Position numbers and translations under genes: made by a program
The notes under the pieces: generated by a model
The model's input: the letters and a program-made list of their open reading frames with translations, nothing else
The model's database searches: none
What the model was told of the DNA's origin: nothing
Assembly (NCBI GenBank): GCA_046563655.1
Contig: CM102283.1
Location: 7,750,001 to 7,814,000, forward strand
Direction of reading: 5' to 3'
Origin: Yuukianura sp. NJ FZ-2021
Lineage: Eukaryota
Length of the DNA stretch: 64,000 bases
Shown here: one piece after another, positions 1 to 64,000 of the stretch
Numbering within the stretch: position 1 is the stretch's first letter
Layout: each line of letters starts with the position of its first letter

Positions 1-1742
1 ACTCCATCAAACGCGTGTGAACGTTTCAAAATGTTGAACTCTAATACGATTTTAAAACGGCTAATTTAAGACCACTGAAATCAAATTTAGTCTCCCGTGA
101 CTTTTAGAATCAAGGCGTTTCAAGATTCACATTATTACACGAATCTGATGACGCAGAACATGAAATGAGTCAAATCATGTGACTCAATTTATTCTTAATT
201 TTTTATAATTAACTCCACAAGTTTTAATTAACTTCTAGCTTTAATTTTTTTTTTAATTTTCCTAGAAATCTTCAACTGCGCAAGTCATGAATCAAAATCC
301 AGAAAGTCCATGCGGTTTTTGTCAAGGTTGTGAAAACCGCCAAGTAGATTTATTTATGGAACGTCGCATCTCATACTTTGGAACGTCAAACTTTTTTTGT
401 TTTGTTTAAAAAATCCGCTTGAGTCTAAAAATTTTCTCAAAAAGGCCGATATTTTTCTGACGCTGGAAAAATTTCTTAGGAAAATAAAGAAAAATGGAAA
501 ATTTCTCCGAAAATTGAGATTTTTCACGATAAATCTTTTAGAAAATGTAATGAATCATACCGCATGCGTTTAAGCATGACACATGCAGAGGTCAAAGGTC
601 AAATTTTGAGAACATGAGGATAAGCAAGTGACGCTATTTGGTACACTTAAGCCATACTCCAAAACAGGATTCATTCTGATGTATTCTCGTTTGTCACTTA
701 AGTCTTAATGGACGAAGTAAACAATTGAATCTTTGTGATAACTTTTAGTACACTTTGTTCAAAGTACTAAAAGTGCTCATCCTGGTTAGCTAAAATAAAA
801 TTTGGCTCAAAATAATCAACTTTTTGTTTAGTTAACAATTTATCTGAAAAAAATTGTTTTAGCACAAGCTTGTTTCATACCATTTTTGGTTGTAACTCAT
901 CTAGAGTTGTTACTTTAACACAATTGGGAGGGAGTGGAACCCGTATTAGGCAATTTGTATTCGAATTGCTAAAAACATGTTTATCCACTACACACTTCTG
1001 CAAAATGAGACAAAGATTATAGCCTTCCTGCTGCTCTGTTTAGATTAAAAGAACTTCGTGTCTTTTGTTACTGCAATTTTGCAAATTTTGAAACTGATGA
1101 AATTTTGAAAGTGTTAATGGCATGTCAATGTTTGCCGAAATTGATTATTATACGGTAAATTTCCTGCTTACAAATTTGCAACTGATACAGTTTCAAAATT
1201 TAAAATTTGTCACGTTTCATCACAACGTTTTTGCTTTACGATTGATTCATGAAATGCGATTTTTGAACTTCGATTTTGAAAAGTTCATTCTTGAGATGAC
1301 ACATTTTTTGAGGATGACTGATGTAACTGGAATGTCGTCAACATCCGGGATTCGACACAAGATTTGTCATGCGCAGTAATTCCATTTTTTGTCACTGTCA
1401 TGCGCAGTACTCAGAAAAGGAAACACTGCCCTCTATGCTAACATATTTACCAAAGGTGTGAATTTTTTTCAATTTTGAATCTAATGCACTTTAAACATGT
1501 TCGGAAAGTGTGAAAATCCGGTTGGAGTGTAGAGAAATTTTAGCAAATGATTAGATATTTCCAATATCTAATCATTTGAGGACAAGCAAATGAACGAAAT
1601 AATGTTTGAACATGGTCCACCCTGGCAGAAGAACCAGAACCCAATTTTCATAGGAATTGGTCCTTATTGGTGGCTCAAAAAAATTTTGTATTGTTAAGTT
1701 TTTGAAAAGTTATAGTTTTTGAAAAAAAACAAATTTTCAAAA

Positions 1743-4700
1743 ATGACCACACCACTACTTACGGCCGACTTTATTAACGAAGCCAAAAAGAAATTTAAAT
1801 TTAACCAATTCAAAGTTGAAATTGAAAATCCAGCGTTTCACTGTTTTTCGAGAGTAACTTCGGCCATTTTGCTCGTCTGTTGTGGACTCGTCACTCTTCA
1901 GCAACTCATTGGTAAAAATTTTCAAAAACCTTTTCAAAATTTTGTTTGGCATTGCTTTTGAATGGATTTCTCAAAACGGAACGTGGTTTCAAAAAAGCAA
2001 AATCCCGTTTGGTATAATTGTTTTTGAGTTGCTAACTGGAAAAGTCGTTAAAATTTTTAACTTCTGGACTCATTCAATCCTTGTTTTCTTTTTGGGAGTA
2101 ATAGGTCATTAGCAGGCCGAAGAAAAGTTGTGTAGCATTGTCTAAAGTAGATTTATTTACGCGTGCGCGAACTACTGACCTCGTTTGGACAAAGACTAAA
2201 CAATGATACTTTCAAAAACATTCCAAAATAACTTTCTCATCCAGCATTAATTGACTTTCTATTAATCGTTAATCATTAATTGTGAATGTTAATTGTGTTT
2301 TTAGGTGAACACATTAGATGTGTAACTCCGCCAAAGGAAGATATAAGGCCAGAGGCACTGCATCAGTACTGCTTCATTATGAGCACTTTCACCATACCCA
2401 ATCTGTTAGTCAAAATTTCAATCTTTGCAATTCAGAATTTCCACATTCCTAATTCAAAAATTCGAACTTTCCAATTGAAAATTTCGAGTTTCCTGGAAGA
2501 ATATCCGATGTTTCGTAGGAAATAAAATTCTGAGATTTTCAAAATTTTGATTTTTTTTTTAAATTTCATTAGGTTGAACGGCACAGTGGGCGTTGACGTT
2601 GCCCACCCTGGCGTGGGCCCTTATGACCCTGAACATGATGAAGCCAAGTACCATGCATACTACCAGTGGGTCCCCTTTGTCCTGTTCTTCCAAGCCTTGT
2701 TCTTCCTCATTCCTCACCACGTATGGAAAGCAGTTGAAGGAGGACTACTCAAAGCTTACTGTACGCTCAAGCTTGTTGATGACCACACATTGAAGGTTAG
2801 AGTTGACCTTTGACCTAAAGACACCAATTCCTCTTGGAAAACTATTAACACGCTCTCCAGTCCAGATGCTAAGCTTCTTCGTTTACAATTTGTTCACAAT
2901 ATGACGCAATTCCTCAGCCCCAATTCTGCTTGTGGTCTTAAATCTTTCTGCGTCTTTAAGATCTTCTCAACACGAGCCAGATTTTGGTAGTCGCAGTCCC
3001 ATTTTACTAAGAAATGACCTCAACAAAAATGTTTTCAAAAACAAAATTCTAAAAAGCAACAACATTACATGTCATTCATGTTTTGCTTCTCAGAATTTGA
3101 CGTAGGTTTCAGGTTTCAGAAGTTGTAAACTTGACGCATTATTCAGCATTCCAATTTTTGATTTTTTTTATGAGGGGTACTTTAAAGTTTTCAAGTCTCC
3201 TTGTGACCTTAAGGTCAACTACAGATGCTAATATGCTGTAAGTTGAACTTAACAAGGTTAGGCTATAACATGGCTTTTCCAAAATTTGGGTAGCCACTTA
3301 CCATAATGGCCGAAAACGGCAAAAAGTGGCAGTGATGTATGGAAACTTGCTTCTGGGTAATTTAAAACCTTTTGTGGGTGGGAACTTCAAAATCCTTTGC
3401 GTTTCGTACAAAATTTCAAATTGCTTAAAATTTAACATAAATTACTTCCCTCAAAACTCGTTTTCCTCAACGACAACAACAAAGTTTCGTCAAAACCCAC
3501 CCACCTCTACGTTTTTTACCCCTAATAAAATGTTTGCGTAGTTCGTGCATGACTTTTAATTTTCCCTTTTGCGGTTTCCTCAAGAAATTTCCAAAATGCT
3601 AAAAAATTTGAGGTGTATGCGTATAAATTCCCCCAAAAAAAGGTCTTGTTTTTGTCCTGAAACTTTTGTGAAATATGCTTTTAAATACAAGGATGAAAAT
3701 GCCAAAACCTATTTTTAAGAAGAATGTATTGAAAAACAAAATTTTGAATTTTTTTAAACTTTTTCTTTGAATTTTAGCATCGTTTTGTTATCGATGAGAC
3801 GAATGGTGAAATAGTTGAGAAGAAGCAGAAGACGTTGTCAAAGGCTGCAGAGTATTACATTATGCATTTGCATTATAATCAACGCTATGCCTACATGTAC
3901 GTGTTAGCAGAATTGCTCAATTTTGCCATCGTAGTGCTCAACATCTACCTTACGGATGCGTTTCTCGGTTATGAATTTTCCACTTATGGACCTGAAGTCG
4001 TCTACTTTTTGTCGCAAGATCCAGGTTAAAATGGCAAAAAAAAATTTACAGAAGGTCAAAATTTTTTAGTTTTTACTCCAATTTTTATGAAATTGCAGAA
4101 AACAGAGTTGATCCAATGGCCAAAGTGTTTCCAAAGGTCACGAAATGTAAGTTTCACAAGTATGGACCTTCTGGGCAATTGGTCAACTACGACGTCATGT
4201 GTGTCCTTGCTCTCAACATTGTCAACGAGAAGATTTATGTGTTCTTGTGGTAAGTAACTGGAAATGAGGGTTAGAAGATTTTGCACTAGCAAAAATTTTG
4301 CATGTGCAAAAAATGCCAAAAACGCACTTTTGCTTTTTATTTTGTCTAAATTTTTTTGTCGCGTGTTTAGGTTTTGGTTCATTATTGTGGCGATAATTGG
4401 TGGCTTGGCTCTGGTGTATCGGATTATCGTTATTTGTTCTTCTGGCGTCCGGGACCAACTCATCAGCCACAGAGTTTTAGATGATGACAAAGACAATCTA
4501 CATGAAATTTGTGAAAGATTGAGCTACCCGGATTGGTTCGTTCTCAAACGACTCGGAGACAATATAAACCGAATTCGGTTCGGAGAGTTGTGTCAATCCA
4601 TTCATCATTACATGCTCAACGGAGCTAGAAGTCCATTTCTAACTGAATCCCCTGCGTCTTCGCCTATTCCGTATACAAAAGGCGAGAAAGAAAAACTCTA

Positions 4701-4749
4701 TCCGGATCCAGAGGCAGACCAGGAGCTACCACTAATTAAACCATCCTAA
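1743..4749 (+). CDS. Innexin A (gap-junction protein, Inx7-like), 6 exons
   Basis: Exons 1743-1911, 2305-2404, 2573-2795, 3778-4024, 4099-4249 and 4371-4749 are joined by phase-compatible GT-AG introns. Innexin signatures: GEHIRC..QYCF, HAYYQWVPFVLFFQ, VFPKVTKCKFHKYGPSG, CVLALNIVNEKIYVFLWFW. Confidence 0.95.
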
Positions 4750-5595
4750 AAATTTTCACTTCAAATTTTAATTATAGTTTTGAAAAAAACCAAATTATAG
4801 TCACTTCCAAACACTCATACATTTATGCAGAATTGTAGAAAGTGGAACATTGCAACAAAAAAGTGACAAGAAGCAAAAAAAATCCGTACCCTTTGACCTG
4901 TGGTATAAAACTGTCATTTTTGGCTTTTAGCAGCTTAAAGTTTTAAGTTTTTCTTTTAAACATAAAAATTCAAAAATTGTTTCTGAAGAGTTAAATTACT
5001 ATTTTTCGTGAGTGGAATTAAACAACTTAAAATTATTTTACGACTACTGTCTGTCAAAAAATCAAGTTTTTTGAAAGTTTAAGACTTAAAAATGTAAAAT
5101 TGCTGAAGAGTTACGATTACACTTAAAATTGCTACTGAACGAAACTAGAATTTTGTAGTTTTTGGTCATCACATAACAATTCATTTGGTGATTCTCAATG
5201 TCAGACTGAGTGGGCAGTTAGCAAAAAAATCCTTGCAAAAAATTAGCAACTTCACGCTTTCATGGACCTGAGTAAAGTTTTAGCTTATATTAAGTTTCAT
5301 CATGACGGAGTTGAGTTTCAATTGGCTAAAAAAAATCATGCCAAGGACAAACTGGACAAAAACCACAAGGCCTTAAAACAAAAGTCGGCATTATAAAAAC
5401 AACAACAATGATTTTTATATTTTAATTAACTTCGTAATTAGCTAAAGCTGTACCGTCAAAGTCTCAAAGTGACACCGAAAATCTCAAAAAAAAAAGGAAA
5501 TTTCTAAAATAGTTTTGTTGCAGATTGTTTCTACAAATGTTTGTGAAAATGCTTTTGTAGAAGATTGAAGATTGAAATGAAAATGAAATGAAAAA

Positions 5596-7306
5596 TTACA
5601 TCATTTCTTCGTAAATTTTTCTAATTAGAGTATGAAATGTTTCTGGATCGAGATTTAATTTCAAAAATCTAAGCAGAAACCAGTCACTGAGTCCCAATTT
5701 TTTCAAAACCGCGACACTTTGGGCATTCAGCGGAAAATTTGAAGCGACGCTTGAGCCAAGGAGGTTGCGCCGGCGCAATTTGGGTGAAACTAAAATAGCC
5801 AGTCGATGCAGTAAAGCCAGTCCAGTCACCAAGGTCAGCATGACAAACCTGCAATTAAACGGAGGCGAGCAGTTAAGTCAGGAATTTACGTTAGGTAGTT
5901 AGCATTAACTTTAGCTAACTTCAGGTGCGTTCCAAGGACTTTGTTGCTTCCATTAGCACTAAATTGACTCTCAATTAGTCTGCTTTTAACACCTACTCAG
6001 GCTAGACAATGGACCAAGAAAAAACTCACCAGAGCCACAAAAATGTAAAGATTTTTTCATTGAGGATGTTCGAAGTGAGGATACAAATGGCATCAAATCG
6101 CTGAATGCTTCCGGAAGGACCGAACATATGAAACAGACATTTCGTAATTCGCGGGAAAACTGTTGCCATGGGATCAATTCTCGTTTCGGGATCAGCATCC
6201 AGGAACTGGATGACTCTTGGTCCATAGGAAGTGAACTCTTGACCCAGGAACAGATCTGTCACGTACATTGCCGTTAGGAGGACAAACATATTTCCAAATT
6301 CGGACATCACGTAGGCAAGGGCCCATAGGCTATGACTTCCCTTGGAGTCCACAATGTACTTCCCCACGGCCCTGATTCTGTCGTCCCTCTTCGAAGTGCC
6401 AAGGGTCATGAGGTTTAACGTCTGAAAAACAAAGGCCTCATTTGTTCAAACAACAAATTTAGAACAACTTTTCAACTTTTGTTCTAAGAAAATCAACAAA
6501 TTTAGAACGACTTTTCAATTTTTGTTCTAAGAAAATCTCGTTCCAGGGCAAAAGTCATTTTGAAGGGGAGAAAAAGTCATTTACGAAAGTTTAAATTTAG
6601 AATTCGAACTTTCCGCTTCGAAAAGCTACTTAGCGTGACTAACTGTTTTCGAAATTATGAATGTTTTTTTTTTTACATTTAGCTCGGAAACCAAATTTCG
6701 AACTTTTCCGTTTTCAATGGCTTTCCAAATGTTGTGCGTCAGGAGAAAGTAAAGTCCGAGAAAAAATAGAAAAAATGGCATCCATTGGTAATAGGCGTGA
6801 TGCGTTCTGGAAGAGACTCCAGGAATGTACTGGTCCCCTCCAACATTCATGTGCTGCCGAATACGAGCGATGCTTGACGTCCGCGTGTCTTGGGGAACCT
6901 GTCAAGTTTCAAAAATTTTGAAGTTTTCAAAAATTCTATTTTTAGAAAATTTTGAGATGGCTGGCCATTAGGACTAATGACAGTTTTTAAAAACAAAAAG
7001 TGATTAGGATTCGGAAAAGTTTTAACTTATGTTTACCGTAAATGTTGTTTGAATGAAGCAGTAGTTCTCAATGACCTTGCGCGGAATGACGGGGTCATTG
7101 GACAAGTCGTCATGGTGAGGTTGACACTTGATGTGTTCACCCAAGTACTGACGCATGGACAACAACGCAGTGAACAGGAACAGAAGAACTGTCGTAATTC
7201 GAAAGTGTAATCGAAACGTCCATTCTTCAATTTTGATTCGCGGAGTACTTTTGGTCAGAAGAAAAGGACCGAAAAGTTCGGCAATTGCTGAAAAAATGGC
7301 TGACAT
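5596..7306 (-). CDS. Innexin B (divergent, Inx7-like), 4 exons
   Basis: Exons 7306-7037, 6898-6677, 6421-6030 and 5848-5596. Motifs: FRLHFRITT, RQYLGEHIKC, NYCF, HAYYQWMPF, VFPRITKC..GPSGSIQRFDAIC, NEKIFTFLWLW. Confidence 0.94.
6451..6536. repeat. 43-bp tandem duplication in innexin B intron 2
   Basis: caacaaatttagaacaacttttcaacttttgttctaagaaaat occurs twice with 2 mismatches. Confidence 0.85.
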
Positions 7307-9647
7307 TGTTTTCAAAATTTGATTTTAGCAACTTTTTGACGTAATTTGCTAAACGATTTGCAATTCTGTTCAAGGAAAGAATCAGTTACGGAATGAAAAA
7401 TTTCTAAGAAAACTTTTTCGCATAGCATCTGGAAAAATATGTTTATTTAATTTTTTTTTAATTAAACATGAAAATGTAATTGGGGTTGGAAAAGTAGAAA
7501 TTAGGCGTCTATGGTTTTAAGTATGCAAGAAATTGGTCAATATCAATCAACACCTCAATAAGACTCCAAATCAAAAGAAAATTTGTCCTTATGTGAACCA
7601 TGTGTTTTTAATGACTCAAAATTTTGAAGAAAAAAATCTTATATAAATCTGTCCTCATCTAGACCATGGAATTTAAGCATGATCTCATAAAAATTTCGTT
7701 TCTGGTTCCCACGACACATTTTTCAAATTTTTCTTTCCCGCACTTTTCCAGTTACTGGAGGCATCTTCTGAGGTCACGCTTGAACACGAGGCTTTGACTT
7801 TCACAAAAAATTGAAATACAAATCTTTAGTCAAAATTTTCAAATTTTCAAATTTTCAATTTTTTTTTCATTGCTTTCTGTGCCATTAAGAAAAATGAAAA
7901 AGATTAGATACAAAAAATGTACTGCTGTTTTAACTTTTCTTGTTTACATTTTTTATTGTAGAAAATTCATGCAATTTCCATTTAGGTTTTTGGATTCCTT
8001 TTCTTCAAAAAATCGGATTTTTTTGTAACAAAAATTGCTACTTGGAATTTAGGAATTTAGCATTTTTGAGTTTTGAACTTCACGTCAATTTTTTTTAATC
8101 TTCGGACTTCTTCCAGACGCTTTCTAAGTAAAATTTTAAGCTTGTAAGTTGAAATTAATCAAAGCAGAAACGAATTAGTGTGGACGAAGGGGTCACTGAG
8201 GTCAACAGAATCTGCAAAAGTACTTTAAACCAAAGTACTTTTCATTTTATGATAACACATCAAATTTATTCATCACATGCATCATCTTCTTTCTGAATTC
8301 GTTAACCTCCAGAGTATTCGCCTCATAAATTTTTCTTCTTAGAGTACTTTTGCAGACGTTTTCACTGTTATGCTCAAATCTCAAAGTTATTTCGTAAAAT
8401 CCATTTGACATTACTTTTTACTTTAGCGTAACATTTTCCACGCGTGATTGCATTTCACCAACTGAAAAGTTGAAAAGCAGTTGAAGTCTTGCAGTGACTG
8501 CTTTATCAATCCTGGAGTAAGAAGAAGTGACATGCTGGAAGTTATCTGGTTCTGCCTGGAGCAAAACAAGATTTATCTTTTGGCAGTGACATGTCTCATC
8601 TTCTTAAAATTCTTGAAACCTCTTGATGACCTCTGGAGTGGCTTAGACTTTGACCCAACAGTTGGACAAGTCCTTGACAAGGCCTCATCACTACTCTTTA
8701 TCCTTAACAAATCCATTTCTGGGTTAGTGATTAACTTTTACTTAACTAGTCTGATGTCTTGAGTGACACAGACGCCATTGGACACACCACTAAAACAAAA
8801 TTTAAGTCACTTTCTTACTCTCTGGACAGCATCGTGTTCAAAGGCACGTAGGCCCTAAACAACAGGGACTTTTTTGTCTAAGAATTTTTTGTTCAAAATT
8901 TTATTCTTGGACGGAAATCCTACCATTTTTTGTTTGCCACCCTCTTGTGGTTTACCATTTTTTGGAAAAATGTAAAATGTCAAGGTCATTCTAATTTGTT
9001 TTGTCAAAAAATTAGTCATACTAAACGTATTGTGTTTTATCCTACGCAATTTTGAAGGCTAAGAAAAGCAGAAATGACGCAAATGACAATAAAAACAGTT
9101 AATGATGTGCGATCAAAAAAAGAGGAATTTATAAACTGGTAAAATTAAAACTTGTTTTACCTGTTTTGATTTTATTGCACTATTTTTTTCCCAAAAATGT
9201 TGAATTCTGAGCAAACGTGTCAATGCTAAAGTAACTTTAGTCAGAAAAGCAAATTCTACTGGCGAATTTTTTAAACTTTGATTCTAAATTCCAGATTTAG
9301 ATAAAAATTGTTTAAATTCTGCAAGCAAAGAGACTCGTCGCATCTTCAATTTGGATTGTCTCCATTCGTTTTTCTGCCTTGAGGGCATGAATTGAAGTTT
9401 GTTTGAGTCCCACGGTGCATAAGATTTTAATGGATTGACAAATCGTAAAGACGCGTCTTCTCTAGTGAAGCGTCAACTTCAAAGTTCGGATCTGAAGATG
9501 GTTTGAACAAGCAGATTTCCATTTCCAATGACAATGCAAATGCTCAACATCATTATGGACTTTATTTTCACAAGTACTTAAAACTTTTTTTTTAAACCAT
9601 TTGTCTTAAACTTTATGTAATGTGAAAGAACCGCCCTAAATCATGAG

Positions 9648-9844
9648 CAGGGTTGCAAAAAATATTTACTTCCCATGCCTGTAATGTTAACAAAATCAAT
9701 ATTTTGAGCATTTTTGTTGCGAAATATTTATTTATTTTCTCATGCCCGTAATGTTAAGCTAGTAAATATTTCGAGCTTTTTCAGTAAATATTGCATTTAT
9801 TTAAATATTTCGCTGGTTTTTAGTAAATATTTTTTGCAACCCTG
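9648..9844. mobile_element. hAT-type MITE (197 bp)
   Basis: Perfect 23-bp TIRs (cagggttgcaaaaaatatttact / agtaaatattttttgcaaccctg) and an 8-bp target-site duplication ATCATGAG at 9640-9647 and 9845-9852. Internal direct repeat catgccYgtaatgttaa. Confidence 0.9.
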
Positions 9845-11249
9845 ATCATGAGGGGAACGTGGAAATGTCTTTTATATTTTTAGAAAATCCAATTGCATGG
9901 GAATGCTTAACTTTTAAAGTCATAAGGACTTACACCCTATATTTGTACATAGTTGACTTTTCCCAAAGCTACAAAGACAACTTCAAAAAAACTTTAAAAA
10001 AAAATCTTTTTCTAAACACGGACGCCTCTGAACATGTTCTCGGGCAGCTAAAGCCCATTAATTTTAGCCTCCCTTGAGAGACCCTCCAAGTTTAAAAGTT
10101 CAAAATGAACTTTCTAAGAAAATCTCAAAAGGGAACCCACAATCTCTTGATCTTTTTTTTTACATTAAAACCTTTATTTTTAAATTGTACATAAATACAT
10201 GTAAAATTCAAAATATGGACATTTTTTTGTTTTGGGAAAAACTTTATGCATTTCCAAACACACCAACATGCATTAGCAGTCAAACTGAAAAGTTGAGGAC
10301 GGCTTCAATTGGATCTGACATAGTAAACTCCAGGGAGCTGAATTTCAAAAAAAAAATAGTTCAGAGTTGAAACGTTAACTTTCCATTTTGTGCAAACTGC
10401 CTGCAAAAAACTAGTTTTAACTCGTTTCACCTTGGAGTGTCACAGAAATAGAAGGTTTGTGCTGGATTTGCAAACAATTCTACCTGGACAGCAAAAAAGG
10501 CGGGACATGAAACCAAGCCTGGAAATTGCAAATGTAGCATGTCGTTGTCAGAACAAAAGGAAAAATGACTGTCATAAACTTTTTTTTCACAATTTTGCAG
10601 TGTCAACTTTTGTGCAAATTTAAATATGGTACATGACATGCATATTACAAAATAAATTTCAACTCTTCCAAAAATATTTCCTAGCCAAATTTTTAAAATG
10701 GTATTAAAATTTCTTTGCTTTTTTTTTGCAAATGCTCCAATTGTTTTGTTTTGCTTTGGAAGAACTCCGCATCAATTTCTGCTGGAATCGCAATTTTCTT
10801 GGAAATTTGGGATTTCTAGGTTAATCAGAGTTAACTCAATTAGTTCAAATTTGGTTTTGGTTAATTAACTGCACAAAGTCATAGTGTTTCCAAGGAAGGA
10901 CAATGACGCTATACTGACCATGAGTTCGTCGGTTACATTTCGACGCAATTTCCGTACTGTATGCTCTGACTAACATTTGTAAGAAAAATTTTGTGCTGTT
11001 TTTAATGTACTGCGAGGTCAATCTTATTCTTCATCAATTGAGGCACTCAATTGACTCACTTCCAACTCGTGGCCCCGATTTAATCAAACCCAATTCACCC
11101 ACCAGCATATGTTAATAATACACTGCTGACAACCACCTCGAAATTGTTGCAAATTTTGAACCAAAAAAGCACGCCTCGATCTGAATTGATTTATCTTTAT
11201 GCTTGGCACGTTTCGCATTTGATCAACTCTTTATTATGAAACTTGCAAA

Positions 11250-11334
11250 TACCGTAAAACGGGCGTTTAAGCAAAATTTCAAATTGTACCACCAGCGTTT
11301 ATTGGAAACAGGCGTTATTCGAAGCTTTGCGGTA
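11250..11334. mobile_element. Tiny Tc1/mariner-type MITE remnant
   Basis: Imperfect inverted ends TA-ccgtaaaac ... gctttgcgg-TA, with TA flanks. Confidence 0.45.
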
Positions 11335-11906
11335 TTTGGGGTGAAGTACTTAATGAGAGAAGGGAAAATTTAAATTCGTGTAGGAAGAGAAGCATCTTGT
11401 GACAGGAAACTGATGCAATTGAGCTACAGCATTACGTTTCTGGCTTGTTTCATTGTTCAGGTGAGAACTTCTTTTTTCTCTTTGCAAAAAGTGAATGACC
11501 GATGAACATCACATGACCTGAGAAGCATCAGGGCGTCGTTTCTCTATTGAATGAGCCGCTGGAAACTTCGAACTGTTCATCCGTCAATAATGCCATTTCT
11601 CACACATGCGAAAACATAAGCAACAATTCATATCCAGCTCTCGTCACCAAAAGTTGTGGTTTCCAGGAATTTTTGGAAGCTGAAGTTTTTCCTCAGTGTA
11701 AAAATATCTTCGTTTTTTTCTTCGTTTTTTTGAGGTTAACGTTTTTTTCCTGGGCGAGCCCCTGCGGCAGCCGTACAACCAAAAAAACCCACCCTTCGTT
11801 TCTTACTCCATGACGTCTGACGGTTTACAAAAGAATATTAAGTGAGACAGAGGCCCAGAGAAGGCTTGGCACGACCGCAGGGCCGTCTAGCTCATGACTT
11901 TGGGCC

Positions 11907-12066
11907 CACTATGGTCAAACTTCTCTCAAACTCTCGACTTTTCAAAAAATCCAAAGCTTAGCATGTCATCAGAGTAGTCACGACAGATCAATTTTGAACT
12001 CATGATTGGGCCACTTGCACCAAACTCCTGCACTAGCTGGACAAAAGACTATGTTTGACCATAGCG
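11907..12066. mobile_element. Inverted-repeat element with CACTATGG ends (possible Transib-like MITE remnant)
   Basis: cactatggtcaaac ... gtttgaccatagcg form inverted ends. No matching TSD is visible. Confidence 0.35.
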
Positions 12067-12757
12067 CGATCGCTTTCCAGCTGGCTGGTACAATTCTGCG
12101 ATCCGCATCGTGTTTTTGGTGTATTAGGGCCCTTAGACATGCTTAGAATTCCGGAAAAGATGCAATCAAAGTCAGAATCAAAGTGTAGGTTCTTAAGGGT
12201 CCGTCCCTGGGGGCCCTTTGGGCCTGATCTCTTTGGAATTTCCAACAATGGTTTGAGAATTTTTGTTTCAAGTTTCATTTTGTGCTAGGGGTGGCTGGTC
12301 CGCGTGATTTGAAAATCACGAACGAACAGAAACTTGACAACAGAGCTGCTTTGTATCCCTTAACCCAGCTTTTGGTTCTTGCAACTTTGAATTTGGAGGG
12401 GATGATGAAGTTTTGGTCCCTTGGAAGTTAAGCTCCAACTGTTATTTGGATGCAGCATATGAAAATTGTTTAGTTGTAGGACATAGCTTAACAATTTTTC
12501 GTCAGAAGCACCACATCCCATTTGGCTTGTAGTAGTTCACAATAGAACAGAGACTGCTGCCTCCTCAGTTCCAATTGTAACTAAACCTCTCCAGTTCCTC
12601 CAGTCTTTTGCTAACCAACCTCCTCCAGAAGTGGGTGGACCACTGGAACAGAAGAGATATTTTAGAAAAATACAAATCCAGTTTTCAAAAAAAATTTTCA
12701 AAAAGTGAATTTTAAATTTTAAGTTAGTACCTCTGTGTTTCATAAAAATCGGCCAAA

Positions 12758-14979
12758 ATGTACGGGCTTTTTGCAACGCTGAAGGACTATTTGAAGCGAC
12801 AGGAGATTATTACAGATAATCCAGTCTTCCGAATTCATTGTACTTTTACGACGGTTCTTCTTATGGCCTTTTCCATGATTATTACCATGACGCAGTTCGT
12901 GGGACAACCGATTCGGTGTATCGTTGACGGCGTTCCGGCTCATGTCGTCAACACATATTGTTGGATCATGACGACATTTCTTATGCCAGGTAAGTTCGAC
13001 TTCGGTTTTAAGTTCGGTTGGTTCGAAAGTTTTAAATTCGAATCTTCTTCCGTTTGGTCCAGAATCTTTCAATCGTCCACAAGGAAGTCTAGCTGCTCCA
13101 GGATTGGACAACAACTATGGCGACATTTCAAAACAGAAGCATTACACCTACTACCAGTGGGTCTGTTTCGTTTTGTTCTTCCAAGCACTCCTGTGCTACA
13201 CTCCAAAATGGCTCTGGGATACATGGGAAGGCGGGTTGATGAAGACGATTGTTTGTGGACTTAACATTGGACTGAGATCTGAAGAAGAAAAGAATCAAAA
13301 GAAATCAATTTTAGTCGAATATCTCATCAGACATCTCAACGTAAGCTAATTAACTTTTTTTTAATTAATTATTTTAAATTAATTGCAATTATTTAACACT
13401 AAACGATGGCGGAAGTAGAAATAGAACTTGAAAATTTTGAGAGGCAGCGATAGCAACATCCATAGACTTTCACTTCTCTGAAACAAAACCCAGTTAAAGT
13501 TTAATTGAAGTTATTGAAGTTTGCACTACTTAAATTTTAATTGTTAACGTAATTAAAGCAACAATTAAAGTTTTGAATGTTGTAACTTTAAAAGTTAGAA
13601 TGATGAAGATTCTTACGCAAGCCAATGGCCGGTTGGGGCAAAATGAAACAGGAGCGCCACCTAGCGGTGCACGACTCTGAAACTAAAAGTCAATGCCTTA
13701 TATGGAATTCTTCTTTTTGCAAAGTTACTCATCACCGGAAGCGGAAATTTTGCAAAGTCTTGCAAATTCAAAACAAAATATGAAATGTTTTTTTGAATTT
13801 CTGACTTACGACTTTTTTTTTTAATTTCAGCAACACAACTACTATGCCTTCCGCTACTGGTTTTGCGAGTGTCTGTGTTTGATTAACATCGTTTTCCAAA
13901 TGATCCTGATGAATTGGTTCTTCAAAGGAGACTTCCGGAAGTACGGAGTGGATGTGCTCATGAGCCTTGGTGACGAAGACCAAGAAAACAGGGCTGATGC
14001 CATGATCAAAGTCTTTCCCAGGGTCACGAAGTGCACTTTCAGAAAGTAAGCTCAACTTTTTAGAAAAAGTGATTTTAAATGAAATTTAGAAAATTTAGAA
14101 ACTTTCAAATTCTAAAAATTGAAAATACGAATCCGTGAGTTCTTGGCTAGTCAAAAGCTAGAAGGTGAATAAGTTAGGTGTGCCGCTGTATAGGTTTTAG
14201 CGGTTTGCGTAGAGCTTGATTACTGGGCTATCTTCTGCAAAAATACCAAAGAGCGAATAGCGTTTCAGTTTATTTGTTTTCTTATCTCTCTCAATTTCGT
14301 TTTTGCACATGGCTCATCCCGCTTGGCCTATTTTTAGGTGCTGCAAAAGTGCCAAAAACTGATTTTGACACTACTTGAGAAATGAGAAAATTTCGAATTT
14401 TTTATATCCTGAAATTTTAACTCAACATTGTAATTTTGAAACAAAACTCAAAAACTTAAAACGCCAATGGAGCGAAAAGTGTCAAAAAAGTTTTGACACT
14501 ACAAAAATTTCCAACATTTTTTTCCTCAAAATTCAGGATACAAATGGGACAAATTGAGAAAAAATTGAGTTAATTTTTGAAAACGTCAATTTTTTTTTTC
14601 TTATTTTAGGTTTGGTCCTTCGGCTACAATTGAGTTGCACGACGCCATTTGCATTTTGCCGCTGAACATCGTGAATGAGAAGACGTACATCTTCCTCTGG
14701 TTCTGGTTCATCATCATGTCCATCCTCTGCGCATGCGTCGTCATCTTCCGCTGCATGCTCATCTTCTTCCCAGGTCTCCGCCCTAGACTCATGCATGCCC
14801 GTAACCGAATGGTTCCAGAAGATGCCATTGAATCTGTATCCAAGAAAGTGAGTGTCGGAGACTGGTGGGTTTTGTACATGTTGGGCAGAAATGTGGATCC
14901 ACAGATTTACAAGGACGTCATTGCAGAATTTTCAAAGAAAAACGACACGGCCTTCTCAAATAACCCCAAAAGTGCGTAG
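12758..14979 (+). CDS. ogre: Innexin 1 / optic ganglion reduced, 4 exons
   Basis: Exons 12758-12989, 13063-13340, 13831-14045 and 14610-14979. MYGLFATLKDYLKRQEIITDNPVFRIH, YTYYQWVCFVLFFQ and GDWWVLYMLGRNVDPQIYKDVIAEF closely follow insect Ogre/Inx1. Confidence 0.95.
13654..13667 (-). promoter_or_regulatory. CTCF-like insulator motif in ogre intron 2
   Basis: gcgccacctagcgg (reverse complement CCGCTAGGTGGCGC) matches the CTCF core. Motif match only. Confidence 0.5.
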
Positions 14980-16139
14980 TTTCTTTTGAAATTTAAAATA
15001 TCCTCCAGTTAAGTATAAATTGGTTGATGGACTGAATCACGAGGAATCGAATGTAGTTTTTCTGTATTTGGACACATGACAAATACATGTAAAAATGTAG
15101 AAAATGCGACAAAATTTTGCAAAGGTGGAAATTTTAAAAACAGAAGCTTAATTTTTAAAAAATTACTGACTAAGAAATCGAAAGGAGACAATAATGATAA
15201 AAAGTGTTCAAAATGTTTTTCAACTTTCGAATTAATTCATAATTTGAATTCTTAATTTTATTGTTGTGGGACGATACGCTATTTTTATGAAGAAAAAAGC
15301 CAGCTACTAACTCCTAGAAAAAATGCAAACTTGTTTAAGCTTAAATTTTAAGTTGCATGTTTTAAATTTTTAAAATCTAGAAATAAAAGTTGTTTTGTTT
15401 TTAAAACTTGTTCAAACCGAGGAGCCTTGCTTATTGTTTATTTTTTAACATGACTCAGACCTATTCAGAATCAGACCTCAACCTATTTATACTCAACTGA
15501 AAATTTATAAATATTGACTTGACCTTTGACGTTTGCTAACGATAACTTTTGTGCTTGATAGAACCTTACAAAGGAGAAGCGCCAGATTTTGAAACTCCAG
15601 CGACTTTACTCAAGTACGATCCACTTTAAAAACATTCGAGTTTGGAGATTTTCAAATTGGAACTTTATCCGGTGAATGCAAGTGGAGAGTGGCAAGTCCT
15701 AGTTTGTCCAGGTTCTTTTTGTTGAAAATTTAAAATGAGGTGAAAACTTTAAATTTTAAGTTAATTTTAACTGAAAGCTTTAAATACAGAAGGCAGCTAG
15801 TAGTTTTAAGTTTAATGTAAACTGTACAAACTGTTACCGTAAATCCTGGAATATACCAAAAATCCAACATCACAAGATTTAATCAAAAAATGTTACAACA
15901 AGCTTTTGATTTAAGTTTACGAGGGAGATTTTCGCTTTTGACAAGTGTAGTGTGATGTATTTTTTCACAAACACCAGAAAACAATCACAGTAATTTTACC
16001 GAAAAGCAGAAACGACGATGAAGTGCAATAAAGGCTATGTGTTACCTAATCTAAACAAACGTTTTTTTTTACAATCGCGGTAGAATTTGAATTTAGAAAT
16101 TTCATATTTTCCATTTTCCAAAGTCCTTGCGTCTTCGTT

Positions 16140-17932
16140 TCAACAATCTTCATCTACTTCGTACAAAAAGCGTTGCCCTTTGATCAACTTCCGATTGTAA
16201 CTTGTGCTTTGGACAAAAACGATGTACTTGTCGGAACCTTTCGGTTTTTGCTTCGTTGCTTTTCCAGCCTCGATTCCCGCCAACTCCCGCGCAGCCACCC
16301 ATCCAGTATAAAAGTCTTCCGTTTCCTTATCCATCAACACAACTTCCTTTTTGTCCGAAATACTCTCCGGTTTTGTAAATTCATAAAACCCGCGCCCAAC
16401 TTTGAAAATAAGTCCACGCGCCTGTGCAAACTGTTTAATAGCCATGTCCTGATCAACAGTCAACACTTGAAATCGACTAGGACTCACTGGAATCAGCGTC
16501 GTACCACTGCCAACCGTTGTACTGCTTACGGCTGCAGAAGATACTGGAATACTTGGAGCTTTGCCTTGAAGCTGATCAAACATTCGCCTCAAATTTGTCA
16601 CCATTCTCCCAGAAGAACTCAACTCATCATCAAAATTGTCTAAATTTTGTGTATTTTGAGAATTGTCACCTTCACGGTAACAAACTGCAACTAAAAAGTC
16701 AGTGATTGATGAAAATTGGTAGAGGCGCAAATGGAATCCAAGAGTAATCTGTGCAACTTCACGGTAAAAAGCATCCGAATCGGTGTACTTCAGTGCTTGA
16801 ACGGCATAGACCCTAATTCCTTTCTCTTTCAAATTTCGCGCTTCGGCTCTCCAATCAAGTCGTCTTGGATTGTCCGATGGTTCGTGTGCAGGAGCATCAC
16901 CGATCATGATCAGTGATTTGTTGGCACTGGCCGACCAATCAAATTTGTTTGCCACTTCGTTCATAACTAACTCATAGCATTCTGGAAAGTCACCGCCACC
17001 AGTAGCAGAGACGTTAGAGACAAAGTCAATCAGTTTTGTAACGTCTCCGGCTCCACATAATTTGTAGTTGTTTGCAGCTTTTGTGACGTAGCTACTGCCA
17101 GCATCGCAGTAGTCACCATGCGCAATGATTCCAAGTCTAATTGACGGAATTCGACTAGTTAAGTTGTTCAGGGTGTCACGAATTACACTCCGGACGGTGG
17201 ACAAGCATGGATACATGGAGCCGGTCGTATCAAACGAAATCACAATTTCAACTTTGTCCGAAATTGGAACTGGAACGCCTTTTGCAAAGAAAAAAAAATC
17301 AAAATTTTGAAAAATTAAGTTGCAAACAAGTTTAGTATCCGGCATTTTTATGAAAATTGCTAACCTGATGGCGCAGGCGCAGTCGGTGCAATCGTTGGTG
17401 GTGGAGATACAGTGACTGTTGGTGGATCAGGATCAGAATCCGTGGTAGAACGCGTGACACGCAATTTCTTAGCAACTGGAGCATCGTCATCTGCGTCTGC
17501 GCGTGGACTTTTTGACGGTGACGTCACAGTCGCAGCAGGAATTGGTTCATCTCCGTCATTTTTCTTATACAGAAATACCGTTCCACCAATTAAATTCCGG
17601 TTGTAGCTGGTCGACTGTACAAAGATTTTGAACTCTTTCAAAACTTCGTCACTGATCATGTAACGTCCATTTTTCTTCACTTTATCGTCAATTCCAAGTA
17701 CGCTGCGAATTGTAGCAGTTCCAGTGATGAGCATATCGGGAGACGATATACGCTGCACCAAAATTGTTTTATTTAACTGAATTATTTCAGGTTTGGACAA
17801 TTGGTAAAAACCGTTTCCAACTTTAAACGGAATTCCATTGGATTCAGAAAATTTCTTGATTGAAATTTTGTTGTCTTGATTTCCAGGAACTTCAATTGCA
17901 ACAAATTTTGAAAATGGAATTGTGTCTGCCAT
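16140..17932 (-). CDS. vWA-domain protein flanked by two copies of an uncharacterised STSYNR domain (about 568 aa), 2 exons
   Basis: Exons 17932-17365 and 17278-16140 are joined by a phase-1 GT-AG intron (1707 nt in total, in frame). MIDAS-like SFDTTGSM, IAHGDYCD, TGGGDFPECYE, LIMIGDAPAH. The N- and C-terminal regions share FKVGxGFY..KPExI and FVQSTSYNRxLI.G..FLY. Confidence 0.9.
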
Positions 17933-20202
17933 TTTAAATTTTAAAAGAACTTTATTTTTTTGTTGCTGCTTAGAAGGTAGTCAGAAATCGACTAGTAAAC
18001 CAAAACAAAAATGGGCAACAGGAGGAGTCTCTTAGGAAAAACGTTGATGTGTCGACGATTTGAAATCATTAGAATCTATGCCAAACAACGGCTATTGTTT
18101 TCTTTTATCATTTTTTTACGCCCATACGTCACCGTCTACTTTGTGATATTTCGTGTATGGAACGAGTTGGCAAAAAATTTGACGACCTTGAATAACGTCT
18201 AAAAGCAATGCGTGTAATAATATAACAAATCGCATGGAACCAAGAAAACCTGAATTTTGACAATTCTAGCTGCATGTAAACTGTTAATGCCTTTCCCGTA
18301 GTATACAATCGTTTACATGCGAAAACAATAATTATTTGCAACTAATTCTGAAAAGGGAACTCTCTCTGCCATTTCAAAACATTTTTAAGTTTTTACGTTA
18401 AAAGCTTTTCAAAAAACCGAAAAGTCGAAGTTAAAAAAAAACAATGAATTATCGAATACATGATGAAAAAATTTCTTTCTCAGTAAAATCACTATCTACT
18501 ACTATCTCATATGTATTTTTTATCGCGCTATCTCAAAAAGTATCTCTCCTAATTACAAAAACAAAGACTATGTTTTTTTTTCGAATCGATCACAACAAAG
18601 TCAATTCACGTCGTAAGTAAAACGTAAGTCAACATTTGACAAACGTTGACAAAGCAAACGTGACTCCACACACATATTTGACAACTGTCAGTAAACTATT
18701 ATAACGGCAAAGATCAAGTGTCAACAATTCTTTTGAGTATCTTTTTAAAGTCTATTAAAATTATAGTTATGACGCTCATAAAACGGCGGGAACACTCAAT
18801 TGATTCTGAAACGTTTCATAAAAATAATTTTCAAATTTTGGCTCAATTCCACCTGCTGGCTTTTCACTTTTTCCGTTTTTCGCCAAACTTTTTCTCATTG
18901 AGAATGCATTAAATGTCATAAAAAGTTTTATGATTTATACAATGTTATGACAAGTTTTTGGAGACGAAGACAGGAAAACGTTCTTTTCAACTAAAAGTTG
19001 ACACTTTTTATATTTGCACAATGACAGCCGTACGTGCGCTAAATTCAAAAATTGTGTCACACTGCAAACCACTATCTCGTCCATAAATCTGATGCTGACG
19101 GAAGATGAAGTGCCGAGAGATCATCATTTATTATTATCTATCTAAAAAAAACAAGCACAAAAGTCACAACTAAAAGCCATTTTTAAACTTTCCGCCTCAA
19201 CTCAACACCTTTCCTCATTTACTTGACTAGTGTGACCTCTTGACCCGTTTAGTTTAAATTTTCCCACTTGTCAAATTAGACATTTACTCGTTTTATCCAC
19301 CAAAAGTGACAAAGTTTGAATAATTTAGTTTAGCATAACTTTGAATTTGTGCTGAGTACACTTTTCCGTAAACAATTTGTGGGAAACACGCAAAACACTC
19401 CCTTGCGCATGACAAAAAAATGAAGATGAGAGTACTTGAGAGGATGGAAATGATTACATAGTCATTGGTCTTTGTGATATATGCACATTAATTATGCTTC
19501 TTTATATAATTAATTTGGTTTTTTTCTTACGCCAAAGGAGCGCCAAAAAATCAAAATTTAAAAAACTTGTTTTTATGTACCCACTGCTTGTGTAATAAAA
19601 AAAACGAGGTAATAAATGCGAATGCGCAAGTTACTGAGTCAAGTCCTGTGCTGATTGGCTGGCACACTTTTCTAGCCCATGAGGCACTTTCTCCTGATTA
19701 TTTATGCAAAAATGAGGAGGAATCGTTGCAAATTATATAACGGCTACTAAATTTGCAATGTTTATAATTTGCAAAGTTGCACCCATGGTTAGGGTAGGTG
19801 TTGGTTATAAAACGTATTTAGAAGTAGCAAATTACTTTGACACTTTGATCACAGGTCTAAGAATGAACATCTCTGTTGTTATTGGGGTTCCTTCCGGATC
19901 ATCTTCACGTTTTATTGTTTATAGTCAGAATGACAATCAGCGTCAAAAAAAACTTCCTCACGGAAAGTGAAAATCTTGTTTTTGGAATCAGTTTCATCAG
20001 TCACTAATAAACTTCCTCAAGAACAATCCAAACCAACGAAAAATGATCAGTTGAAGTTAAGGATTTGAAAAGTAAACAACTTTTAGCTGAGCTGCTGTTA
20101 ACGTGGACCAATTTAGTTAACTTTAGCTGTGGAATGTTAGATTCGTAGCGGGAAGTAGCAGAAGCTGCGTGGTTGTTATTTGAAAAGTGTACAAATTTGA
20201 AA

Positions 20203-23200
20203 ATGGCGGGCATCAAGTGCCTCATAGTCAGTTGTTGCATTTTGTTAATTTTTGGTGCGAGTGCGGTCCAAGCAGTAAAAGCAGGTAAACTTCTTTCAAA
20301 AATTTTAAATCAAAATTCAAAATTCCTTTTACAAAATAATTAAACAGTCAGAAATTCAAAATAATGTCGCTGGAAAAGTAACGAAACTATGTAAAAGAAA
20401 ATGTAATTCGGAGAAAAAGTATTTCGAATTTTTTCCTTTGCTCCTTTTTTTCAAAAAAATGCTTTTTTTAAGAAACAGCGTCAAAACCGCAAGGCCGACT
20501 TGCATTTATGAAACTTCCGGGGTCGAGTTCGTACATCCCCATCTTCGTGAACGACCAGGAAACGGCTTCTGCGCAAACGTCCTACAGTTACAAACCTCCA
20601 GAAGATGGCTACTCATATCCGAAGCCACCAACAAAAGATGGCTACTCCTATCCGAAGCCACCACCAAAAGAAGGCTATGTATACCCGAAGCCACCTTCCA
20701 GACTCCCGCCAATTCCCGAGTTCCCAACTCCAGATGAAGAAGAGGACCAAATAGACGCTGCCGGAGTGCCAGGGGTCACCCCAGGGCGGGAAGCAGAACA
20801 AACCACCAAACCGCCGGCAATTGGACTTGAAAATGACGAGGACATTGATTCCACAGGACAAGAGCCGGACAAGTTTCCACCAGGAGTATACGACCAACCA
20901 CAATTTGAAGGTATGCATTTTCAAAATTTTTGAAAATTTTTTAAATATAGTCAAATTCAATCGATTTGTTTCCAAAATTTTGTAGATTGTCACCCAACGT
21001 CATTGGATTGCATTCCTGGTACTCCAGGAGTTGACTATCCGACATATTCTGACGTTCCTAAAACAAATTTCAGATGCCCATCTATGTCCGGATACTACGG
21101 AGATGCCCAAGCACGGTAGGATTTTGAAATTTTGAATTGAAATTTTGAAAAATTGAAGTTTTGAAATAGTACCTAAAACTCGCGCCGTTTTAAATATTAA
21201 TTCAAAGCGACGGAGTCTCCAAGGAGGGAAAATTGAACAAAAAAAAAGCGGGAATGCAAATTGTCGTAATGGAATTTTCTCAGAATTTTTTGTTTAACTT
21301 TTTTTTAAATTCGTTTTTCAGATGCCAATCGTTTCACGTTTGTTTGAAAAAGCACGCCAAAGTTTTGCAGTACTCCTTCCTCTGTCCAAACGGAACAGTT
21401 TTTAGTCAAAACGACTTCATCTGTGTGTGGTGGCACGAATTCAAATGCGAAAACACGCCGACACTGTACCACTTGAATCGCTACCTCCACTGGGACGATG
21501 CTCGTGTTAGCCTTAAACAAAAAATAGGATATTTAAAACGCATGACCAAGCGACAACCAGAAAATGGTGGCATCAATCCCTTGAATTTCCCGCAACAACT
21601 TCTGCCCGCACTGAGCATTCGGCTGCCCGATTCCCGCCAGACGTACGGTCTTCTCCAGCCAACTCTCCCGCCAGTTTCAAAAACTTCCGTGTCAAAGACA
21701 GTATCTAGTCAGTATCAATCCCAATCACAAGGGTATGAAGATAACCACGACGCTCATGGCTTCATTGTCAACACTGGCTACAGTAGATCTACTCCGCAGC
21801 CCTGGAATCCGTGGGACGAAAAACCGACATCGGTAACTTTGGGTAGTAGCGAAGAGGAGGAGGATATCCAGCCTGGTGGATCTTATCCAACTCAAGCACC
21901 TCGGCGACCACGGCCACCGCCGAAACAGCCTCAGGGGTATCCGGATGAAGACGAATCGGAAGTACAACCAGGCGGATCTTATCCAACTCCAGCACCACCG
22001 CGACGACCGCGGCCACCGCCGAAACAGCCGCAGCGATATCCCGATGAAGACGAATCGGAAGTACAACCGGGGGGATCTTATCCAACACATCCTCCACCGT
22101 CGAACTATCCAAGACCGCGCCCAAAAGTAACTCAGCCACCGAGAAAGTATCAACCAGAACTACCGACACCAGAAGAAGACGAATCGGAAGTACAACCTGG
22201 CGGATCTTTTCCAACGACGACTCCTGCGCCGCCAAGATACAGACCGAAACCGATCACTCCAAAGCCATTCATACCCCCGCAACCTGCTGCATCAATGGAT
22301 GAAGATGAGTCGGAAGTACAACCTGGTGGATCCATTCCCACCATGCCAACACCAAAAACAAAACCACGCCCACGCATAACTCAGCCTCCAACAACTTACT
22401 TACCACCTACACCTAAGTACCGTCCCAGCAGTACAACTAAAAAACCGGACATTGGATTTACAGTACCGGACGAAGATGAAGAAGACGTACAAGCCGGTGG
22501 TTTTACCACCACAACTGCCCCAACGAAAGTAACAAGAAAACCTAAACCGACCTTAACATATTTACCGCCTTCAGAAGCTCCACCCCCACCACAGCAAGGG
22601 TATTCCGATTACCGGCCTCCGGTACAATATCGCGAACCGATTTATCAACAGAACTATGTAACTGGATACGTCGAACCTCAACTATCCTATTCCGTACCGT
22701 TGAGTTCTCCAGACCAAAGCTACTATCCCAAACCAGCACAAGTTCCGGCAAACCAGTACGATGGAGTAGCCATTTTCTTACCGCGAGATTCAAATGTTAT
22801 ACCAGCTAGGTCTCCGATTGGAACTTTACAGAAAGACTTTCTTCAAAATGGAGTCATTCCGGCACTGGGCCCGATCGAACCGGTACGAGCGATTAGCTAC
22901 AGCTTCCCACCAGCTCCTATTCCAATAAGCGTTGGACAGCAGCAACAGCTGATTCAAGCACAAGCGCGGTATCAGGAACAACTTCAAACGGATTCGAACT
23001 TTGAACCGTACCAGGTTCGGTACCAGCGACAGTCAAAACCAGTTGCCCAACAGCAAACCAGAAAGCAGGACCAGCGTTCAGCTCGGCAGTCAACGGTACG
23101 ACAAAGTCAGCAAGTACCGAAGAGACAAGCTGCTAGACGGAGCCAGAAAGCGAGCGATCCACTGGATGCTCAGGGTGCTTCAATGTCGTTTTCGGTAATG

Positions 23201-23854
23201 AAAAATCCATTTGAAAATCGGATCGTAGCTTCACCGATGAGAATTCAGTCGAGACAGTCGAACGATCTGGACACACAGACTCGGCCGCCACGTCAATCGT
23301 CACGACCGAGAAAAACTTCATCTCGGATGCCAGAAGGCATCAGAGCTCTGGACTTTCTGGATTCAAACGATGTGATTGACGATGAACCTCAACCAGCTTC
23401 CCAAGTATTTCCGATTGCTCTAGTCACTCCAGCTCCTACACCCTCACACATTCCTGTTTCAAGCGAAAGGTTTCAAGAACCGACATTTGACAACACCGAT
23501 TCAAATGGTCGTGTACCGGTAGTCCTTTCGGAACGTCTCAGAGATATTCTTCTGCCGGAAGAACTTGATGGGCCGCCGGAACTTGTTCGATCCCGTGAAG
23601 TTTTTGCACAGACGTTCATCAGTCGTGAAGACACGAACCCACGTGCCGTTGCTGCTCCAATCAGTAAGCAACATTCACCACCTCCAAAACCTCAGAAACT
23701 TCATTTTACTGTTGTAAATAGGCCGAAATATGTGAAACAAAGACCAATTGCCGTTGCAAAACCAAGGCCGCCGCGTCCAAGTACGACCATTCCGGACCAC
23801 AACCCGCGCCATGGAAAAAGAAATAGGTTTTGGCTGGATTTGACAAAATATTAG
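20203..23854 (+). CDS. Secreted chitin-binding type-2 (CBM14/peritrophin-A) protein, CPAP1-like, with long Pro/Thr/Gln-rich tail; 4 exons
   Basis: Exons 20203-20284 (signal peptide MAGIKCLIVSCCILLIFGASAVQA), 20479-20910, 20986-21115 and 21322-23854. Six-Cys domain IPGTPGVDYP..TNFRC..GYYGDAQARCQSFHVC..YSFLCPNGTVFSQNDFICVWWHEFKC. GYxYPKP cuticular repeats in exon 2. Confidence 0.92.
21850..22510 (+). repeat. Coding repeat DEDESEVQPGGS(Y/F/I)PT, about 6 copies with Pro/Arg-rich spacers
   Basis: gaagacgaatcggaagtacaacc recurs in the DNA, and the repeat is visible in the translation of ORF 21233..23854. Confidence 0.9.
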
Positions 23855-24079
23855 TTGTATTTAGTTAAATATGTTTTGAACAACGGTTGTAAAATAATAA
23901 TTATATTAATAAACAGAATACTAACAGATTTTAATTAATTAATTAAATAGTTACTGGAATTATCAATTGAAAGTAAAAATTTAACGGGCTGCGGCGGATA
24001 AAAGTGTTTGAGTTTACGTGCCCATATAATGGATGCCATGAATTTCAAATTTTCGCGCTGAGAATGTTCATTTGACGAT

Positions 24080-24262
24080 TCGAGAACAAAGAAGAAAAGA
24101 TGTGATTGGCTATGCAAGCTTTGTCTTCATCTATAAATTCAAAAATGGCGCCCTTTGCTAAAGAGGACGCCTCTGTAGGCAACGGCATGGTCTCACGCTA
24201 TTGGTGGATTGGAGACAAAGAAACTAGGCTGTGATTGGCTGCGCATTCCTTGCCATAAAACT
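24080..24262 (+). promoter_or_regulatory. Putative nanos promoter: repeated ACAAAG..TGTGATTGGCT (CCAAT box) plus TATA-like modules
   Basis: tgtgattggct at 24101 and 24230, further ATTGG at about 24200 and 24208, ctataaa at 24131, cataaaa at about 24254, and YY1-like aaaatggcg at about 24142. These lie 200-400 bp upstream of the ATG. Confidence 0.45.
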
Positions 24263-24470
24263 ACCTGCTCTGCGCCTGTGCAAGACGGCCATTCCTTTTC
24301 CTTTCCTTTGTTCTTGAGAACAAAGAGCTCAGTCTCTCACTAGACCTCGAAGAAGCAGCATCTCCTAGTCACTTTGTCTCCAGAATTTGACTGAAAATTG
24401 TTAAAATACTTGCCAGTATCCAGCATTTGGACTTATTACCATCACTTCTCAACTACATATCAACATCAAC

Positions 24471-26242
24471 ATGGAGGTAAGTCAATATTAACTAAGTTTA
24501 ATTTGAATTTAGGACTTTGTTACAACCTTGACCCGGGTAGAAGTTAAGTTATCAAAGGAAAGAAATAGTTCAGAGAATACTTAATTAACGTTAACCTAAC
24601 TTAATTGTTAATTTCCGCTTTTGTCAACTGTCCGTTGCCCAATTTTGACACTGGGTTAAGTTACATTAGAGTCGTATGATACGACAAACTCTCGGCGGGA
24701 ACTTCCTGCTCGCGCTCAAATTCACCCGTGTTCCTTATCTCTCATTTGTTATTACGTAGTACACCGTCATCAATTAGTTAATTACCGTAGTTAACAAAGA
24801 TTAACCGATAATCGGTTGGCCAATTCTATAGTATCGAAGCGATTGAAGAATCGAATCCTAAGAAGCTACATTTGCTGTTCCGATTTTGACCTGTGACCTT
24901 CATTGTCACATGCACATTGTCTAAGTTCGTGTTAATTAAAATGGATCAAACGAACATAGGAATTTGGACAAACAGACACTATTTTAAGTTATCAAGTTTT
25001 CGCAATGGGTGGTCCACTCCCAGTCCCACCCGCGCTGTTGGATAAGAAGTGGTAGGTTAGCTGGATATGGTGTTTGACTCAATTAATTTGCATTGGGACG
25101 GTTTCAAGTATAGTAACTAAGAACAAAACATTCATAGGTAGGTACATTACTACATTACGTCGTCAGCGACTTTGACTTTAAAGTGATATCGAGTATAGGC
25201 CATCAACTAAAACTATTTTTGTTTTTGTTTGCTTTCAGGGATTTGTGTCCTTTGGTAGTCCTCAGCCAATCGTCTCTATCGCTGGGAAACAGCTGATTGC
25301 TGCCGACGGTGTTCCTCTGTTCTCCACCTACGACGGAATCCTCATGGAACTACCCACCTACTGCTACAACGAACAAGGAATGTTGATCTCCGGTTCATGG
25401 AAGTTCGTCCCGAATACATGGAGTCCTACTGCCCAACCTAAACCTTATGACCAACCGGAAGGAGGAAACTGCTTCGACTACCCTGGGGAAGTTCGGCAGC
25501 ATCAAAGAGCAGCAGCCCAACAAGAACGTTATGACGTACCGGATGGAGTGCAATGCTGCGACTGCATGGACTACCCTGAGGAAATTCCGCAGCATCAAGC
25601 AGCAGCATCACGTAAGTATTAAATCGTTTCTCATTGCATTTATTATCTTTAACCACCTTCATAACGTGACACTGTTAAACTGATCCTACTGTTTCTTTTG
25701 TTGCAGCTGGAGCTGATGCCGACGAATTTCTTCAACGAAATGGACCATACTACAAGACGCTGGCAATCACCAAACGAGGGAGCAAGGTGCGAGGACTACT
25801 GGCCAAGCCAAAGAAATTCAGGACTCCTATTTGCCGATTCTGCTTCAGGTAAACATACTACCACAATTTATATTTATTTTCTTATATTTATTTTTATAAT
25901 TATTTTCACTTATTTTCGTAGTCAGTTTAAATTATTGAATTGATTTTCTAAACATTTCATTGTTTGCAATTTGATTTTCTGTTTTGTTTTTACAGCAACA
26001 AGGAGACTGCCCAAATCTACAAGTCGCACGTCTTGTTTGGGGACGATGGAAAAGTGGTTTGTCCGATTCTGCGCGACCACATCTGCCCTCTGTGTGGAAA
26101 AACAGGAGATCAAGCACACACCTTTCGCTACTGCCCGCTCAACGACTCTGCATCGAAGGCCTTGTCCCACAAGAACACCGTCTACGAAGGGGTCCAGTAC
26201 GCCAGGAATGCTGCAGGAGACAAGATGCTGCTCAAGTTCTGA
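24471..26242 (+). CDS. nos: Nanos-family double CCHC zinc-finger RNA-binding protein (255 aa), 4 coding exons
   Basis: Exons 24471-24476 (ATGGAG|gtaagt), 25239-25611, 25707-25848 and 25996-26242 total 768 nt in frame. CRFCFS|NKETAQIYKSHVLFGDDGKVVCPILRDHICPLCGKTGDQAHTFRYCP is a zf-nanos domain, followed by C-terminal RNAAG. The first micro-exon is less certain than the rest. Confidence 0.92.
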
Positions 26243-29200
26243 AGAGATGTCACCCTGCTCCGGGACTACGCTGGCTGACGACTCGACGACTGCCTTCCAA
26301 TTGGATTGTGAAGCAGTTCCTTATTCCAACTGTCTTCCCATAATTAATTCTTAGAGATCAATTCTTTTCCTATGTTTCTTTTTAGTCTTTGACTGATATT
26401 TGTGTTACCACTTATGTACAACTAGTTTAGTTTAGTATTTATATTTAGTATCATGCTAAGTTGTTAAGTTTATGTTAAGTGACTAATTATGGCGGAATAC
26501 TTGTATTTCTGGACTTTCTTTTCCAAATCTTGTTAAATTTTTGTTCTCATATACAACTGTTGTACCTCTATAAGTTTTACACTTTCCTAAACATTTAGTA
26601 TTTTGTTCATTACGAGTCTTTGTTAGAGCTTTTTGTTAGTTATATTAAGTAATTTTACTTTAGACTATTGATTTTGACTCGTCATGTAGTTTTTTTATTT
26701 GAGTACCACTTTTTCTCTTGAATACATTCATTTCTTTTTCTATTTCTACACACCTTGTAGTTCTGTCTTTAATTTATTTTAATGTTAAGTTCATCCTTCA
26801 TACTTTCTCTTAGTTTTTCAATTTTAATTTTTTTTTTCAAAAGTTTTCATGGTTTGTGGAGGTGTTAAAAATTTTCTTTCATTTTTCCGTTTTCGTTTTA
26901 AATTCAAAATTGAAAATGAGGGCAGAGGTCATTGGACTGTTTCCGAAGTCTCCAATTCCATTTCCCAGAGTCTTTTTTTTGTTTTTAGAATTCAATATTT
27001 TGCTGATTAGTAAGAATATAGCTTTGTTAATTACATTTCCGTTGGTGGTTGGTCGACATGCTTTGATTTCAAGAGGACGTGGAAACCGCAGTTCCCGCTT
27101 TTCTACTTAAGCAGCATCACCAGTCGCAGCATGAGACTTCAAAAATGGAACCGGAAACATCAATTCACAACAAGCCGAGTTCCGTTCAACTGGGAATTTC
27201 ACGCCTGTCAACAAAAAGACAAAAGCTAATCACTAAAAAAACACAAACGTAACAATCACAATCACACTCCAAATGGAGTTCAGTGTGCCACAAAATAAGA
27301 GTGCGAGTGTGCAAAAAATCAGTTTCTTTCCTGTGTCATCTTAGCATTACGTATAATTACGTAACAAAAACTTGTAAGAAGGAAAAAGGGGGCAAGCGGG
27401 GGTTGAAATTGCTTCACCCTTAAGTATCCTTCCTCAACCCCTTAAGCATTGTGTTCCTTAATTACATTTTTCAATCATGAAGGGAAGAGTACTTGTAAAG
27501 CCACCAAGGGCTACAATCATCCCCCCTCTCCCTTGAATCCTAAAATTTCCAAAGGTAACAAACGCACCCCCTCACTCATTTCACCCCCTCTTGAGAATGG
27601 ATGATGAGGGGGTGAGTTTGTGTTTTTACGAGAGTTCTGTTGAATAATCCAATCCAGTTAGTCATTCTCTTCTTCGAAGCTTAGATCTACGAAAAACAAC
27701 AATGTAAGATCAGGCTAAGAGGTAGATTGAATTCCCAGGTTCATCATCCCTCCTGTCGTCAGTTGGCCACGAGGAGTCACCGGTGACGGTCTGGAACAAC
27801 AGTTCGTCATCGTTACTCCGCTAACATAACATAATCTTCCAGCAACCACTACTATTCTACTTCCGTAGAATTTTCTGGACCAAGAGGAAGTAGTTTGTCC
27901 AGCACTGGATATCCTAAGGATCACTGAACATTGAATTTGGTCAATTGAAAAGCTAAGTGTTAATTAGTTTTTGTCAATTGATGAAGTCACTGCTGGAATT
28001 AAGTCAAGAAGGTGTGAAGTGAAACTTTGTGGAAGGACGCCCGAGGTCAACTGCTACTCAACATGAAAGTGACGTAAGATTTAGAAAAAATTAAAAATTT
28101 GAAATTCGAAATTTTTAAATTTTATTTTCTGTTTTTAGTTTTAGTTCTATTTTCTAAGTATATATTACTAGGTTTCTGTATAACTGTAACTAGGGAAATG
28201 TTAGTCCGCAAAAATTTTGCACATAATTTTTACATAACAATTGCCACTCGAAACTTGTTAAGAAAGATGAGTTCGGAGTGTTTTTGCAAATGCCCTTTTG
28301 GTCTAAATTTTAACAAAAGAAGCAGTTAGTTTCACTGTTGTTGCAAATCGTAACAATAGAACAACTTTTTTTTAAATTTCAATGAAAAAGAGCTTTCCAA
28401 AAAATCTTTAGTTTGTATGTGAACGAGAATTTGGAATTGGAGGATGACATGCTCGTTTTCACCGTTTTGGAAACAAGTGACAAGCAAGTTGAGTACAATT
28501 GCTAACAAATGAAATGAAAACTTTAAACAAAAAATTTTTTGCACTTTTTCTACATAACACAATGGGAAAATCTCGTTTCAAATCGGAAGTGAGAGACTGA
28601 CCAACATAATAGTTAGGCAGTCTCTTGAGAAATATTTGCAAAATTAAGTTTTAAAGCATGAGGAAGTTTGTATGGGCAAGTGTAACTCTGACTGTGTTAT
28701 TAGATTAACATGATACTTGAAGATGATACAGTTAGGGAGGAATCAAATCCAGTTACCTTCAACTTTCTTTAAAGTTTACGCAAAACTGTAGCTAATCCTA
28801 GTCTTTTAAAAGTAAATCACAAAGTATAAGTTAGGACGAGCGGAATCGTCAAGGCTTGATGGCCTAACTGATACTCAATTCCCTTCGGTTTCGTACGCCT
28901 AAAGGTTAACGTAACAGTTTTCACTACTGGCAGTAGTAAGCTCAAAGCTCAACTTTTTTCAAAGTTACAAACTTTGCAATTCATCTGAGGTTGCAAATTT
29001 GAATATTTGCAGACACAGCTTACTTTTTAAATTATTTGTTGAAGGTAAGTGGCTCCTTTGCCTTCAAATCCTAAAAGATGAGGAGAAAAAGTATTTGAGG
29101 ATGAGATTATAAAACTTTTTGCAAAAAATGTAAAGTTTTGCAAAAACTGAAAATGAGATTGAATGAGACTGAAAGTAGCGTGAGATAAATTGCAAAAGTG

Positions 29201-32200
29201 CACTTTTGCACATTTCGGCGCTTGTACCAATCCGCATGAGCAGAATTGGTATGTTGTTGATTTTTGCAATTCGAGGATCATCCTAAAGTGGTTGTCAATT
29301 TTGAAATTTTGCCTTGCAAGTTCCATTTCCAATTTGGTGAATAGGAATAACCGCAACTTTCACTTTTTGCTAATTTTTTTTTGCGAGGATGATACAAACA
29401 GACGTCAAATATGTTTTTGAGCGGTTTTACAAATATGGGAACAAAATTTGCAACTGAATTGCGGGAAAAAATTTCCAAAAAGCGTGAGACAGTTTGGTTG
29501 AGAAACAAAAGATTTCTTTTGAAATATTTTGAAGTTTGGAACAATTTTGAGTCTAAAAGCAAAAAACAAGGTTTTTTTTTTGAATTCATGATCGTTTGGA
29601 TTTTTTGTTTCTAATTTTAGTCACAAAAGACTTGATGGCGTGTGAAACTGAAAATTGGTCGAATAATTTTGTTTTTCTGGTGTTTCTTTAACTATTGCCA
29701 AAATTTTGGTAAAAATTTCTAGAAAAAATGACAGGTTGAGATTGATGATGCTTCGTCACACCACTTTTTATTTAATGTTAAGATGACAATTGGTCGTGGG
29801 ATTCTTTTTAAAAATTAAAGTGCAAATTATGAAGCAGAAGCTAACACTATTACAACCATGGAGGATGTGACGAGAGTTTCAAAATGATTGAGACTCGTGA
29901 TATTTTTCTTGACGTTTAAATTGCAAATCTGCATGTTGGCATCGCTTATGTGCAAAAATTTCGTTCGTGCATAATTATTCCTCATCTGTCCACTTTTTTA
30001 AAGAGTAAGAAAATACGAAATTATAGAAATTTTGCACACACGCGGGTGTTTTGTTGTCGTTGAAGGAGTGCAAAAAAATGATAAATTATGATAACTTTTC
30101 TTAAATGCTCACGATCCAGATGACGGTTGAAAAACTTCCGCGAAAATTTGAAAAAGTTCCAAAAACAAATTAAGTTTTGTAACCATAAAGAAAATTTTTT
30201 GTTTTCATTGAGTTCCTTACAATGTCAAAAATGAAATATTTTCAAGTGTTAATTTTTGTTTTCACACAAAAAGTTTTTACGATTTGTAAATAATTACAAG
30301 GTTGAAATTTCTGCTAAACTTCAATTTCTTATACAAAAAACTTTTCATGTTGAGTATCCGTACATATCATATTCTTCAATTTGTTTGCTTTTTGGGAAAG
30401 ATTTTGAAATTTTATGCTTACATTGTCAGTTTTTACGGAATTTGTGTTTGGTTTTTGAATTTCTTTTGACGCTCAAGATAACAGGTCATCGATTCCGCTT
30501 CGATTGTGCAACACTTTTCATTTTTGTTTAAACTTTCCCGCCTTTTTCATCCGTTTGCTCAAAACCCAAAAGTTTTTAGTTTCAATTTGTTGGAATTAGC
30601 GTGACTATTGTTATTCAATGCACCAAAAAAATTTTGCTTTGTTACTTATGTTTACTGTTTTTTTTTAAATTCGGACAAAAATGAAACAGAAAAAATATGC
30701 GGAAACGAACGGTTTTTTATTTTGGAAACAAAATTGATGAAATGATGACAATTTTTTTATTTCCTTAAAAACTGTCCGTTTCAACTCGAAAGCAGTAAAC
30801 GGCTCAGGATTTGGAGCCGCTTCTGCTCAATTCCATTTATATTTTAAGTTGTAAAAGTGTTCCGAACGCCAATTGTTCATTTTTGTCACTCTGTTTTACA
30901 GTTAGTCAATTATAGAGCGCAAGGCTCTGCTGACTCGCTAAAAATCGTTTTTATTGACTTCATTCCTCTTTAGATTTCTATCATCGTTTCCATTTTATAC
31001 GCAGTTCCTTTTGTTAAGTAGCTTCCCTCCAAAACAGAATGACAATAAAAGACCATTTTCCATCAAAATTACAGTTTACTTTCATTTTAGCTCCATTTTC
31101 ATGCATCACTTCTTTTTTAGCAAAGCTTTTTTTGCACTTTTTTTTTGGAAATCTGAAAATACAGAATGACACTAGTATGGTAATACCAAACGACCGTGTC
31201 ATTGCTCTCATCATGATGAAGTTACGCATAACATTTGGAAAACGTGGAGAATTAAAAACTGTTTATTGTTTTTGAAAAATTACACAAAAAAGAAAACAAA
31301 GCAAAGTTTTTCTTCTCCAAAAACGAAAAAAATTAAATTTATTTTTTTGGAATGATGGATTCCATGACTGAATTTCTGGAAGGAAATTACGGTTTTTGAA
31401 GATGATGAAGCACTTTTCATAAAAAATGCATCTTTTGTGTGAAATTGATCAATTGATTTACAGATATCTCCGCCCATAAAAGATTTAAAACCAAAGATAG
31501 AAACAAGGACACTCGTAAAAAGACCTTGATCAATTTTTTGCGTAGGCGAAGAAAATAGCAGGTGAATTTTAGTGGTTTGATGCAACATTAAATCAATTTT
31601 GAAAAAATAACAACAAAAAATAAACGGGTTCGTAAACTGCATGAACTTTGAACCTTTTTGTTTCGTTTTCGGCTTCTTTTGTGAAAAAAGTTGATTTTTG
31701 GGTGGAGAGCGTGTAGGCGAGATTCAGGAAATCGAAAGTTGCTTTAAGACTCCCGCCCGCGCATGTGTCTACTTCTTGTTTCTTTTTTTACTGCAATTTA
31801 TAATTGGTCAACAATGAGTTTACGTTTTTCTGACTTTGATTGATTTTTTGTTATACTAAAAAGTATTTTTTGTAGAGATCAAATACCAAATGGATAGTGT
31901 CATCAATATGTTGATTTTGATCGCTAGGAAGACAATAGTAGTACACTGGGCTTGACTAAATACGAAAAAAATGGCAGCTAATTACATTTTTTTTTTTAGA
32001 ATTTTCGAAAACGTGTTTTTAGAAATTCACAATTCCAAACGCTTTGGCAAAATTTTGTTGCTTTCTTCCGTCATGCCAAACAAAAAGTATGGAAAACAAG
32101 GAAACATTTTGGGGGAGAAAAACTTTTTTTTAACAAAAATTCAAAAAATTGTGACTCAAGAAATTGTGAAAAAAGTCAAATTTTGGGGTAACGCTTAATT

Positions 32201-34369
32201 TTAAAAACAGTAAACTTTTTTGACCAATTTTTCTTTAATTTCCTTTTCTGCATTTTGTTGTTACCAAAAGCTGAGATGCCAACGCCCAAAATTTTTTTTT
32301 TGGCAAAGAGCAGAAACCCCTGCCAAAATATAGCGTCTCTTGCAGCAAGTGCAAAAGGAAACCAAGGCGTTTGTTTCGTTGGAATGAAAATTCTTGAAGG
32401 CTCTTTCAACTCCCTTCTTCATTTCTTCATGTAATTTAAAAGTTTCAAGGCTACGTGCCATAATAACCATGACTACACGTCCGCTTCATCTCTGCAACAA
32501 CACTATACAAAAGACCTCTACTGAAGAGCAGTAGGCCTCCACTGCAAAATACACACAGACCCAAAGACTTATTCGACTCTCCAACAATCATAAGAGAGTC
32601 GTTGGAACCCTGCAGGACGTCGAGTGTTTCAAAATCCCAATTTCAAATAAAAGTTATTTGCACTCTTGCAAAATTTTGCAACCTCTCAAAACACGGGATT
32701 TTCCTTACAATTTCGAAATCTCTTAAAACAAAAATCACGCTTGAGAGTTACAGAATTTAAAGTCAACAAATTTGCAAAAATGAGCTTAGAATTGATAAAA
32801 TAAGTTAAAAAATTTGGAAATAGGTGAATAAATTAAAACTATAAAGTCAGCAATTTGCAAAAACCAACTTGACCTCTTGATACTTGTAAACTTTATTAAA
32901 ACAGAATGCATTTGAGACAATAGGCAGGTCACGCTTTCCAAATTTATTAGAGTCGTGGAGGTGAATCAACTGCCGTCGTGGCGGTGAATGCAAACTTTTC
33001 TTTGCAGAATTGTTTCGTGCAATTTTTTTTTCGCAAATTGCAAGGACCAATGAAGTTGGTATTATCAAAAGGAAGTTTTAAAAAAGTGAAAACTGGTCTC
33101 CGGTGGTTGAAGAATGCTGTTTGATGAAATCATTATCCACAATCATTTGTTTTTGAGTTTGAAATTTGAAGTTGGCGCTGGTGACCTCAGTACGCAAATC
33201 CTAAACCAGTCGAATACTAATTAAGTTTCAAATGACTCCCGACGTGCAAACTGGAATTGTGACTCAATATGTTTAACTCGACAATGACATTACCCCTGCT
33301 GTGGTTCCTTCTGACTAAATCTTTAGTCATTCGCTTATAGTCTTTTCTCAACAATCATTCATTTTAGCACAATTTTCTAAGAATTTCGTTTTCCAAAATT
33401 GAAAACATGATTCACAGTAAAAACGGGGTTCAGGTTTTGGAATTCTGAAAAATTAAAAATAACCTTGAAGTTAAAACGTTTTAATTTTTTGGTTTTTCTT
33501 TTTTTCTTCTTTTGCCTCTGTGGTTTTGTACAAAAGAAACAAATTGGTATTTTGAACAACTTTTTCAATTGAGATTGTGATTGGCAAAAACTTTCTTTTC
33601 AAAAACAGCCTTAATTTTAGAAATAATTGCACAATATACCTCATGACTCAAAATCCAATTCAACAATAATTACTGGACGTTGTAATTGCGTTTCATTGTT
33701 GCTCTTAATTCGTTCTATTCATGCTTACTTTTCTCTTTTGTTGTACGTTTTAACTTTCAAATCCATTTTTTGCTTCTTCGCTAAATTTTTCAAGAGCAAA
33801 ATCACTTTGCAAAAAATAATTTAGCTTTGGCTTCTATTTTTAAAAGTGGATGATTTTCCAGCACTAAAATGCATTCCATAACCAGTACTTAGCATTTCTG
33901 TGAAGAAGCACTCATACTTTCTTAGGTTTTTTTTGCATTTGAAATTTGACTTATGCTTGGTATGGAATGACCATGAAAATATTCAATTTGCAATAACAAT
34001 TGCGGAAGTGGAAAACATGACTCAAAGTTAACAATGGGAATGAATTGAACTTCCTTCAAGAAGTCGCCATGAGAGTTCATTTAAACTCAAGAGGCTGATT
34101 GTGGTAGTCATAATGTTGAATCAATGCTGGGCATGCGCAGAAACCATTTAAGCATGCTCATTGCACATGCGCCGCCAATCTCCTCTAAAACTCATTTATA
34201 ATAATCCGAGAGTCGGTTTTCATGATTGGCACAATGACATTTCAGAATTTACAACTGCCTCAGGCAAGAAAGTTTAAAATTCACTCCAAACACAAAATAT
34301 GGCGCGTTATTGCTTACTTTTTCAAAAATTGATGAAAATTTCAAATTTGATTTTTTCCCATTTGGTAGA

Positions 34370-37300
34370 ATGTCTTTGCTGATTCCTTGGGCGTGGTCAG
34401 TTGTACTGTTAACCGGAGTTGTTGTTGGCCAGTCCAACTATGGAATCCAGGAAAACGACGTCGAGTACAAACACCAAGAAGGGCTTCCCGCCACTGCCAC
34501 TTTGGCCGGAAAAGTTACGCATCTCGATGGCCTTGAACCGCAAATCAAGCTGAACCGAACCGCCGCGGCTCTCAACTGTGCCGACGGTTCCATGAAAATC
34601 CATCTCAGTTTCAAAGAACCGTTTTACGGAATTGCTTATTCGGATTTCGACCGTAGCAGTGCCTGTTTTGCCCAAGGAACGGGCGACACTGTCGTAACGA
34701 TGGAACTCCCACTCAAGGGATGCGGAACGAGACAGGTACTTTTTATGTCACTTATGTTATTGCAATTGGTGTAATTGTAGGTGAGACGTGACATGCGCAG
34801 GCGCAGGGTCTAATTGGAGGTGAAATGTTTGTCGTGTAGGCGTTGAGGTTGCTGTTATAAATTCAATGACAGTTTCTTGGTATGGCGATGAACCAAAAGT
34901 GAATAATCTTTAGCTGACACAATGCAGATGGAATTTGGAGGTGGAATAGGAAATGTCCATTTTGAGCAAACGTCTAAATTAGGAAACTTGATCTTGCCTT
35001 GGTTTGCAAAGTGGTTGACTTAAGTTGAAATCAAAAGGTGGTGGCCTTTACCTCTTTGTTTTCTCAACCTACGCGCATGACCAAGTGTAAATCATGGGCT
35101 TAACCAGAAGGCTTTTCAATCCTAACTTTCAAAATTAAAAAAAAAAGCTTCAAAAAATAAAAAAAAATTGTTTGAAAACTTGACGGAAATTGTTTGCTTT
35201 GTTTCGAACAAGCAGAAGGTTCCGAGAAAAGCAAAAAAGCGTGGCAAACTTTGATTTTTTGTGGAAACTCGGCAATTTGATTTTAAAATTTTAATTTAAT
35301 TTTTTACCGTTTTTTGTCACAATCTCATTCCTGTTTCTAAAAAGTTCTTGGACAGTGTGCAAAATTTTTTTTTCAAAAAGTGAGCCGAGCCGCTACTTTT
35401 GGTTATCATTTTGGCGCAAATTCGGTCCAAATATGGCCGATGGAGGTCAAACTGTCTTTGCAAATTTTGAATTTTGAATGAGAGGGGTAAAATGAGACTT
35501 TGCAAAAATGGGGTGTTGAATTTATGTGTAGGTGGAAAAAGTTGTTGTCGACCGGGATTCTTGACCTGTCCAAACCAAATGCGTTGACCTTCGTCTCAGT
35601 CAACGGTTGCAACACTCCATAGGTTAACAACTCCTTTTTCAAAATAAGCAGGATTTGGTGCTATGAAACCGCCTCCTCACGAACACTTTTCCTCATTCCC
35701 CCTCCTTTTATTTGCAATCAATCAAAGTTTGACCATATTTGAACATACATCACGGACAAACGTTTAATTAAACTAAAACTTCTTCATGTTGTGGTGGGAC
35801 GTTTGAAAAAAGTTGCGTCAAACCACGCCATAATTTGGAAATAATAACAATAAAAAACATTTTTCATTTTTTTTTCAAAATTTGATGTAGTTTATGTTTC
35901 AAAAAGTGCTGCCTCTGGCGGCAAAATCTCTTTTCGGAAAGAAAAGACTCAAAAATGGATGCAGTTTAAAGTGATTGCAAAAATGGTTTTTGGCGAAGCA
36001 TGTCGTAATTTTTGCAAAAACAAAATACTACAAAAAAATTTTTGCAACATTTTTTTTTCGTTTTGTGCAACAATGAAACAGGCCTTCAAGTGTCTGTTAT
36101 TTCGATTTTCCAAAATTTCTTTTTTCCATTTTTTTTTGCAAGTTTTTGCAAAAATTCTGAAAACTACCTCCATCCTTTTGCTACTTTTCAAGTGTGGGAA
36201 ATTCACACTGGAATTTTGTCACGCTATGGACATTGTCATGTAAAATTTTAAATTGACTGGAACTTAAACTCTTAAGCATTTCCTAGAAAAGTCAAGAAAA
36301 AGATTTTGCTGAAGGTTTTCAATTGTTAAAATAATCATGCAATGCATTTAAAATTATGTAATTTTGGTTAAAATTTTTGTACTTCCTTCCGTTTTTGAAA
36401 TCATTCTGTTCAAATTGTTTGCAGGATCCACAACGTGTTTTTACCAACAACATTATTGTTCGTTTTCATCCTACATTGGAAATGGAGGGAGACGAAATCA
36501 TCACAATCGTTTGTCGCTACCCGCCTCCGATTGTGGAAGTTCCACCGCCAGTTCCAATGTAAGAACAGGTTTGATTTGTGCAAAAATTTCAAAGAAAGAA
36601 AGAAATTCGAAATTATTTGGGTTCGGCAATTTTTTTTTATCATGTTTTTCAAAAATTAATGTTGCATAAATTTATGACAGCATCGCTGTTCCAACTCCGT
36701 TCGTAGTATTACCAAAACCACTCAAGGAATTCGAAATTCTGCTCATCATTTGTTCAATTCTGTTCCTTGGATTGATGCTGCTTGGTCTTGGATGTTCTTA
36801 CTACTGTCTCCGGCATAGAAACATTCAGGTTGCCAGGAAACGACCATTCAGGTATGAATTTTCAAAATTCAGGATTACATGAAATCAAAATTTCAAAGAA
36901 AAAGAAGTTTTGGGATGCCTAAAATGATTCCACTTTTTTCTGCCTTTAGTGCTTTTGATGAAGATGAAAGTGAAAAGCAGTCAACGATTGAATCATTTCA
37001 AAATTTGAAAATCCCACGCGTCCATCCTCCATCTGAATCTTCATCTGAGGTGCCAATTGAAGAGACATTAGGTTCGGACTATCCTTCTTCAATTGAAGAT
37101 GCTCCACAACGTCCAGATACCGTTTCATCAGAGTACTCCGACACCCACTTCCAACTTGATACAGCCCTCATACCGCCGGCACGAGTCCGAAAACCCGAAT
37201 TTGAAGTGAACATGCGCGTAGCCAAACAACCGGAGACGCAAATGCGGTATGCCGAAACTGAAGGGTCCATCAGTTCACTGGAAACCGGGGTAGCTCGGAG

Positions 37301-38799
37301 CACGCACGTAGCTGACTTGCATCCGCCACCGAGAAAACGTTCACCGCCTGCTGTATTTTCAAAAGTAAAATTAATTTTTTGAAAAAAGTAAAAAAAAAAA
37401 AATACTTAATTTTTGAAATTTTTCATTTCTTTGAAGGCCCAGACTCACCAAGATGCAAAACGTAGTGTGCAGTCTACAGAGCATGTAGATATGCTCACTG
37501 TGGTTGATCGAGAAGACCTTACGCGGGAAACTCGGTACACGCAGCCACTGGCTGTACGAAAACCGGAAGTTTCTGTACACACTGTAGATGATGTGTACTT
37601 GCAGGTATATTTTGGAGCCAAAATTTAAAAAAAAGTTTTTCAAAAAATCTGAATTTTTTGAATTCCAGACAATAGTTGAAAGGCGGTTGATCGAAGACGA
37701 AGAACGTCGTACACGCGAAGTGACACAATTCTACAAAAAAGAAGATCCAAAATGGGATGTTACCATTAGGAGTCATCACACGCCGGCAGAAGAGGAAGCC
37801 TGGGAACGCGGTAAATTTCAAACTCAAAAACCAAATTTGAATTTTTTCAAAATTTCAAAATTTTGATGTTTTTTGTTACCAGGGTCAGAGACAACAGACG
37901 TAGCGTCGTCAATCGGTTGGTCCGCCGTTGACGAGCCTCCAACACGTCTCCGCTACGGTGTTGACCAAGAGCTATTAAACCGCCGTACGGACGTTACACG
38001 TCAAGATACGGAGAGGACCACGACTGTTTCCCGAGCAATGCAGAAACTACAGCAAGATGACACGCAGACTTGGAATGCCAAGTGGCAAGTGCTTCTGCGT
38101 GTCCTGGAGTCTCCGCCTCCTCCAGCATCTACATCTAGAGCTCACTCGACAACAGAAGACGAAGACTATGATGACGATGCTACCTCAGTATTGACGCCCA
38201 ACGACAGAGAAAAATGGCGTCGAATCATTACGACCGAATCGACACTGCGCAGTCTCCTTACAGAAGCAACAGTTAGAGAAGACTACGAACGGATTCGGCG
38301 GGATATTCGATACGAAAAATTATTCGAACCTGAGAAGTGGGACGTCATTATTCGCGTTTTAGCTCCGCCTCCGGCTGAACCGACGTATTACCGTGAAGAT
38401 TCTGTTAGTGAAGTGTCGACTGTTTCTTCTGGACCGGTTGCATATCGTCGCAAGAAGTCAACTGGAGAGAGCACCGTTGAAAGCCGAAAGTCAATGACTG
38501 ATGTGCGGTCAATGACAGAGATGATGGTAGATTTTGCAGCGATTGAAGGAGATGACGCTTCTTCGCTAATGTCGGGTCCTGGAGCACGTTCGGTCGCTGA
38601 TCGTTCTCAGACTGAAATTGTAGAGTTTGGACCAATGGATGACCAAGGAGAGTCGTCGGAAGTATTGAGTCGACGTGGCGGCACGTTTAGAACGCATGAG
38701 CAGAGTTCTTCGAGAGAAGTAAATGCCAGTCGAGGATTCGTCCAGGAAACGCAAGCATCCAAATCAACATTTTCCAGTAGTCGACTGACCCGCTTCTGA
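34370..38799 (+). CDS. zye: Single-pass ZP-N-domain apical matrix protein, zye-like; 7 coding exons
   Basis: Exons 34370-34735, 36425-36558, 36681-36851, 36950-37364, 37437-37604, 37669-37810 and 37883-38799. Signal peptide, then a 4-Cys ZP-N (LNCADGSMKI..FDRSSAC..LPLKGCGTRQDPQRVFTNNIIVRFHP..IITIVCRYPPP), a TM segment (ILLIICSILFLGLMLLGLGCSYYC) and a long acidic cytoplasmic tail. The symbol comes from recalled similarity to insect Zye and is less certain than the gene model. Confidence 0.8.
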
Positions 38800-39240
38800 A
38801 ATATAAAAAAAATGAGTAACTCTACTAATTCCTTCCAGCTTCAGTATAATTTCTAACAAAATGAACAATATAACCTGCCAAACTTACTTACGTTTTCTCT
38901 CTTTAGGTTAATCAGCGTTTTATACTGTAATTTATAAATAATAAATCATTAAACTAAACTTACACATAATAGGATTGATCTGTTTTTCAAACAAGCTATT
39001 GCGGAGAAGAAGTCTTATGAAGAATTTGAATGAATGTCTTAGCACAAACAATTAAAATGTAACAAAGCGTTTTTTTATATAAAAGACAAAGGCGTTCTCA
39101 TTATTTTTTATAACTAAATTAAGAAAATGTTTCGTTTTGTTGTTCCGTTACGTTCAGCTATTTGAAATATTAGTGTCTTTTCTTAAGACACAAAATTTTG
39201 AGGTTGCTGATTGATTGTTGAGAATTTTTGGTGAGTTTTT

Positions 39241-42088
39241 TTAGTTGTAGAGAAAGTTGAAGAGGATGAAAGCGGCGGGAGCCGTGACAAGCACAATGCT
39301 AGTCTGAATTTGGTTCGCAGCGCCTCGTCGGCGGGGTCGTGCAGTACATATTCCAGTCCCTGGTGGACAGAGTTGGCTTCGGCATTCGTATTTATGGTTA
39401 CATTTGGCGCCCACCTTTTTCAGATCACATTTGCCAGTATCTTCATACCATGTCAATTGGACCGATTGAGTCTTAGTTTCTTGTACTATTGCCGGGTGAT
39501 TTACTTGCGGAAGGCAAGCGCAAGTGAGTTTTCCAGTTGCATCCGCAACACAAGTAAGCGAAGTCAGCGTATCAACTCGGCAGGTATCTCCAAAACCTAG
39601 ATTCATTTTAAGAATTAATTCTACAATTTATAATTCAAAACCAGAACAAGAAGATTGACTATAAGCTTACGGCGATCACAGGCCTCCGTCCCATGGTTCA
39701 TCTTTGCGTCAATACAGTGTCCTTGCATGAAGTTCAAACCCTGGTCGCATTCACATTTTTCTTCGACGCAACGGAGCCCGGGACGCGAAGTGTTGTAATT
39801 TGCAGTCCCAGGAGGAGGGGCACATTCATCCACTCCTGTTGGAGTTTAAAAATTATTGCAGATCATTTGGCCATAACTTGAAGGAATCAGTTGTACTTGT
39901 AATATCCTTACCAGAATCCATGGCACAGGGATTACGGTGTAAATTGGGAATACACCCTCCGGTTCCATCCGGTTCATAAGACCAGATTTGTGGAAACCCA
40001 ACGGGGTTCTCACCGCATGCACATTTTCCGTTTTCATCACAGTGTTGTCCAGCACACAGATCATGATACAAAGTGTTGTCGAATTTACAGTTTTGTCCTG
40101 CTTTGAGCTTACATGCCTGAGCCCAATGTGCCCACTGGTATTGCTCACCGCAAGTACAAACCCCGTGCTCCTTGTTACACTGAAAGTTCTCTCCAAACGG
40201 ATTTCGACAAGCTCCGGTAACTAACAAAAATCACAATTCTTCAAACATGAACCAAGGTTATGACAGCGATGAGTCAAGGTTCACTTACCTATTCCAATGT
40301 TACAGGGCTGAATGGCGTCCTCAATTTCACAAGTTCCTTTATGCCACACATCCTTCCCCTGACAACGACATACACCATTGGTACACTTCAAGCCCGTCCC
40401 ACCCAAGCAGTCACCTAAAATTTGAAAAAAAAATACAGTATTCGAAGTTCAATTCCAATTACTATACAACAAAATAGAAACGGTAATAAAGATGACTCAC
40501 TGTCATCCTTGCATTTTGCACCATCTCCTCCTTGTCGGCGTGGAACACATTTCTTGGCCGCTGCGTCCCATCCAAACGTCTTGTACTTGCATCTACAAAC
40601 CAATTTACCACCTTCATCTACGCAGATCAACGAGGGGTCGGAGCATTCTGAAGAAAAAACAAACATGAGTAACGATGACTTTGCCCAGGGAAACTAATAC
40701 AATAGAATGCCGTACCCTGTTCGCCATCTCTTTTCCTGCATACTTCCCCAAAGTTCGGCAAATTGCTGCAGACCTTTTTCTCTTCGTCGTATACAGCGGG
40801 AAGAGCGCCGCAGCCGCACTTTCCCTCGTAACAGAGGAACTTGGCCAAACACTCTACAGAAAAAACAACGGCAACAATTACTTGTCGGTTATAAAGAAGG
40901 CTACTTATTAAGGTTTAGTTATATACACTAGATTCCAATTTGTCTATATCCATTCTCTACTTTAGTATATACATAAAGAACTTGTCACTAACGGTCATTG
41001 CTTGTACACTCTTCCCCAAGATCGCTTCCAACGCATTCCTTTATAACGTCGTCCCACTTGCGCTTTTTACCAGCGCAAGCACACTTTCCATCCACGCAAC
41101 TGAGTCCAGCTGCTGCTGAACATACTGTTGGAAGGAAATAAAAAGTTTCATCCAGAATTCCGAAACCAGCTAAGAAGTGAATGTGATGAATGATTTAACA
41201 TACGTTTACTAGGGCCACAAGGGTCGCCATGCAAAGCCTCGGTGCAATATTTTTTCTTTTCATTCCAATTCGGTTTCTCTGGAGGACAAGCGCATTTACT
41301 ACCCAAGCATGTACCGGTGATGCATTCTATACAAAAGACAGTAGTATTATCATTAAACAAGTGAAGCAGCTCATCTCAAATCAATTTGTTGTTGATAGTT
41401 TGTGATACAAAGAGTAACTCTTTGGTAATCTGATAACTCACGGATAGATTTTTTACACGCCTCGCCATATTGTAATTTCTCGCACCCGTTTCCTACATGT
41501 TTTGGTGTGTCCTCAGGGCACCGGCATGTATCCGGTTCATAGGGGTTGGACATAGGAGATGGACAAACAAAAGGGTTATAGCATGCTGAAAACAAATTTG
41601 AAACAACAGTATCATATGCCATTTGTATTAAAGTAAGATGTCCTGAATCGGTCTGTTGCAACCCCTTAACCATAAACATACAACGAGTCGACTTACGTTG
41701 AAGGTAGCTACAAAGTTCGCCATATTTCTTGACAGATGGAGGGCGTACACACGTGCCCTTGTTGTCCTTCTCGTCTACTGGTTTATAGGCACATTGGCAA
41801 CTATACGTTCCGGTGTCGTCGTCGACACAATGCATAAACAAGCTTGCATCACATTCCCTGAGCCAGAAGCCTAATTTATCCCCTGGATGCCCACCATAGT
41901 CTGCTATGTCTAGCATGCATTCCTGGGAAAAAATATACACATTATTCAAATGTACGTAAACGTCAGCAGCGTTTTGCGATAAGCCAAACCTCGTTGACTT
42001 TGTTGGCGTAGTACTTGTTCCGCCCATGGGCAATGTTCAATCCAATGATGAAGACATAGACGACGAATAAGGATGTGTGAGAGGTCAT
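39241..42088 (-). CDS. Cys-rich repeat (EB-module/EGF-like) surface protein A with signal peptide and C-terminal hydrophobic (GPI-like) tail; about 11 exons
   Basis: ATG at 42088 (MTSHTSLFVVYVFIIGLNIAHG). Exons 42088-41990, 41922-41697, 41585-41442, 41326-41204, then further phase-1 exons each encoding C..C..GKCxC....W....C....G..C. Last exon 39596-39241 ends RRRGAANQIQTSIVLVTAPAAFILFNFLYN. Confidence 0.85.
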
Positions 42089-43117
42089 GGTAGAAGTTCA
42101 CGTAAGAACAATGTAAGTTGATGAAGAACAGTTGACGCCTTACGACCTGTCACCTGAAAGAGCAAATGAAGACTGAACAAAGAAGAAAGAAGTGAACCCA
42201 AATGACTCAACTATTTGAGGGTCGCACAGGCAGCCACCACACAGTTTAAGAACAAACCTCGCCAGACATGGCCATCGTCATAGCAAAAATTCTTTTTCTT
42301 ACGTTAATTTTTTTTGAAAATATACGATATTTTTGAGAATATAAAAAATAATAATTTTGAAAATATATCCATAATAATTAAATATTATACTATATAATAT
42401 ACAGTGAGGGCCAGAAAAACCTCCACACTTCAAACGTAGCTTTTTGTTTATTTTGCTGAATTGTGGGGGGGGACGGTTTCAACAATAACCACAAAACGAT
42501 GGATTTGCATTAGATTTAAAATTAAAATAATATATAACGGTGTTACATTAAAATTTAAATTACACTGTGCCTGGATTAGGTACTTTAATATCATAACGAT
42601 TATCATAAAAGTATACTTTCTTAATACTAAAATTATAATTAAATTATAATTTATAAACTAAAATTTATCCCTAAAATGAGCTTACATAAATAAGTAATTC
42701 TACTGTCATATTTGCCAGCAGTTTTTGTTCACGATTTGATCAATTTGCCTAACTTCCTTCTTGTTCTAATTTTAGTTTTAATAATTTTTCCAAGAAATTT
42801 TTACGGAAAAGTACAAGTTGGGAAAGAGGTAACAATGAAGTTAGTGAATCAGCGTCTTTTAGGAAGAGCAATTAAAAGTTAAGCGTTTTTCTTGGACAAA
42901 GGACAATGCCAGGGTGTTGTCAAGTTGACATTGTCCACCCAAGCCAAATGACTCCAAAAGCCTAAAAAAAAGTACAAAATTGGGCTGACGATATGTTTTT
43001 CGGACAGTCCAGATTTGGAAATCGCTTCCGCTCAAACTTCTTCCAAGCCTATTGAATTCAACTTACTAACTAATCTAAAGTAAACTAACTAACTTAAAGT
43101 TGCTTAATTGAGCAATT

Positions 43118-43683
43118 ATGACCAAGGTGGCAACTGTCTTCGTCTGGGTCATTTTTGCACTGGGGTATTTCGTATTACCGAATCAGGCTGAAAAATGCAA
43201 TACAGCGGCAAATATCCCCGGACCCTACGGTTGCAAAACCCATTTGGAATTTTGGACGAAGCCAAATTCCCAAGGGTTTAGATACGGTAAGTGTGCCAAC
43301 TACTAAATTTTCTTAGCTTATTTAATTAAAGTAGCCTAACTCATAAAATAAAGTTAGGCATAATGATACAATCATATTAAAATCGGATTTAAAACGAAAC
43401 TTATTTTTTTGGTCTAGACCTGTTCTTGCCTGCTAACACGAAGAAGTGCTACGCACTGCCCTCGATAGACCAAGAACGGAATGACATGATGAGGACAGTA
43501 AAAACACCGATTTGTATCACAATCTTTTCACACCTTGGATGCGAGATGAGTGGTTATGTAGCTTTGAGAATGGATCCTACTAGTCCTTGTACCAAGGACT
43601 TCGACGTAGTTCCGACTTGCAGCAAGAGTACAGCCCCTGGCGTGCGCTGGTCCACAAGTATCTCAGCCATTAGACCATGCTAA
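43118..43683 (+). CDS. Small secreted beta/gamma-crystallin-like protein 1 (144 aa), 2 exons
   Basis: Exons 43118-43286 and 43418-43683. Signal peptide, then LEFWTKPNSQG, KCY, RNDMMRTVKT, CITIFSHLGC and SISAIRPC, resembling Greek-key F..PNFQG / ND..SS / ISS.R motifs. Confidence 0.8.
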
Positions 43684-44104
43684 CTTCTCATTCTAAAATG
43701 TCAAAGACAATACAAGGTCAAGTAGAAAGAACAGCATGGAAATGTTTCATGGATTTCAAAGTTTCAAGTAGTGAGGTCAAATAGTAAAAACACAGTAGTA
43801 AGTTTCAAGTAGTACGATCAAGTAGTAACTATTAGTAAAAATCACATGATGATTGTAGTTCTCCCAAAAATTGAAAGGTGCAATAAAATTAAAAATTAAC
43901 AAACTTTTAGTGTTAATTAATTTCCATAATTAAATAGTGGAGTCTCGTTAATTACAACGTTACTATTATAAGGTCAAATTGGTTTTGAAGTTAAAAGAAA
44001 GTGTGTTGCTCTATAAAAGTTTTATGTTTTTTAATTGTGAGTTGAGCATAAGGGCTTTGGAAATTTTATGTTGCCCTTTTTTTAGCGTAATGTTTCAATC
44101 GCTT

Positions 44105-46903
44105 TTAATGGAAGAGGACATTGGCAAGGATCCAGGCAACCGGGACCTTGAACGCCACGAGAGGCCGAATTCGGCTGCCAGCGCCAAATCGGCGCCTTGC
44201 TACTCCACAACGTGACGTGGACGGTTCACACCAACCACTTTTGCATTCGTATCCTCTGGCGCACCTTGACCCAGTGCTCTTCAGTTGACATTTCTTTTCA
44301 GAGGCATTCCATTCCATAGGTACCTTCACTCCTTTTGCAATACTGGGATCTATTTCGTATGGAAGGCAAAGACAAATGGATACTCCGTTTCCAGTATTGG
44401 TGCAAGTCAGCGAAGTCATAGGGTCAATTTGACACGTATTGCCAAAACCTAAACAATCAAAATCGTCATTAATGAACTTTACATTTCATATTTAGCGCCA
44501 CAAATTGTTTTAGAATATGTAATAATTTAGATTATATAATGTAAGGTTACGATCGTCGCAGTTCTCTTCTCCATAGGTCATGTTTGCCTTGATGCAGTAG
44601 CCAGATACGAAGGACAAACCACCTCCACATTGGCATTTTCCGTCGATACAAACGAGGCCTTGGCGGGAAGAATTGTAGTTACCAGGAGGGATACATTCTT
44701 CGGGTCCTGTAAGAGTAAATGAATGTTAAAGGTATGTCGTTACTTAGATATGTTGAACTTTGATGGAACACTCAAGTTTGTAGTGTATCATGCTTACCAC
44801 TTCCCTCATAGCAGGGACGATTGTAGTAGTTGAATATGCATCCATGTTCTGGTTCAGATGACCAAATTCGTTCCACCCCTTCAGGTGATTTAGGACATAC
44901 ACATTTCCCGTCTTCCTGAGCGCACTGTCCGCTAGCGCACAGGTCATGATGGTAAGTCTTATTTTGGACACAGTTTTCCCCTGCAATGAGTTTACATGCG
45001 TTGGCCCAGGACGCATACTCAGTGTTATTAGAACAAGTGCATAACTTTTCCTTCACATCGCAGCGCAAGTTTGCTCCTACTGGAACTTGGCAAGGGTCAG
45101 CTGAAATTTACAATCAAGTACAATAATACTCACAGTCTTTTTATCTCGTCGGTTGGTAGGATACAAATAGAACCAAATCGGTTGAATTTTACGTACGTTT
45201 TCGCTTTGGGTCACACTTTCTCATGCTAGTCTTTAATGCACATTTTCTTTCATGCCACAGTCGATCGGAAGCACAAGAACAGATTCCATTTGTACACATT
45301 AAGTCGGCCTGAGGATAGCAGTCATCTGTAGAAAGAAAGTACAAATTAACATATAAGAGCATGTGATAATTTGATGTTCGAGTGGTTTACCATGATCCTT
45401 GCAAGGTCCACCAGCTGATGCTGATGGCTTTGTAACGCAGGAAAAGTTCGCACTGTCCGGCTTCTGTGTTTTGAATTTGCATTGGCACGTTTTATCACCG
45501 CTTTGGCCATTACTGAGACATGCAAACGTGTCGTGAGAGCATTCTGGAGGAAAGTCTAATTTTAGTTACGATGACTACCAGAACAGAAGGAATACTAACC
45601 AGGGAAGTCATCTAAGCGTGGAACATAGGGTTCACAGTGTTCGCCATAGGTTGGTCGGTCCACGCATTCTATCAACTTGGCGTCGAACCTAGCTGGATGG
45701 TAGCACTCACACATGTTGCGTGGTGGAGAACATCTAAGCGTTCTCACACATTCTGCGTACGAACAACAAGAAACTCAACTGCTCAACAAGTGGATTAACT
45801 GTTAACGTTTCTTGATTTTGGCTACGTTCTGTCCAACGTAAGTCTAATTCTTTAGCTCACGGTTTTTGTCGTCGCAAGCCTTATCGTAACCTTGGCCACA
45901 TTCCTTATGATTGGCGTCCCAGTTTGGCTTATTTGCTATTGAGCACACACACTTTCCTCCAATGCAAGAAAGTCCTAAGTCGGTATAACATGCTGTTGTC
46001 CGGAAATCAAACAAAGTCTCTCCAGAATTCAAGTTGGTTGCATTCAAATTCAAAGTGTAAATGGTAGGAAAACTTACGTTTGTCGGCATTGTCACATGGT
46101 TCTCCATAATGCGCTCCTTCGCAACGTTTTTTCCGTGCATTCCAGTGAGGCCTATTTGCGGTGCATTCACACTTTCCCTTGGTGCACATTAAATTTGCTG
46201 CGCAATCTAGAGATTCCGTTAGAGATTATTAAGTATTCGAATTTAATTAACCTTAATCGACAAAGTTTCGATTTTGATTCGACGCCTTACCGTTAGCATT
46301 TTCAATACACGTGTCGCCGTAAGCACGTTTCAGGCAACTGCTTGTGGTGGCATTGTGAATTGGTCTGTCCCGTGGACACTCGCAATTTTCATTTTCATAG
46401 GGACGGTATGGACAAACATACGGATGACGGCATGCTAAGGAAGAAAAGAACGAACAATTAAACAAATTTTTGGAAGCACTAACAGCTTAATTGCTAAAAC
46501 TTACGACAAACTCTTTATCCTACATGTAAAAGCTAAAAAGAATAAGGTTACACTTACGTTCAAGGAAACTACATGGTTCGTCATAACTCTTGCTAGGCGG
46601 TGGAGGTAAACACTCATTGGCATTGTTCGGGTCGCCCATATACTCACATGTACACCTAAAAGTTGTGTCTTCTTGTTCCTTACACCGTAGAAACAGTCTT
46701 GGATCGCATTCCATGAGAATGAATCCCATTCTATAACCTACGTCATCCACGGCAGGGTCGTTACCCGAAACGGGCAAATCACGCCAACAAAGTTCACGGA
46801 TGTTCGTAAGGCTCCATTTGTAAGCATTTATAGGATCCTGCGCTCCGTCACCACCGTTAATCCCAAGGAGGAAGATTAGTGCATAGATGGTGTAAGAGGT
46901 CAT
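44105..46903 (-). CDS. Cys-rich repeat surface protein B (paralog of A); about 10 exons
   Basis: ATG at 46903 (MTSYTIYALIFLLGING). Colinear with A: WANACKLIAGENC..HHDLCA vs WAQACKLKAGQNC..YHDLCA, and GFGNTCQIDPMTSLTC vs GFGDTCRVDTLTSLTC. Last exon 44448-44105 ends RRRFGAGSRIRPLVAFKVPVAWILANVLFH. Confidence 0.85.
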
Positions 46904-47854
46904 GGTTGAATGTCAAGTGAGGAGAGTGCAGTGGTCAATGAACAGTTGACAACGTTTGATGACCCAATCAGCTGAGGAAACTTGTGAAGAGACAAAGAAT
47001 TCAGATTCAAAACACGTTTCTGTCTTTGCTTATGGGTGAAGTAACGACTGACGACCGCCATTGTAACCGCATTGTGTAGCACTACACACACCTTGTATAG
47101 TTTGTAGTTACAATAGGTGGCTACACCTATTGCGGCAACATTTGTACTAAGCAGAGCCTCGCCTGAAGTGACAACACAAGTAGTCGCATAGTGTAACCAT
47201 CTTGTAGCCTTAAAGTGGCTACACTGTGCGGCTACAATATAGGTAGTTAAAGCTTATATCAACTTCGTGTGTTATTGCAGCGTTGGTTGCCCAGGCAGCC
47301 ATCAAATTCATCATCCGCTTTACCTTCTCTGTCAGACACGGACATTTCGAAAGGTTTTCTTGTTTCTCCAAACATGTAATGTTTAACTTTAATGATGAAT
47401 TTTAACATAACTATTTAGTTTATTGGTTAGTGTTACTCTTTTAGTAATTTTATATTTAATATCAATCAGTTAAAGATTAAAACGCCGAAAAAATTGCAAA
47501 AATGCAACCCATGTATTTACAACTTCTGATTAGTCTATAAATACGTAGTTTTTTTTTCGCAATTTTTTACTAAAAGCATATTATGGAAAAGTACAAGTTG
47601 TGAAGAAGTTAACTAATCACCATTTTAGCAAGAACAATTAAAATTTAAGTTTTTTTCTTGGACAGAGAACAATGCAAAGGCGTCGTTTAGCGTCAAGTTG
47701 GTAAGTTGAAAGAGATTGCAAAACTTTGGTGTTGGAAACTTTGGTATCTCAGTTCAGATTTGTTTCCGCAACTGTTCCTTTCTTTCCTATTTTTCCATTT
47801 AAACTTTGTAATAACTTAAAACTTTAGCCGTAAAGAATTCTATTTTGAGAAATT

Positions 47855-48675
47855 ATGATCACGTTGCTAATTCTGTTAGGCGTGGCTTATTTCTTGGTGT
47901 ATTTGGTGTCATTTGGTAATGGAATGCCTTGCCCTGGTGGTGGGGATAAGTTCTATGGATGCACTAATCATTTTGAATTTTGGTCGGAGCCAAATTTCCA
48001 AGGGCTCAAGCACGGCAAGTACTTAAACATATTAATAATTGTCTCTGTTGAATTAATCCGTTTTGTTTTAATTTTAAGTTCAAAATAATGGAGGCGGTAT
48101 CGTTAAAACACTTTTTTTTTGTATGGGCGTTCGTATTTCGTACCCGTTTAGTATTTGGTAAAAAATTATAGCGGAGAATTTGCAAAAATTTAGCCTTTTT
48201 TTGATAAAAAAAAATTGTCCCAATTTTGCATGGTTAGTTTAAAAACACGAGTTACCGCTTGTTCTTACAAAAAGGCGTTTAAAACGGACGCAAACCTCAC
48301 ATTTCTTTTAGATTATTTAATAGATACATTTTAAGATTTCTTTGTTTTAGCACTTTTTAAAAATGTGTGCCATTTATGTTTGTAGAGCTGTACCTTCCTG
48401 CCACAAGTAATAAGTGCTACCCTGTGCCGATGGCAGCGCAGGATCCCAACTGGCCATACGACAGAAACGACATGTTACGATCTGGAAAAATAGCAACATG
48501 CATCAGAATTTATGGACAAGCGAACTGCGAGGAAAACAGCGGTAAACCACTAACAGTCAAACCCGGATCCCCTTGTCTCCGTGACCTCAACAAACCCGAA
48601 TGCAATGTAGGAGTAGCTCCTAATCAGTATTTGGGAAAAGACTTTTCATCTTTCAGATATGCCGACAATTGCTAA
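47855..48675 (+). CDS. Small secreted beta/gamma-crystallin-like protein 2 (149 aa), 2 exons, GC-AG intron
   Basis: Exons 47855-48014 and 48386-48675. FEFWSEPNFQG, NKCYP, RNDMLRSGKIATCIRIYGQANC, VKPGSPCLRDL, DFSSFRY. Paralog of 43118-43683. Confidence 0.8.
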
Positions 48676-48791
48676 AGTTTCATTCACCAAAATTCAAACT
48701 AAGCTGAGTTTAAAAATTGCACATTTTACCGTCAATTTGTAAGCCAGGGTTCCTTGACAACGAAAAATAAATTTTCTTTAAAAGGTTGAGT

Positions 48792-48900
48792 AGTATTACC
48801 AAGGTAACTAAACAAAATGACACACCGCGTTGTTACTAGAAAGCGCGCATAGAAAGCGCATGTGTATTTATGTTTAGTTACCTTGAGTATTACCAAGGTA
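48792..48900. repeat. Inverted/direct repeat knot (MITE-like fragment)
   Basis: Inverted pair caaggtaactaaaca ... tgtttagttaccttg, plus direct repeat agtattaccaaggta at 48792 and 48886. Confidence 0.55.
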
Positions 48901-49582
48901 AATAGAATACTAGAGGTAAGGTCCTTTAGGATTGTTTTTTTCAAAATATCGTTACTATGGGAATTTTTTCATCGAAATTAGCTCATTTACAGTGTTGTTC
49001 AACATTTTCATCATTTTAGCCTCAAAACTTTCTCTGTTAACTAAAAAATAACTTAAAAACTTTGATAAACCTGTATTTTCTCGGAATGACGTCACTGCGA
49101 GAGTTTGTTTACATTTCAAAAATCGGTTTTTGGTCGCTAGGACGTTTTTGCCACCACCTGGAGTATTACCTTCTTTTTTGACAAAAAAAAAACAAAAACA
49201 AAAATTGGTACCAATTCGTATACAAAAAAAAATTCGGCTGTATTGTTATGACTGCGATGCAATGAAATGAAGGACACTCTTTTTTGCAAAATCGAAAAAA
49301 AAAGATGAGGTATTACTCAACCTGTTCAAAAAAACCAGAGTCAACAAACCTTTGTGTAAATATTCATTCAGAAAATACAAAAAGATTTGGGTTAGGCAAA
49401 AGTTCTGGCAAAATTGAAAATATAAGACAAAATCTGAAAAATCTAAAAAAAAAAAAAGTTTGTTGCAAAACTAACGAGTTGTATTTTATTTTTAAAAAAT
49501 ATCAAAACTTAATAAGTAAATTTTGACTTTACATTAAAACGTTATGCTTAAGACATCGTTTTTTTTTGTCCATGTTTTGATT

Positions 49583-51467
49583 CTATTTCTTATTTTGGGA
49601 CTTTTTCTGTTTGGATTTGTCCGATTTCGACTGAGAAACTGCACTCGGTTTAGCTTTCGGATCAATTTGATTCAACGGTTGTTTAAAAATGACACGTTCT
49701 TCATCTTCTTCATCTTTTTTCATTTGCTCAGTTTTGGCTTCCTCGATTGCAATTTGTTGCTTGGCGGCTTTAATCAGCGTTTTGATGTCAACTGTTTCAA
49801 AAATAAACTTTTCAAGGACTGTTTTTTTCAAAATTCAGAAATGTCAAAAAATTTACCGATCTTGACACGTTCTTCACAGAGATCATCGTTGACTTTGTCC
49901 ATCGTGTCACTCACATCCCAGTGACTACCGTGAGTCGTTCCAGCCGCTTTTCGACGCTTGCGTCGATCACGAACTTTGTGCAGCCAGCGATAAAAGTACT
50001 TCCGCATCAAAAAAATTTCGCGTTCCTCTGCCTCTCTTCGAGCAACGATAACATTGGCTAAAAAGTTTCCAAACAATTTTGGTAATCAAAAAATTAAATT
50101 TTAACGGATTCATAAAATTCGTTTTTTTATTATATATAATTTTGAAAACCTTACGTAATTGCTCCCATTTTTTGCGCATGAGCTCTCTGTACTCTTCAGC
50201 TCTTCCCTTCAGTTTACTTTGAAAAAATTGTTGCACTTTTTCCAAAACGCCTTGATTTTGAAGCTGTGCATTGATTTTGGCTTGGTTTTGATGTTCCTCC
50301 TTTTTAAATAAACAAAAACAACAACATTTTAGGTTTCAAAATTTAAGTTCAATTTTCAAAAAACAAAATTTTGAACCTTGAGCCGTTTGTATCTTCTTCT
50401 GATAATTTTGTCCACAATACGACGATATTCTACAGTTTCCTCCTTTTGTAAAATGTGCTTAATCAAATTTTTTCGTTGCTCGATTTGTGGTAACTTTACT
50501 CGGTCGTAAGCAACTCTGCGCATGTTTTCGCGACAATTTGAGCAACCACGCATTGCTTCCAAGATGTCAGCCTTGATCCGGTCGGCTTGCTCTCGTCGGA
50601 CTTTGTTTCTCTTGAACACGTCAAGTAACCTATGGTTAAAAAATATAAAGTTCATTTAAGATTAAGTTAATCAAAACTAAGTTAATTAAAATCAAAGTTA
50701 AGATTTAACACTAGTGACAATCGCATACTTGCTCCTCCGCTGTTCGTCCACATCTTTCCTTTTAGCCAAAACGTCTTTAGAGTTTTGCTTCGGACGAGCT
50801 TCCTTCCAAGCCGCAAGCGATTTCAGTTCTGTCAAATGCTGTTGACGCTCCAGCGTTTTTCGATCCTAAGAAGTTACCATTTTTGAAATTTTTCAAAACT
50901 TTTTGAAAAGTTTAACTTCAAAACTGCTGTATTTTGAAAATGTGGACCTCATTTCGTATTAGTTCTGCCAGCCGCCCCTTTTGCACCGCTCCAGAACATT
51001 TTCGAAATTCATTGAATTTTTCAAGCGAACAAACCACGTGATCTTCGTCTTTCAAAAGTCCTTGCTCAACCAAAAATGGTTTGATGGTTGGACGACTAAT
51101 GAAGTGCGCCAAATTCGGATCGTGCAGAGGATCGTAGGAACTCAACTTCAAAACACTTTCCAAATTATACTCGTCCTCAATTTTGAATCTTGGTTTTGGC
51201 CCGTTGTCTTCCAGAACCTAAGTTTTCAAAACCAAAAATTTCAAATTTTTTGAAAATTTGAATTCCTTTTGGAAAACTTACATCATGGCCAAGTTTTCCT
51301 CTTGTATAGTAGACTCCGTCGCCCATGCCTCCGATGACATCCGGAAACTTAGATTCCAGAAGACGTTCGTTAAATTTTGGGAAAAGAGGCTTGATCACTC
51401 CCGGAACGGCGAATTCTGAAATCTGAATTTCGTTTCGCAGTTTGTCAATTCGCGTTTCCTGGGGCAT
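49583..51467 (-). CDS. FSIP2-like protein (fibrous sheath-interacting protein 2 N-terminal motif plus coiled coil), multi-exon
   Basis: ORF pieces 51467-51281, about 51217-50948, and further short exons to the stop at 49583. VYYTRGKLG..YDPLHDPNLAHF..LVEQGLL..HVVCSLEKFNEFR resembles the FSIP2 N-terminal LHDPHL / VVCSLxExNxYR motif and is followed by charged helical segments. Confidence 0.72.
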
Positions 51468-51954
51468 GCTGAGTCTAAATTGAGTAAATTAGTAATTAAT
51501 CTTCGTGAATTTTAGTATTAAGTTGTACAGAAGTTGTCTGTAGCACCTTGTTGAAACGGAGATTTTCCGATGTCGTCGCTGAAATTGAAGGGGCGGAAGT
51601 TCATTTGGCGCGTTTGGATCTGTAGCGCAGCAGACTTCCATTTTTTTTATTACAAAAATATTTAAAGTAATTAAACTAAAATATAATTACGAACTCCTGA
51701 GATTACAAACTACTTTGATTACTTTTGCAATACTACTACAAAACTACAAAAAAAAATAAAATTGAAGAATTCTAAAAACTGAAAAGGAATGTCGTTCTAT
51801 TTTCTTTGGTAACAAAAGTAACATTGCCACAGAAACAAACATTGATGTTCGTCAAAATGAAAAATAAGTGTTTTGAAATCAGTATTTTTTTTTTCAAAAA
51901 AATTTACCTCTTGCAATTATCGGGTGGTCAAGTTCAAACGGGACACTGGACAAA

Positions 51955-53553
51955 ATGTCAAAAGAATTTGGAAATCCAACATTGTGTCGTGGACCGTCGT
52001 CCAGCATTTTACCGAATTCGAATCCAAAATGGCGGTTTCCAATTCACAATAGACAAGTTGCGTTTGCGTCTACTGAAGGTACAGATGTGACAACTAATTC
52101 TGGCAATTTTGGAATTTTTGAAAAAGAAATTCAAAATTTTCAGATGGAATCAAAATTGGATCTCCGACGTACTATGCAGTATGTGCTTTGGGAGGATCGC
52201 TATGCTGTCTTACTACGCATGTCGTAACATTGCCCATTGACATTGTCAAGTGTCGCATGCAGGTCACTCCAACCAAGTACCCCAACATGGTGGAGGCACT
52301 CAAGGTATGTTTCAAAATCAAAATATCAATGAATTCACGTTTCTCCAAATTTTGAAATATTTTTATGAAATTGCAATTTATGAAAGATTACCTTACGAGA
52401 AGATGGGGTCAAAGGTCTTGTTCGGGGATGGGCAGCTACTACGGTATGAATCAACGCAAAGCTAAAAAAAATGGTTTTCTAAGAATTTTTTTTTTCTGAA
52501 AAATTAGTAATTTCAATTTCAAAGATTTTGTGTTTGTTTTTTTTAGCTTGGTTATGGAGCTCAGGTGAGAATTTTAATTCTACTCTGATTTCAAGAAGCT
52601 TTTATCAAAATTTTCAGTTTTTTGAACTTTCCTTTGAAAATCTGATAATTTTTAGGGTATTGTTCGCTTCGGACTCTACGAATACTTCAAGCTGAAGTTT
52701 GCAGAAAAGGCTGGACCAGAAACATTCTATTTGCATCGGACGCTGATTTATTTGGCAGCAGCCGCTTCTGCAGAGTTCTTGGCTGACATTCCGCTGAGTC
52801 CCTTTGAAGGGATCAAGGTCACTTGAACAATATTTTCAAAATAACTCGACCTTTGACCTCTACTCACAACAAGTGGACTAATCCAAACCAAATTTTAGGT
52901 TCGTACTCAAACCATGCCCGGGTTTCCCGCCAAATTACGAGAAGCAGCTCCCTTGATCTGGGAAAAGGAAGGACTTGGCGGGATGTTCAAAACGTTGGTG
53001 CCTCTTTGGGGAAGGCAAATCCCTTACACCATGGTCAAGTTTGCTACGTTTGAGCGCACGTTGGAATTCCTTTACAAGTTAGTCAAACATAAACAAGAGG
53101 GCAGAAAACTGATCACATGATTCAATTTTAACATGGAATTTATGCGCAGGAGTGTTCTGGAAAAGAAACCAGCTGATTTGCCGAAATCGGAGCAACTGGC
53201 GGTGACATTCGTGGCTGGATATACTGCCGGAGTATTCTGTGCCATTGCATCACATCCATCAGACACATTGATTTCAAAACTCCAGGCTCCTGGTTAGTAA
53301 TTTATGAAATTTGAAAAATGAAAACGAAATTTCGAAAAATTATTCATGAGTTTTTTCAAATTTAGGCGCCACTATTTCTGGAGTTTACCGCGAAATTGGA
53401 TTTCGCGGGCTCTGGAAAGGTATTGGACCAAGAATTCTGATGATCGGTACAATTGCGGCATCTCAGTGGCTCATTTACGATGCCGTAAAAGTGGCATTCA
53501 ACGTCCCACGACCTCCGCCACCCGAAAAGCCTTCGTCTCTTGTTGGAAAGTGA
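51955..53553 (+). CDS. SLC25A3: Mitochondrial phosphate carrier (SLC25A3/Mpcp family), divergent; 8 exons including an 18-nt micro-exon
   Basis: Spliced protein contains LPIDIVKCRMQV, RGWAATT|LGYGAQ|GIVRFGLYE, LIYLAAAASAEFLADIPLSPFE, LVPLWGRQIPYTMVKFATFE, FVAGYTAGVFCAIASHPSD and GLWKGIGPRILMIGT..QWLIYDAVKVAFNVPRPPPPE. Stop TGA at 53551-53553. Confidence 0.93.
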
Positions 53554-53824
53554 AATTTTTGCACAATTTAAATCGAAATTAAAACTAATCAATCAATTAG
53601 TTTAAGGATTAATTAAATAAAGGTGAGTTTCGGTTGGATACTGCGGCGCTAAACGGGCTAGAATTCCCGCGAATTTTGAATCCCCACTCAAATCCACATG
53701 TTTCTTCTCATTCATTTTTTGTTTGTTTTCATCCATTTACTTTTGCCTTTGTAACCTTAAAAATAGTTTCGTGTCAGTTAATTAATCGATTAACGAAGTA
53801 ATTTGCTAACCAGATTTAGTCAGG

Positions 53825-56800
53825 ATGGTAAAAGTGAAGGCCAAGTTTAAATCCAAGGCAGGTCGAATCAGAAAACCAAAGCAAACATCACGATGGGCTA
53901 AGGGAGACAGCTGTCTTTCAAATCCAGAAATTCATAAGTTTCGAGACGAAGCGTCGTCGTTGTACTTCCATGAAGTTGTCAGTAAGTTAATTGATTGTAA
54001 TGAAAACTTGATACTCCAATTAATTGATTTCTTTTAGATAAATTATACTCATTTTATTTTATTTTTTAGAGAACCCGTTGTTGACGGCAAGGAATTTAGG
54101 AAGCCGGAATTTGCCGGGCCAAGATGTGGACGAAGACGTTCTTTCAGCTGATGTCCAATCGCTCACTGTATCTGATGCGAGAACGGGATTCGGTTCATTT
54201 GCTACGTATAAAACGTTTGCGTCAGATTGGTCTAAATGTTCAAACGGAGCTTTCGAAAAGTAAGTGACAAACAAAAAATGGAATCAGAGTTGAATCCTGA
54301 AAAGTACTTGGAATGTAACTGAATTTGATTTTGTTTCTGAAGGTTTCTTGGAAGGTTCAAGTTGGACTCAGCTTTACACAAGGAAATGCTGTCAATCCTA
54401 GCTGCAACGACTGAAGTAATTAATAGTATGGGCGGAACACATCGAGAGACGGAGTATTTTGCTTCATTTGTAAGTGAATACGTCGTTAGCTTTCTATTTC
54501 AGTATGTGTAACGTTTTTTGTTCGTTTAGGTTACTGCATTAGATCAATGTGAATCCACTCAATATCCAGCCATGATGGCCCTGTTGTCGATTGTCTCTGG
54601 AAAAGTTCCTGAAGCCGTACTGCGTAGAACATTCGCCACCATCTATCCACGGGTGGGATGTGTGTTGACTTTTGCGACTGACTCGTTTGACAATAGTCTA
54701 ATGCGAGTGGTGAGTTGATTCGACCTTTTCTTCATTAATTGATCAATCCTTTATTTTTTTGAAAACTTATAACAATTTCTTAGACATGCGATGTCCTAAA
54801 GAAGATTTTGGGTGCTCAAGATCCAAATATCTTTGAGTCTGAACTGCCAGTTCAGAGTCTCATTTACGGAATCCTTCGATGTGCTCTCCACGATAATCCA
54901 AAAGTACGCAGGAAAGGACGGACAACAATCGGATTTATATTGAGCCGCCAGAAAGAGAAGAATGGAAACGACACCGTTGCCAAAATTGTTCTAGGCTGGG
55001 TTCTGGATCAATTGGCCACTTATCCTACATGTGGCTCTAAAGCCGCTGGAGATACTATTGGACTTCTTCAATTTGTCTGGTCCAACTTGGACTCTGTCTC
55101 AAGTGCTGGTGCCAAGAAACTGTACGAGTCCGTTCTGCGAATCATGTCCAGTGGAGACATGTCACTTGTCAAAATCGGCTTTTCCTTTTTCTCTGTCGTT
55201 TTCCAGACACATCTTACGATCGACAGTTCGTCACTGTCAGCTCGACCAGAGAACATCTTCACTCCTAAGCTCGTAACGGCCCTCTGGGACTTCAGTCCCG
55301 ATTGGAGAAATAACGACGCCTTTCTTCTCTGGCTCACATGCATGATGAATGGCCTCATTCGACTGGCTGAAGATGAGTCTAGGTTAGCTGGTCCATTTAT
55401 TCCTCGCCTTATGGAAGCCATTGCGCCAACTTGGACGTGTCACTGGGGAGCCATTCCTTCCAAAGTCTTTGTCGACTATCTCTTCCACTTACTTCAACCA
55501 GAGAAGACTAGTAATGAGGACATTGAAGCCAGTTTTCAAGTACTCTCCAAGAATTTGATCTCCATTCCACCAAATGAACACTGTTTGACAGTACTCACTG
55601 GATTCTTAGACGCACTCAAGCCAGAACAATTTACAATTTCTGGACGTGAAGTTCTTTTACAACTTTTGCAACTTCGACATTCTTCGGCTGCTCCTAAAAT
55701 CAATTCAATTCTGGGCCGTTTTGTCAAGTCTTTTGGAATCGACAATCTTTGGATATCCGTTGACCCTGACATTCGTCACTCCGTGATTCTTCCACTCGTA
55801 AGAGACAATTTAAGTGAAGGTCAATTTTCTTATTGGAAAGAAAATATTTTCCCGCTTCACAAGAATCCGACTCTGGTCAAAGACGTTTGGGGCTCACTCG
55901 TTGGATTTTGTCGGAATCCAATTGATCCAGAGAACTTTCCAGCCAAATTCATTGGTGAAAGTGGAATCAAGGTTCCAGTGTATCGCTTGACAGCGCTAGC
56001 AGCTCTGCGTCAATTTTGTATGTGGCCCCAGGCGAAACCAGTTCTTCAAAAACATGGAAACAACTTCCTAGCAATTCTGTTCAATGAATATATTGGAGAG
56101 AGACAAGTGGCACTGGAAATGAAGAAAAAGTCGACTGCTGAACAAGCCAACTGGAAAAATGCTGGACACTCTGACGCAATTGGAACAACAATTCAAGAAT
56201 ATTTGCCTGCTATGGAGCCAAAGGAAATCCAGGAATTACTTGGCGTGTAAGTGATAAATCTTTGTGACATAAAGTATTGTTCCAAAATCCTAACTTTGAT
56301 GCTTTATTTTGTGTTTGTCCAGTACTACCCTATTTCACGTCGTATACCACGCACTCGCATATAGCGTGTACTAAGACCAATTAAAACGAGAATTATCAGT
56401 CAAAATCGTCCTCAAAATTCACAAAAACCCGAAAAAATCCGGAATCAATTCCTCTTTTGATAATCAATCCAGATTGAACATTTCTAATATCAGCCCAGGG
56501 AAATTCATTTTAGGCGGTATTATGCCACAAGATGGTATTTCTGGAACTTTGACGGTTTGGTTAAGTGGAATTAGAACGATTTATAAGTAGAAATTGAGTA
56601 AAACTTTTCACAAAAATATTACTACTATTTTCGTGAAAATTTTACTCAAATTCTGAGTTTTGAAGACTTTCTCTTTTCTCGTGTTTACGTTTTGCTTCCA
56701 TGCCATAGCAATAATAGATAACGCGCACGGTATACACCTTGAAATACGGTAACTGCACTGTAGTTACCACTAAGACGCCCAGGATCTTAACTCTGACACG

Positions 56801-59160
56801 TACTAATGTTTGTTTTGATGGTGTAATTTACAGGGCCATAAAGAAGTTTAATGGAGCCACTGTCGAAGAGAAAGGGCCAATTCTGGATCTAGTTGTGTTC
56901 CTCTCTGTGTTTCCAATCAAGGCAGAGATAGAAAGTCAACTTGTGGAAATTGCTTCTGCCTTTGTCTCTGATCCAGTACATATGAAACGTGCTTATCGTC
57001 TTGTCCAATCGCTTCTGAACAACGACTCTGTCACGGGAGAAACTGTGACTGAAATCGTCGCACTTCTGAGTGAAAGTAAAGGAAAAACGAAATCGAACGC
57101 TGAACCACTTCGCCTCGAGTGTATAATTTCACTTCTCCTGAAGGTAAGAAATATTCAACATTTTTTTTACAATGTGCTTGGAAAAGCATAACCAGCATCC
57201 AGCATTCTGCTCGTTTCGTTCCAAATCCTAGGACTTTTACTTTATGCAAGAAGAAACTTCCGAAATTAATTAACGAAGCTAAGCTCAAGATTTGTGGCGG
57301 GAAGAAAGTTTCTATGGTTTGGAAAGCCTAGAAGAGTATTATCTTCATCATGCTAAGGCCGTTGGGCTTTATAGGAATAATTTACCAGAGATTCCGGTTC
57401 ATTTACGTTGGCATCTTTTTGTGTTTGTTACAGGACGAGTCATGGTGGGCTGAATTTCTGCCTGAAGCAATTCTGAGTCTCTTGAGTGTGAACACTAGAG
57501 CTAGAAGAGTTGCTATTAAGTTTGTGGCAAAACTTTGTGAAAGTCTAAAGGTAATTTTCCCCAACTGAGGAAAAAATTTTCTTCAGGAAATCGATTTCTT
57601 CGCCAAGAAAATCTTACGAAAAAGGCTCACTAGACCAGAAATTCTTCCATTTTTTGTCTTATTTGATCTTTTGATTTGATTATATAGGACCAGAAAATTA
57701 GTTTGGAGAAGCTTGCAAATATTGTGAAACTGGGCCTGGAATCTGGCAATTCTTTTATCATTTCCTGTACAATTCATTTCCTCACAAGAGTTTTTATGCT
57801 GGCTCCTCCGCCAAGTCCTGACGAGACTCTAATCAACAATTGCGTCAATCACTTGCTTCTGCAGCAAGATAGTGGTGGAGATGCTGCAGTGTCTCGAGAG
57901 GCTCTCACTTTCATCTCACTCAATCTCTCGCTGTACAAAACAAGAATGGGCCCATTTGCAGCGTCTATTGGCAAGATACTGGCTGTGGATAAGAAGACGC
58001 TGGGTTCCTCTGGAGAAGGATTTCCAAGGAAAGAAGTTAACAAGATTCTAGGAAGAATGATACGCGTTTTTGGAGTGGCTGGACTCAGAGCTGTTCTACC
58101 AAATGCTGATGATCCTAAAATGACTACTCGAATTAAGAACATTCAAAGGAAGATGAGAAAGATGAAGGAGACGAAGGCTGAAGGGCTCAAGAAAAGAGAA
58201 AGTGAGAAAGAGGCTGACAGTGACGAAGCTGAAAGTGAAGAGGATGAAGAAGATGCTGGGAAGTCACGGCGTTCCAACCACCGAACCAATGAAAAACTTA
58301 TTATGAAGGAAGGCGTTGTGGATTTTCTGGATCCCAAGAACATGACTGCGTCCTTAATTAGTAAGAGAAAGTTTCTTTTACACTTTTTTCTTCAGTTTTT
58401 GAACTTCGAGCTGCTAGACGTTTTTTTGAAAAGTGACATTTTTTTGGAAGAAGTTGAAGTGTCGGCATGAAGAGACCATGACTGGGGATTAATTAATATT
58501 TTTTCTCTTTGACTAACTTTCACTCTACTCAAGAGTGAAATCAGTCAAAGAAAAAAAAGATTAATGTCTTGGTTGCTTTGGAGTTTGATCTTTACTTTGT
58601 AAAAGTTTCTTTTCAATTTGATTTCCGTCTCTTCAATCAATGTCGCTGGCTCATTTATTACATTTTGTTCTTTTTCTTTTGAAATATTAGGCAAACCCCG
58701 AGAAATGAAGAAGGACGGAGATGAGTTTAAATTTTCATCAGAAGGAAAGTTAATTATTGAAGACTTGGATGAAAGAAGAGGGAAGAAGAGGAGGCTGGAA
58801 GAGGATAATAGGATGGGCGTCGGAGGAAGTGACGATGAAGATGAGTTGGACGATGATGAATTGGCTGGAAAGAGGCAGAAGAAGAAGGCTAAAGCTCATG
58901 GGGGTTCGTCCGTGGCTTCATCTAGAAGAACCATGAAAAGTTCCAGGAGCATGAAGAGTGTATCATCGGTAAGGAGCGGAAAAAGTAGCGGTGGAGTAAG
59001 CAGGAAGACGGTGATGATGACAGCGACTAGGGCTGGAAGCAGACCGCAACTTAAAGCCAAGCGGTCCAGAAAAGGCGGGTCTAATCAAAGTGTCCGAAGC
59101 GGAAAGTCTAACAAAAGTTCTGGAGGAGGACACAAAGAGCGGTTTAATTACAAACGATAA
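53825..59160 (+). CDS. RRP12: RRP12-like ribosome biogenesis HEAT-repeat protein; about 9 exons
   Basis: RWAKGDSCLSNP..KFRDEA, TFASDWSKCSN, SALHKEMLSILAATTEVI..GG..ETEYFA, HDNPKVRRK, NFLAILFNEY, a VDFLDP / DGDEFK..EGKLII segment and a basic Ser/Lys C-terminus. Confidence 0.9.
56326..56751. mobile_element. Tc1/mariner-superfamily MITE in an RRP12 intron
   Basis: Imperfect TIRs TA-ccctatttcacgtcgtatacc ... ggtatacaccttgaaatacgg-TA, TA flanks, non-coding interior. Confidence 0.65.
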
Positions 59161-60410
59161 TTAAGTGGCAGATTTAATTGCTTAAGTTCAGGAATTAAAT
59201 AAATCCTTGTTTGAGAAACTTAGGTTCCAGCGATTCAGCGTTCCAGCGGGGTTCCACTTCACCTGAACTGGAATCATATTCATGAGGAAGAGACTCTCTG
59301 GAGATTCGACCATTAAGAAAAAGCGAAATGCGCACAAGAGGAAAAAAGCTTTAGAAGATTATCTCCATTTTTAAAAAGCTTTTTTTGAATCTTTCTACAT
59401 TTTTTTCCCCAAAAATCTCATAAATTTGGAAAGACTTTGCGTTTGTTCCTGGAAGTGAGCTAATGCTGCTTAGACCCCTCCAGCAAGTTTTTTTTTTAAA
59501 TTTTTCTATTATACTGGAACTGGAGCCTTCGTTTTCTCCCGGGGTGGAGTAAAAACGGAGTAATGAGCTCAGCCTATGAGTTTGTTCCTGTTCCCAGGAA
59601 AAGTAACGCTGGAGCAGCGATGGGGGGAGCTTTTCTGTGCCCATACGCTTCCGCTCTCTCTACTTTCTCCATAAAACCGTCAACCGTCTCCGAAATCCTC
59701 AACCAAAACGAAAATTCAACACAGTCAGAGAAGTTCTGGAAGGCTTGACTCTATTTTGGTTTCAAGTTTTCTGCTGTTAAAGTGGTGGTGTAGCGGTTTT
59801 TGTACAAAAAAGAAAGTTGGGGGACGAGACTTGAATTTTTGAATTTTGGAAAGCATCTTCGTGTTCTTTTTTTCAAAAAAGACTTTCGCCGTCTCACTGC
59901 AGAGCGAAAAGCTTTCTTTTTTAAAAAGTGTGTACTTGGTCTGTGTTCCTCTACTTCCAGGAAGTCAGTATCCAAGTTGGAGCGGAAGAGAAAGCAAGTG
60001 CAGCAGAAGAAAAACGAAGCGGGTACCGTCTATCGATCTCTTCAGTGGAGCATAACTTTAGAGGCACAAAATAACTTGGCAGATCCGTATTTCAACAGTT
60101 TTTTTGGGAACTTAAAAAGAAAGTGGAGAAAGCAACAAAAAAGAAAGCCTTTTATTTTTGGTTGTTTTTCAAAAAACCGAAAAGAAAAACAACAAACATT
60201 TTGAGATGGCGGAAGAGCAAAGTGAAAGTCTTTGAAGGAGAAAGCCCTTGAGAAGAACATTGGAACTCGGAAGCAGAGCAACAAGCACATAGGAATTTTT
60301 TGATAACGTTTTCGAAAAAAAATCGTAAGTTTAACATTTTTTTTTCCACAATTATATTTTTAACTTTCACTTTTTAAAATTTTGAACCTCTACTACCACC
60401 TTTTCCCGGG

Positions 60411-60496
60411 CTGGAAAGGTATTTTGCACTTTTAAAGTAATTTTTAGAGTTTTCTGGAAAGGTATTTTGCACTTTTAAAGTAATTTTTAGAGTTTT
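60411..60496. repeat. Perfect 43-bp tandem duplication
   Basis: ctggaaaggtattttgcacttttaaagtaatttttagagtttt occurs twice. Confidence 0.9.
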
Positions 60497-60560
60497 TAGG
60501 TTAAAATTTACTTTTGTAGACGCTTTTCGTTAGAAGTTTCACTGCCTGCTACGCACTAAG

Positions 60561-60668
60561 GACAAGGTCAAAGGTCAAGGTCAAACTCAGCATTTGGGTC
60601 AAGGACAAATCCTGGATTTGTGTCAAGGTCAACGTCATTTGCACGATGCCAGAAGTGAGCAGGTAAGC
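60561..60668 (+). promoter_or_regulatory. Cluster of AGGTCA nuclear-receptor half-sites followed by a splice donor (probable 5' non-coding exon or enhancer of a downstream gene)
   Basis: aggtcaaaggtcaaggtca at 60565-60583, gggtca, tcaaggtca at about 60623, then cag|gtaagc at 60662/60663. Confidence 0.4.
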
Positions 60669-61084
60669 AAAAAGCTATTTAGTGTTTAGCATTTTGGGCG
60701 TTTTGCTTTTTTTTCTCTCGTTTGTTTGCTCCCGCCTTTCTTTCCTGTTACTTTTTCGCTTTTGTGTTGTAAAGCTGCTGCACACTGTCAGAGTTTTGTT
60801 GGTAATGGGTTTTTGTCACGCTCTAGGAGCTAGATTTAAGGTTTGACCTTTGACACACGCAGAGAGAGGGCGAGAAAGTTAATACTTTTGTGAGTAGCAG
60901 AAATGAATTCAAAGTCACCTTGACTTTTCTCATAAAATTAATTACGAACAAGGAGAGAAAGGCAGAGAAAGCACTTTTCCCCTCTTGAAATTTTTTGAGG
61001 TCAAATTGGATTTTAATTTCGCAAGTCTGCTCGGTCGCGTGGTGTAACGTTTCTTTTTGAGCTGTAGCATTCGAAATGCAACAG

Positions 61085-61520
61085 GATTAGTTACTCCCTC
61101 CGTCTGACCCAGAAATGACCACTCCCTCCATTTGTCACATAAATAGTTACTCCCTCCAACGTCTGTCACACGAATAGTTACTTCCTGTGTCTCAGAGAAA
61201 TAGTTACTCCCTCCGTCTGCAATGAAATAGTTTATCCCTAGGTTTGTCACAGAAATAGTTACTCCCTCCGTCTGCAATGAAATAGTTTATCCCTAGGTTT
61301 GTCACAGAAATAGTTACTCCCTCCATCTGCAATCAAATAGTTTATCCCTAGGTTTGTCGCAGGAATAGTTACTCCCTCCAACGTCTGTCACAGGAATAGC
61401 AGTTCTTTTTGCATGTCACAAGATTAGTTACGTCCTGTATCACAGAAATAGTTACTCCCTCCGTTTGTCGCAGTAGTAGTTACTCCCTCCATCGTATTTA
61501 CATTATATTGTTACTCCCTC
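61085..61520. repeat. Minisatellite, 27/28-bp subunits forming a 55-bp higher-order unit
   Basis: The core aatagttactccctcc recurs many times. The unit gaaatagttactccctccgtctgcaatgaaatagtttatccctaggtttgtcaca occurs about 3 times from 61197. Confidence 0.9.
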
Positions 61521-64000
61521 TTTGGTCCTCCATTCCATAATATGCGAATATATTTCCCCTCAGAGACTCCACCATTCAACGTTATAAAACTGTAAAGTGG
61601 TTTTTCGTGTTTTGAAAATTTTGGATTTTGGTTTCAAAATTGTAAACCTGAAAAGCGTAACAAAACTTGGAGCGTGGATTGCAGCTTTTTGTTTTTAATC
61701 TTTTACGAAACCAAAGCACAATAGCAGCACTTTCACTCCGTTTTCTACAAAGCGAGAAAGTGACACAAAAGGGAGTCGTTTGTGTAGTCTCTCGTTTTTG
61801 CCTTAAAGTTGGCTAATTCAAAAGCATTTTCATTTTTCTAGCTTTACATAGTACAGGGATTATTTCAAATTTTGAAATCTGGCGGGCTGACAGACACGAA
61901 ACTCTGAGAAAGATTAAGGGAGTGACAGAAAACAAAAAGTTACGAAACAACACAAAAGTTTTTGGGAGAAAAGCTTTCACTTTTGGGTGACACTTTGAGC
62001 CTACCGGCAGAAATTTATGAGGGATGTAGTTAGTGACAGACCGCGCGAGAGACGCGAGCTGTGCGACTTTTTGAAAACAATGTGAAAGTGGCAGGTGAAA
62101 CGCGGGAGATGACTTCCGACGTCGTTTTTTGAATTTCTGAAACTTTTTTGAGACATGGGGAGGAGATAAACGCTAAATTATGCAAGCTCACCTAACACCT
62201 TGTTTTGCAAAAGGCTTTCACTTTCTTTCGTTTTTCAAATTTTAAACAAGGTGTGGAGAAAGTGCTTTTCAAAAAGACGCCGATCCTAATTTAATTTGAC
62301 TTTGATCCTATCCAATTTTCAAAATTGTGATCTCCGTTTTTGAATTTACCGCATACGCTTTACATAAAAAAAATTGTTATCAAGGGAAACCATGAGGAAA
62401 ATGACTTTTGGAGGGAAAAGAGAACAGGAGGCGGGAATTATGAAAACGACTAGTTTTTCCTTGAGTTCAAAATGGCGGGAAAGTTTTTGAAAATGGAGCT
62501 CCTGCTGAAGTTTAGATTCTTCCGAAAGCCCGAGATTAAAATTTTACGTTAGAGACTTCAGGTCGTTTTCATTAATAAGTTGTAAGGGATTCCTGTGGGT
62601 TTTTGGATATTTCCATAACCATAGTTTTGAAACAGACTCCAATTTTGACACGAAAGAGATTCCGCGGGAAAAGTTTCGATATTCAAATTGAAGCGATAAT
62701 CCCGCTCTCTAGGAAGTTTCTAGAAAGGAATCAGTACATTGTTATCTAGTCAATCATTTTTGTTCATTTTGTGTTTGGATGAATTCAAATTCAGCGCTTT
62801 TTTGGGCTGGGCGTTCCTGGGCACTCATGAACGGAAAATCGTGACCAGACATACTCAAAAACGGACAACCTAACTAAATAATCGTTATGATTTTCGTTTC
62901 GCCCGTCCATTAGCGTCTATCTTCCGTCCATCAGTGTATCGGTCCTTTTATAATCCGTCCATTAGTGTCCGGTTACGGTGAATTGTAATGGAAATTGAGT
63001 GAAATTGAATCTGAATGAACCTGGATTCCATAAGTTTTGTGCCAAGTTGGTAGTCTATGGGAGCTCTTTTTGGCGGGAAAAGATTAAGCTTTTGCCAATT
63101 CCTCGACTGGTGCCCAATATCTCTCTTGTCCTTTTCTAATAAATAAATCTAGGATTTAGAACTGCGCTGCCGTTGCTGAAATGAGCTAAGGATTCTACTT
63201 GGTTTAACTCCTGCTGTTGTTCTGTTCAAACAGAACAACCAAAACAACAAAGTCTAGAAATAGCGAAGTTCATAGACTTTGTTGAAACGGCGGTGGGAAA
63301 AGGCAAAATGAGTGAAAGTTTGTGTGTTTGTCTGCTGTAGTCCTCACTTTCTCTTTTGACTTGGTCCAATATTTCCCCACTTTCTTATGCTTGAGCAGCA
63401 CAAGTTGTGCTGCAGCTATTTTGGAACTTGTGAGACAAGGGGAGGGGGGAATGTCACTGGTTCTGGAACAAGGTTGACAGGAACAGGCATCAACGTCAAC
63501 ATTAAAGAAGTTGACAAACATATTTCAAAATGGGACGTCATTTTTTGAAAATATTGGTTTTGAAGAACAAAACATAAAACGACGATTTTCTCTAGAGAAA
63601 TAGACATAAATTTAGATACAATTTTGTCGGAAAACCATAAGTAAATGTAAACAGAAATTTGAAATTATAACTGCGTTGTGTAACAATTTTTCGTCAACGT
63701 AAAATTGAATTGCAGTAATCAAATCAAAAAACTGTTTTAGTACTTTGTTGTTCTAAAAATGAGCAAGGTCATATGATATTTTTGGTTTTGAAGTTTTGTG
63801 GTAGTTTCATTCAAGGTGTTTTAAAAAACTGACATTTGTGACACCACCACCGCCATAATAATTTGGAACTCAAAAAAATTGTGAAGGACGCTCATGTCAC
63901 TTTCTGAACATGTCTGATATTTTTGCAAGAGAAAGTTCCTCATTTCATATGCTTTGCGCAATGGTTTGCAAAATTTATTCTGCGTCGTGAACCACTTTTT

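Follow-up and report, generated by a model that had tools for sequence, protein, structure and literature searches.

An old tandem duplication of a divergently transcribed gene pair for predicted cysteine-rich extracellular proteins in Yuukianura sp. NJ FZ-2021

We observed that the window (the whole 64-kb stretch of DNA analysed here) carries two collinear units, at 39241-43683 and 44105-48675, each made up of a large gene on the minus strand, a spacer and a small gene on the plus strand. The start codons lie at 42088 (C1, minus strand), 43118 (A, plus strand), 46903 (C2, minus strand) and 47855 (B, plus strand), giving repeat periods of 4815 and 4737 bp. The first spacer (42089-43117) puts 1029 bp between the divergently oriented start codons of C1 and A, and the second (46904-47854) puts 951 bp between those of C2 and B. 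This confirmed the preliminary description, which had proposed a twice-occurring arrangement of minus gene, spacer of about 1 kb and plus gene with a period of about 4.8 kb, and which had placed the four ATGs exactly at these positions. When all exon segments were searched against the 64-kb window using tblastn, the paralogous exons were recovered collinearly, the lowest E values being 1e-25, and the window showed no third copy of them.

The C1 gene (42088-39241, minus strand) consists of 11 exons (42088-41990, 41922-41697, 41585-41442, 41326-41204, 41124-40993, 40853-40716, 40647-40501, 40414-40289, 40220-39912, 39835-39671 and 39596-39241) and encodes 655 aa with 70 cysteines. The C2 gene (46903-44105, minus strand) has 10 exons (46903-46558, 46434-46291, 46206-46078, 45992-45861, 45752-45600, 45543-45391, 45325-45197, 45100-44798, 44706-44551 and 44448-44105) and encodes 663 aa, also with 70 cysteines. 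The predicted architecture is the same in both, namely a signal peptide, 11 six-cysteine C-x-C modules and a GPI-type tail. The frames of 1965 nt (C1) and 1989 nt (C2) run without an internal stop, and the introns are all GT-AG. Nine intron positions are common to the two genes, all nine in phase 1; C1 has an extra first intron, the donor of which (GTTTGG) is weak.

Hydropathy analysis placed the hydrophobic windows of C1 and C2 essentially at residues ~3-20 and in the last ~20 residues only. The exception was one 11-residue window over the cut-off at C1 residue 198, and there was no internal stretch of membrane-span length. The tail of C1 reads G-A-A, followed by 6 polar and then 17 hydrophobic residues, and that of C2 reads G-A-G-S, followed by 4 polar and then 17 mostly hydrophobic residues. 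Signals for GPI anchoring comprise an N-terminal signal peptide and, at the C-terminus, small residues, a short polar spacer and a terminal hydrophobic tail, with no cytoplasmic tail. Judged by hydropathy and by reading the tails by eye, C1 and C2 agree with this rule and are predicted to be GPI-anchored, as had been suggested in the preliminary description of a GPI-like surface protein.

Each large protein has 11 modules, each with six cysteines and a C-x-C, and most of the spacings fall within the range of the EGF-like pattern, C-x(4-10)-C-x(4-9)-C-x(4-10)-C-x-C-x(8-14)-C. The module-encoding exons are symmetric and in phase 1. Using single exons as queries, which split the modules, EB (PF01683) was matched in 4 of 10 exons at 11.8-16.9 bits, below its gathering score of 24.3. 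The matches were always to model positions 28-52 of 52, the C-terminal half, which is expected if introns split each module. In a Pfam scan of six larger C1/C2 segments there was no EB match; the queries throughout were unspliced pieces, so that a module interrupted by an intron entered the scans only in part. With exon and segment queries, EGF reached 12.6 bits (cut-off 21.5) and EGF_3 reached 12.2 bits (cut-off 28.5), and no Pfam family reached its cut-off for any piece. The Atlas cluster nearest to the large protein is an arthropod family that has EB in 100% of its members (score 0.90).

We consider that the large protein is most likely exposed at the cell surface and built of 11 six-cysteine modules of EGF/EB-like type, with a predicted GPI-type anchoring signal. 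Repeated six-cysteine C-x-C modules are also seen in the EB/EGF multi-module proteins of arthropods and nematodes, and in the Dumpy DPY and EGF families. Unlike in the EB family, however, the N-terminal region and the last exon of C1 and C2 match nothing, and we know of no GPI-type tail as a feature of that family. The EB family is not known to have an established function, and among the papers listed for EB modules the term occurs in no title or abstract.

The small gene A (plus strand) has two exons, at 43118-43286 and 43418-43683, joined across a GT-AG intron, and encodes 144 aa, with a predicted signal peptide and a mature part of ~120 aa containing 8 cysteines. B (plus strand) also has two exons, at 47855-48014 and 48386-48675, and encodes 149 aa with 8 cysteines. 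The B intron is GC-AG, with the donor GCAAGT, and is identical to the A intron in position and phase. The small gene product is most likely a secreted, disulphide-bonded protein of ~120 residues. The earlier claim that both products of a unit look extracellular agrees with the N-terminal hydrophobic signals found in all of them, and with the C-terminal hydrophobic tail and missing internal membrane span of the large proteins. The large and small proteins are mutually unrelated, as had been stated, the best blastp E between them being 0.24. With open frames and usable splice sites throughout, the four genes appear to be intact, again in line with the first description.

A beta/gamma-crystallin-type Greek-key fold is possible for the small protein and is weakly supported. 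B carries W-x4-F-x-G, then N-D-x-x-x-S, and an F-S-S-F-R end, stretches that we take to resemble the Greek-key signature. In Pfam, neither PF00030 nor PF03995 was found in the exon-1 or exon-2 pieces of A and B (at E<=1 for the exon-2 pieces), and a PDB sequence search with the small protein gave no match at E<=10. A custom HMM of 23 myxobacterial domains scored B at 4.3 bits, a value reached by 0 of 500 shuffles, and A at -1.1 bits, reached by 87 of 500. Using hhalign, the first half of the small protein was aligned to the Greek-key motif with a local score of 18.8 and a probability of 4.5%, and 1 of 200 column shuffles reached this score. Atlas feature matches at 0.90-0.92 included clusters in which 16-18% of the members have Crystall and 11-15% have Inhibitor_I36, with recognition below the reliability mark. 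AlphaFold2 gave a mean pLDDT of 34.1 for the exon-2 piece and a pLDDT of 44.8 for a second single-exon piece, and both values are too low for a fold search. In size, A and B are like the single-domain secreted members of the superfamily (PF00030 Crystall, PF03995 Inhibitor_I36), at about one domain, whereas their eight cysteines set them apart from it. Examples of such single-domain proteins are Myxococcus Protein S, the yeast killer toxin WmKT and Streptomyces SKLP.

We also evaluated homologues in the sequence collections. A word-based search in a database without a close relative of the organism gave no homologue candidate for B exon 2; a search of this kind that compared C1 exon 9 with longer proteins produced 7 candidates, but none of them scored. 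The A/B exon-2 profile, run against 1.84 billion representatives, had 4 matches at E<=1e-3. Two of these (P0001 and P0004) are long, repetitive proteins to which the profile aligned in several short segments, and we judged them not to be homologous. In two scans of metagenomes the pattern was matched 198 and 179 times, and no match could be confirmed. The best database match of a conserved neighbour gene was only 68% identical, indicating that the collection has no close relative, and the blank homologue searches are thus weak evidence.

When the paralogs were compared, C1 and C2 were identical at 256 of 637 positions (40.2%), with 67 of 70 cysteines aligned, and A and B at 50 of 140 (35.7%), with 8 of 8 cysteines aligned. 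Once the cysteine columns were left out, the identity fell to ~33% for C1/C2 and ~32% for A/B, which bears out the description of these paralogs as diverged apart from cysteine and motif residues. Exon by exon, identity is 31-38% in the N-terminal, membrane-distal half of C1/C2 and higher, at 40-52%, in the C-terminal half. The dN values (NG86) were 0.58 for C1/C2 and 0.60 for A/B, and the dS values of 1.27 and 1.62 were saturated. The near-equal dN together with the saturated dS is as expected from one duplication event, and the identities of 40% and 36% together with the saturated dS establish that this event is old. The dN/dS ratios of 0.37-0.74 are fairly high but unreliable, since dS is saturated; for the same reason we rejected dN/dS as a test of positive selection. 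The co-duplication of both genes, claimed earlier, is shown by the exon collinearity and by the near-equal dN of C1/C2 and A/B. The locus is a single old tandem segmental duplication of a divergently transcribed two-gene unit, and all four frames are still open.

Parts of C1, C2 and B were also found on contigs from the run of a second study (X4), where 0-15 differences were counted per 513-981 nt. As parts of the locus are present in the contigs of two studies, it is not an artefact of one assembly. Across six X4 contigs, we counted 31 differences from the window in ~4250 bases, at a depth of ~5 and with no flank of comparable quality for comparison. These data are thin, and they gave no sign of unusual polymorphism.

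The best-conserved DNA of the unit is non-coding. A block of ~110 nt is present in both spacers, at 42801-42920 (~200-320 bp upstream of the A ATG) and at 47581-47686 (~170-275 bp upstream of the B ATG); the two copies match by blastn at E 2e-15, with 88 of 106 aligned bases identical (83%). By comparison, the identity was 48% at four-fold sites (55 of 114), 40% in homologous introns and 29% in random spacer windows. Outside the block, the similarity of the spacers is not above background. The block sits on the side of the small gene, ~700 bp from the ATG of the large gene. A GTAAGT is read within ~10 bases after copy 2, which may thus be a non-coding first exon. There was no Rfam match at the block; the one match in 38.5-49.5 kb was sub-threshold (snoU85, 17 bits vs 41) and lay inside a C1 intron. 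The RNA folding z-scores of the block ranged from -1.5 to +1.1, and 1 of 15 pairs was compensatory; in the absence of a folding signal and with this one compensatory pair, we rejected an RNA gene. A third copy of the block that had been seen by eye near 39040-39100 proved to be no more than an AT-rich word of 12 bases (E 0.35), and we rejected it as well. From the conservation of the block it is clear that control of the small genes, at least, has been maintained. Shared control of the large genes does not follow from this, and the block may serve the small gene only.

With moderate confidence, we favour an old segmental duplication of the ordinary kind, which copied a divergent neighbour pair and left four genes that are under purifying selection and probably co-regulated. 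Both gene pairs would be under purifying selection on the cysteine scaffold and free to change elsewhere, and A and B would have in common either a control element close to the promoter or a first exon that is non-coding. More tentatively, at close to even chances, the same cells probably express both head-to-head genes of a unit. Such co-expression would place one tethered and one soluble component at the same extracellular surface or matrix, and the two units would probably have divided expression or specificity between them. B depends on a GC donor and C1 on the weak GTTTGG donor of its extra intron, and one or both genes could be decaying. These donors would also fit a reading in which one unit, or single genes in it, are unexpressed relics with frames left open by chance or by the recency of decay. 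We regard this reading as very improbable: functional GC donors usually read GCAAGT, and relics of the age of this duplication would not be expected to have stop-free frames of 1965 and 1989 nt spread over 10-11 exons, to retain 67 of 70 cysteines or to show a dN far lower than dS. The two genes of the unit might instead be functionally unrelated, each with its own regulation, and have been copied together by ordinary tandem duplication. Tandem segmental duplications that span more than one gene are common, which counts for this explanation, as do the distances of the block, which are 200-320 bp to the small gene and ~700 bp to the ATG of the large one, and the remaining spacer, which is no more similar than background. 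However, all four genes were retained, whereas redundant copies are usually lost, and both products appear to go to the same compartment, the secretory pathway and cell surface. On balance, we think that chance neighbourhood is rather unlikely, a minority reading that still deserves weight.

A closer relationship between the two products, along the lines of the ligand-receptor pair suggested in the preliminary description, may also be considered, in which the small secreted protein would be the ligand of the GPI-type protein encoded next to it, linkage would keep the alleles matched, and the two pairs would have co-evolved their own specificity. Several observations are consistent with such cognate recognition: neither gene was lost from either unit while dS became saturated, the orientation and the spacing (1029 and 951 bp) were kept, both products are extracellular by their signals, the divergence falls outside the cysteine scaffold, and the membrane-distal half of the large protein is the less conserved one. 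However, a spacer of 1 kb offers little room for rearrangement, and adjacency would therefore be expected to persist even without selection. The near-equal dN is given by a single duplication event as well, and the 31 differences in ~4250 bases of the six X4 contigs, thin as these data are, carry no sign of unusual polymorphism. We consider cognate recognition a possible but distinctly unlikely explanation. The same low probability holds for its fullest form, a self-contained recognition module in which a Greek-key eight-cysteine ligand and a GPI-anchored EB/EGF receptor would share one control region and form two pairs of private specificity. In the favoured reading of an old segmental duplication, direct binding between the large and small products is not required by any evidence; the long retention of the four genes and of their arrangement would also fit a functional coupling tighter than the one we propose.

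Known linked ligand-receptor loci include the Brassica S-locus (SCR/SP11 with SRK) and Ciona s-Themis with v-Themis. As in these, a small cysteine-rich secreted protein is here predicted to be encoded within 1 kb of a surface protein, and there is more than one copy of the unit, with divergence between them. Those loci are defined by binding, allelic hyper-polymorphism and matching tissue expression, properties that are hypothetical for the present locus; the protein families also differ, and the C1/C2 surface protein is without a signalling domain. The bidirectional gene pairs and tandem duplications of animals likewise have divergent starts ~1 kb apart, a unit copied in tandem and a conserved element in the spacer. 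The only difference from this general class is the age of the duplication, with four genes kept. Among the papers listed in literature searches, none was seen to describe such a gene pair.

If the large and small proteins were indeed cognate partners, this would give the first function for EB-type modules and a compact model of how a linked ligand-receptor pair duplicates and diverges. A complete recognition module would parallel, in an animal, the logic of the plant S-locus, and would do so with two protein families that have no assigned function. The 110-nt non-coding element has outlasted silent-site saturation, and is a candidate promoter or enhancer. Together, the locus documents an old, well-preserved duplication of two genes, and with it two lineage-restricted families of predicted extracellular proteins.

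To model the genes, we located stop-free segments, scored splice sites and compared the two paralogues. The four start codons proposed in the preliminary description were correct, at 42088 (-), 43118 (+), 46903 (-) and 47855 (+). The large Cys-rich genes lie on the minus strand: C1 (42088..39241) has 11 exons and encodes 655 aa, C2 (46903..44105) has 10 exons and encodes 663 aa, and each has 70 cysteines and no internal stops. The small secreted-protein genes lie on the plus strand with two exons each, A (43118-43286 and 43418-43683) encoding 144 aa and B (47855-48014 and 48386-48675) encoding 149 aa. All four frames are open in these sequence-based models, so that the genes look intact, as had been proposed. 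When every exon segment was compared with the whole window by tblastn, we observed that the paralogous exons were collinear (E down to 1e-25), bearing out a head-to-head unit that occurs twice in tandem (C1 with A, and C2 with B). No third copy of either gene was found in the 64-kb window.

The introns of C1 and C2 are all GT-AG, and the two genes have nine intron positions in common, each of them phase 1. Bounded by these phase-1 introns, the internal exons measure 123-309 nt in multiples of three, like shuffled module exons. One further intron, of 67 nt and with a weak donor (GTTTGG), lies close to the 5' end of C1. The single intron of B matches that of A in position and phase but has the donor GCAAGT, making it a GC-AG intron.

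We further estimated the divergence of the two units. C1 and C2 were identical at 256 of 637 positions (40.2%), and 67 of their 70 cysteines aligned; A and B were identical at 50 of 140 (35.7%), and all eight of their cysteines aligned, in agreement with the claim that both pairs are strongly diverged with the cysteines kept. The NG86 estimates were dN 0.58 and dS 1.27 for C1/C2, and dN 0.60 and dS 1.62 for A/B. By these estimates the duplication is old, with silent sites at saturation. The dN values of the two gene pairs are nearly equal, as fits a single event that copied both genes, and along with the collinear exons they uphold the proposed co-duplication. At the DNA level just five short patches could still be recognized between the units. 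Together, these comparisons establish, at the level of sequence, that a head-to-head two-gene unit was duplicated in tandem long ago, and that four open frames and the cysteine scaffolds have been kept.

The strongest DNA match between the units is non-coding, and lies in the spacers of about 1 kb that separate the two genes of each unit (42801-42920 against 47581-47686, E 2e-15). It is located 200-320 bp upstream of the small-gene ATG in both units. Of 106 aligned bases, the two copies of this block shared 88 (83%), in an alignment with two gaps, of 12 bases and 2 bases; the corresponding identity was 48% (55/114) at four-fold degenerate sites under identical residues and 40% in the nine homologous intron pairs. 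Random spacer windows (n=143) gave a mean identity of 29% and a maximum of 42%. The comparison points firmly to selective maintenance of a non-coding element in each spacer. The block had no Rfam family match and no folding signal on either strand (z -1.5 to +1.1), and only one of 15 predicted pairs was compensatory; for this reason we interpret the block as either a control element acting at the DNA level or a first exon that is non-coding. GTAAGT follows within about 10 bases of the block in unit 2, and in both units an AG stands just before the small-gene ATG, preceded by a branch-point-like CTAAC or TTTAG. These splice-like sequences make a 5'UTR intron between the block and the small-gene ATG plausible. 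On the side of the large genes, C1 and C2 showed moderate likeness across the first 100 bases upstream of their ATGs.

The hydrophobic stretches of C1 and C2 were essentially confined to the N terminus and the extreme C terminus, although in C1 an 11-residue window at residue 198 exceeded the hydropathy cut-off as well. Before each C-terminal tail come small residues, G-A-A for C1 and G-A-G-S for C2, and then a brief polar spacer, a layout that we take to be a GPI-anchoring signal. Under this assumed rule, the earlier prediction of a GPI-like large protein held. Between the termini, each protein has 11 six-cysteine modules with a C-x-C hallmark. Pfam searches with pieces of C1 and C2 gave no match above the cut-offs. 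The C-terminal half of the EB module was matched in four of ten single exons at 11.8-16.9 bits (cut-off 24.3), and such sub-threshold half-module matches would be expected if each intron splits a module. For exon 9, the nearest protein-language-model Atlas cluster was an arthropod family with EB in all members (score 0.90), with a recognition value of 1813 that marks weak evidence. The AlphaFold2 model of the exon-9 pair had a pLDDT of 44.8, too low for use. Surface proteins with EB/EGF modules are of a known kind, and C1 and C2 resemble them in their six-cysteine C-x-C modules and sub-threshold EB matches.

A and B each begin with a signal peptide, and their mature chains comprise about 120 residues, eight of them cysteines. 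Neither is related to the large proteins (best blastp E 0.24), as originally noted. Pfam searches with both small-gene exons gave nothing credible; the sole row, Peptidase_M74 in A exon 1, was sub-threshold (11.8 bits, cut-off 25). Neither a PDB sequence search nor a word-based homologue search found relatives, and a profile search of 1.84 billion representatives gave four weak matches, two of which were rejected as long repetitive proteins matched over several short stretches.

The small proteins had been described as beta/gamma-crystallin-like. Among the Atlas feature matches were clusters in which 16-18% of members carry Crystall and 11-15% carry Inhibitor_I36 (scores 0.90-0.92), at a recognition value of 2083, under the tool's mark. 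B contains W-x4-F-x-G followed by N-D-x-x-x-S, and ends in F-S-S-F-R; these motifs resemble what we take to be the Greek-key signature. With a custom HMM built from 23 of 27 myxobacterial PF00030 matches (each at least 70 residues), B scored 4.3 bits, reached by 0 of 500 shuffles, and A scored -1.1 bits, reached by 87 of 500. Using hhalign, the first half of A/B aligned to a Greek-key motif with a score of 18.8 (probability 4.5%), which 1 of 200 column-shuffled queries reached. The AlphaFold2 model of the exon-2 pair had a pLDDT of 34.1. A beta/gamma-crystallin identity is plausible, though not established. The family of small proteins has no recognized relative, but databases cover this lineage poorly.

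Among the sequencing runs listed, the locus was present in five DNA runs from two studies and in no RNA run. Contigs of run X1 covered both units with 0-5 differences per piece. In run X4, which belongs to the second study, six contigs reached portions of C1, C2 and B and differed at 0-15 positions over 513-981 bases each; two independent data sets thus contain the locus. In X1 and in X4 alike, one contig joins 42909, at the end of the first block copy, to the matching point of the second copy at 47651, skipping 4741 bases with just 23 letters on the shorter side. This joint could reflect sequence variation in the block, the assembly graph, or recombination that left a haplotype with a single unit. 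Just downstream of B, 48700-51300 is repeat-rich with many joints and loose ends, and its summed contig depth (7000-10500 in X1, 180-710 in X4) is consistent with a high-copy mobile element.

The window comes from an invertebrate animal, and its introns are short and GT-AG. Several innexin-like open frames were seen at 4-15 kb, one of them confirmed by Pfam (12746-13261, E 1.5e-19). In the innexin gene region, the 18 bases of 13528-13545 (-) are identical to part of the AT-rich core of the second block copy (E 9e-5, short-word blastn); this could arise by chance where DNA is AT-rich, or mark a common binding-site word. The chitin-binding peritrophin-A domain that Pfam identified at about 21.3 kb belongs to a protein (21194-23854) in which proline-rich repeats form a long region, and Pfam also placed HEAT repeats of RRP12 at about 55.9 kb. 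A vWA-domain gene on the minus strand (16140-17980, open frame 428 aa) was patchily distributed, with 48-51% identity to many cyanobacterial and myxobacterial vWA proteins, 44-53% to scattered eukaryotes (corals, sea anemones, amphioxus, a copepod, a fungus) and 68% to the best match overall. The upstream neighbour (34370-38799, +) starts like a signal peptide, contains a stretch resembling a membrane span at about 36.7 kb, and has a long tail rich in acidic residues and serine; its first exon resembles, by eye, the start of a zona-pellucida domain, and Pfam on three of its exons gave nothing at E<=0.01.

For a conserved neighbour gene the best database relative was only 68% identical, indicating that the collections hold no close relative of the organism, so that the absence of homologues counts only weakly towards novelty. 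In two metagenome scans, none of the 198 and 179 pattern matches was confirmed. Titles and the opening parts of abstracts yielded no published description of such a gene pair.

Head-to-head pairs and multi-gene tandem duplications are both common, and the C1-A/C2-B unit is both. We consider it fairly likely that the locus has this ordinary reading, a duplicated neighbour pair that is probably co-regulated. Both genes of a unit would then be co-expressed, and their products would share one extracellular compartment as their site of action. That the two genes are neighbours by chance and separately regulated seems unlikely to us. A 1-kb spacer is a small target for breakpoints, so adjacency is expected to persist without selection; this tells against a cognate ligand-receptor pair. 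None of the evidence makes binding between the two products necessary, and we regard such a pair as doubtful at best. Partial decay is very improbable in our judgement. All four genes are retained, which argues that each has a function. The locus offers two testable leads, the conserved block and a possible cognate pairing.
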